In this document: one piece after another, positions 1 through 64,000 of the stretch | Position numbering within the stretch: the stretch's first letter is position 1 | How the letters are laid out: the number at the start of each line of letters is the position of its first letter | Virus record (IMG/VR): IMGVR_UViG_3300009158_000045 | Coordinates: 1 to 64,000 of that record | Length of the DNA stretch: 64,000 nucleotides | Origin: a virus | Strand: one strand, 5' to 3' | Position numbers and translations under genes: made by a program | Notes under the pieces: generated by a model | Told to the model about the DNA's origin: nothing | The model's database searches: none | Seen by the model: only the letters and a program-made list of their open reading frames with translations

Positions 1-1
1 A

Positions 2-217
2 AAAGCAAAAAATGGTGTACATACTCAGGTCTCAGACCTAGTAGTTACACTTGACACTTCAAATAACGTAGCAGTTTCTGAATATGGAATTACATATTCA
101 AACGGAACAGAATTAGCAGCAGTAACTGCAGATTATTCTGGATCGGATGTAAGAATTAGAGTAACACCAGCAAACAATAACACAGAAGTTATGGTTGTTG
201 GAATACTAATTAAATAA
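2..217 (+). CDS. 3' end of a virion structural/fibre-associated protein (partial)
   Basis: Frame 2 is open from the window edge: KAKNGVHTQVSDLVVTLDTSNNVAVSEYGITY...VRIRVTPANNNTEVMVVGILIK*, stop TAA at 215-217. The beta-rich 'SEYG' C-terminal module resembles phage virion structural proteins. Confidence 0.6.
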   Translation, partial: KAKNGVHTQVSDLVVTLDTSNNVAVSEYGITYSNGTELAAVTADYSGSDVRIRVTPANNNTEVMVVGILIK

Positions 218-287
218 TTAAATAACGAGGTTACGGGGTTCCTTTTAAAAACCCCACCAAAAACAATTAGGGGATATGTGAACTTAA

Positions 288-644
288 ATGGCAACAGTAG
301 ATAAAAACTTTAGAGTTAAAAATGGTTTAAATGTAGCAGGTACTGCCACATTTGATACTGGTGTAGTCATTGGAAGTGCCCCAATTGCTTTTGATTCAAC
401 CACAGGCAGACTTAAGATCCAGGTAGATGGATCCTGGGTCTCTTTTGCACATACAGCTGATATTGTTGATCCAACATCAACAATTAACTTTATGGATATT
501 GGATTAGCTATAGACTATGATGGCAATCCCACATATATTGTCCAGGCAAATGGAGTATATCCATCTGGCACAAGTAAATTCGCAGACGGCGGAACCCCAA
601 CAACAACTAATTTTGATATGTACTTCGATCCAGGTACTATCTAA
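288..644 (+). CDS. small virion structural protein (fibre-associated), 118 aa
   Basis: ORF track. N-terminus MATVDKNFRVKNGL, G/T/D-rich, lies between fibre-like genes. Confidence 0.6.
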   Translation: MATVDKNFRVKNGLNVAGTATFDTGVVIGSAPIAFDSTTGRLKIQVDGSWVSFAHTADIVDPTSTINFMDIGLAIDYDGNPTYIVQANGVYPSGTSKFADGGTPTTTNFDMYFDPGTI

Positions 645-665
645 TAGCTTTGCATATGGATTAAA

Positions 666-674
666 TGCTATAAT
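666..674 (+). promoter_or_regulatory. extended -10 promoter (TGcTATAAT) upstream of fibre gene
   Basis: TGCTATAAT at 666-674, then GGGAG SD-like motif and ATG at 693. Confidence 0.5.
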
Positions 675-692
675 TTCTAAGGGAGAAATAAA

Positions 693-3572
693 ATGTCAAC
701 AGTAAGAATTCAAGTAAGAAGAGGAACAGCAGCTCAATGGACAGCAGCTAATCCAGTATTAGCAGCAGGTGAAATGGGATATGAAACAGATACATCCCAA
801 ATTAGAGTTGGCGATAACGTCAACACATGGAGCGCATTACCTGTAATAAATGAAACACAAGCAGGTTTTCAAAACGCTTTAGCGCAGTATGTAGAGATAT
901 CAGATAGAAATGTTGCAGACGGCGTAGCAGCATTAGATCCATCTGGCAACCTTTTGGTTCCTGGATCATCTATAATTATTGAGGGTGCGACAAATAATGC
1001 GTTTGAAACAACATTATCTGTAACAGACCCAACAGCAGACCGCACAATTATACTCCCAAATGCAAGCGGAACTGTAGCATTAACATCAGATATTGCAGAG
1101 CTAGCACAAGATTCTATCAACGATTCATTAGTTGCTGGAACTGGTATTACAAAAAGTTATGATGACGCAGCAAATACATTAACTGTTTCTGTAGACACAT
1201 CAGCCATTCAAGCCCGTGTAGCAAATATTTCAGATACAGAAATTGGATACCTAAATAATGTAAGCTCAAATATTCAGACACAATTAGATGCAAAATTTGC
1301 TTTAGCAAGTGCTAGCACTACAAATATTGCAGAAGGTACTAATTTATACTTTACAAATGAAAGAGCTCAAGATGCAGTAGGCACAATCATGGGTTCTGGA
1401 CTTACTTATAATGATGCAGGGGATACTATAGTTGTAGATACATCTGTAATTGCAACAAGAACTTTTGCACAAGATACGGTAAATACAGCAGTATCTGATC
1501 TAGTTTCAGCGGCACCAAGTACATTAAACACACTAAATGAGCTTGCAACGGCATTAGGAAATGATGCTTCATTTGCAACAACAGTTACTAATTCAATTGG
1601 AACAAAGTTGGCTTTATCAGGCGGAACCATGTCTGGTAACATATCACTTGGTGATAATAAAGTAATTAACTTAGCAGCACCAACTGCAGATAATGATGCA
1701 ACAAGAAAAATTTATGTTGACTCTGCATTAAGCTCTTCAATTGCTACTGAAGTTACAAATAGAGACTCAGCAATTGCATCTGCAATTGCTACTGAGGTAA
1801 TAAATAGAAACACAGCAATTTCAACTGAAACAACAAATAGAAATAGCGCAATAACAAGTTCAATTAATGGAGAAGCTACAAATAGAGACTTAGCAATTAC
1901 AAACCACGCAGCAGTTACTACATCAGTACATGGAATTGCTAATACTGCAGAGCTTGCAACCAAAGAATTTGCAGCAAGTCTTTTGACTGGAGCAACTAAA
2001 TCAAATATTGTTATAACAGGCGATAAAAATGGTTTAACTATAACATCAGAGAATGGTGTTTCTGATTCAACAACAGACAATTTGGCAGAAGGAACAACAA
2101 ACCTTTATCTTACAAATGAAAGAGTAGATGATCGTGTTGACGCACTTATTAGCGTATCAAGTGGATTAACAAAGACCTACAATGACTCAGCTGGGACACT
2201 TAATTTTGCCCCAGACACAACAGTATTAGCAACTCGCTCATTTGTAGACACTGCAAAAGCAGATGCAATTTCTACAGCAAATGGACAAGCAACAACTGCA
2301 ATAGCCACAGCAATTGGAACCGAAGTTACTGATAGAAATTCAGCAATTGGTACACACGCAGCAGTAACTACAACAATTCACGGAATTGCAAATACAGCAA
2401 ATCTTGTTGCTACAACAGATACTGGCTCAGTTACAAGTACAATGATTGCAGATGGAACAATTGTAAATGCAGATATTAATGCATCAGCTGCAATTGCATT
2501 AAGCAAACTTGCTACAGATCCATTAGCTCGTGCAAACCATACAGGGACTCAGCTATCCTCTACCATATCAGATTTCAATGAAGCAGCTCAAGATGCTATT
2601 GGTGGAATTCTTGGTTCTGGGCTTACATATAATGATGCTGGAAATGCAATAACAGTAAACTCCTCAGTAGTTCAATTAAGAGTAGCTAATGTTGATGATA
2701 CAGAAATTGGATACTTAGATGGTGTTACCTCAGCAATTCAAACACAAATAAGTGCAAAAGCACCACTTGCTTCTCCTGCACTTACTGGCTCACCAACAGC
2801 ACCAACAGCGGCAGCAGCAAATAATAGCACTCAGATAGCTACAACAGCTTATGCTGATCGGGCAGCATCCAATGCAGCTTCTGCATTGGTAGCAGCATCA
2901 CCAGCAGCACTTGATACTTTAAATGAGTTAGCAGCAGCTCTTGGCAACGATGCTTCATTCTCAACAACAATGACAAATGCTTTAGCAGCAAAAGCACCAC
3001 TTGCTTCCCCAACATTTACTGGTACAGTAACTCTTCCAACAGGAACGGTTACTTCAACAATGATTGCAGATGGAACAATTGTTGATGGAGACATAAATGC
3101 CTCAGCAGCAATTGCTCAGTCTAAGATTTCAGGACTTTCAGCAAGCCTTGGATTAAAGGCTAACCTTGCAGCACCATCATTTACTGGTGGAGTTACAGTT
3201 GATGCTTCTGGAGTAGTATTTACAGATGGAGTTCAAAACAAAGCAGGCGTTCCGTCTTTAACTCCAATAGGACCAACTACTTCAGCAAGTTGTACTCTTG
3301 ATGCACTTGGAACATCAGCAGCAAATAAAGATTCTATTCAAGCACTTTCTGGTGCAGTAGCTATAACTTTTGAAGCTACAGGAAATGCAAAATATTCAAT
3401 TGGTTCTTCTATAACTTTCTACCAGTCATCTGGAACAGGTGCAAACTTTGTTGAAAGCGGAATAACCCTATTAGCTACACCAGGAAAAACATTGAGAACA
3501 ACAAATTCATCAGTAACAATAACAAAGATTGCAGCAACAACTTGGTTGTTAGCTGGAGACTTGAAAGCATAA
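693..3572 (+). CDS. long fibre protein with Mtd_N-like N-terminus and phage fibre repeats, 959 aa
   Basis: N-terminus RIQVRRGTAAQWTAANPVLAAGEMGYETDT is Mtd_N/hyaluronidase-N type. Two 'APxxLxTLNELAxALGNDASF' motifs and 'KAPLASPALTGSPTAPT' fibre repeats. A/T/S-rich. Confidence 0.8.
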   Translation: MSTVRIQVRRGTAAQWTAANPVLAAGEMGYETDTSQIRVGDNVNTWSALPVINETQAGFQNALAQYVEISDRNVADGVAALDPSGNLLVPGSSIIIEGATNNAFETTLSVTDPTADRTIILPNASGTVALTSDIAELAQDSINDSLVAGTGITKSYDDAANTLTVSVDTSAIQARVANISDTEIGYLNNVSSNIQTQLDAKFALASASTTNIAEGTNLYFTNERAQDAVGTIMGSGLTYNDAGDTIVVDTSVIATRTFAQDTVNTAVSDLVSAAPSTLNTLNELATALGNDASFATTVTNSIGTKLALSGGTMSGNISLGDNKVINLAAPTADNDATRKIYVDSALSSSIATEVTNRDSAIASAIATEVINRNTAISTETTNRNSAITSSINGEATNRDLAITNHAAVTTSVHGIANTAELATKEFAASLLTGATKSNIVITGDKNGLTITSENGVSDSTTDNLAEGTTNLYLTNERVDDRVDALISVSSGLTKTYNDSAGTLNFAPDTTVLATRSFVDTAKADAISTANGQATTAIATAIGTEVTDRNSAIGTHAAVTTTIHGIANTANLVATTDTGSVTSTMIADGTIVNADINASAAIALSKLATDPLARANHTGTQLSSTISDFNEAAQDAIGGILGSGLTYNDAGNAITVNSSVVQLRVANVDDTEIGYLDGVTSAIQTQISAKAPLASPALTGSPTAPTAAAANNSTQIATTAYADRAASNAASALVAASPAALDTLNELAAALGNDASFSTTMTNALAAKAPLASPTFTGTVTLPTGTVTSTMIADGTIVDGDINASAAIAQSKISGLSASLGLKANLAAPSFTGGVTVDASGVVFTDGVQNKAGVPSLTPIGPTTSASCTLDALGTSAANKDSIQALSGAVAITFEATGNAKYSIGSSITFYQSSGTGANFVESGITLLATPGKTLRTTNSSVTITKIAATTWLLAGDLKA

Positions 3573-3592
3573 TTGAGAAATAGGAGAATAAT

Positions 3593-5074
3593 ATGTCAAA
3601 AAATATAGGTAGAAGAGCATCTGCTCAAGATAACTTTACGGGCCCAGAGCCAGTAACAAATGTCACAGCAACAGACGTAGGAACCGCCCGCCCATACGCA
3701 AGCGGTGCTATTCAGGTTTCTTGGACACCTCCAGCAAATATATCTAATATTCCAACAGGATATAAAGTATATAAAGCAGGAGTTTTGCAGGCTACAGTTG
3801 CCTATGGTACAAATACTGTACTTATAGAGGGCCTAGCGCCAGGATCTACCCATACGTACGCAGTTTCATCCTACGACTCTTATTATGATTCATCAGCAAA
3901 TGCTGTACAGGCTTCAAGCACACCAACTGTAACTACAGTTCCAGGTATACCTACTTCAATGTCTGTTACGTCATCTGTTAATGGAATTGACGTTTTATCA
4001 TGGGCTGAAGCAAATACTGGAGGAAAACCAATTACCTCTAGACGGTATGCATCAGTTAACGATAGCCCAACAAAAACTGGAACTGGCGCAAGCCCACAAA
4101 ATGTTACAAATGAGCCAGGAACAGCACAGAGCTATGATGTATTTTTAACAAATGCAAATGGAGAAGGTTTAGCAGGTCGAGTAGGCCCAGTTACAACATT
4201 CTTCGCACCGCCAGTATTCTTTGGTCCACCAGCGTTCTTTTCACCACCAGCGTTCTTTTCACCACCAGCGTTCTTTTCACCACCAGCGTTCTTTTCACCA
4301 CCAGCGTTCTTTTCACCACCAGCGTTCTTTAGCCCGCCAGTATTCTTCTCACCACCAGCGTTCTTTAGCCCGCCAGTATTCTTCTCACCACCAGCGTTCT
4401 TTAGCCCGCCAGTATTCTTCTCACCACCAGGGTTCTTTAGCCCGCCAGTATTTTTTGGTCCGCCAGTATTTTTTGGTCCGCCAGTATTCTTTAGCCCGCC
4501 AGTATTTTTTGGTCCGCCAGTATTTTTTGGTCCGCCAGTATTCTTTTCGCCACCAAGATTTTTTGGGCCACCACCATTTTCAATTGGACCAGAGACTCTT
4601 GTTCTAACAGAAAACGGATTGACAAGAGCAGAAAATATAGTTGTTGGAGATAAATTAAAATCTATCAATATACCTTCAATAACAGAAATGTTTGCAGATA
4701 AATCAAAACCATTAGACATATCTACTCTTGATCTTTTACCACAAGATGTACGTGATGCAGAAGAAGCATTCACAACTGTTACGGAAGTAAAAATTCATCA
4801 AAAAAATGATATCTTAATAATTAATGGAGAATATCTTACAGCATCACACGCTTTAGTTATTGCTCGAGGGGAAGACGTAAAATTTGTTACAGCCTCAGAA
4901 ATAGTTGAAGGAGATGCAATATGGTCACACAAAGAAAACACATTTGTCCATGTTGATTCTATATCTAGTCAAGAAGGCCTGTTTTACGTATACAGCTTAA
5001 TTCTAGATCCTCATCCATTCTATTTCACTGACAAAACGTTATCATTTGATAACACTACAGAAATATCAGAATAA
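3593..5074 (+). CDS. FN3-domain protein with 20x PPxFF(S/G) repeat and C-terminal Hint (intein-like) domain, 493 aa
   Basis: AGGAG SD. FN3 motifs (IQVSWTPP...GYKVY...IEGLAPGSTHTYAV) and a second degenerate FN3. Hexapeptide repeat at 4208-4567. Hint blocks SIGPETLV, LTASH and VYSLILDPHPFYF. Confidence 0.85.
   Translation: MSKNIGRRASAQDNFTGPEPVTNVTATDVGTARPYASGAIQVSWTPPANISNIPTGYKVYKAGVLQATVAYGTNTVLIEGLAPGSTHTYAVSSYDSYYDSSANAVQASSTPTVTTVPGIPTSMSVTSSVNGIDVLSWAEANTGGKPITSRRYASVNDSPTKTGTGASPQNVTNEPGTAQSYDVFLTNANGEGLAGRVGPVTTFFAPPVFFGPPAFFSPPAFFSPPAFFSPPAFFSPPAFFSPPAFFSPPVFFSPPAFFSPPVFFSPPAFFSPPVFFSPPGFFSPPVFFGPPVFFGPPVFFSPPVFFGPPVFFGPPVFFSPPRFFGPPPFSIGPETLVLTENGLTRAENIVVGDKLKSINIPSITEMFADKSKPLDISTLDLLPQDVRDAEEAFTTVTEVKIHQKNDILIINGEYLTASHALVIARGEDVKFVTASEIVEGDAIWSHKENTFVHVDSISSQEGLFYVYSLILDPHPFYFTDKTLSFDNTTEISE
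4208..4567 (+). repeat. 20 tandem 18-bp units encoding PP[AVGR]FF[SG]
   Basis: Counted directly: 360 bp. Units 2-6 are identical (CCACCAGCGTTCTTTTCA), followed by 36-bp and 54-bp higher-order repeats. Confidence 0.97.
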
Positions 5075-5078
5075 TATA

Positions 5079-5107
5079 TTGTATATTATTTAAGGTTATG
5101 GTATTAT
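5079..5107 (+). promoter_or_regulatory. sigma70/SigA-type promoter for the oxygenase cassette
   Basis: TTGTAT (5079-5084), 17-bp spacer, TATTAT (5102-5107), with TG extension. Confidence 0.5.
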
Positions 5108-5132
5108 ATACCTATAAGTAGAGTGGAACAAA

Positions 5133-5753
5133 ATGAATTCATACGAAATTGAAAAAGGCATATGGGTCTACCGTAATGCCTTGCCAGAGAGTCTTGATAT
5201 AATAAATAGACTTGAGTCATTGCTAGAAGACAAAAATAATTCATATTTTTGGAAGCCTTCAGTAGCGTCAGAAGACTATAGGTCAATAAAAAAAGATTAT
5301 CGTGACTGCTACGATTTTAAAATTAAAAAGGATCCAACAATTTTAAACAAAAATAAATATTGGCTTGAGGCCGATTCTATTTGGCAAGATTGTTATGATT
5401 CAATGATTAATCCAATCTCTGAGTATTCAAATAAATATAAAATCCAAATGAATTATATGGAAGCATTTAATTTTATTAAATATGGGCCAAATGAACATTT
5501 CTCTGAACACTCTGATCACGGCCACTCTTATGTCTGTACGCTTTCAGCAGTAGGATATTTTAATGATAATTACGATGGCGGAGAGCTATATTTTAATAAT
5601 TTTAATTTAAAAATTAAACCAGAAAAGGGAGACCTTTATCTATTTCCATCTACTTATTTATTTTCACACGCAGCCCTACCAGTAACCAACGGCACCAAAT
5701 ATTCTCTAGTCACGATGCTAGATTATAACGATCAATACCATAAAGGAAATTAA
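5133..5753 (+). CDS. 2OG-Fe(II) oxygenase, prolyl 4-hydroxylase-like
   Basis: HSD...YFNDNYDGGELYF...LFPS...H...GTKYS: HxD..H triad with Lys as the 2OG ligand. Confidence 0.9.
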   Translation: MNSYEIEKGIWVYRNALPESLDIINRLESLLEDKNNSYFWKPSVASEDYRSIKKDYRDCYDFKIKKDPTILNKNKYWLEADSIWQDCYDSMINPISEYSNKYKIQMNYMEAFNFIKYGPNEHFSEHSDHGHSYVCTLSAVGYFNDNYDGGELYFNNFNLKIKPEKGDLYLFPSTYLFSHAALPVTNGTKYSLVTMLDYNDQYHKGN

Positions 5754-5754
5754 A

Positions 5755-6420
5755 ATGTTACCAAATGCAGAATATCTAGCACCAGGAGTACTAGTCTATA
5801 GAAATGTATTTACAAAAGAGATGGACCTTATAAATAGACTTGAAGGAACACTTTCCGAAAATGCTTCAGAGCTACAGTGGAAACAAGCAATGACTGGGTA
5901 CGGAGATACAAATAAAAAATATCGTGATTGTTACGATTTTAAAATTAAGAAAAATGTCGATGATCCAACTGGCAAAAGTGAAGCTACACTTAAGCTTGAA
6001 AAGATTTGGGAAGATGCAAAAGAAGCTCAACTTGCGCCAGTAGAAGATTATAGAAGAATGTTTGGGCTTGCTCCATTAAACTATTGGGAGTCATTTAATT
6101 TTGTAAAGTATGGTCCAGACCAGCACTTTGATATTCACTCTGACCATGGATATTCTTACATCTGTGTATTATCTTCTGTTGGATACATTAACGATGACTA
6201 CGAAGGCGGAGAGCTATTTTTTGATAAGCTGGGTTTAAAGATTAAGCCAAAAGCTGGAGATCTATATCTCTTCCCGTCAGCCTATATTTACTCACATGCA
6301 GCGATGCCAGTTACATCTGGAACTAAATACTCAATAGTTACAATGCTAGATTATTTAGAAGCACCACATACTCCCGACTATCGTGAAATAGAAAAACGAT
6401 ATACAAAAGATTATCTATAA
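5755..6420 (+). CDS. 2OG-Fe(II) oxygenase, prolyl 4-hydroxylase-like (close paralog of 5133-5753)
   Basis: HSDHG...YINDDYEGGELFF...FPSAYIYSH...GTKYS. Shares YRDCYDFKIKK and FNFxKYGP with the previous ORF. Confidence 0.9.
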   Translation: MLPNAEYLAPGVLVYRNVFTKEMDLINRLEGTLSENASELQWKQAMTGYGDTNKKYRDCYDFKIKKNVDDPTGKSEATLKLEKIWEDAKEAQLAPVEDYRRMFGLAPLNYWESFNFVKYGPDQHFDIHSDHGYSYICVLSSVGYINDDYEGGELFFDKLGLKIKPKAGDLYLFPSAYIYSHAAMPVTSGTKYSIVTMLDYLEAPHTPDYREIEKRYTKDYL

Positions 6421-6435
6421 TCTAGAAATACTTTA

Positions 6436-7149
6436 ATGTATACAGTACATGCATACCCAATAGAAAAACATGTTGCAGACATTTGTCCATTATCTTTTAA
6501 AAGATCCTGGATGGATGAAACATATGAGGGACACGCATACCACTGTTTTCCAGTAACTTTAGCAAATTCTTTGGGATGGGGCGTGTCGTTTCCAGAAGAC
6601 ATATCTTTTATATGGGATGGAATAACCTCCCCAAACCAAAGTCACATTAAAATAGTTTCTGGAGAGAAGTACATCTCATTAGATAGATCTAATGCAACAA
6701 TAAGTTTAAATACTGGTATTGTTTTTAAGACAGAAAAAAATGTAAGCCTGCTTACAATGGGTGCGCCAAATGAATTTGTAGACGGGCTCTCACCATTTAC
6801 AACCATCATTAGTTCCTCATTTTTCCCAGGACAAATGCCTTGTGTTTTTAAGATAACAAAACCAAATGAATTAATTACTATTAAAGCTGGAACGGTACTG
6901 TTTTCAATAATACCAATATCTTTATCTGAAATGAATAACTCAAATTTAATTATTGAGGCACCTTCAAGCAAAATGGCATCTCTGTTTGATATGAATGAAT
7001 ATGATAAAAAGAAAAAAGAGATTATTTTTTCTGGAAAATGGACTGGATTTTATAGAAATGCAACGGACCATAATGGAAATAAAATTGGCGAACATGAAGT
7101 AAAAAAAATTATTTTTAATATTAAGGAAAATAATAATGAAAGAAATTAA
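6436..7149 (+). CDS. DUF6065-like protein
   Basis: KRSWMDETYEGHAYHCFPVTLANSLGW motif, characteristic of DUF6065 (recognised by eye). Confidence 0.7.
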   Translation: MYTVHAYPIEKHVADICPLSFKRSWMDETYEGHAYHCFPVTLANSLGWGVSFPEDISFIWDGITSPNQSHIKIVSGEKYISLDRSNATISLNTGIVFKTEKNVSLLTMGAPNEFVDGLSPFTTIISSSFFPGQMPCVFKITKPNELITIKAGTVLFSIIPISLSEMNNSNLIIEAPSSKMASLFDMNEYDKKKKEIIFSGKWTGFYRNATDHNGNKIGEHEVKKIIFNIKENNNERN

Positions 7150-7849
7150 AGTTTATAAAAGCAGTGAAAACTCAGCTAGCTTATCTCAGCTTCCAGTTAA
7201 AAGATCATGGATGGACGAAACAGTAGATGCACATGCCTATAGATGTTTCCCAGTAACATTAACAAATTCTTTAGGCTGGGGCCTGTCTTTTCCAGAAGAC
7301 ATATCTTTTATATGGGATGGAATCTCTGACACATCGGGCTCGCATGTAAGAATACTTGAAGGAGAAAAATATTGCTTTACAGAAAGAGCAAATGCAACCA
7401 TAAGTTTTAAAACAGGTCTAATATTTAAAACAGATTCATCCACCAGCCTGCTACAAATGCCAGTACCAAACATGTTTTGGGAAGGAGCACAAGCATTTAC
7501 AACAATTATTAGTACCTCATTTTTTAGCGGAGATTTGCCTTGTGCATGGAGAATTACCGTGCCAAATAAAATAATAACAATAAAAGCAAACCAGCCGTTT
7601 ATATCATTGCTGCCAGTATCCTTGTCAGAACTTCAGAATTCAGAAATGCAGTTCTCTGGCCCAGAAATATTAAAGGCTGTAGACTACACAGAGCAAGAAC
7701 ATTTACAAATTGTAAAAGAAACAGTTGATGAGGGCGGATGGACAAATTTTTATAGAGACGGTGTTGATCCTTTTGGGAAAAAAATTGGGGAACATGAAGT
7801 TAAATCAATTAGACTCAGGACAAAACAAATAGGAGAAAAAAATGAATAA
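7136..7849 (+). CDS. DUF6065-like protein (paralog)
   Basis: KRSWMDETVDAHAYRCFPVTLTNSLGWGLSFPEDISFIWDGI is near-identical to the N-terminus of the previous ORF. Confidence 0.7.
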   Translation: MKEIKVYKSSENSASLSQLPVKRSWMDETVDAHAYRCFPVTLTNSLGWGLSFPEDISFIWDGISDTSGSHVRILEGEKYCFTERANATISFKTGLIFKTDSSTSLLQMPVPNMFWEGAQAFTTIISTSFFSGDLPCAWRITVPNKIITIKANQPFISLLPVSLSELQNSEMQFSGPEILKAVDYTEQEHLQIVKETVDEGGWTNFYRDGVDPFGKKIGEHEVKSIRLRTKQIGEKNE

Positions 7850-8567
7850 AATAATATTCCACGCCAATAGGCTATACAACAAGACTGCAGAAAAATTTAG
7901 ACCAGTAGTTGCTAAATCTTATGTACCAAAATGGTATTCAAATGCAGATCGATATGAAAAAAATATGGCTACTGGGGAATATTATTTAAATAATGAGGGA
8001 GGAAAGCTATTATCATTTAAAGCTTGCCCAGCAATGCTAGACTTATTTACATCAGGATATCTGTATGTGACTCCATGCGATTTAACGTTTTTTAAAAAAA
8101 CAGATGGAACAATGGACGTTAAAACAGAATTAGGTTTTGAAGATTTTTGTGGAGCAAGACCCGCAATGCCAAATTTTCAAGTACCAGAGGGATACGGTAG
8201 CTCTCATTTTCATTGGTATCCGAACTGGGCCCCACAGCTGCCTCAAGGGTACAGCGCACTGTATGTTAGCCCATTAAACAGATTTGAATTACCATTTATA
8301 ACTACTGCTGGTATAATAGATAATGACAAGATGGATACACCAGGACTTGTTCCATTTTTCTTAAGGAATGGATTTGAGGGCGTATTACCAGCGGGCACAC
8401 CCTATTTACAGATACTTCCATTTAAAAGAGAAGACTGGCAAATGGATTTTAAATTTTACGAGTATGGTGACATTATAAAAAGACACAATGCTCAGGCAGA
8501 ACTTTATAGAACAAAAGATGGTGGTTCTTACAAAAAGAACACATGGTCAAGAAAGAAATACGAATAG
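7842..8567 (+). CDS. oxygenase-cluster-associated protein, distant DUF6065/dUTPase-like beta fold
   Basis: PKWY...KACPAMLDLFTSGY...SPLNRFELPF...GIIDND...AGTPYLQILPFKREDW motif set, typical of proteins found beside phage 2OG oxygenases. Confidence 0.55.
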   Translation: MNKIIFHANRLYNKTAEKFRPVVAKSYVPKWYSNADRYEKNMATGEYYLNNEGGKLLSFKACPAMLDLFTSGYLYVTPCDLTFFKKTDGTMDVKTELGFEDFCGARPAMPNFQVPEGYGSSHFHWYPNWAPQLPQGYSALYVSPLNRFELPFITTAGIIDNDKMDTPGLVPFFLRNGFEGVLPAGTPYLQILPFKREDWQMDFKFYEYGDIIKRHNAQAELYRTKDGGSYKKNTWSRKKYE

Positions 8568-8575
8568 GAGCTAAA

Positions 8576-17526: not shown

Positions 17527-17919
17527 ATGTCATTTGACACATTAAAGGTAGCCGAATTAAAAGAAATTGCAGAAGAGTTTGCAGTAGATACAGACGGCTT
17601 GAAAAATAAAAAAGATATAGTTGCAGCTCTAGCAGAAGAAGGTGTTAGCTGGTCAATTTATCAAAAAACAAAACAAGATGTACTTGATGCAGTAGAAGAA
17701 ATTGAAATTTTGCCAAAGTTCGATCCCTCACAACAGCCAGAAGATTCAATATTAGTACGAATGACAAGAGCTAACATGAGATACGATATTCTTGGCAATA
17801 CATTTACAAAAGAACATCCGTTTGTTGCAATGCAAGAAGAAGACGCTCAAAAAATTTTTGATACAGAGGAGGGTTTTCGTTTAGCGACACCAAAAGAAGT
17901 TCAAGAGTTTTATAGCTAA
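17527..17919 (+). CDS. Rho-N/SAP-like helix-extension-helix domain protein
   Basis: FDTLKVAELKEIAEEFAVDTDGLKNKKDIVAAL pattern. Typical position after MCP. Confidence 0.6.
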   Translation: MSFDTLKVAELKEIAEEFAVDTDGLKNKKDIVAALAEEGVSWSIYQKTKQDVLDAVEEIEILPKFDPSQQPEDSILVRMTRANMRYDILGNTFTKEHPFVAMQEEDAQKIFDTEEGFRLATPKEVQEFYS

Positions 17920-17935
17920 ACGCAAACATTAATTA

Positions 17936-18916
17936 ATGGAAATATTAGTTGGATTAAGCGCACCATTAAAACATAAAGTTATTTTTGGCGGGGAGTCAAT
18001 TGACCCAGACGGCTTAGTTGCTGTAGACATTTATTATGTAGAAAAAGATCCAATTGAGCAGACCCTTACACGTGTACTTCAAGCAACATTTAATGCTTTG
18101 AAAATAGAAACAGATGTAGGGGCATATGAAGTTACATTGCCTCATTACCTTGTAAATACTCAAAGGCAAATTGAGGCTGCTTGGAAGTATAGGATTAATG
18201 GTCAGGATATTGTAAAGCAGCAGCAAATATTTGTTACACAGCCATATGTTGATTTAATTGAAGTTCTTGAAGAGCTTGAATTGGGCTGGGACTATAATGA
18301 TGAAAATAATAAAACTTTAAATGAACTACAGCTTGCAGAAAGATATGCAAGAAAAATGATCGAGTCTCAGACAGGACAAAGTTTTAATTCCTACCATGAC
18401 AGCTATGTCATGTATGGAGATAACTCAGACATTATGCCTTCTCCAATGAGAGTCGTTGAATTAAAAGAAATCTATATTAATGATGTGCTATCTTATAGCA
18501 CCTACACTGGACAGCAAATGAATGCACTTAGCGTTCTTCCAAAAATATCGGAGACTAAATTTGGAATAAAAATAGATAGAGGTGCTTATTTAGATCAGAC
18601 TGTTTATGTTGCAAATGGTCTTGTGCCACCAATGATTAATGAAGTCGGCCTTGGCTTTTTTAGAAAAGATACCAGGTATGTAATACAAGCAGTTTTTGGT
18701 TGGGAGAATGTTCCTAATAATATACAGGTCGCTTGCGTAGAATTAATGAAAGATTATTTTTCTAAAGATAAAGTGTGGAGAAATAAATACATAAAAAATA
18801 TTACTACTTTTGACTGGCAGTTCGAGTACAACAGCTCAACATTTTCTGGTACTGGTAATAACTATGTAGACCAATTGCTATTGCCTTATACAATAAACAA
18901 AATGGTTTTGATATAA
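17936..18916 (+). CDS. head-tail adaptor/connector
   Basis: YARKMIESQTGQSF...FGWENVPNNIQVAC...TGNNYVDQLLLPY, plus synteny. Confidence 0.7.
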   Translation: MEILVGLSAPLKHKVIFGGESIDPDGLVAVDIYYVEKDPIEQTLTRVLQATFNALKIETDVGAYEVTLPHYLVNTQRQIEAAWKYRINGQDIVKQQQIFVTQPYVDLIEVLEELELGWDYNDENNKTLNELQLAERYARKMIESQTGQSFNSYHDSYVMYGDNSDIMPSPMRVVELKEIYINDVLSYSTYTGQQMNALSVLPKISETKFGIKIDRGAYLDQTVYVANGLVPPMINEVGLGFFRKDTRYVIQAVFGWENVPNNIQVACVELMKDYFSKDKVWRNKYIKNITTFDWQFEYNSSTFSGTGNNYVDQLLLPYTINKMVLI

Positions 18917-18917
18917 A

Positions 18918-19346
18918 ATGAATAACCTAGTAGACTCTATTCTTGTAATGAGGGCAGACATCTATAGCCAATCTGAAATTCAAGATGAGGACACAGGGGC
19001 TTTAAAAAAAGAATGGTCTTATTCCCATACAGTCCCGTGCCATGCGAAGGGTATAATAAGTAACTCTGGAAGCTCAAGAAGCGGAGATAGACAGATGATT
19101 GGATCTAAGTATATTAATGAGCAGGTTATTGAATTTAGAACAGAGTCAAAGATAACATACAGGCATAAAATTTCAAATGTAAGAGACAGCAACGATCAAG
19201 TAATTTGGAAAGAATTAAATTTTCCAACAGAGACACCAACAGTTTTTGAAGTAACAAGCTCCACGCCGATTGTAGATCCATTTGGAACAATACTTGGGTA
19301 CAACTCAGTGCTCAAAAGATCGGAGAACCAGATAATTGGAATCTAA
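18918..19346 (+). CDS. head closure/stopper protein
   Basis: 142 aa, beta-rich (ADIYSQ...DTGALKKEW...VPCHA), plus synteny. Confidence 0.6.
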   Translation: MNNLVDSILVMRADIYSQSEIQDEDTGALKKEWSYSHTVPCHAKGIISNSGSSRSGDRQMIGSKYINEQVIEFRTESKITYRHKISNVRDSNDQVIWKELNFPTETPTVFEVTSSTPIVDPFGTILGYNSVLKRSENQIIGI

Positions 19347-20127
19347 TGTAGCTTTAATTCAAGTATCAAGTGGCCTAGAAAGACTTATGGTTGGAGCACC
19401 CACAACTGGCACACTTAAAGATAGCAACGTAGCACAGATATCTGCCTTTTTATATTTTCAGGCCCAGGTAATTTCTCAGCTAACAACAAACCAGAAGTTT
19501 AAACAACTTTTTCAAAATACTATATTCAATCAAATTGAAAAAGATTTTTCTTTATATGTAGACTCACAAGCTAGAATGAAGCCAAAGTCATTGCACCATG
19601 TTTATGAATGGGGAAAGACTGGAGATCCCACATCAAGGCTCTTCATGTTAAATCGAATAAATTCAAATACCTTATCCTTTCAAGTAAGACCAGAGTTTGT
19701 GCTATCTAGATCCTTTGTGCCAAATGATAACAAGGGCCAGAATAAGAGATACATCTTTTCTAGAAAAGCATCTGTTATGGAAAAGAACCAGCCAGTAATC
19801 ATATCGCCAAAGAGCGCAGAAAGACTTGTATTTGAAATTAATGGAGAAACTGTATATATGCCAAAGGGGCAATCCGTAACAGTAACTAGACCAGGTGGAT
19901 CGTCATCTTCAAATGCATTTACTTTGCAATATAGCAGATGGTTTAGCGGACAACTAGTTAGTCAATCAATTAAAAATTCAGGATTTGAAAAAATATTTAA
20001 TATAAAAACAGCTAAAGCCCTAAAGATACCAGCTAGCATAAAAAGAATACAGTATTCATTTGCAGCAAATAAGATTAGGGTAGAGGCAGATGCATCAGTT
20101 GCAGCTGCGTTTGGAGCATCATTATGA
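19336..20127 (+). CDS. neck/tail-completion protein
   Basis: TTG start, LHHVYEW motif, lies between stopper and terminator. Confidence 0.5.
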   Translation: MESNVALIQVSSGLERLMVGAPTTGTLKDSNVAQISAFLYFQAQVISQLTTNQKFKQLFQNTIFNQIEKDFSLYVDSQARMKPKSLHHVYEWGKTGDPTSRLFMLNRINSNTLSFQVRPEFVLSRSFVPNDNKGQNKRYIFSRKASVMEKNQPVIISPKSAERLVFEINGETVYMPKGQSVTVTRPGGSSSSNAFTLQYSRWFSGQLVSQSIKNSGFEKIFNIKTAKALKIPASIKRIQYSFAANKIRVEADASVAAAFGASL

Positions 20128-20633
20128 CAAACTACAAGCTAGATGTAACTTCGGATATTAGAAAATATCTATGGGCTCAATTAAAACGGCATAATGTTTT
20201 TGATGTACATGACTACTATATTGATAGCTTAGATAAAGAAATAATTCCTATCATACCCGTCCAGCAACAGCCAGAACTTAATCAATTTTTGAGCGGGAAG
20301 AAGCACATAGTCTATGACAAAATAAATATGTCATATGATAGCCTATGGGCAATATGTGAAGAACAAATACTATTTTGCATATATGCGACAGACATATCTG
20401 AAATCAATGAAATTAGAAATTTAATGGTTGATTTATTTAGGAGAATGGATGAGTCGGCCAGAGATATAAACAGGTCGGGCGAAATTTCAAATACATTTAA
20501 ATTCCATACTATTACAATGATAGACATATCCCCAGTCTCACCCTCAGAGGAAATCCAGGGCTTTTTGGGCACAGATATAGTTTTAGAGGTTAAATACTCT
20601 AGAGAATCTAATTCGGCTGGCAGATTTATTTAA
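20124..20633 (+). CDS. tail terminator protein
   Basis: 169 aa, directly upstream of the major tail gene. Confidence 0.55.
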   Translation: MTNYKLDVTSDIRKYLWAQLKRHNVFDVHDYYIDSLDKEIIPIIPVQQQPELNQFLSGKKHIVYDKINMSYDSLWAICEEQILFCIYATDISEINEIRNLMVDLFRRMDESARDINRSGEISNTFKFHTITMIDISPVSPSEEIQGFLGTDIVLEVKYSRESNSAGRFI

Positions 20634-20634
20634 C

Positions 20635-20663
20635 TTGCTTTTAGGTGATAATTGCACTATTAT
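20635..20663 (+). promoter_or_regulatory. promoter for major tail gene
   Basis: TTGCTT (20635-20640), 17-bp spacer, TATTAT (20658-20663). GGAGG SD before ATG 20724. Confidence 0.5.
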
Positions 20664-20723
20664 TAGAACAGAGGAAAGGGTCTAGCCAACCAAAATTTAA
20701 GAATTACATAGGAGGACTAAAAA

Positions 20724-21395
20724 ATGGCATTTAATACAGCCAAAAATATTCTTGTAGGAGCATCACCATTGTATCTTTCAGTAAAAGATTCAACGGAGAG
20801 CGGTTACGTAGAAAACATGTTAGATGGAGCATCAGGTGGAGTATCACTTGTGCAAGGTAAATCAGCAGCAAAAACACTAGATGCAGAAACCACAAAGTTT
20901 CGCAATGTAGGTTACACAAATAATGGTCTTCAGATTACATACAACCCAACATACGGTTCAGTAACTGTCGATCAGCTTCTTGATACAGCAAAGCTTTTCA
21001 AGGAATCCATGGAAGTTATGATCGCTACAGAATTAGCAGAAGGTACTCTTGAGAACGTTCTTGCAGTATTCGGTCAAGAAGGAAAAACACTTTCAGCAGA
21101 TTTAGCAGCAGGTACAGATCAGACACTAGGAATGGCAGCGGGAGCTCTTGGTATTGCACCAACAGAGCGTCAGCTAGTCGCAATTGGAAATGCTCCAACA
21201 ACAGTGTCTACTACAACAGAGCGTGTATATTATGGTCGCCGTGTGCTTTCAGTACAGCAATCACAGTTTACATTAGCACGTAATAATCCAACAGTATTCC
21301 CAGTTACATTCCGTCTGCTTCCAGACGCAGCGTACACAGGAAAAGAATACGGTAAGATTATTGACCGTGTACTAACACTACCAGCAAACGCTTAA
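20724..21395 (+). CDS. major tail tube protein
   Basis: NILVGA...VGYTNNGLQITYNPT...VDQLLD...LAEGTLEN...PVTFRLLPD, followed by a terminator. Confidence 0.85.
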   Translation: MAFNTAKNILVGASPLYLSVKDSTESGYVENMLDGASGGVSLVQGKSAAKTLDAETTKFRNVGYTNNGLQITYNPTYGSVTVDQLLDTAKLFKESMEVMIATELAEGTLENVLAVFGQEGKTLSADLAAGTDQTLGMAAGALGIAPTERQLVAIGNAPTTVSTTTERVYYGRRVLSVQQSQFTLARNNPTVFPVTFRLLPDAAYTGKEYGKIIDRVLTLPANA

Positions 21396-21412
21396 TTAAT
21401 TAATTTAATTAA

Positions 21413-21444
21413 TAGAAGGCCCCTGAGAAATCAGGGGCTTTCTA
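21413..21444 (+). terminator. intrinsic terminator after major tail gene
   Basis: TAGAAGGCCCCTGA-GAAA-TCAGGGGCTTTCTA hairpin with GNRA loop. Confidence 0.85.
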
Positions 21445-21445
21445 C

Positions 21446-21474
21446 TTGTAGTGATAAAATGGATATGATACAAT
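21446..21474 (+). promoter_or_regulatory. promoter for chaperone/tape-measure operon
   Basis: TTGTAG (21446-21451), 17-bp spacer, TACAAT (21469-21474) with TG extension. GGAGG SD before ATG 21503. Confidence 0.55.
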
Positions 21475-21502
21475 AATTAAGACAATCCTAGGAGGATAAA
21501 TA

Positions 21503-21835
21503 ATGGCATCTACAGTATACGACGTAGAAGAAATTAAGTTACAAAATGGCGCAATAGTTAAGCTAAAGCCTTTAACAATTAAAGAGCTTCGAAAGTTTAT
21601 GGCAGCTATCCAGAAGACATCTGAAGTTACTACAGAAGATGAGACACTATCAATTCTTATTGATGCATGTGCAGTTGCATTAGAAAAGCAGCTACCAGAA
21701 TTAGTAGCAGACAGAGATGCATTCGAAGATGTTTTGGATGTTCCAACAATCAATCGCATTCTTGAAGTTTGCGGCGGAATTAAGATGGACGACCCAAACC
21801 TTCTAGCGGCTCAAGTTCTAGCTGGTCAGAACTAG
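21503..21835 (+). CDS. tail assembly chaperone (G-like)
   Basis: Lies between tail tube and tape measure. VKLKPLTIKELRKF motif, slippery heptamer near the 3' end. Confidence 0.85.
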   Translation: MASTVYDVEEIKLQNGAIVKLKPLTIKELRKFMAAIQKTSEVTTEDETLSILIDACAVALEKQLPELVADRDAFEDVLDVPTINRILEVCGGIKMDDPNLLAAQVLAGQN

Positions 21836-22164
21836 ATCTAGCCGCTTTAGAAGGAGATATTTTTCTTTTAGGACACTGGAAGAATTATGAAGAACTAGAA
21901 GAAAATCTCTCAATGCCAGAGTTAATACAAACGTTAAAGTCTATGACAAAGACGGAAGAAGATAAAAGAATTTTCTTAGCAGCTATACAAGGTATAGAGT
22001 TAGGAAAAGATAAAGAAGAAACAGAAGGCCCAACCTTCGATGACGTAAGACTAAAAGCACTTGGAATAGAAGCTAGCAAAGATGACATTGTTTCGCTACA
22101 GGGTCAAATTGCAGCAGAAAGTGGTTTTGGAATCGGAGCAGGATTAGGGTACTCGAAGGAGTAG
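21793..22164 (+). CDS. tail assembly chaperone -1 frameshift extension (GT-like)
   Basis: C CCA AAC (X XXY YYZ) at 21793-21799. The -1 frame is open from 21784 through WSELDLAALEGDIFLLGHWKNYEELEENLSMPEL... to the stop at 22164. Confidence 0.75.
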   Translation, partial: PKPSSGSSSSWSELDLAALEGDIFLLGHWKNYEELEENLSMPELIQTLKSMTKTEEDKRIFLAAIQGIELGKDKEETEGPTFDDVRLKALGIEASKDDIVSLQGQIAAESGFGIGAGLGYSKE

Positions 22165-22167
22165 TAA

Positions 22168-25100
22168 ATGTCGGCACCGCAGTTTATTAATACTAACATA
22201 GTAGCTACTGCCAACTTCTCTTCTTTAACATCTCAGCTATCAGCAGTAACCTCCCAGTTACTAAAACTTCAGCAAACAGTTATAGGCACAAACAAGATAT
22301 TCCAAAATCAAGTTTCTGTAATGAACCGTGCATTTGCAGAAAACATGAGAAGCACTGGACAATTTGCCACACACTTTGTCACCTTGTCCTCAGATGTAGA
22401 AAATTTTGGAAGAAATTTAGATTCTGGAAAATTAAAACTAAGTAGATATTTTAAAACTTGGCAAGACCATACAAAAACTTCTGGTGGCTTGATAAGACAG
22501 TTAGCCCAGCAGCAGGTAACATTACAAAATGCAGTCATACAGCCCTTGGGTAAAAATGCCCAAGGGTTAATGCAATATAACGTGCATGTTGCACAGGGCC
22601 TAGATACCATAGCAAACAAAACAGCGCTTGCTGCAATGCAAGCAAAAATATTAAATAAGGTAATGCAAGATGGTGCAAACCAGTTAATTAACTGGGGTAA
22701 AAATACACAGTGGGCTGGTAGACAGCTAACAGTTGGTTTGACACTGCCTCTTGCAATGTTTGGCCAGGCAGCATCAAAAGCATTCTTAGAAGCAGATAAA
22801 GAATTAGTTAGACTTACAAAAGTTTATGGTGGACTTGCTGCTACAAGCGCATCCGATCTAAAAAAGATAAGAAATGAAGTTTCAGCAACTGCAAAAGAAT
22901 TAGCAGCCCAGTATGGAGCATCTTATACTGCAACAATTGGACTGGCTGCCGATATAGCTGCGACTGGAAAACAAGGCCAAGACCTCTTAGATTCAACAGT
23001 TCAAACAACAAGACTTGCAATTCTTGGTGAGGTTGAGCATGCAGAAGCAATGAAAGCAACCCTTGCAATTCAAAGTACATTTAAGCAAAGTACAGATGAA
23101 CTTACGCAATCAATTGATTTTTTAAACGCAGTAGAAAACCAAACATCTACAACACTAAATGATTTAGTTATTGCAATACCTAAAGCTGGTCCTGTAATTC
23201 AAGCAATGGGAGGCAGCGTAAAAGATCTTTCATTATTATTAGTTGCAATGAAAGAAGGAGGAATTAATGCTTCGGAAGGAGCTAATGCTCTTAAGTCTGC
23301 ACTTGCTTCATTAATTAACCCAACAAAAGTTGCAAAAGCGATGTTTGCAGATTTTGGAATTGACCTTACCGAGATAGTAGAAAAAAATGCTGGTAACTTA
23401 ACTGGCACAATAATGGCCCTACAGTCTGCTTTAGACAAACTTAATCCATTACAAAAACAACAGGCAATTGAACAGCTTTTTGGCAAATTCCAATTTTCAA
23501 GATTGAATGCCTTATTTGCAAATCTTGGAAAGCAGGGGTCTCAAACACTTCAGGTGCTAGATTTAATGAATGCATCTGCAGGGGATTTAGCAAATCTATC
23601 TTCTAGAGAATTAGCACAAATAACTGAATCTGCATCTGGAAAATTTAGAAGAGCCCTAGAATCAGTTAAAGCAGATATGGCACAAATTGGAAATTCTTTC
23701 CTTTCAATTGGCACAACAATATTAAATATTATTAGCGGAATTGTTAAATTTTTTGGCAAACTGCCAGACCCATTAAAAAAAGCATTGACTTTCTTGGGAG
23801 GAATAACAGCAGTTGCTGGTCCTCTTATCATGTTGACTGGTGTGCTTGCTAACTTTTTTGGATATATAGTAAAAGGTTTATTCCATTTTAAAGCTTTATT
23901 TAAAGGCGGAGAAGGATGGAAGTACCTTACACCAGAAATTTTGGCTGCAGAAAAAGCTGGATCTTTAATTGAAAAAACATTTTATAGCGATGCAAAAGCT
24001 GCTGCCACACTAGAAGTATCACTCCATGGTTTAGCCGCAGCATACAAAGATTTAGAGGGCAAGATACTAGCAGCAAATATTGCCGCACAACCAACAATAA
24101 GCACAATAGCTGGCTCTCCAATATTGCAGGGTTCAACAAGAGTTGCAGATCCGTCACACCCATTAATAGGACAGCCTTATTCAAGGTCAATGGCACACTT
24201 AAATCCTGTTTCAAAAATGACAGAGGTAGAAAGATTATCTCAAACTATATTTTCAACAGTTCCAAATCCAGCACCAGTAAATAGAAAAGTTGGCGCAAAC
24301 CCACAGATGTATATGACTGGAGATATGCCATTAATTCCTGGACTAACTTCAGTAAACGGTGCTTCAACTGGAATCATTGCATCAGAAGCAGCTAAGTGGC
24401 ATTCAATGACTGCTGCGCTTGCAATGCAGTCTGAGCAAGAGCTTGTTCTTTTAAAACGAGAAGTTGCTGCAACTGGAGGAATTACAACATCTCTCTCTGG
24501 ATCGTATCAAAAACTATTACCAGAAATGACAAAGCTAACAACGCATGCTGCACAAGAAGGAGCAAAGATAGTAGCAGCACTTGAAGCTGGGGCATTGACC
24601 GTAGCTCAAGCGCAAGCAGAAATTGTAGCTCTTAATGCAAGAATTGAAGCTATGATGGTGCAGACCGCATCTCAAATTGCAGCAATTGAAAGTAGATCAA
24701 TTAATTTAACATCAGTACCTCTTTTAAGCCAGCCAATTATTGATCCAATTACAGGCAAGTCAAACATGAAAGAAGTATTCCGACCAGGAAGAACTGCATC
24801 AACTATAGATGCTATTGCTGATGCGCTTGGAGTTAGAACATCTGGCGGAGGATATTCTATTGCAACAACTAAACCAAAATTCCTTCCAATTGTAAAAAGA
24901 AATACTGGCGGAGAAATATTTACAGCAGAAGGTGGAGCTTTTGTTCCAGGAGTTGGAAACACCGACACCGTGCCAGCCATGCTCACACCAGGAGAATTTG
25001 TTGTCAATAAAAAACAAACTCAAAAAGACCCACAAGGGCTTAGAGATTACAATGCTGGCAGAGCAGTAATCGTTCCAGTACAAAAATTTTTAACTGGCGG

Positions 25101-28100
25101 CGAGGTTTTAGAGGGCGCACATTTTAGCGGAAATGTAAAATTAACTGGAGAGCAAATTAAAAATGCTCCAAGACTATTTGATGCTTTGCCTCCACACATG
25201 CAAGCAAGCGTTTTGCAGTTTCCTGGACAAACATTTTTAATTCAAGATAGTCAAATACTTACATTGCCAAGAATTTTAAATAAAAAATTAAGATTAGCAA
25301 GTCGTGCAAATTTATCAAAAGAGCAGGCTTTGGGACACATAAGAGGCGTACCAGCAGCAACAATGTTTTCTGGATGGAATCTTGATGAAAGATTAAAAGA
25401 AAGATTAAAAGCAGAGCTTCTTACACAAATATCTCTATCTACACCAGCGGACCCAGCTGCAGGTTACAGAGATCCAGATATGGAAAGAATATTTAAGACT
25501 ACAAAAGAAAGACTTCTAAACGATACATCCTTGGACTATGAGGATATTAAAAAATTTGCATTCTCTTTTAGAGAAGCAGAGCAAAAAACAAAGGTTGTCT
25601 TAACAACACTTAAAGATGTAGAGGCTTCTGCAAAAATATTTGCTTCTGCAAAAAAGCTTGAAAAATTAAAAACAGAATTAGGCATAGACATTCCTAAGCC
25701 AGATGAAGTTACAAGATTTTCTACCTCAAAAAATGCTGATGTGACTAAAAGTGTTGGTTGGTTTGATGCTAATGCTAAAAGAATAGCAGAAAGATACTTT
25801 GCAAGGTATCCCGATAAAAAAGATATTAGTATCCCAAATAGCCAGGGCAAAAGAAATATCTGGGTTAACAGCGGTAATGGAGTAGCTACAGTACATGAAG
25901 GAGGAGCGACTACAGCTAAATTAAGAGAAGCTGTTGTTTTGGTTATAGATGAACTTACTGGAAGAGTAAGAGTAGGTAAATTAAATCCAATATTCGCCCC
26001 AAGAGATCCAAAAGCAGCCACAATGACTAGAAGATGGATTGCTGGAAGAGCAACTGGAGGGCCAGTAAATAAAAATACTCCTTACATTGTAGGAGAAAAG
26101 GGACCAGAGTTATTTATTCCAAGACATGATGGCGGAATAATTCCAAATAATAAATTAAATTCAGGAGGCCCAGTTGCTGGCGTAAGGTATTACGGTACTG
26201 GGTCTGGCGACGGGCCAGTAACAGCAGATACATTTGGTTCTGTTGCACAGGCCAAGAAAGCCCTTAGAAGCGGCAACCCAGCCGTCAGAGCAGCAGCTCA
26301 AACATGGTTACTTGCACAGTCCGCAAAAGGCTCCCAGGTAGCCGTAGGAGGCACACCAGGGGTATTCCAAGGAGAGCAGTCACCTGGAACAAGAGGCTCA
26401 TATACAAGAGGCAGAGGATTTACTGATTATCAAATTAGAGGTTCACAAGTATCTGGTATTCATGCTATGCCAACTTATAGACCAATTTATGACAATAATC
26501 CATTTAGGGGATGGCAGCCAGGAGTAGGAACAATGGCAGCAGCATCTTCATTAAAATTAGCTTCTTCTGATGCTTATGCTCGTGCAGGTGCCAGGTTAAC
26601 AGTATTACAATTAGCTGCTTTAAATAAATTATTAGAAGTGCAGACATCTGCAAAAAATGCTTTACAAACTACTGGTATTGTAATAAAAGAATTAAGGGGA
26701 ACAACAACAGCAAAACTCTCCGATGCATATGCAAGATCAACATATAGACCAACAAGCTGGAGAGAATTAAGCCCATTTAATCCCACTGGATATAACGCAA
26801 GAAGAGTTCCAGGACAACCATTTGGAGCATCACTTGGAAATCATCCATTTGCAGTTTCAATGGCAGCTTCCGCTGGAGGAATGTACGCAGCTTCAAAAAT
26901 TAAAAACCCAGCAATAGCTGGCATTGTATCTACAATGGCTGGCGTTCTTCCATTTATGTTGCCACAAATGCTAATGCAAAAAAAGGCTGCAAAAGCAGCC
27001 ATGTTAAATGATGAAGCTAGGTTGTTGGCAGAAAGAAATGGAACTACAATTGCTCAAGAAAGACAGGCACTTGTTGCAAAACAACAAGCAGAAAAAGCTG
27101 CTGCACAAGCAGCAAGAACTTCTGCATTGGCTTCAAAAACTGGCATGGGTTCAAAAATAGCAGCAGGTGCTGAAAAGGGTATGCTTGCTTTAATGCTAGC
27201 ACAAGGAGCAAAAGTATCTGGAATATTTGCAAGAATTGGTCCAATGATTTTTAGAATAGCATCAATTTTAAAAAGCCTTAGTATACCTGGACTTATTATA
27301 ACAGCCCTAATTATGATAGGAAAATATTTTTGGGATGCACATAAAGCAGCACAAGCAGCAATACAAGCTCAATCTGATTCATTTAAATTAAATGCAAAAC
27401 AAGCAAAGCAGGCTGGAATAGCTTATGTAGACTTTAAGAAAAAAGTAGAAGATGTAAGAGAACAACAGCGCTTAATGATGGAAGCTGGAAGAATTGCACT
27501 GCAGTCAAATAAAAATTCTAGTATAGGTGGACTAGTATTTAGCTATCAGGAATTAAAGAAGGCAACTAAAGACGCTAAAAAGAACATGCCAGATGTTGTA
27601 AAGATGTTTGATGATTTAAACTTTGACCAAGTTGCAGATGCCGCCGCTAATCTAAAAGTACAATTTGTTTCTCAAGGAATGTCTGCCGAGAAAGCGGCAA
27701 TAAAAATATATGGAATTGTTGCAGCCTCTAACAAAGCTGGACAAGCAGCGGATGCAATTTCAACAAAAGCGTTTATGGCCATACAGGACAAGTCTACAGC
27801 AGCAACAGCTTCCGTTCAAGGTTTAGCAAAAGCAATAAAATCTGATCTGGACGCAAAAATAATTGTTTCATCATTTGAAGCTATGGTAAGTGCAGTAGAT
27901 GCTTCGACCAAAGCTTTGATTGGAACAAAAGATGAAACTGGTAAAGTAATAACAGAAGCTGAAGCACTTGAGGCTACTTTTAAGCAAATACATTCTACAC
28001 AACAAGGAAACGTGCAGTTAGGCGAAGATGGGCTAAAGGCTCTTCAAGATCAAAACCCATTATTAATTGGAATATTAAATAAGAACGATACTATTGCTGG

Positions 28101-31100
28101 TACCTACGCTAAAATGAGACTTGTACTTCAAGGCATAGGCGGAGACTTAAGTGCAGTAAATAGTAAAACTGCACAAGCAATGCTTCTTGTAAAAGAAGGA
28201 ATTGATAGTGCAGCCTTAGCAATGGCCACGGGAACCGATGAACAGGGAATACAAGTTCAATCTGGTAACTTGACAGCGCTAGTCACTCTAGTAAATCATT
28301 ATAAAAAAGCTTCATTGGACGCAGCCTTGGCATCCACCTCAGCAGCAAAGAAAGCAGCTGATGGAAATAAAGCAGAAATTAAATCAATTCAAGAAAAAAT
28401 TGCTGCAATTAACGATGAGGCTGATGCAAGAAAGAGAGCTCTAGAACAACAGACAGCAACAGAAGATGCAAAAATACAATTAAAGAAATTGCAGTTGGAC
28501 TATCAAGATGCAATCGCTACTGGAAATACAAAAGATGCAGCGCAAATACAACTTTCAATTAGACAGCTTGTTCTTCAGACTAATAAAACTCAAGCGCTAG
28601 CGGCTATAGAAGAAAAAAGAAATGCGGACTTAAAAATACAGAATGCTCTTCTAGCAAAAGCACAAGAAAAAGCAAATGCAGCACAACTTAAAGCAACAAA
28701 CCAATCCACTGCAGCACAAAATGCAGCAAATACATTATCAACGATACAATCAATTCAATCAACAATTGCAAGCTTGATTAGCCAAAGAGCAACAGCAGAC
28801 CCAACGACAGAAGCTGGCAAACTAGTAATAGCTGGCCTGGATTCGCAATTTAAAAAACAACTTGCAGAACTAACAAAATATGGAACCCTTGGTAAAAATG
28901 CAGCAAACGCTCTTTCTCCAGGTGGAATATATAATGCAAAACTTCCATCAACTGATTACAGCTCATCGTTAGCAAAGCTTAGCGCAGACGCATTAAAAAC
29001 CGCCTCCAGTAAATTTGTAGGAGGAGTAGACAAATTTGCATTGTATGTTGATAAGTTAAGCGGAACATCTGGTTTAGCTTATTCTGACCCAACAGAAACA
29101 ACACCATTAAAATTTGCTGGCGTCAAAATAGGAGATGCTGTGTATATGCGCTTCTCTTCAGGCGATGGAAAGAAAAACATTCAGGTAGCAACCGAGAAGA
29201 ATTTCACAGATGATGCTTATAATGCATATATCAAAAATGGATGGAAGTTCATTGAGTACGCTACAGAAAAAAATAGTTCCCCAGAGCATGTGTATCATCA
29301 AATTCTAGGCCGCAAGGTTCCAAAAGCTGCAACTGGTGGTCAAATTCTTCATTATGAACCAGGCGGAACAGTACGGGGACCTGGAACAGCAACATCTGAT
29401 TCTATTCCCGCACTGCTTTCAAATGGAGAGTATGTAATAAGAGCCTCCTCAGTTAAAAAATATGGAACAGAAACATTTGAGGCACTTAATGCTGGAAGAT
29501 TTGCAGATGGCGGTTTAGCTCAAGATCCTAATAAAGTTTATCTTCCAGATGGTACTGAAGCTCGTAGGATGTCACGTGAAGAGCGTGATGCCAATTATAG
29601 AGCAAGCCGTGAAAGATTCCTTGCACAACGTAAAGCCTATAAAGAATTTGTTATGCCGCAAGAAACTCATAAAGAATATCTAAATAGAATGAAGCAAATG
29701 GGTTATCTAATGGGTGGAGCAATTCCAGGATTTCACAAGGGCGGAAAAGCTCATAAGCATCCAAAACTAACTCCATTATCAGATCTAGGAGAAACAACTA
29801 AGTCTCAAATAAAATATTTGGAAGACTGGACTACATTATTAAATACATACTATGGTGCAAAGTATAAAGATCTTCTTAGTTTACCTGAAGGACAAAACAT
29901 TGTATCTAAATTATCTTACTCTAAAATTTTAGATGGATCAATAAAAAGATCGGATCCCGCATCATGGGCTCAAGATTCTGAACACATCAATGCATTTTGG
30001 GATAGCTCTAATAGAAGAATTACAATGGGGCTTGCAAATTCTTTAAATCCAATTTTGAATCCAAACCCACTTTATATACCAGGAACATTAGATGATCTGC
30101 ATGCAACAAAATCAACAGCTTCTAAAAATCAATCTCCAATAAACTTTTTAGAAGGCATTGCAAAAAATGTTAAAAATAATCCATATTCAAGAATGGAAGT
30201 TTTAAATACATTATTCCATGAATTTGGCCATGCACTGCAGTCCAGTATAAGATCACAACAAACTTATTCTCAAATGTTAATGGGTATTAATGACCCTAAA
30301 GGTATTAACAATATTGAAACGTCGGCAGATCTTATGTCTGGTGGAATATTTAAAGAAATGTACCAGAATGGATATATTCCTCAAGTTACAGATTCAATTT
30401 TACAAAATATATTTTCAAGCAAAATTCTTACTGGAACCGCAACACAGCTACCAGCATTTGAAAAAGATGGGTGGCACCCAACAAATGAAAACTTTAGATT
30501 TGCTACATGGGCAAAAGGATTCCAAGTTGGGGACACAGCAGCACTTGACGATTCTCTTGTAACTAAAAAACAAAAACTTACTAGTGGAGAGACTGAATTT
30601 AAGCCAATTAAATTTGCTGATATTGCTAATTTAGAAGCAGCAAAAGCCGCAATAACTGCAGCTATGGTTCCAAGCGGATTTCATAGAGGTGGACAAGTTG
30701 GGCATCAGCATACAGGAGAAGCAGCAAAACCACAACTTAAATATTTCCCATGGCGCCCAGACCTACCAAACTACTGGAGTAATGGAAAGCCAACAGGAAG
30801 TCCTTGGACTGGAAGATGGGGCGAGCTAAGATATAGTCCTTCAAAGGGTAAAGACATCTGGGGCGGTACAGAAATACCAGGACTCAAGTTCAGCGGTAAA
30901 TTTGCACAGCACTCAGACTACTGGCATCAAATGACTGAACAGCCAAGTAAATCAAGTGGTTCAGGAATGGGTATAGATAAATACACTCCTCCATTAGTTG
31001 GCTCTGGTGCATCTGCATGGTCTGGTGGCCTACTTGGCGGCGGCGGCGGAAACATGATTGGTTTCCACAAAGGCGGGCCAGTTGGTCATAGGCATGGAAG

Positions 31101-33237
31101 AAACTTACCTGGGTCTCTATTTAGATGGAATCCATATCCTAAAGACATGCCAGATTACTGGAGTGATGGAAGCCCATCAGGCAGCCCTTACACTCAAAGA
31201 TGGGGAGCGCTAAGATACGGTCCTGCCAAGGGTAAAGACATCTGGGGCGGAACAGAGATACCAGGTCTTCCATTTAGTGGAAAGATACCTAATCGCTCAG
31301 ATTACTGGCATCAGATACTAGAGCAGCCAAATAAATCATCTGGACCAGGAATGGCCGTCGATAAGTCTACACCTCCATTAGTTGGTTCTGGAGCATCTGC
31401 ATGGTCTGGTGGCCTACTTGGCGGCGGTGGTGGAAACATGTTCCATAAAGGCGGGCTAGCAGAAGCTGGTCATAAACATGGAATAGCAGGTCTATGGGAT
31501 AAGTTTAAAAATCAAGCAAACAAGTCCTTAACTGGTGCAGCCGCAGCTGATACTTTAAATCAAGCAGGGTATCTGGGACAACTAGCACTAAGTAGTGTAG
31601 CAAAGAATATAGTTCCTAAACCAAGTAAAGAGCAGGACAAATCTTTTCAAGAGTTTACACAAATACCTTCAATATACAGAGCCCTTACTGGAAAAACTGA
31701 TGAGGGCCCACTAGGTCAAATAAGTCCAAAAGCTGGCGCAGTTGCTGACTGGGCTGGGCTACTTACATTTTTTACACCTTACCGCTCATCTGGACGTGCA
31801 GCCACACATGCCGCAGGATCGGCTGCAGCATCTGCAGCATTACCAACAGTCCCGCTATCACCAATGGAAATGTTTAGAGGACAGTTTCCAACCCTTGATC
31901 CAAGCATGTTGCCAAAAGGCACTCTCAGCACAGGAACAAAAATAAAGCCTTGGGAACTGCAAACATACAAAAAAATACTTGCAAGACATTATTTAGCAAA
32001 ACAACCAGACCCACGAACATTGACTCAACACGAAGTTGCAGTTCTAGCAGATATGAAGGTTCCTGGCTTTGAAGACTTAAGAGTACACACCGAACACACT
32101 GCAGACTACATTGCTGATGACTTAAGGTTAAAAAGCACATTTGATTACAAATCTCCTTTGACCAAATCAGTATCTACAGTTGAGGAGCTTTTAAGTAAAT
32201 CTTTATTCCACGGAGGAAACCTACCAACAGTAGATGGAAAAATTGATTTAAAAAATAGAACTGGATTAAATAGCTGGTATGGCGGGCAGATGTTTGCAGC
32301 AGAAGATTACAGGCAGGCATTAGCCTATCTTTTAAAGTCCCCAGACAACTCAGTATACTCTATTACATCTGCATTGAAAAAAGAAGATGTCATAGACCTT
32401 AGACATAATGCAAACACATTAGCTTCACAGCAACCGTTTGTATTTGCAAAATTATTAAGAGATATAGAGTCGGGCAAAATTACACTTCAAGACCATCAGT
32501 CAAAAGATTTTGTTTACTCAACTTTGCTAGCCCAAGAGGGAGGAAGATACCCTCATGCTGCTGCTCCTGGAGCACTCAGAGATAAGATTTTCCAACTATA
32601 CTTTAAAAACATTTCCCCATGGCTAGCAGAAAATGGAATAAAAGCAATTGTTCACAGAAATGGAACAAGGGTTGCTATACCAGAGATAGGAACATCAGTA
32701 GCAGACAACCCAACTAGAGTACAAGATTTTGGCCAGACTGGTACCGATGCAATAGCCTACACCACGGTAGACGGCTCAATTGGACAGATACAAAAACATA
32801 CCATAACTAGTCAGCAGGTCAAAGATATTGTTGCAAGAATACAAGCATCGAATCCAGATGTTAAATCTTCTAGGCTTGAATCAGAAATCATGGCATTGCT
32901 CAGACAGTCTACAGAAATTCCTCGCAAGGCAATGGGTGGACTAGTGGTTCCACAGGCTAAGGATTGGTCAAATAAAGCTAAATTTGCTACTGGCGGTATG
33001 GTAAATAAAGCTAAATATAATTTGCCTTCACCATCTGTATCTATTAATAAATCAATGATGCCTAATTCAAATAATAGCGCAGTTCATCATTATGATGTTG
33101 GTGGGCTTGTTGTTAACGCTCAGCCTGGACAAGATGAAAAAACTATTGCTACAATGGTAGTTAACATGTTAGATCAAAAGAATATGATGAGAGAAGCTAT
33201 GTATGGAAGACAAAGATCTATGAGCGGAGGTAATTAA
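22168..33237 (+). CDS. tape measure protein (TP901-like core) with C-terminal cargo domains, 3689 aa
   Basis: Follows the chaperones. Ala-rich helical N-terminus (EGANALKSALASL), hydrophobic segments, and GPGTATSDSIPALLSNGEYV / IVGEKGPELFIP motifs. Contains an HEFGH peptidase and an ART-like module. Confidence 0.93.
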   Translation: MSAPQFINTNIVATANFSSLTSQLSAVTSQLLKLQQTVIGTNKIFQNQVSVMNRAFAENMRSTGQFATHFVTLSSDVENFGRNLDSGKLKLSRYFKTWQDHTKTSGGLIRQLAQQQVTLQNAVIQPLGKNAQGLMQYNVHVAQGLDTIANKTALAAMQAKILNKVMQDGANQLINWGKNTQWAGRQLTVGLTLPLAMFGQAASKAFLEADKELVRLTKVYGGLAATSASDLKKIRNEVSATAKELAAQYGASYTATIGLAADIAATGKQGQDLLDSTVQTTRLAILGEVEHAEAMKATLAIQSTFKQSTDELTQSIDFLNAVENQTSTTLNDLVIAIPKAGPVIQAMGGSVKDLSLLLVAMKEGGINASEGANALKSALASLINPTKVAKAMFADFGIDLTEIVEKNAGNLTGTIMALQSALDKLNPLQKQQAIEQLFGKFQFSRLNALFANLGKQGSQTLQVLDLMNASAGDLANLSSRELAQITESASGKFRRALESVKADMAQIGNSFLSIGTTILNIISGIVKFFGKLPDPLKKALTFLGGITAVAGPLIMLTGVLANFFGYIVKGLFHFKALFKGGEGWKYLTPEILAAEKAGSLIEKTFYSDAKAAATLEVSLHGLAAAYKDLEGKILAANIAAQPTISTIAGSPILQGSTRVADPSHPLIGQPYSRSMAHLNPVSKMTEVERLSQTIFSTVPNPAPVNRKVGANPQMYMTGDMPLIPGLTSVNGASTGIIASEAAKWHSMTAALAMQSEQELVLLKREVAATGGITTSLSGSYQKLLPEMTKLTTHAAQEGAKIVAALEAGALTVAQAQAEIVALNARIEAMMVQTASQIAAIESRSINLTSVPLLSQPIIDPITGKSNMKEVFRPGRTASTIDAIADALGVRTSGGGYSIATTKPKFLPIVKRNTGGEIFTAEGGAFVPGVGNTDTVPAMLTPGEFVVNKKQTQKDPQGLRDYNAGRAVIVPVQKFLTGGEVLEGAHFSGNVKLTGEQIKNAPRLFDALPPHMQASVLQFPGQTFLIQDSQILTLPRILNKKLRLASRANLSKEQALGHIRGVPAATMFSGWNLDERLKERLKAELLTQISLSTPADPAAGYRDPDMERIFKTTKERLLNDTSLDYEDIKKFAFSFREAEQKTKVVLTTLKDVEASAKIFASAKKLEKLKTELGIDIPKPDEVTRFSTSKNADVTKSVGWFDANAKRIAERYFARYPDKKDISIPNSQGKRNIWVNSGNGVATVHEGGATTAKLREAVVLVIDELTGRVRVGKLNPIFAPRDPKAATMTRRWIAGRATGGPVNKNTPYIVGEKGPELFIPRHDGGIIPNNKLNSGGPVAGVRYYGTGSGDGPVTADTFGSVAQAKKALRSGNPAVRAAAQTWLLAQSAKGSQVAVGGTPGVFQGEQSPGTRGSYTRGRGFTDYQIRGSQVSGIHAMPTYRPIYDNNPFRGWQPGVGTMAAASSLKLASSDAYARAGARLTVLQLAALNKLLEVQTSAKNALQTTGIVIKELRGTTTAKLSDAYARSTYRPTSWRELSPFNPTGYNARRVPGQPFGASLGNHPFAVSMAASAGGMYAASKIKNPAIAGIVSTMAGVLPFMLPQMLMQKKAAKAAMLNDEARLLAERNGTTIAQERQALVAKQQAEKAAAQAARTSALASKTGMGSKIAAGAEKGMLALMLAQGAKVSGIFARIGPMIFRIASILKSLSIPGLIITALIMIGKYFWDAHKAAQAAIQAQSDSFKLNAKQAKQAGIAYVDFKKKVEDVREQQRLMMEAGRIALQSNKNSSIGGLVFSYQELKKATKDAKKNMPDVVKMFDDLNFDQVADAAANLKVQFVSQGMSAEKAAIKIYGIVAASNKAGQAADAISTKAFMAIQDKSTAATASVQGLAKAIKSDLDAKIIVSSFEAMVSAVDASTKALIGTKDETGKVITEAEALEATFKQIHSTQQGNVQLGEDGLKALQDQNPLLIGILNKNDTIAGTYAKMRLVLQGIGGDLSAVNSKTAQAMLLVKEGIDSAALAMATGTDEQGIQVQSGNLTALVTLVNHYKKASLDAALASTSAAKKAADGNKAEIKSIQEKIAAINDEADARKRALEQQTATEDAKIQLKKLQLDYQDAIATGNTKDAAQIQLSIRQLVLQTNKTQALAAIEEKRNADLKIQNALLAKAQEKANAAQLKATNQSTAAQNAANTLSTIQSIQSTIASLISQRATADPTTEAGKLVIAGLDSQFKKQLAELTKYGTLGKNAANALSPGGIYNAKLPSTDYSSSLAKLSADALKTASSKFVGGVDKFALYVDKLSGTSGLAYSDPTETTPLKFAGVKIGDAVYMRFSSGDGKKNIQVATEKNFTDDAYNAYIKNGWKFIEYATEKNSSPEHVYHQILGRKVPKAATGGQILHYEPGGTVRGPGTATSDSIPALLSNGEYVIRASSVKKYGTETFEALNAGRFADGGLAQDPNKVYLPDGTEARRMSREERDANYRASRERFLAQRKAYKEFVMPQETHKEYLNRMKQMGYLMGGAIPGFHKGGKAHKHPKLTPLSDLGETTKSQIKYLEDWTTLLNTYYGAKYKDLLSLPEGQNIVSKLSYSKILDGSIKRSDPASWAQDSEHINAFWDSSNRRITMGLANSLNPILNPNPLYIPGTLDDLHATKSTASKNQSPINFLEGIAKNVKNNPYSRMEVLNTLFHEFGHALQSSIRSQQTYSQMLMGINDPKGINNIETSADLMSGGIFKEMYQNGYIPQVTDSILQNIFSSKILTGTATQLPAFEKDGWHPTNENFRFATWAKGFQVGDTAALDDSLVTKKQKLTSGETEFKPIKFADIANLEAAKAAITAAMVPSGFHRGGQVGHQHTGEAAKPQLKYFPWRPDLPNYWSNGKPTGSPWTGRWGELRYSPSKGKDIWGGTEIPGLKFSGKFAQHSDYWHQMTEQPSKSSGSGMGIDKYTPPLVGSGASAWSGGLLGGGGGNMIGFHKGGPVGHRHGRNLPGSLFRWNPYPKDMPDYWSDGSPSGSPYTQRWGALRYGPAKGKDIWGGTEIPGLPFSGKIPNRSDYWHQILEQPNKSSGPGMAVDKSTPPLVGSGASAWSGGLLGGGGGNMFHKGGLAEAGHKHGIAGLWDKFKNQANKSLTGAAAADTLNQAGYLGQLALSSVAKNIVPKPSKEQDKSFQEFTQIPSIYRALTGKTDEGPLGQISPKAGAVADWAGLLTFFTPYRSSGRAATHAAGSAAASAALPTVPLSPMEMFRGQFPTLDPSMLPKGTLSTGTKIKPWELQTYKKILARHYLAKQPDPRTLTQHEVAVLADMKVPGFEDLRVHTEHTADYIADDLRLKSTFDYKSPLTKSVSTVEELLSKSLFHGGNLPTVDGKIDLKNRTGLNSWYGGQMFAAEDYRQALAYLLKSPDNSVYSITSALKKEDVIDLRHNANTLASQQPFVFAKLLRDIESGKITLQDHQSKDFVYSTLLAQEGGRYPHAAAPGALRDKIFQLYFKNISPWLAENGIKAIVHRNGTRVAIPEIGTSVADNPTRVQDFGQTGTDAIAYTTVDGSIGQIQKHTITSQQVKDIVARIQASNPDVKSSRLESEIMALLRQSTEIPRKAMGGLVVPQAKDWSNKAKFATGGMVNKAKYNLPSPSVSINKSMMPNSNNSAVHHYDVGGLVVNAQPGQDEKTIATMVVNMLDQKNMMREAMYGRQRSMSGGN
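30676..31440 (+). repeat. tandem duplication (~380 bp x2) inside tape measure
   Basis: Copies at 30676-31056 and 31060-31440 share KGKDIWGGTEIPGL, SDYWHQ and TPPLVGSGASAWSGGLLGGGGGNM. Confidence 0.9.
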
Positions 33238-33239
33238 TA

Positions 33240-33713
33240 ATGGCTAGAAATACTATGCCCAGAGGTTCAGCCTTGCAAATATATGCAACTGATTGGACAA
33301 TAAATGGTGGAGACAATACTGTAAAATATAATAAAGTCACAGAGCATAATAGATCAGATATTGCCATACAGACTACAAGATATGAGAAATCTATGCGAAT
33401 GGCGGATGGAAGCCTAAGAAAATTTTTTATTAAAGATAAAAGAGTTTTTTCTGTTTCCTGGGACATGCTACCAGCCTATAGAACATTAACGGTAGATAAT
33501 TGCTGGGGCGCTGAAGATCTTAGATATTTTTATAATTCAATAGAAGGACAAAAAGAATTTTTAATTAAAATTAATTTAGCAAAAGACGGAACAAATCAAG
33601 AAAACACTGGATTTGAATTATTTAATGTTGTTATATCGAGCCTGTCATTTACGCTATTAAAAAGAGGTCTTCAGCCATTTTGGAATGTATCCTTAACAAT
33701 GGAAGAAGTCTAA
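33240..33713 (+). CDS. distal tail-like protein
   Basis: Directly after TMP. RMADGSLRKF...FSVSWDMLP...WNVSLTMEEV. Confidence 0.65.
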   Translation: MARNTMPRGSALQIYATDWTINGGDNTVKYNKVTEHNRSDIAIQTTRYEKSMRMADGSLRKFFIKDKRVFSVSWDMLPAYRTLTVDNCWGAEDLRYFYNSIEGQKEFLIKINLAKDGTNQENTGFELFNVVISSLSFTLLKRGLQPFWNVSLTMEEV

Positions 33714-36700
33714 TGCTAGTAACAACACCTGCCTCTAATGATACAGTAGTTAAAGATTTATTTATAAAAGATAATGTTATTAAGACTGCGGCTGGTTGCT
33801 ATATAGAATACAACATGAATTTGATGACTAACTTAAAGGATTCAAGCATCACTGGTCCAGCATACACATCACCCACTTATGTTAAATTTAAAAAGTTATT
33901 CCCAATAGACAGCATGATAAAGCCATTTAGACCAATAACATCTGGCATTAAGTATGCAATTCTAGGAGACCTACCAGCAAAAAGTTGGGGAAGCCCAAAA
34001 AATAATACTACCCCATTAAATTATAGAATTTATATACCTGGCAAAGATACATCATATCAGTATTGGATTAGCGAAAAGGGTCAGGGTACTGGCTTGACAC
34101 CACTTTCAATTACATATCCAAAAAAAATACTTGTAAATAAAATAGTTGTTAAATTTGAAGTATCGCATGACAAACCAGCAACATGGACTGTTTCTGCAAA
34201 ATTAAATAGCGGAGCTTTAGAAACAATTAAAACAGGAACTTCATCCGACATACCAGGTTTTGTTGCTGGCTCTTATAATGCTGGAGTAATAAACTTATAC
34301 TACACTGGAACATCATGGTCATTAAATGAAAGTGATTTAAATCCAAATGCATACAAAGAGTATACAAATATACAGCTTGCGTTTACAGCGGCAGCTAATT
34401 CGGGATATGTTGCAGTAACAGAATTTTCACCAAGATGGGTAAAAGACATATCCTCATCTGTTGTGGATTTTAGCTTTACAAAAGAAGCTTCTTCTGGGTC
34501 AGAAGATGTTTTGCCTGTTGGATATGTAAGCGCAAATTCATTTACTTTAAATTTAAATAATTATAATACTTCTACCCCACAAATTATTAATTATTCAAAA
34601 GACGATGCTTTTGTTTTTGATGCTTCAAAAATATATATCTATAAACAAGTTGAGATGAAACCATTTTTTAAAATATACCATTCTGCTGGTACGTACGGAA
34701 CTGCAGATGCAACTTTTAAATCTTTAGACAAATATGACATTTTGTCTCAAGGAACTTATTTTGTTGATAATTGGACAATGTCTGAGTTTAATGATGTAAA
34801 CGTTGTGTGTTTAGACGCAGCAAAAATACTTCAAGAAACTATAGCTCCTCCAATACTTTGCGACAATTACTCGGTTATTGCGATACTCAGAACCTTATTG
34901 GATTCAATTGGATTTACATCATACAAGTTTAATTTAACAGACAGCGATCAATCAATTATAACCCCAGATTTCTGGTGGAGCGATGAAACAAAAACAGTTT
35001 GGTCTGTAATTCAAGAACTATGTAGAGACGTACAAATGACAGCAGTGGTAGATGAAAATAATATTTTACAATTTTATACAAGAGAATATATGTATACAAG
35101 TAACAATAAATCTGTTGCTTGGAATTTTACACAATCACAAAAAACAATTGGATCGAAGGTATACAGGCCAAATATAATTGATTTAAATAAAAAACTATTG
35201 CCCGTAGCAAATCAAGTAAAAATAACTTGGCAAGCTGTCGCAACCTCAAACTACGACAAGTCGGCGGCACCTCTATGGAGATCGAATACCTCAGTGCTAT
35301 CAGCATCCGCATTAATATTAGATTTAAATGCAACAGATAAATCTTTGTATAACGTAGATACTGGAGAAGTCGTTGCTGGGTCTCAAAAATATATTTGGCT
35401 AAATCCAATATCAAGTTCATTTGAACAGATGACTACTTTAAACTCTTATAACGGATACTTAGTTGTCGACAATGAAATTATAGAATATGATGCAATACAA
35501 TACATTTATACCCCATTGGCAGGAGGTGCTCAGCAATCTGTTGACATAATGAGCGAGTCTGATATAAAAAGATACAGGTCCTTGGCTGGACCTAACAGCC
35601 TAGATTTTCAAAGCAGTAAGGCGTACAGAATAAAAACAAGAGGAGCCTTCAATACAACACCAGCAGCCCACTCAGCGTCAGATTCTCAGGTTGCCTCATG
35701 GACAGCAAAGTCTACAGACTTTAAAACTGCAACCGCCATTAAGGCAGGAACATCAGCAAAGAAAGATAAGTTTACAAACAATAAGTCTTTATATGTTCTA
35801 AGCAAAGATCCAAACGATAAGGATATAAAAAAATATTCTATTGCATATAAAAAATTTGCTGAGCTTGATACTACAAGCACATACTATGCATTTGGAACAA
35901 CATTATTTTTTGATAGTAATATTGATACTGGAAATGCTTCTGGTGGGTTTATGTTTTTTGCAGATGATACAGGGCTTAATGGATATTATATTAATATAGA
36001 TACAACTTCTAATGCCGCTGCATATGGATCAAAAGAATTTAAAATTAGAAAAATACAAAATGGAGTCATACAGACACTACCAGACAGCCAGTCGGCTTCA
36101 AGCTCTTCTTTAAATGGAGTTTATGATTTAGAGTCTTATAAGATTGATGTATTTGTTAAATATACTCCCCCGCAGTACCCAGCGTCATTATCAAAGCCTG
36201 CAACGGTTGAAATAAAGGCATATATAAATGGATTTCAAATATCGGCAGTAGATAAGTATCTTTTGTCTACTAATGGCAAATCACCAGACAACCTCATACC
36301 AGCACCAAATAAAACAGTAACCTTAGTTTGCAATACTGGAACTATTAATTTTGATTATATATATGGTATACCGATTGCAAAAGATTACTACGATCAGTCA
36401 AAACTATTTTCTGTATATAATGGACAATTCTCTGACCTCATAACAAAATCATTATTGTCAGAAGCAATAACGGGATCAGTCAATCTGCAGACAGAAATCC
36501 CTAGAGGCGGCTTCCTAGAAGAATTTGGAACGGTTGCAAGAGAACTTAGATATATAAACACTAAATACTCTTCGCCCCCACAAGCAGCATATCCTTTATA
36601 CGCATCGACTTCTATTAATCAGCTAGCAAATGTTATTTATAGTAAATTAAGTACATTTGGAGCAGAGGTGTATGTTTTAAATAACTCTGGTACTTCCATT

Positions 36701-37081
36701 CCATTAGACGATGGTGCGTCTACATCTTTCTATGTGTTAGGCAAAACAATTAATCAGACTGGTTCTTCAGAATATACTAATCATGAATTGAGCAAATATG
36801 CTGTGCAGGAACCAGTATCATTTGCATCCTCATGGATACAAAAAGAATCCGATGCCATTGCCCTAGCTAGCTGGATAGAGTCTATTTGGTCAAAGAAACA
36901 AGAAGTTGTAAATTTAACAGTTTTTGGAAACCCGTTTCTTTCTATTGCAGACATAATAGCAATAGATTACGAATATAATGGTCTATCATACAATACTCAA
37001 AAATTTGTAATAACTAGCATTTCACACACATATTCTATGGGATTGGAGACGACCATTAGCTGCCGAACCCTGGTTAGCTAA
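33713..37081 (+). CDS. tail tip/baseplate hub protein (~1120 aa)
   Basis: ATG 33713 via TAATG coupling. C-terminus VFGNPFLSIADIIAIDY...FVITSISH is typical of hub/Tal proteins. Confidence 0.7.
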   Translation: MLVTTPASNDTVVKDLFIKDNVIKTAAGCYIEYNMNLMTNLKDSSITGPAYTSPTYVKFKKLFPIDSMIKPFRPITSGIKYAILGDLPAKSWGSPKNNTTPLNYRIYIPGKDTSYQYWISEKGQGTGLTPLSITYPKKILVNKIVVKFEVSHDKPATWTVSAKLNSGALETIKTGTSSDIPGFVAGSYNAGVINLYYTGTSWSLNESDLNPNAYKEYTNIQLAFTAAANSGYVAVTEFSPRWVKDISSSVVDFSFTKEASSGSEDVLPVGYVSANSFTLNLNNYNTSTPQIINYSKDDAFVFDASKIYIYKQVEMKPFFKIYHSAGTYGTADATFKSLDKYDILSQGTYFVDNWTMSEFNDVNVVCLDAAKILQETIAPPILCDNYSVIAILRTLLDSIGFTSYKFNLTDSDQSIITPDFWWSDETKTVWSVIQELCRDVQMTAVVDENNILQFYTREYMYTSNNKSVAWNFTQSQKTIGSKVYRPNIIDLNKKLLPVANQVKITWQAVATSNYDKSAAPLWRSNTSVLSASALILDLNATDKSLYNVDTGEVVAGSQKYIWLNPISSSFEQMTTLNSYNGYLVVDNEIIEYDAIQYIYTPLAGGAQQSVDIMSESDIKRYRSLAGPNSLDFQSSKAYRIKTRGAFNTTPAAHSASDSQVASWTAKSTDFKTATAIKAGTSAKKDKFTNNKSLYVLSKDPNDKDIKKYSIAYKKFAELDTTSTYYAFGTTLFFDSNIDTGNASGGFMFFADDTGLNGYYINIDTTSNAAAYGSKEFKIRKIQNGVIQTLPDSQSASSSSLNGVYDLESYKIDVFVKYTPPQYPASLSKPATVEIKAYINGFQISAVDKYLLSTNGKSPDNLIPAPNKTVTLVCNTGTINFDYIYGIPIAKDYYDQSKLFSVYNGQFSDLITKSLLSEAITGSVNLQTEIPRGGFLEEFGTVARELRYINTKYSSPPQAAYPLYASTSINQLANVIYSKLSTFGAEVYVLNNSGTSIPLDDGASTSFYVLGKTINQTGSSEYTNHELSKYAVQEPVSFASSWIQKESDAIALASWIESIWSKKQEVVNLTVFGNPFLSIADIIAIDYEYNGLSYNTQKFVITSISHTYSMGLETTISCRTLVS

Positions 37082-37082
37082 A

Positions 37083-37101
37083 TGGTATAATAAATATTAT
37101 G
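37083..37101 (+). promoter_or_regulatory. leaderless extended -10 promoter
   Basis: TGGTATAAT (37083-37091), 7 nt, ATG 37099. Confidence 0.6.
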
Positions 37102-37443
37102 GTATCAAGTGGAAATCAAAAAAAGACATCAGGGATAGAATTAATTACTCTATATCAAAACTCCCCTGATACAAAATTTATTGACCCAAGGTTTACAAAC
37201 TTAATAGCAAGAAGTGTTCAAGGCGGATTTTCTCAAGTAATAGAAGATGGAGAAGGCGGAAACAATGAGCCAAACGACGTACCCCAATTAGAAGATATAT
37301 CCGAATTTGATAACTACTTGTATATAGATGAAGCAGGAAAAACTAGAGCTGCAATAGTAATAAAAGTTTACAACAGTAGCGGAAAAAATTTAAAAGGAGT
37401 AGACGCAGCAAAATCAATAGTTGCTCAAGAGGGTGGATCATGA
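37099..37443 (+). CDS. hypothetical tail-region protein
   Basis: ORF track and synteny. Confidence 0.55.
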   Translation: MVSSGNQKKTSGIELITLYQNSPDTKFIDPRFTNLIARSVQGGFSQVIEDGEGGNNEPNDVPQLEDISEFDNYLYIDEAGKTRAAIVIKVYNSSGKNLKGVDAAKSIVAQEGGS

Positions 37444-38393
37444 TAAAGGGAACATATGTATTTTACGAAGATGGCAAAGAGATTTGTCGATCTGAAAATG
37501 TTATAACTAAATTTGGTAAAAGGTTTTTAACAAATTACATTGCTGGTAACGTGTCGTTTGATAATAAAAGCATGGCTGTAGGAATAGCAGGAGCCTCAGA
37601 CTACGCAGCATCAGATACAAATAGTAGACTTGGTTTTGAGTTCTATAAATCAATTATCGACATCAGCAGCATAGACATACAGGCCAGCGGAGGTACCTAC
37701 AGCTATGGTGTTGCATATAAAACCACTTTGCCTCAAGACATAGTAGGAATAATAAATGAAATAGGCATATACCCAGGCTCCAGACTCTCAAAGAATAATT
37801 TTGATAGTAAATTCATTACTACATTTGAAAACAACTACGATTGGTTTGATTTAAACAACAACACCCCATCCCTCACATCCGTAGTCCCAGCTCGGATCGG
37901 TTCAAATTTAATGAATATTGATTTTACTGGTATTTCAATAGCAAGTCATGAATATTTAACAACACTAGGCTCGCTAGATTTATCTGGGTACAGCGGAAAC
38001 GATACGCTATCTATTGCTTATTATAGAAGTGATACAAACTTAAGCAACATTAAGGTAAAATTTTATAGCTCAAATACTGATTATTATTACGGCACATTTA
38101 CACCAACATCTGGTACTGGAAATAAAATTCAAGAAATTAACATGTCCAATGTGTTTGCTAATTCTTCTGGATCCCCGATTGCTTCATCTATTTATAAGAT
38201 TGGCGTAGAGGTAAATAGAGCAAGCACTTCTTCAGCATGTGCCGTTTATCTAGATGCATTAAGAATTAATGATGAGGACACATTTGACCCAGCATATGGA
38301 TTAGTTAGCAGATCTACATTAACATCTCCTATAACAAAAGTTGCTGGAAGACAATTAGATATAGAATATCATTTGAGTTTAGGCTGGTCATAA
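37440..38393 (+). CDS. minor tail/baseplate protein
   Basis: ENVITKFGKRF...MAVG...LGFEF...INEIG...LVSRSTL..PITK is a baseplate/collar-type pattern. Confidence 0.6.
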   Translation: MIKGTYVFYEDGKEICRSENVITKFGKRFLTNYIAGNVSFDNKSMAVGIAGASDYAASDTNSRLGFEFYKSIIDISSIDIQASGGTYSYGVAYKTTLPQDIVGIINEIGIYPGSRLSKNNFDSKFITTFENNYDWFDLNNNTPSLTSVVPARIGSNLMNIDFTGISIASHEYLTTLGSLDLSGYSGNDTLSIAYYRSDTNLSNIKVKFYSSNTDYYYGTFTPTSGTGNKIQEINMSNVFANSSGSPIASSIYKIGVEVNRASTSSACAVYLDALRINDEDTFDPAYGLVSRSTLTSPITKVAGRQLDIEYHLSLGWS

Positions 38394-38394
38394 T

Positions 38395-40632
38395 ATGGTT
38401 GCAACACCAGATGACTTAAAGGATGTTAATTCAAGAATTGAAAATACTGATTACTACCTAATAACAGTACCAGACCTAGATCCTCAATCATCAATATTTG
38501 ATGGGATATATCATTTTATATTTAGATGGCAGTGGGAAGATGGCACTTATGGAAAGTGGTCGGTGGCTAAAGATTTTCAAACACAGGCCATAACACTGCC
38601 AGAAGTTGATAGTATTGTAAGCTCTTGGGCAAACACAACATTAAAAATAACATTCAATAGACCAGAATCAATAATTAAAGGCGTTGCAGTAAACCGTGCA
38701 GATAGTTTTAAAATAACACTTACAGATTCTACATATGGCACTTCATATACTTTTACTCAAAATGTTGACAAGAATAATAAATCTCAAACATTTACTCTTA
38801 CAGAAGCAATAGCTAGAGAACATTTTAGAAAAACCGACAATGCTAAATATTTACCATCACAATATACTGGAAAGATACAGGTAGTAAATAAAGATGGAAT
38901 AAGCACTGGAATAGTATTTACGACAGCGGCATCCGCAAGCGGACTCGGATCAGTAACAATACCAGATGGAGCATGGAGCACTGTATCACAACTTGATGGA
39001 TATACTGTTGGCTGGGACTTAAATTATGTTTCACCATTAGGAGTAGCAATGCTTACTCCTGGACAAAAAGAAAATTTTGATTATGCTCAAGTTTATGAGG
39101 CAACAACAGCTACTGGTACATTTGCAGAAATAGTAAGAGGACAAAGTCCACAAATAATTAAGCATGTTGCCGATCTTACTAAAAAATATGTAAAAATTAG
39201 ATTTGTTGGAAAAGATGGAACTACATCTACATTTTCTAATTACAAAGAAGTAAAAGCGGCTGATCCAAGTGGATATGATGCGACTGCCCCATCCAATGCA
39301 AAACCAATAACTGCTGGCACACCATCGGTAGATAGCAATGGTCTATTTGATTTTAACTACAAAGTGCCATTTAGCTGGGTAGCAGAAGAAGATACAACAA
39401 CATTGGGGTATAAACTTCGATGGAGAATAAACGGATCTACAGAGCCCTATCAATACATGTCTGTTCCTGGAAGACTTACAACTACAGCTAACTTATTTGG
39501 AGTTCTTGCTGGACAAATTTATGAAGTTGGCAAAAGCACATATGACGAATATGACAATGTAAACTCTACGTGGCAATCGACTACGGTTACAGTTCCAGCA
39601 TTCTCTGGTTCTATTAAAGATACAAAATATATAAGTGCTGGTGACATGAAGCTTGGATATGGAGTTGGTCCTGGTGGAGAAGCTTTTAACAAAGGGCTAT
39701 ATTTAAGTCCAAACAACTATTGGTATATTTATGGTAATACGGTAACAGATAATACAGCAAGAATAAAAATAGGAAGCTCTACAGATTCTATATACTGGGA
39801 TGGAGCAAAATTAACAGTTAGTGGAGAAATTAATGCCAACTCTGGAAACTTTACTGGATCGGTAAGTGTTGGCGGAATTTCAAAAATAGACAATATAACC
39901 CAAATACCTGGACAATTAAGGGTTGTACAAAAATGGAATGTAACAAATCCAGCTTTACCAACTCCAACAATAGGAATTGAAATTGGAAAATTAAACACTG
40001 CCTACGTTGATGTGCCAGGAGTTGCATTATCAAATGGCATTTATGCATATAACATAGACGGGGGGAAGTATGTCCTCATCAATGCAGCAGATGGTTCAAT
40101 TAGAACAAATAATATAATTGCATCTGGTACATTTTCAACTACTGGTTACGTAGATGGAGGAATAATGGGAACTGCAACGGTAACAACATCTTTAGGTAAT
40201 GGTGTTTTGTCACTTACCTCATCACTTGCAAGTTCATTTATAAACTGGGGCTCAGCAGCAAATTTATCAATATCAGACCCAAAAGCTTCGGTAACTATTA
40301 CTCCAGTAGATCTTGTTTTTAGGCCAGCTGCAGACCTTGGTATCGCAGCAGGAATATTTGCTATTACAGCTTCACCAGGACTTGGACGTGCACTTATTAG
40401 TTGGTCTGGTGGCATCTCAGCGCCAGCAATACAATGGGTAAATTATACATCAACGGAAAGAGGTACACATGCACTAAGAGATGTTGTTGCTGCAAGACCT
40501 TTGGTTATTACTGATCAGGGATATCAATATTTAGGCGCACAACATTATTACGGAGCAGCAAGCAGTGCAACTATGGCTGGGGCATCATTCGGTGTTGACG
40601 GAGACATATATTTTAGTACGAATGTGAGCTAA
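38395..40632 (+). CDS. minor tail protein with FN3-like domains
   Basis: FSWVAEED...GYKLRWR...GVLAGQIYEV, LTVSGEINANSGNF. Beta-rich. Confidence 0.65.
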   Translation: MVATPDDLKDVNSRIENTDYYLITVPDLDPQSSIFDGIYHFIFRWQWEDGTYGKWSVAKDFQTQAITLPEVDSIVSSWANTTLKITFNRPESIIKGVAVNRADSFKITLTDSTYGTSYTFTQNVDKNNKSQTFTLTEAIAREHFRKTDNAKYLPSQYTGKIQVVNKDGISTGIVFTTAASASGLGSVTIPDGAWSTVSQLDGYTVGWDLNYVSPLGVAMLTPGQKENFDYAQVYEATTATGTFAEIVRGQSPQIIKHVADLTKKYVKIRFVGKDGTTSTFSNYKEVKAADPSGYDATAPSNAKPITAGTPSVDSNGLFDFNYKVPFSWVAEEDTTTLGYKLRWRINGSTEPYQYMSVPGRLTTTANLFGVLAGQIYEVGKSTYDEYDNVNSTWQSTTVTVPAFSGSIKDTKYISAGDMKLGYGVGPGGEAFNKGLYLSPNNYWYIYGNTVTDNTARIKIGSSTDSIYWDGAKLTVSGEINANSGNFTGSVSVGGISKIDNITQIPGQLRVVQKWNVTNPALPTPTIGIEIGKLNTAYVDVPGVALSNGIYAYNIDGGKYVLINAADGSIRTNNIIASGTFSTTGYVDGGIMGTATVTTSLGNGVLSLTSSLASSFINWGSAANLSISDPKASVTITPVDLVFRPAADLGIAAGIFAITASPGLGRALISWSGGISAPAIQWVNYTSTERGTHALRDVVAARPLVITDQGYQYLGAQHYYGAASSATMAGASFGVDGDIYFSTNVS

Positions 40633-40634
40633 TT

Positions 40635-43600
40635 GTGTCTATATATAAAAAATCTGGTGCCTGGAATCAAATAAAAAGAATTTATTATAAGTCTGGTAGC
40701 GTTTGGACCGAAATAAATAATGTTTACTATAAGGCATCTGCTGCATGGACTAAAGTTTTTTCTAAAAATAATGCACCAGGAAATACAAGCAAGCCACAAA
40801 TAACTGGGTCATCTTATTTGTTTGGAACACTATCTGGTTCACTTGGCTCATGGACAGCTCCAAGTGGAACAAACTCATACGCAAGGCAATGGAAACGTGC
40901 CACAGACAATAATGGAGTTCCAGGAACATATTCTTCAATTTCTGGAGCTACGTCAGCAACCTATACAACAGTTTCCGCAGATGACAATAAATGGATATCT
41001 ATTTTTATAACTGCTACAAGTAGCGGTACTGGACAGTCCTCAACAGTTGCCGCAGACGCAGTTTTTGTAAATAAGTACGCACCAGTAAATACAAATGCGA
41101 ACAGTAAGCCAATTATTACTGGAGTAACGGAAGTCTTTAATACTTTAACTGCATCATCGACATGGAAAACTCTAACAGATATTGCTGGTGACACCACCCC
41201 AGACACTTATACTTATGTCTGGAAATGGGGAGATACTGGTGCACTTGCAACAAATAATAATAATAGTTCATCCTATACAATTGCTACGGCAGATAAAGGA
41301 CATACAATAAAGGTTGAAATTACTGCAACAAATTCTGGAGGATCAACAACCGTAATATCTGATCCAACTGCCGTAATTACTGGGGCCTTGCCAAAAGCTA
41401 CAATAAACACCGTTATTGTTTCTAGAGATCCAAATAGCTATGTATTCACAATTACCAATAATGGCACATGGACAAACTCTCCCACATCCTATAGATATCA
41501 GTGGTACGTTGAAACAACTGTTGCAATTTATGGATCTTCTTGGTCAATAATTAATGGAGCTACAAGCAGTTCTTTTGATGCATCTTCTTATAAAACACAA
41601 AATGTAATACCAATTGTTTGGGCGTCTAATTCCAATGGAGAAAGTACAAGCGGATACGCAAAACTTGCATATGGAGGAACTGGAGTATTCCCTGGAGGAA
41701 ATGCGCCTCAAGACTCATCAAAGGTTTTATATAAACTTCCAACAATTACAACATTTACTGTTACTGGTGGAGTAAGAGCATTTTATTATATATCTAATTT
41801 TTCTGCTGACGACCCGTCTGCATCTGCAAGAATGACATGGTCTGGTGCATCAACTAATCCATTTGATCAATTATACCCCACCTCATCAGCAGTACAACAA
41901 ATATATACCCCAATGGGAACTGCTGGATTGCATAACTTTACCCTGACAGTTACAAATACTGGAGCAGGTGCAATTGCTGGATCCGCAACCTCTTCAGTTA
42001 ACAATGTAAATATTACAGTGCCAGCAGACTATTCATTTGCTTTTGGTAAAGACTTATATGTATCTACCAATGGTTATGTTGGACTTCTGGATTCTCCAAG
42101 CACAAACTTACAGCAACAATTTGCAGAATATTCTTTACCAAGGCTTGGTAGACTAATTGCACCATACCTGCGTGATTTAAGGCAAGGACTAACAACAGAT
42201 ACAACTGGTTACGGTTATTTAAAATATTGGTCTGATGCATCAAGCTTTGTTGTATATTCTACATCATATAATCTAGGTGGAGAAAATATGTCCGCTACCG
42301 CAATAGACTATCAAATGAAATTTTATACAAATCAATCGTATGTTGATATCAATTACATAAGAGTCGGAGCTTCTATGCCAGCTCCGTCTACAGGCCCAGG
42401 GCTGTACTTAGACGGAGCATATCAAAGATTTGGAGTGGCCCCTTATTCTGGTTATAATGGATTTAGAATTTACTTAGATGGAAGCCTGGGCTCTGTTGGA
42501 CAATATTTTACCTCAATCCCATCAGCAGCTTTCTTAATAGCTGGCGGTGTTACATATGGAACAAATGATGATGGATATACAAGAATAGTTGCTTCCGCTA
42601 ATCAATATGCAAAGCCTCTGGTTTACTTTAGAACACAATCATTTCCTCCATATCAACAAGATATAATTCCTGGTGCAACAACTTATTCTGTTGGAATCAC
42701 AACTGGTGGTAACGACATGGCGTCTTATCAATATGTTTTAAAAAAGACCAGCGATAACAGTTTAAAAGCAAGCGGAACAGAAACCTTAAGCAAATATCTT
42801 GCCTTTACAGCCCTAACTCCTTTAACTCAATATACCCTTACTGTAACCCCATACAATTCGTTATCTCAAGCTGGTGATGATATAGTTTATTCTTTTACTA
42901 CTCAGGGCATATACACCGTCACATTTAATTCTAATGGTGCAACGGGATCTCCTTCATCTGCAAGCGTAACGCAAGCATCAGTTGGTGCATCTGTTACGCT
43001 TGCAACAGTTGGAACAATGACAAAATCAAATAGCATTTTTGCTGGATGGTCTGCAAATGGAAATACTCCAACATTATCAAATACATATACTCCACTTGAA
43101 ACTATAACCTTATATGCAGTTTGGTTGCCGCTATATGCATTTACATTTTCTGCAAATGGAGCAACTGGATCACCCAACATATCTTCTGCAAGACAGACGT
43201 CATCAGGCGGAGCAGTTACACTTGCAACAATTGGAACAATGGCATATACTGGTAAAAAGTTTCTTGGATGGAGTACATCAAGTACTGCAACAACTGCAAC
43301 GTATACTTCTGGTTCTAGTCAAACACCGACATCAGATACTGCTTTATATGCTGTATGGGTAAATTTAACTTTATACAAAGTTAATTTATTTTCAAATGGA
43401 GGTAGTGCGTCAGACACTTCACTTACACAAACAACAGAGGGTGGCTCAGTAACATTGCCATTTCAGGCAGGAACAAATGGTACATTAGCATTTGGTGGAT
43501 GGAATACAAATTCATCTGGAACTGGCACTAACTATGCTGCAAGCGCAAGTTATACACCAACCGCAAATGTCAGCCTATATGCAAAATGGACTGCACCCGC

Positions 43601-44123
43601 TGTTAACTATACTATTACATATAATGCTAATGGAGGTGCTGGTACAACATCGCCTACAACTGGTAATGGTTCTGTAACTTTAAGAGCAAATTCATTTACA
43701 AGAACTAACGCCACATTTGTTTATTGGAGCACTTCGTCAACTGATACTGGAACATCGTATTCTGCTGGAGCACCCTACCCTTTGACTGGAGATGTTATAC
43801 TTTATGCAATCTGGACAGCGAATGCAAACTCCGCAACAGCACCAACCGTTACGTTTGTTGGCAATTCTGGAAATACAAAAAGCTGGTCATGGACTGCGTC
43901 CACAGTAACTGGTGGAACTTTAGTTGGATATGATTATTCGGTTAGCTCGACAAGCGGAACATCTGGATTTGGATCCTTTACATCCGTTGCATCAACCCCA
44001 AGAACTCTCTCACTCACAGTCACAAATGCTGCATCAAATCCAAGGTGGCTAAAAGTCAGAGCAAGATATACGGATGGAATAGGAACAGTTAAAACTGGAC
44101 CAACTAATGCTACTGGAGTATAG
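40635..44123 (+). CDS. tail fibre/adhesin with Ig-like domains and four InlB-B (Listeria-Bacteroides) repeats
   Basis: GTG start. Ig-like 'GSWT...YARQWKR...ISGATSATYT' domains. Four YxxxFxxNG...FxGW...LYAxW repeats in the C-terminal part. Confidence 0.75.
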   Translation: MSIYKKSGAWNQIKRIYYKSGSVWTEINNVYYKASAAWTKVFSKNNAPGNTSKPQITGSSYLFGTLSGSLGSWTAPSGTNSYARQWKRATDNNGVPGTYSSISGATSATYTTVSADDNKWISIFITATSSGTGQSSTVAADAVFVNKYAPVNTNANSKPIITGVTEVFNTLTASSTWKTLTDIAGDTTPDTYTYVWKWGDTGALATNNNNSSSYTIATADKGHTIKVEITATNSGGSTTVISDPTAVITGALPKATINTVIVSRDPNSYVFTITNNGTWTNSPTSYRYQWYVETTVAIYGSSWSIINGATSSSFDASSYKTQNVIPIVWASNSNGESTSGYAKLAYGGTGVFPGGNAPQDSSKVLYKLPTITTFTVTGGVRAFYYISNFSADDPSASARMTWSGASTNPFDQLYPTSSAVQQIYTPMGTAGLHNFTLTVTNTGAGAIAGSATSSVNNVNITVPADYSFAFGKDLYVSTNGYVGLLDSPSTNLQQQFAEYSLPRLGRLIAPYLRDLRQGLTTDTTGYGYLKYWSDASSFVVYSTSYNLGGENMSATAIDYQMKFYTNQSYVDINYIRVGASMPAPSTGPGLYLDGAYQRFGVAPYSGYNGFRIYLDGSLGSVGQYFTSIPSAAFLIAGGVTYGTNDDGYTRIVASANQYAKPLVYFRTQSFPPYQQDIIPGATTYSVGITTGGNDMASYQYVLKKTSDNSLKASGTETLSKYLAFTALTPLTQYTLTVTPYNSLSQAGDDIVYSFTTQGIYTVTFNSNGATGSPSSASVTQASVGASVTLATVGTMTKSNSIFAGWSANGNTPTLSNTYTPLETITLYAVWLPLYAFTFSANGATGSPNISSARQTSSGGAVTLATIGTMAYTGKKFLGWSTSSTATTATYTSGSSQTPTSDTALYAVWVNLTLYKVNLFSNGGSASDTSLTQTTEGGSVTLPFQAGTNGTLAFGGWNTNSSGTGTNYAASASYTPTANVSLYAKWTAPAVNYTITYNANGGAGTTSPTTGNGSVTLRANSFTRTNATFVYWSTSSTDTGTSYSAGAPYPLTGDVILYAIWTANANSATAPTVTFVGNSGNTKSWSWTASTVTGGTLVGYDYSVSSTSGTSGFGSFTSVASTPRTLSLTVTNAASNPRWLKVRARYTDGIGTVKTGPTNATGV

Positions 44124-44168
44124 TATTAATTAAATAAAAATGATAGAATAGTTAGATTGGAGAAAAAC

Positions 44169-44384
44169 ATGTTAAAAAAAGAACAAAAGCTGGATATTAT
44201 TGAAAATAGAATTATAATAATTGAAGGTACTATATATAATCTAGAGCTCGGAATTCAGGAAGAGGAGGCTAAGAGCAGCCCCTCCGAAAGCTATATTCAA
44301 GAATTAAATTTTTTGAAAAGCGAAAATTTGATGTCTCTAGAAGCAATGAATAACCAATTAGACATAGTGTCTGCCGAGCAGTAA
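44169..44384 (+). CDS. small coiled-coil protein
   Basis: ATG 44169 after GGAG (ORF track start is TTG 44157). Similar to the next ORF. Confidence 0.6.
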   Translation: MLKKEQKLDIIENRIIIIEGTIYNLELGIQEEEAKSSPSESYIQELNFLKSENLMSLEAMNNQLDIVSAEQ

Positions 44385-44389
44385 ACAGC

Positions 44390-44419
44390 TTGCCAGATAT
44401 TAGTCACACATGATATAAT
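44390..44419 (+). promoter_or_regulatory. promoter
   Basis: TTGCCA (44390-44395), 18-bp spacer, TATAAT (44414-44419) with TG extension, then AGGAGG SD. Confidence 0.65.
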
Positions 44420-44436
44420 ATAAAAGGAGGAAGACA

Positions 44437-44661
44437 ATGACAATTTTAACAAAGCAGGAAAAGACTGAAATTATATCTGCTCACATTAAGAGCTTAAAGT
44501 ATAATGAGTATAATCTTCAAATGGATCTTTTGCAAGAAAATGCAAAAACTGTTCCTAATACACAGACAGTTACCTCAGTTGAATCTCAGATTCAAGAAAC
44601 AGGGAAACAAATTACAGCACTAAATGCAGAATTAACTGCAGTTGCTGCATTAACAGAATAG
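44437..44661 (+). CDS. small coiled-coil protein
   Basis: Strong SD. LTKQEKTEII...YNLQ...ENAK. Confidence 0.7.
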   Translation: MTILTKQEKTEIISAHIKSLKYNEYNLQMDLLQENAKTVPNTQTVTSVESQIQETGKQITALNAELTAVAALTE

Positions 44662-44669
44662 AGATTAAA

Positions 44670-44858
44670 TTGGCAGAAAAAGCAGATTTAGTAATTACTG
44701 CTTTGCAGCAAAGAATTGGCGAATTGGTTTCAAGTTATGAAATTCAAAATGCTATTCTTAGGGCAGAAATTACACAGCTTATGGATGAAGCTGCGGAAAA
44801 AGAAAAGATAAAAGATAATTATGTTGAAGAAGTTCAAAATATAATTAAAGGCAATTAG
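44670..44858 (+). CDS. small coiled-coil protein
   Basis: TTG start. ALQQRIGELVSSYE..AILRAEITQL. Confidence 0.6.
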   Translation: MAEKADLVITALQQRIGELVSSYEIQNAILRAEITQLMDEAAEKEKIKDNYVEEVQNIIKGN

Positions 44859-44866
44859 GAGTAAAA

Positions 44867-45301
44867 ATGGCAGATGCAACGGTACCAGTACCAAATTTAA
44901 ATTTTAGTGATGGCGACCCACTCACAAGTGAAAAGTTGTCTTTGCTGTATCAATTTATTGTTGATACAAATAAAAAAATTCCTTTAACAAGCGCATCAAC
45001 TGATGGGACTAAGCCATCAAAATTTGCTATGGTTTACGGTGACAGCACACAGATATTGGCATTGGCTCCATCTGGAGATACCTCTAAGAGCGTACGTATT
45101 GATTTCTCAGCAGCACGTTTTCCTGGAGCACCAAACATTGTAGTTACACCAAGATATACAAGCACAAAAGCAATTTCATTATTTTATCACGTTGATCAGA
45201 TAAATGAAAACAACGCAAGAATTTCTTATTATCAAGAAAGTAAATCCACTGGCTCAGTTCACTTTGAATGGGTTGCAGTGTACATGGCTACTACAGCCTA
45301 G
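44867..45301 (+). CDS. minor virion protein, H-type-lectin-like C-terminus (tentative)
   Basis: GDPLTSEKL N-terminus, IDFSAARFPGAPNIVVT...FEWVAV. Confidence 0.45.
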   Translation: MADATVPVPNLNFSDGDPLTSEKLSLLYQFIVDTNKKIPLTSASTDGTKPSKFAMVYGDSTQILALAPSGDTSKSVRIDFSAARFPGAPNIVVTPRYTSTKAISLFYHVDQINENNARISYYQESKSTGSVHFEWVAVYMATTA

Positions 45302-45340
45302 TTGACACAACAAAACAATATGTTACAATTACTGTAACAT
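45302..45340 (+). promoter_or_regulatory. consensus promoter with overlapping palindromic operator
   Basis: TTGACA (45302-45307), 16-bp spacer, TACAAT (45324-45329) with TG extension. ATGTTACA-N5-TGTAACAT at 45320-45340. Confidence 0.65.
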
Positions 45341-45341
45341 C

Positions 45342-45366
45342 AAAGTCACGTACCCGTGGCTTTTTT
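45342..45366 (+). terminator. intrinsic terminator-like hairpin
   Basis: AAAGTCACG-TACC-CGTGGC followed by TTTTTT. Confidence 0.7.
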
Positions 45367-45382
45367 CGTATTAAGGCTAACT

Positions 45383-46183
45383 ATGAGCAATGATTTAAAA
45401 TGGATGCTTTCGTCCGACCAGCAATTCCCATATCAAGATGATAAAATGATTGCGCTTTGGTTTAAGGTAATGAAATGGTTTAAGCCAGATGTTGTTGATT
45501 ATCTTGGAGATACAGATGATCAAGCATGCTATAGCAAATATACTGAAGGTAGATCAGCCGAATTCATGCAGCTTCATAAAAATGATAGTCGTGATCTTAT
45601 TGTTCCTATGATGCGACATGAGGCAAAAGGAGCTAGAGATTTTTATGCCAAGACTAGAGAGATGCTTCCAAACGCACAGCTATTCTCTGCATTAGGAAAT
45701 CACGATATACGTATCTTTAATTACGTAGACGCAAAGTTACCAGACTACATTAATGAAGTTACACCAGAAGCCCTTTGGTCGTTAGACTCTCTTGGATATG
45801 AATATATTTATTACGATGAGCTACCCAAGAGACGATTTGGAGATATTCACGTTCACCATGGTCTTTCGATTGCAGCAACAGGGTCTGCAAGAAAAGATAT
45901 GGAAGACATGCAAGTTTCTTTAATTCGTGGTCACTCACATAGAATTGCTTCACATATGGTAACATATGAGCTTAGAAATAACGGAGAAGGAGAAACTCTT
46001 CGTGGATATGAAATCGGACATATGTGTGATGAAAAAGGCCCAGGAATGAAGTATACTCAACATCATGATTGGCAAAAGGGATTTGCTGTTGCACATATTG
46101 TAAATGACTACCCTCATATTCAAATGATTCACGTATCGCCAGACTACTCTTGTGTAGTCGACGGGAAAGTATTTACATTATAA
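45383..46183 (+). CDS. calcineurin-like metallophosphoesterase
   Basis: SDQQ, LGDTDD, GNHD, HHG and GHSH motifs. Start placed at ATG 45383. Confidence 0.85.
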   Translation: MSNDLKWMLSSDQQFPYQDDKMIALWFKVMKWFKPDVVDYLGDTDDQACYSKYTEGRSAEFMQLHKNDSRDLIVPMMRHEAKGARDFYAKTREMLPNAQLFSALGNHDIRIFNYVDAKLPDYINEVTPEALWSLDSLGYEYIYYDELPKRRFGDIHVHHGLSIAATGSARKDMEDMQVSLIRGHSHRIASHMVTYELRNNGEGETLRGYEIGHMCDEKGPGMKYTQHHDWQKGFAVAHIVNDYPHIQMIHVSPDYSCVVDGKVFTL

Positions 46184-46368
46184 TGTGGTGTCAAAGATGT
46201 AATGGACGAGTTTTTATTGATAGAGTTTTTTCTCAAAAACTACATATGGAATTGTTTTGCATTATGTGTGGAAAACGATGGATGATTAATAAAGAAACGA
46301 ATGCGTTGGCAAAATGGCTAGACAAAAGAGAAACCATGTACGCAAAGCTTTTCTCTATTTCTTCTTAA
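46183..46368 (+). CDS. zinc-ribbon protein
   Basis: MWCQRCNG...FCIMCGKRW. TAATG coupling at 46183. Confidence 0.7.
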   Translation: MWCQRCNGRVFIDRVFSQKLHMELFCIMCGKRWMINKETNALAKWLDKRETMYAKLFSISS

Positions 46369-46799
46369 ATAATAAAATACATAAAGTTTTAAGATCATCT
46401 CGTGCAAAAGATGAACTTGTTGCTTGGGTATATGAAGATAAGAAAAGAGTTATGTACTCTTACTCCCAGGTTGAAAAGAATATGGAATCTGCGTATACAA
46501 TGACGCAAGTTGCATCAATTTTAAATAAGCATAGGGTGACAATACATGATTATATTTTAGAGGGTAAAGTAAAAACTCCTCAAAAAATATACTCAATAGG
46601 TAATGGCAATGATTCAAAGTGGTCAAAATATATGTTTAACCAGTCTGACATACTTGGTATACATGAATATATACTAGACTCTGGCCATTCTTCAGAACTT
46701 CCATCTAAAGCAGAAATTCTAGCTCTTCTCAAAACAAACTTAATATTGTATACTAAAACAGCAGAAGGAAAATTTGTACCTGTATGGAAGGCGGAGTAA
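46314..46799 (+). CDS. HTH DNA-binding protein (MerR/excisionase-like)
   Basis: AYTMTQVASILNKHRVTIHDYILEGKVKTP. Confidence 0.7.
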   Translation: MARQKRNHVRKAFLYFFLNNKIHKVLRSSRAKDELVAWVYEDKKRVMYSYSQVEKNMESAYTMTQVASILNKHRVTIHDYILEGKVKTPQKIYSIGNGNDSKWSKYMFNQSDILGIHEYILDSGHSSELPSKAEILALLKTNLILYTKTAEGKFVPVWKAE

Positions 46800-46918
46800 T
46801 GTCCAGGACTATTCAATGTTCTATATGTAATAAAGAATGGGAATTGCGTTGGGGAGTTTTTGCACATGATAGTTTATCTAGACACATGAGGGAGCATAAA
46901 AATGACAACAAGAGTTAA
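46799..46918 (+). CDS. 39-aa C2H2 zinc-finger micro-protein (not in ORF track)
   Basis: MSRTIQCSICNKEWELRWGVFAHDSLSRHMREHKNDNKS. Coupled by TAATG with GGAG upstream. Confidence 0.7.
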   Translation: MSRTIQCSICNKEWELRWGVFAHDSLSRHMREHKNDNKS

Positions 46919-47105
46919 AGTAGATTTATCGTTTACTAGAAATCTTGGTAACTATGAAAGCATTAAAATTGGTGTTGGAATAGAAGATGATGTAAGGCAG
47001 GGAGAGACAGTCGATGCTGCAACAGAAAGAGTTTATGCTTTTGTTGAAAGTAAATTAATTCAAAAAACAGAAGAAGTAGAAGAAGAGCTCAAGAGTGGCA
47101 AATAG
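46902..47105 (+). CDS. conserved hypothetical phage protein
   Basis: TRNLGNYESIKI motif. Confidence 0.65.
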   Translation: MTTRVKVDLSFTRNLGNYESIKIGVGIEDDVRQGETVDAATERVYAFVESKLIQKTEEVEEELKSGK

Positions 47106-47418
47106 CAAAGAGCCTTATATTCTACTATCTTTATTTCAAAATTTATATAAAGAGAAGTATGGCAAGTATCCATCAATTAATAAGTTTCGTGAAAAATGGG
47201 CTATGCAAGATGTCATTGATAGTGTAGGATTTGATCGTGCAAAAGAATTGCTTGAATACTATTTTCATCTAACTAAGCACGGACACACCATTCAGTTTTT
47301 CCTATATAATTTTGATAAAATGGATACCGTAAAAACTGAGATTGAAAAAGATAAAGAAAAACGTCGTTTGTTACTACAAGAAACGAAGAAGATGGTAGAG
47401 CAAGGCGGGCTAGAGTGA
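47095..47418 (+). CDS. hypothetical protein upstream of helicase (possible loader/initiator)
   Basis: GTG start, overlaps dnaB start. Function inferred from position only. Confidence 0.55.
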   Translation: MANSKEPYILLSLFQNLYKEKYGKYPSINKFREKWAMQDVIDSVGFDRAKELLEYYFHLTKHGHTIQFFLYNFDKMDTVKTEIEKDKEKRRLLLQETKKMVEQGGLE

Positions 47419-48677
47419 ACACAGAAGCAGAGCTAATCTCCGCAGTATGTAAAAATAAAGACATAAGTACACTCCTTGCGGATAACGTAGACGATCTATT
47501 TACATCGCATAAAGATATTTGGGATGGATTAAAGTCATACTACTATAAGTTTAAGGCGGTACCAGAAGCAGGAATCCTTCAAGAGAAATTTAAAGACTTT
47601 GAGCCAGTAGATGTCAAGGGACAAACTGGATATTATCTTGATACATTAAAAAATGAATTTATTTCAAATAAACTTAAAACAATTATTTTACGTGCAGGGT
47701 CATCATTAAAAGAAGATGCAGCCTCAAGAGTTCTTGAGAACATGCAATCTCAATTGGCTGGCCTTAGTAGGTTTACAAACAATGTGCGAGACCTAGACAT
47801 CACAGATGCAGATGCAGCAATTAGACATATGGAGTTGCTAAAAATACGCTCTGCAGAAATGGGTGGATCCCCAGGAATTAAAACTGGATTTGAAGCAATT
47901 GATTTAGCATACCCAACAGGGATGGCTCCAGGACATTTAATTGTTGCAATTGGTTGGCCAGGTCGTGGTAAAACTTGGTTTACATCTTATCTTGCATGCA
48001 AAGCATGGGAACAAGGGTTTAAGCCAATGATTGTTTCACTTGAGATGTCACCAGAAAATATGCGTGATCGTATCTACACAATGCTTGGTTCTGGTTTATT
48101 TAAAGCATCTGATTTTTCTAGGGGAGATATCAATATAGATAACTTCCGCTCATGGTCATCAAAAAAGTTTGCAGATAAAAACGGTTTTATCTTAATTTCA
48201 AGCGAGGGCACCACAGAGGTTACACCTGCAACAATTCAAGGTAAGATCGACCAGCACAAACCAGATTTAGTTATTCTCGACTATCATCAATTATTTAATG
48301 ATAACAAGCGCAGCAATTCTGAAGTTGAAAGAAACCGAAATGTTTCTCGTGAATTTAAAATGCTAGCAGTATCCAACAACATACCAATTATTGATATCAC
48401 TGCAGCTACCGCAGACGATGTTTCGGATCAGGATAATCCTCCAATGATGTCACAGGTGGCATGGTCAAAGGCAATCGAGTATGATGCTGATATGGCTATG
48501 GCCGTACACAGATATCCAGGAACAAATATGATTGAGGTTGTTTCACGCAAAAATCGTCATGGGCATGAATTTGGTTTATACTTAGATTGGGATATCAACA
48601 GGGGTATCGTCAAAGAGATTTATGAGAATCCATTCCAAAATAATGAATCACAAACCGATAAAAAGATTTCAGGTTAG
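47415..48677 (+). CDS. dnaB: DnaB-like replicative helicase
   Basis: Walker A GWPGRGKT, SLEMS, VILDYHQL, AIEYDAD, RKNRHG. Confidence 0.92.
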   Translation: MNTEAELISAVCKNKDISTLLADNVDDLFTSHKDIWDGLKSYYYKFKAVPEAGILQEKFKDFEPVDVKGQTGYYLDTLKNEFISNKLKTIILRAGSSLKEDAASRVLENMQSQLAGLSRFTNNVRDLDITDADAAIRHMELLKIRSAEMGGSPGIKTGFEAIDLAYPTGMAPGHLIVAIGWPGRGKTWFTSYLACKAWEQGFKPMIVSLEMSPENMRDRIYTMLGSGLFKASDFSRGDINIDNFRSWSSKKFADKNGFILISSEGTTEVTPATIQGKIDQHKPDLVILDYHQLFNDNKRSNSEVERNRNVSREFKMLAVSNNIPIIDITAATADDVSDQDNPPMMSQVAWSKAIEYDADMAMAVHRYPGTNMIEVVSRKNRHGHEFGLYLDWDINRGIVKEIYENPFQNNESQTDKKISG

Positions 48678-48933
48678 AGTTGAATTTTTAGACGACTCTG
48701 ATATGGTTCGTGTAAAGCATCAATATGAAAGCATGCTTACGCATCAAATGAGAGACAAAGGGTATCTTAGGGTACTTGACATAGATACCAACTTTTCGGT
48801 AGAATTTGACGGTACAACATGGATGTTCTTAATGACACTCTATGGAATATATGTAGGAAAGAAACTGGCATGGGATCACGAAGCAATTACGCAAGGAAAG
48901 CTGAAGCCACGCAATACTCTAAGCAGCATATAA
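48643..48933 (+). CDS. hypothetical protein
   Basis: The ORF track starts at 48622; ATG 48643 is preferred. MRDKGYLRVLDID...TLYGIYVG. Confidence 0.6.
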   Translation: MNHKPIKRFQVRVEFLDDSDMVRVKHQYESMLTHQMRDKGYLRVLDIDTNFSVEFDGTTWMFLMTLYGIYVGKKLAWDHEAITQGKLKPRNTLSSI

Positions 48934-49874
48934 AGGCAATTGTAAAAAGTCTTGGCTTGCAGGTAGCTGGTGAAACAGACATAGAGATATCTTTCTACTG
49001 TCCATTTCATTCCAATAGGCACAGTGCAAGTTGTAGTATAAGTAAAACAACTGGGGCCTGGCTGTGTTTTAATCCATCATGTGGAGAAACTGGATCACTA
49101 ATAGAGCTAGTTAAAAGAGTTTTGCATAAAAATGATTTTGAAGCAATGAGATATGTCTACTCAAAAGAAGCAGAAACATTAGAAAACTTTGATGATCTGC
49201 TTAACGATATGCTAGAAGATAAACCAGATTTTGTAGAATTCCCAGAAGAGATATTAAAAAACCTTCATAATGATTTAGTCTCAAGCCCAGATGCACAGAC
49301 TTATTTTAATACTAGAGGTATAGATATGTCTTCAATGTCGCACTTTTCTTTAGGATACTCTCCAAAGCAAGATATGGTCACAGTACCAGTTCATAGCCCA
49401 GACGGATTACCAGTTGGAATTGTTGGTCGATCTATTTCAGAAAAGAAATTTAAAAACAGCACCAACCTGCCTAGAAGCAAAACTATGTTTAATATTCACC
49501 GTGCTAAAAAAATAGGAGATAATGTTATTATTGTAGAGTCTAGCTTCGATGCAATTCGTGTACATCAGGCTGGGTTCCCTAACGTTATTGCAACCCTGGG
49601 CGGCCACATATCTACAGAAAATATTGCTTTAATAAATAGATATTTTAATAAGGTTACTTTAATGACTGATGCCGACCATGCTGGGCGTGAGCTTGCAAAT
49701 AGTATAGCCTCTAGATTAAAAAACAAAGACCTCTTGTGGGCTTCTTATGAATATGGTAAGATATATCCACATGATGCAAAAGATGCTGGTGATATGACCG
49801 AAGAGGAAATTAAAGCCTGTATCAAAAACGCAGTTTCCAATATTGAATATCAATCTTGGGCCCATCAAAAATAA
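48870..49874 (+). CDS. dnaG: DNA primase (CHC2 zinc finger + TOPRIM)
   Basis: CPFH...CFNPSC zinc finger, IVESSFDA, DADHAG, KDAGD. Start uncertain (48819 or 48870). Confidence 0.9.
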   Translation: MGSRSNYARKAEATQYSKQHIKAIVKSLGLQVAGETDIEISFYCPFHSNRHSASCSISKTTGAWLCFNPSCGETGSLIELVKRVLHKNDFEAMRYVYSKEAETLENFDDLLNDMLEDKPDFVEFPEEILKNLHNDLVSSPDAQTYFNTRGIDMSSMSHFSLGYSPKQDMVTVPVHSPDGLPVGIVGRSISEKKFKNSTNLPRSKTMFNIHRAKKIGDNVIIVESSFDAIRVHQAGFPNVIATLGGHISTENIALINRYFNKVTLMTDADHAGRELANSIASRLKNKDLLWASYEYGKIYPHDAKDAGDMTEEEIKACIKNAVSNIEYQSWAHQK

Positions 49875-49916
49875 TAAACAGATGGATTTACACCATCAAT
49901 TACAAAGGAGAAATAT

Positions 49917-50588
49917 ATGGGAATAGTAAAAGGTCTTAAAGATCTTAATAAGGTTATGGACAAACCGCAATCAAATGGCGGAGAAGGAACAAAAGGACGT
50001 TGGGTAAAGTTGGAGGATGCAGAGAGCGTAAAGATTCGTTTCTTGCAAGAGCTTGACCCAGACTCACCTACATACAATGAAAAAGCTGGACTAGGATTTA
50101 TTGCAGTAGAGCATACTAATCCAAAAGATTATCGCCGTAAAGGTCTTTGCACGATGGAAGATCAGGGTAAGTGCTACGGATGCGAGCAACACCGTAAAGA
50201 CTACAAGGCAGGATGGAAGGGTCGTTCACGACTTTACATCAATGTTCTTGTTGACGACGGCAAAGAAGATCCATATGTAGCCATTCTTTCACAAGGGTCA
50301 AGCGGAAAGACAATTACACCAACACTTATTGAATACGCTGGCGAAATGGGTAGCATTACAAATTTAATGTGGCGTGTCAAGCGTTCTGGAACAAAAACAG
50401 ATACAAGCTACACAATTATCCCTTTAGCTAAAGACGAAGCACCATTTGATGCATCATCTCTAGAGCTTTTCGAGCTCGAAGCATCTGCAGTTCGTGATAT
50501 GCCTTACACAGAGCAAGAAGCTTTCTTTGCTGGTGAAAGTACTCATGCAGATGAGCCTTCAGCAACTAGCAGCAACTTAGACTGGTAA
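49917..50588 (+). CDS. single-stranded DNA-binding protein (gp32-like)
   Basis: KIRFLQ...H...C...CYGC zinc motif, acidic tail ending in LDW. Lies between primase and polymerase. Confidence 0.75.
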   Translation: MGIVKGLKDLNKVMDKPQSNGGEGTKGRWVKLEDAESVKIRFLQELDPDSPTYNEKAGLGFIAVEHTNPKDYRRKGLCTMEDQGKCYGCEQHRKDYKAGWKGRSRLYINVLVDDGKEDPYVAILSQGSSGKTITPTLIEYAGEMGSITNLMWRVKRSGTKTDTSYTIIPLAKDEAPFDASSLELFELEASAVRDMPYTEQEAFFAGESTHADEPSATSSNLDW

Positions 50589-50600
50589 ACAATTAAATAG

Positions 50601-50634
50601 CAGGGGCAGTCTATTGACTGCCCCTGTATTATTT
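50601..50634 (+). terminator. intrinsic terminator after SSB
   Basis: Perfect 11-bp stem CAGGGGCAGTC-TATT-GACTGCCCCTG followed by TATTATTT. Confidence 0.8.
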
Positions 50635-50651
50635 AGTAGAATGACAACATG
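50614..50651 (+). promoter_or_regulatory. leaderless promoter whose -35 lies inside the terminator hairpin
   Basis: TTGACT (50614-50619), 17-bp spacer, TAGAAT (50637-50642), 6 nt, ATG 50649. Confidence 0.65.
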
Positions 50652-50855
50652 ATCTCATACGAAATACCAGATCCTTTTGATACTTTTGTGGCGCACAAGT
50701 ATAAAGACTATAAGGGAATGCTCTATGACTTCTTTGCAAGAGAATGGCATTTAAAAGCAGCGTGTTGTGGCGAAGATTTATATGCACCAAACAAAAAAAC
50801 AATGACGAAGATTAGACTTTATCATACTAGAAATGAATGCATGGGCGGATACTAA
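50649..50855 (+). CDS. small Cys/His protein
   Basis: CCGEDL...HTRNEC. Coupled to dnaE by TAATG. Confidence 0.6.
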   Translation: MISYEIPDPFDTFVAHKYKDYKGMLYDFFAREWHLKAACCGEDLYAPNKKTMTKIRLYHTRNECMGGY

Positions 50856-53800
50856 TGAGCTTTACACACCTACATGTTCATTCATATTATTCATTAATGG
50901 ATGGATTAAATTCACCTAAAGAATTATGCCAAGCTGCGTTAGATGCTGGGCAAACTGCGATTGCAATTACAGACCATGGCACTCTTTCTTCACACAGAGA
51001 TATGCAGATTGCTGCAAAAGAATTAGGAATAAAGCCTATACTTGGAGTAGAGGCTTACATCTCCCCCACAGATAGATTTGATAGGTCTTCTAAAACAGAT
51101 AAATCTATTCAGGCATATAACCATATTATTTTGCTTGCTAAAAATAAAAAAGGTCTTGAAAATATAAACACTCTTCAGGAGCTTGCTTGGAACGAAGGCT
51201 TTTATCATAAGCCACGTATTGATAGAGAGGTTTTAAAAGAATATGCAGAAGGCATTATTGTACTGTCTGGATGTCTTAACGGACTTATTAGTAAGTGTAT
51301 TGAAAAAGGAGAGATCTCAGAAGCGAAGATTGTTCTCAAGGATTTCAAGAAAACTTTTGGTGAAGATTTTTACATTGAGGTTCAATCTCACAACCCAAAA
51401 GAAATAAATGAAAAGCTTCTCGAGCTTGCAGATGAATTAAAAATTAAGGCGGTGGCAACAGGAGATGCCCATTTTGCTAAAGAAGAAGATAGAGTATTAG
51501 AAGAAGCTCTACTTATTTTATCAACATCTCCCAAGGTAGATAAAGATACAGATTTTGATATGTCAAGAAACATAAAGGATATGTTAGATAGATTTAATTA
51601 TCTTTATCCTGACCGTAGAATCTCATTTCAGAATATGAATTTGTTTATTCAAAGCCGTTCTGAAATAGAGGCAGACTTTAATAAAGCTGGGATTAATCGA
51701 ACAGACATCTACAAGAATACAATGGAAATTGCTGATAAGGTTGGAGATTACGACTTCTATCAGGGCCTGGACCTCCTGCCAGTCCCAAAGACTGATGCTG
51801 ATGAAAGACTAAGGGAGTTGGCTGAAAAGGGCTTAGAGAGGCTACAGAAGGCCTCAGACCCTATTTATATAGACAGGCTTAAAGAAGAGCTTTCTATTAT
51901 TGCCAAGAAAAATTTTGCTTCATATTTCCTTGTTGTTGGAGATATGATTAATTGGGCTAAAGAAAATAACATTATGGTCGGTCCAGGTCGTGGATCTGCC
52001 GCTGGATCTTTAGTTTGTTATACATTAGGAATCACTGATGTGGATCCAATTAAATATGACCTACTGTTCTTTAGGTTTATTAATGAAGAGCGCAACGACT
52101 TCCCAGATATTGATACTGACTTCGAAGACCGCAGAAGAAAAGAAGTTAAAGATTATTTAAAGAAAAAGTTCAAGCACGTGGCTTCTATTTCTACATACAC
52201 TTATTTTAAAGACAAGGGTGTTGTTAGAGATGCTGCTCGTGTATTTATGGTTCCACTTCAAGAAGTTAATCGTGCACTAAAGTCTGTAGATACATTTGAA
52301 GACTTTATAGATTCTCCAAACACAAAAGAATTTAGAATGCGCTACCCAGAAGTTGTTTGGCTTGCCGATAGACTTCGTGGAAGAATCAGATCAGTAGGCG
52401 TACACGCTGCTGGTGTAGTTGTTGCAAAAGATGATTTAAGAAAGTTTGCACCAGTTGAATCTCGTGAAGACTCTCAAGATAAAGTATCAGGAAGAATTCC
52501 AGTCGTCGCATACGATATGGATACGGTTGCAGATATAGGTCTTATTAAGCTAGATGCACTGGGTCTTAAGACTTTATCTGTGATCTCCGACACATTAAAG
52601 TCAATTAGAGATAGGCACGGGAAGACAATTAATCTTTCCGAAATGACTATGGATGATGCCAATGTTTACAAGATGCTAAGCGATGGTTATACAAAAGGCG
52701 TATTCCAGGCTGAAGCTACTCCATATACAAATCTTTTAATTAAAATGGGTGTAGACAAGTTTGAGGATTTAGCTGCTTCAAATGCCCTCGTTAGACCAGG
52801 GGCTATGAACACTGTAGGGGCAGCCTACATTAATCGTAAAAATGGTAATGAGGCTGTTGATTACATGCATACAATCATGAAGCCTTTTACCGAGAATACA
52901 TATGGTGTTATTATATATCAAGAGCAGGTTATGCAGGCATGCGTACACTTGGGCGGCATGACTTGGGCAGAGGCTGATAAGGTCCGCAAGATTATTGGAA
53001 AGAAGAAAGATGCAAAAGAATTTGACCAATTCAAGGATAGGTTTGTTACTGGGGCTTCAGAACACATTACTAAGAAAAAGGCAGAGGCGCTATGGCATGA
53101 TTTTGAGGCGCATGCTGGTTATTCTTTTAACCGTTCCCATGCTGTTGCTTACTCTATGCTTAGTTACTATACTGCTTGGCTTAAGTTTTATTATCCACTT
53201 GAGTTCATGTTTTCGATTCTTAAAAATGAAAATGATAAGGACGCAAGAACAGAATATTTAATTGAATCAAAAAGACTTGGACTCAAAGTTCTTTTGCCAC
53301 ATATTAATGAATCTCAAGTATATTTTTCTTTACAGGACAATGCAATTAGATTTGGATTAGCCGAGGTAAAGTTTATTTCAGATAGCATTGCAAATAAAAT
53401 AATAGAAAGAAGACCGTTTAATGATTATTCTGACTTTATTGAAAAGGCATCAAAAAAGGGTTCTGGCATTAATAGCCGTGCTATTGCTGCTCTTAACTCC
53501 ATCGGCGGTGCTGCGTTTACTGATAATAAAAGGCAAGGAAATGAAAAAGATAGTTACTACGAATACCTAGGAATACCTACATTTAATCTTGAAGGAATTC
53601 CTCCAAGAATTAAAGCTCAGGCTAGGCCAATTGAAGATTTTGATGATCTTGGATCCTTTATTATGTTTGGTATGGTAAAGTCTATTAAGCGTGGTAACGG
53701 TTGGGCAAGAGTAGAGCTTGTTGATGAGACTGGATCCATTGGACTATTTCACACAGAGCAGACACAGATAGAGACTGGACAGATGTACTTTATACTTGTT

Positions 53801-54124
53801 GGTGATAATAGAATTGCTAGATACGTAAAGGTATCAGATATTTCTTTCGACTCAGAAGATATATTTGTGAATTATTTATACAAAAAAGAATATGATTTGG
53901 AAGAAGATGAATATCAAGTAATCAACTTTACACCATACATAACAAAGGCTGGCAAGCATATGAGTCACATTGTTATGACCGATAGGGATAAAAATTTAAC
54001 TAGGGCAATTGCATTTCCTACAATGTATAAAATGACCCTAGCAAAAATGCGTGAAGGAATGAAATGTAGGGTTACATTGTCAAAGTTAGACGATGGAACA
54101 TTAAATATAAAGGAGATAAAATGA
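50855..54124 (+). CDS. dnaE: DNA polymerase III alpha subunit (family C)
   Basis: PHP domain HLHVHSYYSLMDG / TDHG / TGDAH, GPGRGSAAGSLV, catalytic FPDIDTDF, YSFNRSHAVAY. Confidence 0.96.
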   Translation: MSFTHLHVHSYYSLMDGLNSPKELCQAALDAGQTAIAITDHGTLSSHRDMQIAAKELGIKPILGVEAYISPTDRFDRSSKTDKSIQAYNHIILLAKNKKGLENINTLQELAWNEGFYHKPRIDREVLKEYAEGIIVLSGCLNGLISKCIEKGEISEAKIVLKDFKKTFGEDFYIEVQSHNPKEINEKLLELADELKIKAVATGDAHFAKEEDRVLEEALLILSTSPKVDKDTDFDMSRNIKDMLDRFNYLYPDRRISFQNMNLFIQSRSEIEADFNKAGINRTDIYKNTMEIADKVGDYDFYQGLDLLPVPKTDADERLRELAEKGLERLQKASDPIYIDRLKEELSIIAKKNFASYFLVVGDMINWAKENNIMVGPGRGSAAGSLVCYTLGITDVDPIKYDLLFFRFINEERNDFPDIDTDFEDRRRKEVKDYLKKKFKHVASISTYTYFKDKGVVRDAARVFMVPLQEVNRALKSVDTFEDFIDSPNTKEFRMRYPEVVWLADRLRGRIRSVGVHAAGVVVAKDDLRKFAPVESREDSQDKVSGRIPVVAYDMDTVADIGLIKLDALGLKTLSVISDTLKSIRDRHGKTINLSEMTMDDANVYKMLSDGYTKGVFQAEATPYTNLLIKMGVDKFEDLAASNALVRPGAMNTVGAAYINRKNGNEAVDYMHTIMKPFTENTYGVIIYQEQVMQACVHLGGMTWAEADKVRKIIGKKKDAKEFDQFKDRFVTGASEHITKKKAEALWHDFEAHAGYSFNRSHAVAYSMLSYYTAWLKFYYPLEFMFSILKNENDKDARTEYLIESKRLGLKVLLPHINESQVYFSLQDNAIRFGLAEVKFISDSIANKIIERRPFNDYSDFIEKASKKGSGINSRAIAALNSIGGAAFTDNKRQGNEKDSYYEYLGIPTFNLEGIPPRIKAQARPIEDFDDLGSFIMFGMVKSIKRGNGWARVELVDETGSIGLFHTEQTQIETGQMYFILVGDNRIARYVKVSDISFDSEDIFVNYLYKKEYDLEEDEYQVINFTPYITKAGKHMSHIVMTDRDKNLTRAIAFPTMYKMTLAKMREGMKCRVTLSKLDDGTLNIKEIK

Positions 54125-54363
54125 CAGATGAAGTAAAAGCGGAAGAAGTATTTACGCAATTAAATGCTACAAAAATATTGGTTGCCATACTAGAGCAGAT
54201 TGAAAAAATAACTGTTCCAACAAACTTGATCCTTTTGGCAGGCGAAAAAGACAGAGAAATACAGGTTGATTATAATTCTGATGATCAGACATTTACTTTT
54301 GCAATAAGGAAAAATAATGAATCAGGGTTCGATAACGACCAACTCATTGAAAGCTTCGAGTAG
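54121..54363 (+). CDS. hypothetical protein
   Basis: ORF track, AAGGAG SD. Confidence 0.6.
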   Translation: MTDEVKAEEVFTQLNATKILVAILEQIEKITVPTNLILLAGEKDREIQVDYNSDDQTFTFAIRKNNESGFDNDQLIESFE

Positions 54364-54709
54364 CACTTTGCCAGAACTAGTAACAGACTACGGGCTAGAC
54401 GCTCTATCTGCAATATTGCATGAGACTGCAATAGAAAAGGGGTTTTGGGATGGAGAAATTGACTACGACAAGATAGGTAATAAATTAGCATTAGTTCATT
54501 CTGAAGTTACAGAGGTGCTGGAGGCAATAAGAAAAAATAAGGGCTCGGAAGAAGTTGTTGAAGAAATAGCAGATGTATTAATTAGAATATTAGATATCTA
54601 TGCAGCAATGAGAAACTCTGGAGACCTAGTAGAAAGCTTAGACGAAATTTTATTTAATAAAATGGAAAAAAATAAAGCAAGGCCAAAGCTTCACGGCAAT
54701 TTGTTTTAA
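54317..54709 (+). CDS. MazG-like nucleotide pyrophosphohydrolase
   Basis: LALVHSEVTEVLEAIRK...EEIADVLIRILD...KMEKNKARP. Confidence 0.8.
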   Translation: MNQGSITTNSLKASSSTLPELVTDYGLDALSAILHETAIEKGFWDGEIDYDKIGNKLALVHSEVTEVLEAIRKNKGSEEVVEEIADVLIRILDIYAAMRNSGDLVESLDEILFNKMEKNKARPKLHGNLF

Positions 54710-54718
54710 TGATATAAT
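54690..54718 (+). promoter_or_regulatory. promoter for recA operon
   Basis: TTCACG (54690-54695), 17-bp spacer, TATAAT (54713-54718) with TG extension. Confidence 0.5.
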
Positions 54719-54739
54719 AACATAAAAGAGAGAGTTAAA

Positions 54740-55744
54740 ATGACAATAATGATAGACAACATACTATCTAAGCTAGACCCTAAAACAAGAGCCAGAGTTA
54801 AGTCTGCACAGGATATAGTTGTTGAAAAACAAAAAACTCCAAGTATCGGGCTTAACATGGCGCTTAAGGGTGGTCTTGGGTATGGACGACAAGTTTTAAT
54901 TTGGGGCAACAAGTCAGCTGGAAAATCTTCTTTTTGTTTACAGATGATAGCAGAAGCACAAAAAGATGGTAAAACATGTGCTTGGATAGATGCTGAAGCG
55001 TCCTATGATCAGGCTTGGGCAGAAAAACTTGGAGTAGATTCGTCTTCCCTTATCTACTCTCCAGCAAAAACAGTAAATGATATGGTTGATGTTGCTACAA
55101 AATTGATGGACGCTGGTGTTGATCTAATAGTTGTTGATTCCATCTCAGCATTACTCCCAGCAATATATTTTGAAAAAGATGGAAATGAAATGAAAGATTT
55201 GCAAGATACTAAGCAAATCGGAGCAGAAGCAAAGGATATGACCCATGCGGTCAAAATGTTAAACTATGCAAACAAAAACACATTACTGGTACTCATCTCA
55301 CAGCAAAGAAATCAATTTGGATCTATGCATGCTTCCCATATCCCGACAGGGGGAATGGCAGTCAAGTTCTTTTCTTCAACAGTCATTAAGCTTTGGTCAT
55401 CAGAAGCTGAAGCTAATGCTATTAAGGCAGGCATTAAGGTTGGTGACAAAATCATTGAACAAAGAGTTGGCCGACCAGTCAATTGGATTATTGATTACAA
55501 CAAACTCGGCCCCCCTAATTTATCAGGACAGTATGACTTCTACTACCAAGGAGAAAGCTTAGGAGTTGATTTAGTAGGAGAAACTTTAGATGTTGCAGAG
55601 ATGGTAGGTGCAGTTGAAAAAGGTGGAGCCTGGTATACAATCAATGGAGAAAGATTACAAGGAAGATCAAAAGCTGTACAGTATTTAAAGGATAATAGAG
55701 ATGTTGTTGAAAAATTAGTTAAGGATATTGATGCCAAGTCTTAA
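54740..55744 (+). CDS. recA: RecA/UvsX-like recombinase
   Basis: GNKSAGKSS, WIDAE, LIVVDSISAL, TGGMAVKFFSS, KGGAWY. Confidence 0.92.
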   Translation: MTIMIDNILSKLDPKTRARVKSAQDIVVEKQKTPSIGLNMALKGGLGYGRQVLIWGNKSAGKSSFCLQMIAEAQKDGKTCAWIDAEASYDQAWAEKLGVDSSSLIYSPAKTVNDMVDVATKLMDAGVDLIVVDSISALLPAIYFEKDGNEMKDLQDTKQIGAEAKDMTHAVKMLNYANKNTLLVLISQQRNQFGSMHASHIPTGGMAVKFFSSTVIKLWSSEAEANAIKAGIKVGDKIIEQRVGRPVNWIIDYNKLGPPNLSGQYDFYYQGESLGVDLVGETLDVAEMVGAVEKGGAWYTINGERLQGRSKAVQYLKDNRDVVEKLVKDIDAKS

Positions 55745-55922
55745 TGATTTTTTAAATAAAAAAGATAAAGAGGAAGTATACTCTACATTAGAGCCTATTG
55801 ATGGCTTAAAGCCATGTGCACATTGCAATGAAGATGTAGATGGTGGATGGTGGGATCCCGAAAAATTAATAATGAGTTGGAAATGTTCCAATGGACATGA
55901 AAATTCTTATCAGGTAGGCTAA
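55731..55922 (+). CDS. small zinc-ribbon protein
   Basis: CAHC...WKCSNGH. Confidence 0.6.
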   Translation: MPSLNDFLNKKDKEEVYSTLEPIDGLKPCAHCNEDVDGGWWDPEKLIMSWKCSNGHENSYQVG

Positions 55923-56227
55923 TGTCAGAAAGAGCAGAAGTTAAAAGAGATGGTGCAAAAGCTCAAAAAAATTCTGGTAGAGGAGATTATCAAAAAGGAG
56001 ATGCTCAATGGAAAAAATTTCTTGTTGATTATAAAGAAGCAGGTAAATCCTTTACTTTAAATAAAGATAATTGGGCAAAGATTTGTACGGACACTTTTAA
56101 GGTCAATAGAGATATGTATCCAGCATTAAAGATTATTATCGGGTCGGAATCCAAAGTTCGTCTTGGGATTATTGAGTGGTCAATTCTTGAAGAGTTGATT
56201 CAATTTTATGAGGAGAATCATGATTAA
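55922..56227 (+). CDS. PD-(D/E)xK Holliday-junction-resolvase-like nuclease
   Basis: SE..E...NSG...KGD...VDYKE pattern. Confidence 0.6.
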   Translation: MSERAEVKRDGAKAQKNSGRGDYQKGDAQWKKFLVDYKEAGKSFTLNKDNWAKICTDTFKVNRDMYPALKIIIGSESKVRLGIIEWSILEELIQFYEENHD

Positions 56228-56381
56228 AGAAGTATTTTTAACTACGCTTACTGGAATGGGCGTGGGTGCAGTTTTTAGTATATTTAGGCTACCAGTCCCA
56301 GCCCCACCAGTCTTTGCAGGCCTAATGGGAATATTTGGCTTATGGATGGGCTACGGACTTATTCAAAGGATTCTTTCATGA
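56220..56381 (+). CDS. XapX/DUF1427-like small membrane protein (53 aa; not in ORF track)
   Basis: MIKEVFLTTLTGMGVGAVFSIFRLPVPAPPVFAGLMGIFGLWMGYGLIQRILS. PxPAPP hinge between two hydrophobic helices. GGAG SD. Confidence 0.7.
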   Translation: MIKEVFLTTLTGMGVGAVFSIFRLPVPAPPVFAGLMGIFGLWMGYGLIQRILS

Positions 56382-56482
56382 GTGTATTTTTAATGGGGCT
56401 ATTAATAGGATTTGTTGTAGGGTATGGCGTAGGCCTACTTATGGATAAATGGAGTAAGGCAATTGAAAATGACAGAGGATAA
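56378..56482 (+). CDS. 34-aa single-TM micro-protein (not in ORF track)
   Basis: MSVFLMGLLIGFVVGYGVGLLMDKWSKAIENDRG. ATGA overlap with the previous gene. Confidence 0.55.
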   Translation: MSVFLMGLLIGFVVGYGVGLLMDKWSKAIENDRG

Positions 56483-56807
56483 AAATACACTTGAGCTTAT
56501 AAGTAACATTACTGAATTCAATGATCTTCATGAGTTTATGCAAGATGAACACCTAGATAAAGCCCTGTCCATTGTGGTAAAATTATTAATGAACCCAGAC
56601 GTACCTTCAGCAAAAGCACCTATGTTAATTATGGAGCTGCAGGCTATGTCTACAAAGTTTGCTGTGATGTCTTCAGTCTATTCAACTATTGCTAAAGATA
56701 AAGCAGGCACAGTAAATAACAATAAAAAGAACGTATATTATTCAGTAAAGGAGTCCATAGACAAACTTGTAGATGCACTTAAGTATGTCGTTAGGTATAA
56801 CTCATAA
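56469..56807 (+). CDS. conserved hypothetical protein
   Basis: Helical. ATG 56469. Coupled to the Cas4-like gene. Confidence 0.65.
   Translation: MTEDKNTLELISNITEFNDLHEFMQDEHLDKALSIVVKLLMNPDVPSAKAPMLIMELQAMSTKFAVMSSVYSTIAKDKAGTVNNNKKNVYYSVKESIDKLVDALKYVVRYNS

Positions 56808-64000: not shown

Follow-up and report, generated by a model that had tools for sequence, protein, structure and literature searches.

Tape measure protein of an uncultured siphovirus with short Gly-Gly motifs at the joints of its modules

Results

The tape measure gene and its neighbourhood

The subject of this report is one long open frame within the window, by which we mean the whole 64,000-nucleotide stretch of viral DNA that was analysed. 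The frame and its neighbours are as follows.

21503..22164, + strand: G/GT tail assembly chaperone pair, directly 5' of the TMP gene
21503..21835, + strand: chaperone G open reading frame
22168..33237, + strand: tape measure protein (TMP) gene, a single open frame of 3689 aa (P0001)
33680..37081: minor tail protein phrog_10359, 3' of the TMP gene

The open reading frame at 22168..33237 is the TMP of an uncultured siphovirus. This identity had been proposed in a sequence-only reading of the same DNA and is borne out by profile matches together with gene order. The Pfam family PhageMin_Tail (PF10145) matches aa 240-439 with an E value of 2e-26 (93.5 bits against a cut-off of 33.2), TIGR01760 scores the protein at 93.2 bits (cut-off 28.8), and nine PHROG TMP families match over aa ~13-839 at E values of 1e-22 or below. 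The gene order is that of a TMP, with a tail tube gene, the G/GT chaperone pair, the TMP and then distal or minor tail genes. Within the chaperone pair a -1 frame is open over 21784..22164, overlapping G and ending just short of the TMP start at 22168, and an in-register heptamer, C CCA AAC, occupies 21793-21799; this arrangement of frames suggests that GT may be produced by frameshifting. The sequence-only reading gave the region as 24895-33000, but the frame itself starts at 22168.

Kyte-Doolittle analysis of the TMP located hydrophobic peaks at aa 511-573, 1581-1600 and 1683-1723, and the fraction of helix-forming residues is 0.51-0.59 across aa 1561-2380, a measure of composition and not of structure. 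A megablast search of the TMP gene against 50,697 phage records returned no match, and a scan of genome contigs for a host produced matches in MAG bins only (Bacteroidia 62%, Aquiluna 38% and a 539-bp Rhodobacteraceae contig).

Repeated Gly-Gly motifs

The sequence-only reading had listed 14 xxGG motifs as delimiters of cassettes within the protein. All 14 were recovered in the frame of the one ORF, each within 4 nt of the place given. Their first bases are listed here, with the earlier positions in brackets.

24898: RNTGG (24900)
25087: FLTGG (25090)
26047: RATGG (26050)
26155: LNSGG (26155)
29326: AATGG (29330)
29353: YEPGG (29355)
29500: FADGG (29500)
29704 and 29731: YLMGG and first FHKGG (29705-29745)
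30679: FHRGG (30680)
31063: second FHKGG (31065)
31441: third FHKGG (31441)
32926: KAMGG (32925)
32983: FATGG (32985)

Three further motifs of similar form were absent from that list (TAEGG at aa 919, RHDGG at aa 1319 and YDVGG at aa 3642). With 2000 residue shuffles of the TMP as the chance model, the pattern [FKRY]xxGG occurs 18 times against an expectation of 4.7±2.1, and the shuffle maximum was 12, with 0/2000 reaching 18. Likewise, GG occurs 50 times against 28±5 expected and F[AH]xGG six times against 0.13 expected, counts as high being found in none of the 2000 shuffles in either case. The pattern [FKRY]xxGG, by which the motifs had been described, is therefore enriched, although two of the motifs listed under it, LNSGG and AATGG, do not fit it.

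Across the family the junctions follow the consensus P-G-F-A-x-G-G-[MPKL]-V-G. Of 120 junction contexts, 40% have phenylalanine at -3, vs 9% of 2256 other GG contexts; alanine occupies -2 in 40% vs 17%, and valine or isoleucine is found two residues past the GG in 59% vs 36%; proline directly follows the GG in 15% of junction contexts. Since the codons differ between motif copies, conservation resides in the protein and not in the DNA, and DNA microhomology was ruled out as a general cause of the joints.

Chassis, hook units and junctions

Comparison with relatives divides the TMP into a conserved chassis, including hook-type units and junctions, and variable cargo. The chassis and its junctions comprise the following segments.

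22168..24882, + strand: chassis part 1, N-terminal core, aa 1-905, with hydrophobic segments at aa 511-573
24883..25101, + strand: junction J1, first hook-type unit, aa 906-978, RNTGG..TAEGG..NTDTVPAMLTPGEFV..FLTGG
26038..26202, + strand: junction J2, aa 1291-1345, RATGGPV..PYIVGEKGPELFIP..RHDGG..LNSGGPV
26848..29307, + strand: chassis part 2, aa 1561-2380, hydrophobic at aa 1581-1600 and 1683-1723, then rich in helix formers
29308..29514, + strand: junction J3, distal hook, aa 2381-2449, AATGG..YEPGG..GPGTATSDSIPALLSNGEYV..RFADGG
32926..33234, + strand: chassis part 3, C-terminal module, aa 3587-3689, KAMGG..FATGG..YDVGG, with an amphipathic end

The N-terminal 840 aa are common to at least 596 IMG/VR relatives, from which the best 80 were taken; 62 of these have complete ORFs. 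The complete TMPs are 2042-3834 aa long in 60/62 cases, and the other two measure 1179 and 1616 aa. Chassis part 1 is 61-69% identical in the 80 loci and is covered in 62/62 complete relatives, while chassis part 2 is collinear in relatives at 25-34% identity, with aa 1726-2150 covered in 57-61/62. Taken over the whole protein, aa 1-950 and 1726-2150 are covered in 57-62 of the 62 relatives, and aa 1051-1275, 2476-2825 and 3126-3575 are covered in none (0/62).

The junctions differ in sharpness. At J1, where phrog_35029 matches aa 923-953, homology ends at aa 911-920 in 9 subjects, 950-969 in 31, 970-990 in 28 and 991-1010 in 10, and the joint after this first hook is therefore fuzzy. At J2, which phrog_30701 and phrog_1538 both match, homology begins at aa 1289-1296 (RATGG) in 33 subjects and stops at aa 1326-1346 in 23. 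At J3, 40 subjects end their homology at aa 2445-2453, that is, at FADGG.

A tblastn search located the distal hook in 646 phage records, and the genes hit by the 30 matches listed all carry the annotation TMP, or endolysin in RefSeq copies of those phages. In the PDB sequence file it matches Douge gp16 (8zdo_S, E 6.6e-19, two copies) and JBD30 gp46 (8rk3_A, E 1.8e-7), and the hook-type motif is kept in phages of Mycobacterium, Pseudomonas, Burkholderia and Stenotrophomonas. A homotrimer prediction of the unit (three copies, alignment A3) scored 0.01, a value that bears on a trimer neither way. The proposal that AATGG, YEPGG and FADGG act as separate delimiters was not sustained, as all three are parts of one hook unit of ~70 aa that is conserved in the TMPs of very different phages.

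The C-terminal module behaves as a unit as well. Homology begins at aa 3577-3608 in 26 subjects, the matching stretches are located at the C-terminal ends of the subjects themselves, and in the shortest relatives the module follows directly past the hook. The distance from hook to C-terminus among the 62 complete relatives is 95-107 aa in 14, an arrangement taken as the base state, and exceeds 460 aa in 11. A search of PDB sequences with the last 113 aa of the TMP gave no match. This module of ~100 aa probably plugs the tail tip.

Cargo cassettes

The remaining segments are variable in the family and are listed here in their order along the protein.

25102..26037, + strand: cassette C1, aa 979-1290, no Pfam family
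26203..26847, + strand: segment C2, aa 1346-1560, variable, Gly/Arg-rich, no Pfam family
29515..29730, + strand: linker unit L, aa 2450-2521, YLMGG.. at its end
29731..30678, + strand: cassette C3, zincin-like peptidase (putative), aa 2522-2837, FHKGGKAHKH at its start
30679..31062, + strand: cassette C4a, aa 2838-2965, FHRGGQVGHQH at its start, no Pfam family
31063..31440, + strand: cassette C4b, second copy, aa 2966-3091, FHKGGPVGHRH at its start
31441..32055, + strand: cassette C5, the 'adaptor', aa 3092-3296, FHKGG and then the conserved adaptor
32056..32925, + strand: cassette C6, ART-fold-like (weak matches), aa 3297-3586, no Pfam family

Most cargo lies between the widely conserved distal hook and the C-terminal ~100 aa. 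In the more proximal region, C1 is missing from ~aa 1050 on in 62/62 complete relatives and is common in part to P0024 (up to aa 1068) and P0051 (up to aa 1151), and C2 is common to only 3-9 of the 62. In the distal region C4a is the most widespread cassette, present in dozens of 72 representatives at varying positions, with 10 subjects beginning their homology at aa 2836-2843. The order of modules also varies: depending on the relative, C4 is preceded by the hook, LysM, the peptidase or C4 itself, C5 by the hook or C4, and the C-terminal module by the hook or cargo. The tandem copies of C4 in the window are a real duplication, with bases 31143-31384 being 77% identical to 30759-31000 over 242 nt. 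The two FHKGG copies flanking C4b have ~10 identical bases in common.

A Pfam search with eight separate TMP segments, at E values up to 5, returned sub-threshold HExxH matches only. A tblastn search of phage records with the C-terminal 1312 aa found the hook unit alone, and no isolated phage among those records has this cargo in common with the window. An AF2 model of aa 2522-2970 (peptidase and C4a; 21 rows) gave no confident fold, and its mean pLDDT of 40 led us to leave it out of the fold search. The best ESM Atlas score for C4a, 0.84, is taken as a lead only.

Exchange of modules at the motifs

Alignment of related TMPs had been put forward beforehand as the check on whether segment boundaries coincide with xxGG motifs, and the boundaries were found to coincide. 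In 150 subjects, 59/267 internal HSP starts fall inside one of the 14 motifs (random expectation 1.9%) and 87/267 fall within 3 aa of a motif (random expectation 4.1%); for internal HSP ends, 93/336 lie within 3 aa of a motif. HSP ends tend to fall at drops in conservation, and the motifs form conserved islands within Gly-rich linkers; this enrichment, and the pile-ups of ends and starts at the junctions, may in part arise from that alone.

Individual relatives illustrate the exchanges directly. P0006, P0007 and P0008 each have one motif that pairs with FADGG and with FHRGG alike, which identifies aa 2450-2837 as a motif-bounded insertion. The TMP of L088, which is 87% identical to that of the window, is set apart by two indels, both of which begin and end exactly at neighbouring xxGG motifs. 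At the first, one LHKGG replaces FADGG, the 72 aa of linker L and FHKGG; at the second, which runs from FHKGG to FHKGG, C4 is present as a single copy. P0002 agrees with L088 at both places.

To extend this to the family, 151 sequences were compared all against all, yielding 325 insertion events in 140 clusters. In 79% of clusters the left end has a GG within ±12 aa, in 66% the right end does and in 51% both ends do. The corresponding null values are 22%, 23% and 5%, and the highest value that 300 random placements reached for both ends was 10.7%. The subjects are related and the counts are therefore not of independent events; deduplication left 43. Where both flanks are at least 65% identical, 5/7 insertions run motif to motif and the other two do not clearly do so. 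The homologs thus do exchange cassettes at the motifs, and the TMP carries unrelated extra segments, as had been claimed. These results show that the motifs mark module joints of a mosaic TMP.

Putative peptidase, adaptor and possible ART-like domain

The peptidase motif HEFGH of C3 lies at aa 2684-2688 (nt 30217-30231) and is followed ~32 aa downstream by ETSAD; both are kept in L088 and in P0017 (42% identity). Judged from its residues, C3 has the HExxH motif and the third ligand of a zincin metallopeptidase and is a putative member of that class. Its best Pfam matches are below cut-off (Peptidase_M3, 17.2 bits against 27; DUF4344, 16.3 bits against 29.6), and its best ESM Atlas score is 0.86, a lead only. 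The cassette was found only in P0002, L088/L083 and P0017 among 72 representatives and an IMG/VR scan, the single-sequence IMG/VR scan with the peptidase giving a close relative only (1 locus).

A C5 profile (aa 3095-3229) was found in 11 proteins, with an xxGG-type motif ahead of it in 10/11, and the regions downstream of it in 10 proteins belong to at least five unrelated domain families. A constant part, a motif and variable domains make up a polymorphic-toxin-like organisation. AF2 models C5 as low-confidence helices. The model of aa 3092-3586 has a mean pLDDT of 55.9, and the C6 half alone was usable, at pLDDT 65-86 in parts.

The C6 model was compared with known structures. The best VIA-align match is 9k3a_B at Z 7.0, and all matches are below Z 8, a level at which, by the tool's own statement, a match can mean a common arrangement. 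Diphtheria-toxin homologs score Z 5.4 and 5.2, ParT, MbcT, NatT, PARPs and cholix toxin score Z 4-5, and more than 20 of the 50 listed matches are ART-fold proteins (Z 3.6-5.4). Foldseek also places 9k3a_B first (E 5.9e-3), with PARPs at E ~1. An alignment of C6 homologs has conserved FHGG and WYGGxxFA (His and an aromatic residue); the catalytic Glu of an ART triad (H-Y-E or R-S-E) was not identified in C6. The matches are weak yet consistent (Z 4-7), and the model gives weak support to C6 as an ART-fold-like domain. Pfam searches with 12 homologs of C5/C6 gave nothing relevant, and a single-sequence IMG/VR scan with C6 recovered close relatives only (5 loci). Among the segments named by the sequence-only reading, the duplicated module and the peptidase motif are thus present, while the ART-like domain is suggested weakly and by fold only. 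Their description as globular is not borne out for the peptidase and the duplicated module, whose model gave no confident fold.

Discussion

A probable chassis with motif-marked insertion places

The best explanation of these results, to which we give a probability of roughly 0.68, is that the window TMP is a modular chassis jointed by motifs. A large family would have a common chassis of ~2100 aa, consisting of the N-terminal core, a membrane and coiled-coil part, the hook unit and the C-terminal module. Two places in it would be permissive for insertion, one from the first hook to the second hydrophobic region and the other, the main one, from the distal hook (FADGG) to the C-terminal module. 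Every module would bring or abut the short motif, with the consensus (P)-G-F-A-x-G-G-[MPKL]-V, and gains, losses, duplications and swaps of modules would run from motif to motif; such exchange leaves the reading frame intact and recreates the same joint. The motif itself may be a junction at the protein level, in which Gly-Gly makes a tight turn that joins two short hydrophobic strands, as at the start and end of the hook, although the motif-bearing ends are below pLDDT 50 in the C5/C6 AF2 model. An element of this kind could allow unrelated modules to be strung inside the tail tube.

Tape measure proteins are ejected, sometimes with a wall-degrading enzyme. With the C-terminus probably at the tail tip, the cargo should exit the virion ahead of the DNA, and most cargo, being placed past the hook and ahead of the C-terminal ~100 aa, should be the first part out of the tail. 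Position in the TMP suggests an order of exit from the tip of ART-like domain, adaptor, two C4 copies and peptidase, and on the same grounds the cargo may be delivered into the host and, as the sequence-only reading proposed, may act there before phage genes are expressed.

Other readings of the motifs

The xxGG motifs could instead be proteolytic sites of a polyprotein, an option raised by the sequence-only reading, cut at assembly or after ejection by the HEFGH peptidase or a host enzyme to free the modules. A brief motif that recurs wherever two modules meet does resemble a series of cleavage sites, Gly-Gly sites are cut by the papain-like proteases of adenovirus and coronaviruses, and the window TMP has a putative peptidase in which HEFGH is followed by a conserved Glu. 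Precedents come from T5 pb2 and lambda gpH, which are cleaved near the C-terminus in tail morphogenesis, the pb2 cut separating the enzymatic domain (accessible text of PMC10038345), and from the zincin peptidases of polyvalent proteins, for which Iyer et al. 2017 argued a role in releasing other domains (PMC5512222, in part). Against this, the peptidase cassette is rare and the motifs occur in every family member examined, with no family-wide protease. Proline directly past the GG (15%) and a V/I kept two residues past it are unusual for a scissile site, and relatives carry tandem arrays of 2-5 motifs directly ahead of a Gly-rich hydrophobic region. Motifs also lie inside the chassis (J1, J2), where cuts would sever the ruler, and the T5 cut follows Arg and not Gly-Gly, according to the same part of PMC10038345. 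We therefore regard cleavage at the motifs as unlikely, if worth serious consideration.

A bolder proposal combines both functions in a programmable injection chassis. In it, F-A-x-G-G would provide splice joints as well as ejection cut sites, and C5 with C6 would form a polymorphic-toxin-like tip delivering an NAD-using enzyme and other effectors across the membrane ahead of the DNA, disarming the host before phage expression. We hold this to be speculative and rather doubtful.

The motif could also be a docking peptide, of which every cassette needs its own copy to be tolerated. Its partner, which would have to coat or register the TMP as the tail is assembled, could be G/GT or the inside of the tube wall. 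Lambda chaperones bind along the tape measure, a canonical G/GT pair lies directly upstream of the TMP gene here, and the motif is multi-copy, stands at every joint and is conserved as protein and not as DNA. The hook-type motif, however, is kept in phages whose chaperones and tube proteins are unrelated, which argues for a self-structure or a host-side role and makes docking quite improbable. That no system exists, and that ordinary Gly-rich linkers in a merely long mosaic TMP coincide with boundaries by alignment artefact, is scarcely credible: linkers between domains are often rich in glycine, local alignments do stop where conservation drops and two cargo segments yielded no fold, but the flanks are specific (F at -3, 40% vs 9%; A at -2, 40% vs 17%), F[AH]xGG occurs 6 times vs 0.13 expected, the indels of the 87%-identical L088 run exactly motif to motif, one subject motif aligns to two query motifs, and insertions have GG at both ends in 51% vs 5%.

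If the motifs are joints between modules of a common chassis, the family adds a grammar to what is known of TMPs, in which the chassis is fixed, insertions go into two slots and each joint bears a short motif. By this grammar natural phages would have shuffled many modules, most of unassigned function. If the cargo is delivered, phages would have a second route, besides head-packaged polyvalent proteins, for bringing proteins into the cell ready-made. The family would then also offer many candidates for early effectors, and a natural design rule for loading a chosen protein into a siphophage tail.

Comparison with known systems

In T5 pb2 the cut separates the hydrophobic stretch from a C-terminal metallopeptidase, and the last 35 residues are in the tip (accessible part of PMC10038345). 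The window TMP resembles pb2 in having hydrophobic segments, a putative enzymatic domain and a C-terminal end that would sit in the tip, and the enzymatic part of T5 exits first (same part of PMC10038345). In contrast to the one small cargo of pb2, the window TMP has ~1140 aa in five or six modules. The pb2 cut follows R1127 and not Gly-Gly, and motif-delimited module exchange is not described for pb2 in the accessible part of that paper (PMC10038345). Enzyme segments with peptidoglycan-hydrolase motifs are embedded in the TMPs of mycobacteriophages and others, such as TM4 (PMC1796659, in part). Relatives of the window TMP likewise carry CHAP with LysM (2/9 tested) or LysM alone (1/9) in the cargo slot. 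Unlike TM4, the window cargo has no wall hydrolase recognisable by Pfam, and the slot holds several modules plus an adaptor and variable downstream domains.

Residues 1022-1066 of JBD30 gp46 are a predicted hook that anchors the protein once its C-terminus is expelled (PMC11445458, in part). The GPGT.TSDSIPA.LS.GE.V unit at aa 2381-2449 of the window TMP matches this stretch and Douge gp16. The JBD30 and Douge structures model the last 33-42 residues and do not resolve the hook region. Unlike the window TMP, neither JBD30 gp46 nor Douge gp16 has cargo inserted past the hook.

Polyvalent proteins are giant polypeptides with zincin, ART-type and other modules, proposed to be co-injected with DNA and separated by a peptidase (PMC5512222, in part). 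One ORF in the window holds the HEFGH peptidase motif and a possible ART-fold-like domain, which may be a comparable combination; the other modules have no assigned activity. Polyvalent proteins differ from a TMP in being head-packaged or transferred by conjugation, and the word 'tape' occurs 0 times in PMC5512222. Searches for the Pfam domains of that group (ART-PolyVal, LPD families, MuF association) in the separate segments (E up to 5), the whole TMP and 12 homologs found none, and an LPD23 cluster in the Atlas (0.80) is a lead only. Sle1-type effectors of actinobacterial contractile injection systems are TMP-related and have an exchangeable C-terminal domain that differs between species (PMC13277306, in part). 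They are injection-system cargo with one functional domain, and the accessible text mentions no junction motif (PMC13277306), whereas the window TMP is a phage tail ruler.

A literature search, mostly outside subscription journals, found no motif-delimited cassettes and no ART or zincin cargo in a phage TMP. Polymorphic toxins include CdiA, with its VENN motif, and Rhs, with PxxxxDPxGL. They differ from the window TMP in their delivery machine and in their unrelated motifs, and the window TMP differs from them in having serial cassettes, each with a motif; an immunity gene is neither expected nor seen here. In polymorphic toxins a constant delivery part is followed by a short conserved demarcation motif and by variable toxin domains that recombination swaps, and the window TMP would work alike; C5, with at least five unrelated downstream domains, fits this organisation.

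Gene, neighbours and relatives

The source IMG/VR record has 73,120 bases and an estimated completeness of 68%, and the tape measure protein (TMP) follows a canonical tail-chaperone arrangement.

Features at the tape measure gene
21503..21835, + strand: tail chaperone G ORF
22168..33237, + strand: TMP gene, single open frame, 3689 residues
aa 906-978 of the TMP: first hook
aa 2381-2449 of the TMP: distal hook

The protein had been called a tape measure from sequence alone, and the call was borne out by Pfam PhageMin_Tail (aa 240-439, E 2e-26), TIGR01760 (93.2 bits, cut-off 28.8), nine PHROG TMP families matching aa ~13-839, and the gene order, with portal, protease, capsid, connector, Ig-domain tail protein and chaperone pair upstream and minor tail genes downstream. 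The G ORF carries the heptamer C CCA AAC (21793-21799) in its zero frame and overlaps with a -1 frame that stays open over 21784-22164. A scan of 18 neighbouring proteins gave no match to a sheath family, so the phage is probably a siphovirus. Ten adjacent ORFs of 206-241 aa each (5133-11211, + strand) lie directly upstream of the head genes, an unusual placement; ORFs 1-2 match the 2OG-Fe(II) oxygenase family PF13640, ORFs 3-4 match DUF6065 (E ~5e-29), and the remaining six, of similar length, may be further paralogs. A tail-region protein of 1162 aa (40635-44123) contains four Listeria-Bacteroides repeat domains (Flg_new, E 3e-32), a possible hint at the host envelope.

At the nucleotide level, none of 50,697 phage records matched the TMP gene. 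The N-terminal 670 aa of the protein share 33% identity with Streptomyces phage TMPs, and the first 840 aa have relatives in at least 596 IMG/VR stretches, of which the best 80 (61-69% identity) were analysed. The ORF is complete in 62 of these 80, and 60 of the 62 span 2042-3834 aa (mode near 2100-2150), the other two being shorter. At two relatives' loci, L031 and L043, no frame at the TMP position is longer than 1616 and 1179 aa, respectively, on contigs that run on beyond, and these genes may be split or truncated. Three N-terminal relatives, L089, L090 (Bacteroidia MAG) and L091 (Aquiluna MAG), with 62%, 44% and 38% identity, are probably phage contigs (57-78 kb) inside bacterial bins, and the host hints from these bins conflict. 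Coverage by the complete relatives indicates a common chassis, with extra material in the window TMP at two places. A search of the last 1160 aa against 1.84 billion representatives returned 72 matches, nearly all partial and to various parts of the query.

Coverage of window TMP positions by the 62 complete relatives
aa 1-950: 57-62
aa 1051-1275: 0
aa 1726-2150: 57-61
aa 2376-2450: 27-30
aa 2476-2825: 0
aa 2851-3100: 5-7
aa 3126-3575: 0

Homology breaks at the xxGG motifs

The sequence-only reading had proposed that 14 xxGG motifs delimit swappable cassettes, and all 14 lie in the TMP frame, at most 4 nt from where they had been placed. The protein contains 18 [FKRY]xxGG (4.7±2.1 expected), 50 GG (28±5 expected) and six F[AH]xGG (0.13 expected), counts that 0 of 2000 shuffles reached in each case. 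Internal HSP starts numbered 267 over 150 subjects; 59 fell inside a motif (1.9% at random) and 87 within 3 aa of one (4.1% at random), as did 93 of 336 internal ends, counts in which the subjects are related and hence not independent events, and in which conserved islands tend to terminate local alignments.

Pile-ups of homology breaks in the window TMP
aa 1289-1296: 33 subjects start; RATGG 1294
aa 2445-2453: 40 subjects end; FADGG 2445-2449
aa 2836-2843: 10 subjects start; FHRGG 2838
aa 2962-2970: 9 subjects start; FHKGG 2966
aa 3092-3111: 27 subjects end; FHKGG 3092
aa 3577-3608: 26 subjects start; KAMGG 3587, FATGG 3606

Individual proteins display the same joints. In each of three representatives (P0006, P0007 and P0008), FADGG and FHRGG of the window align to one and the same motif, and aa 2450-2837, the linker and peptidase-like segment, accordingly reads as an insertion between two motifs. 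The hook, a conserved unit of ~70 aa, is followed immediately by the adaptor C5 in P0019, P0024, P0028 and P0034, and immediately by the C-terminal module (aa 3587-3689) in P0051, P0069, P0072 and P0073. The clearest case of motif-to-motif indels is the relative L088 (87% identity over the region), in which a lone LHKGG stands in place of the window's FADGG, 72 aa and FHKGG, and in which C4 is single and not duplicated, this latter difference spanning FHKGG to FHKGG. The joint past the first hook is diffuse, with homology ends scattered over aa 911-1010.

A family-wide, all-against-all comparison of 151 sequences yielded 325 insertion events in 140 clusters. Scored within ±12 aa, GG stood at the left end of the insertion in 79% of clusters (22% under random placement), at the right end in 66% (23%) and at both ends in 51% (5%; maximum 10.7% in 300 trials). 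Removal of repeats of the same insert left 43 events, most with F-A/S-x-G-G at both sides, and five of the seven insertions having both flanks at least 65% identical ran from motif to motif. The proposed alignment of relatives therefore places cassette boundaries at the motifs, on the strength of the HSP pile-ups, the L088 indels and the excess of GG at both ends, and we regard joints and cassettes, as read from these alignments, as close to certain. AATGG, YEPGG and FADGG do not each delimit a cassette of their own, being parts of one hook unit (GG..GPGT.TSDSIPA.LS.GE.V..(F)AxGG).

The junction motif and the hook

Across the family the junction motif has the consensus P-G-F-A-x-G-G-[MPKL]-V-G. 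Comparison of 120 junction contexts with 2256 other GG contexts gave F at -3 in 40% against 9%, A at -2 in 40% against 17%, and V/I two residues past GG in 59% against 36%. Long DNA homology does not in general account for the joints, because codons differ among motif copies; the two FHKGG copies flanking C4b, the second C4 copy, have ~10 bases in common. Conservation, to judge from the aligned copies, is at the protein level and not the DNA level. A Gly-rich unit at aa 1291-1345 (..PYIVGEKGPELF..) differs from the hooks. The TMPs of L038, L004, L055, L064 and L017 have arrays of 2-5 junction-type motifs at ~aa 1200-1330 (e.g. ..GGMVPGYARGGMVGG..), immediately preceding a Gly/Met-rich hydrophobic region, and the motif may have an additional role at this membrane-inserting part.

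The hook was found by tblastn in 646 phage records, the 30 matches listed being all TMP genes, or endolysin in RefSeq copies. Among PDB sequences it occurs in Douge gp16 (two copies) and JBD30 gp46, in whose structures only the last 33-42 residues are modelled, seated in the baseplate, and the hook is not resolved. The JBD30 authors suggest, by analogy with T5, that the predicted hook anchors the protein once the C-terminus is expelled (PMC11445458, in part). Among the 62 complete relatives, 14 have the hook 95-107 aa short of the C-terminus, and 11 carry more than 460 aa of cargo after it.

Cargo modules

The sequence-only reading had placed globular segments between the motifs, among them a peptidase, a duplicated module and an ART-like (ADP-ribosyltransferase) domain. 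The peptidase-like C3 (aa 2522-2837) retains HEFGH and, ~32 aa downstream, a conserved ETSAD, both common to L088 and P0017 (42% identity), and its Pfam matches all fall below threshold. The duplication is confirmed, as C4 is present in two copies (aa 2838-3091). C4 is the most widespread cassette among relatives, occurring in L021, L025, L029, L063 (after a LysM domain in L029 and L063) and many representatives, and matches no Pfam family. Its alignment (30679-31440) has invariant G378, G379, H399 and E403 (alignment A2 numbering) and many nearly invariant W/G/P/D/Y. A model from 21 aligned rows gave pLDDT ~40 and no confident fold, so C4 may not be globular; two cargo segments, C3 and C4, yielded no fold.

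Eleven proteins share a conserved stretch of C5 (aa 3092-3296), in 10 of them after an xxGG-type motif. The sequence downstream falls into five unrelated groups among 10 proteins, one with another HExxH motif, as expected of a constant adaptor whose tips vary. C6 (aa 3297-3586; 32056-32925) has conserved FHGG and WYGGxxFA and a predicted fold of moderate confidence (pLDDT 65-86 in parts). It resembles diphtheria-toxin homologs (Z 5.4 and 5.2) and ParT, MbcT, NatT, PARPs and cholix toxin (Z 4-5); these ART-fold matches are consistent and all weak (Z <8), which makes C6 a putative ART-like domain. Structurally, the best match is to residues 1419-1611 of 9k3a_B (Foldseek E 5.9e-3; Z 7.0), which form a domain in a large ejection protein from the cyanopodophage A4 pre-ejectosome; passages of the A4 paper gave no name for this domain. 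It may be an injected-effector domain shared by tail-borne and head-borne proteins. No Pfam family was matched by C5/C6 in 12 homologs. Of nine relatives, two carry CHAP plus LysM as cargo and one carries LysM alone, and the cargo of the other six could not be recognised.

Proposed working

We propose, with a probability of about 0.68, that the chassis performs the usual TMP jobs while motif-jointed cargo, lying for the most part after the distal hook and before the C-terminal module, would be the first part ejected. The TMP C-terminus lies at the tip in solved siphophage tails (T5, PMC10038345, in part; Douge gp16 and JBD30 gp46 structures), so the cargo should be expelled first. The junction motif would be a turn made by Gly-Gly with a short hydrophobic strand on either side, an element of the same kind opening and closing the hook, and would form a joint tolerating any neighbour. 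Recombination there would preserve the frame and remake the joint, so that surviving gains, losses and duplications run motif to motif.

That the motifs are instead cleavage sites seems unlikely. Cutting of the T5 and lambda TMPs near cargo (PMC10038345, in part) speaks for it, as does the proposal that polyvalent proteins are processed by zincin peptidases (PMC5512222, in part); against it, the T5 site follows Arg (PMC10038345, in part), the peptidase cassette is rare, Pro comes directly after GG in 15% of joints, and the motifs also occur in tandem arrays and within the chassis.

Comparison with known systems

In literature searched mostly outside subscription journals and supplements, no paper turned up that describes a phage TMP with cassettes delimited by motifs, or with ART or zincin cargo. 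Modular effectors related to TMPs were described in 2026 for contractile injection systems (PMC13277306, in part). Polyvalent proteins, described in a paper that never mentions tape measures (PMC5512222), are head-packaged or conjugation-transferred, unlike the TMP-borne cargo of the window. Enzyme segments within TMPs are already known from T5 pb2 (PMC10038345, in part) and TM4 (PMC1796659, in part), which the window TMP resembles in holding putative enzyme segments inside the tape measure.
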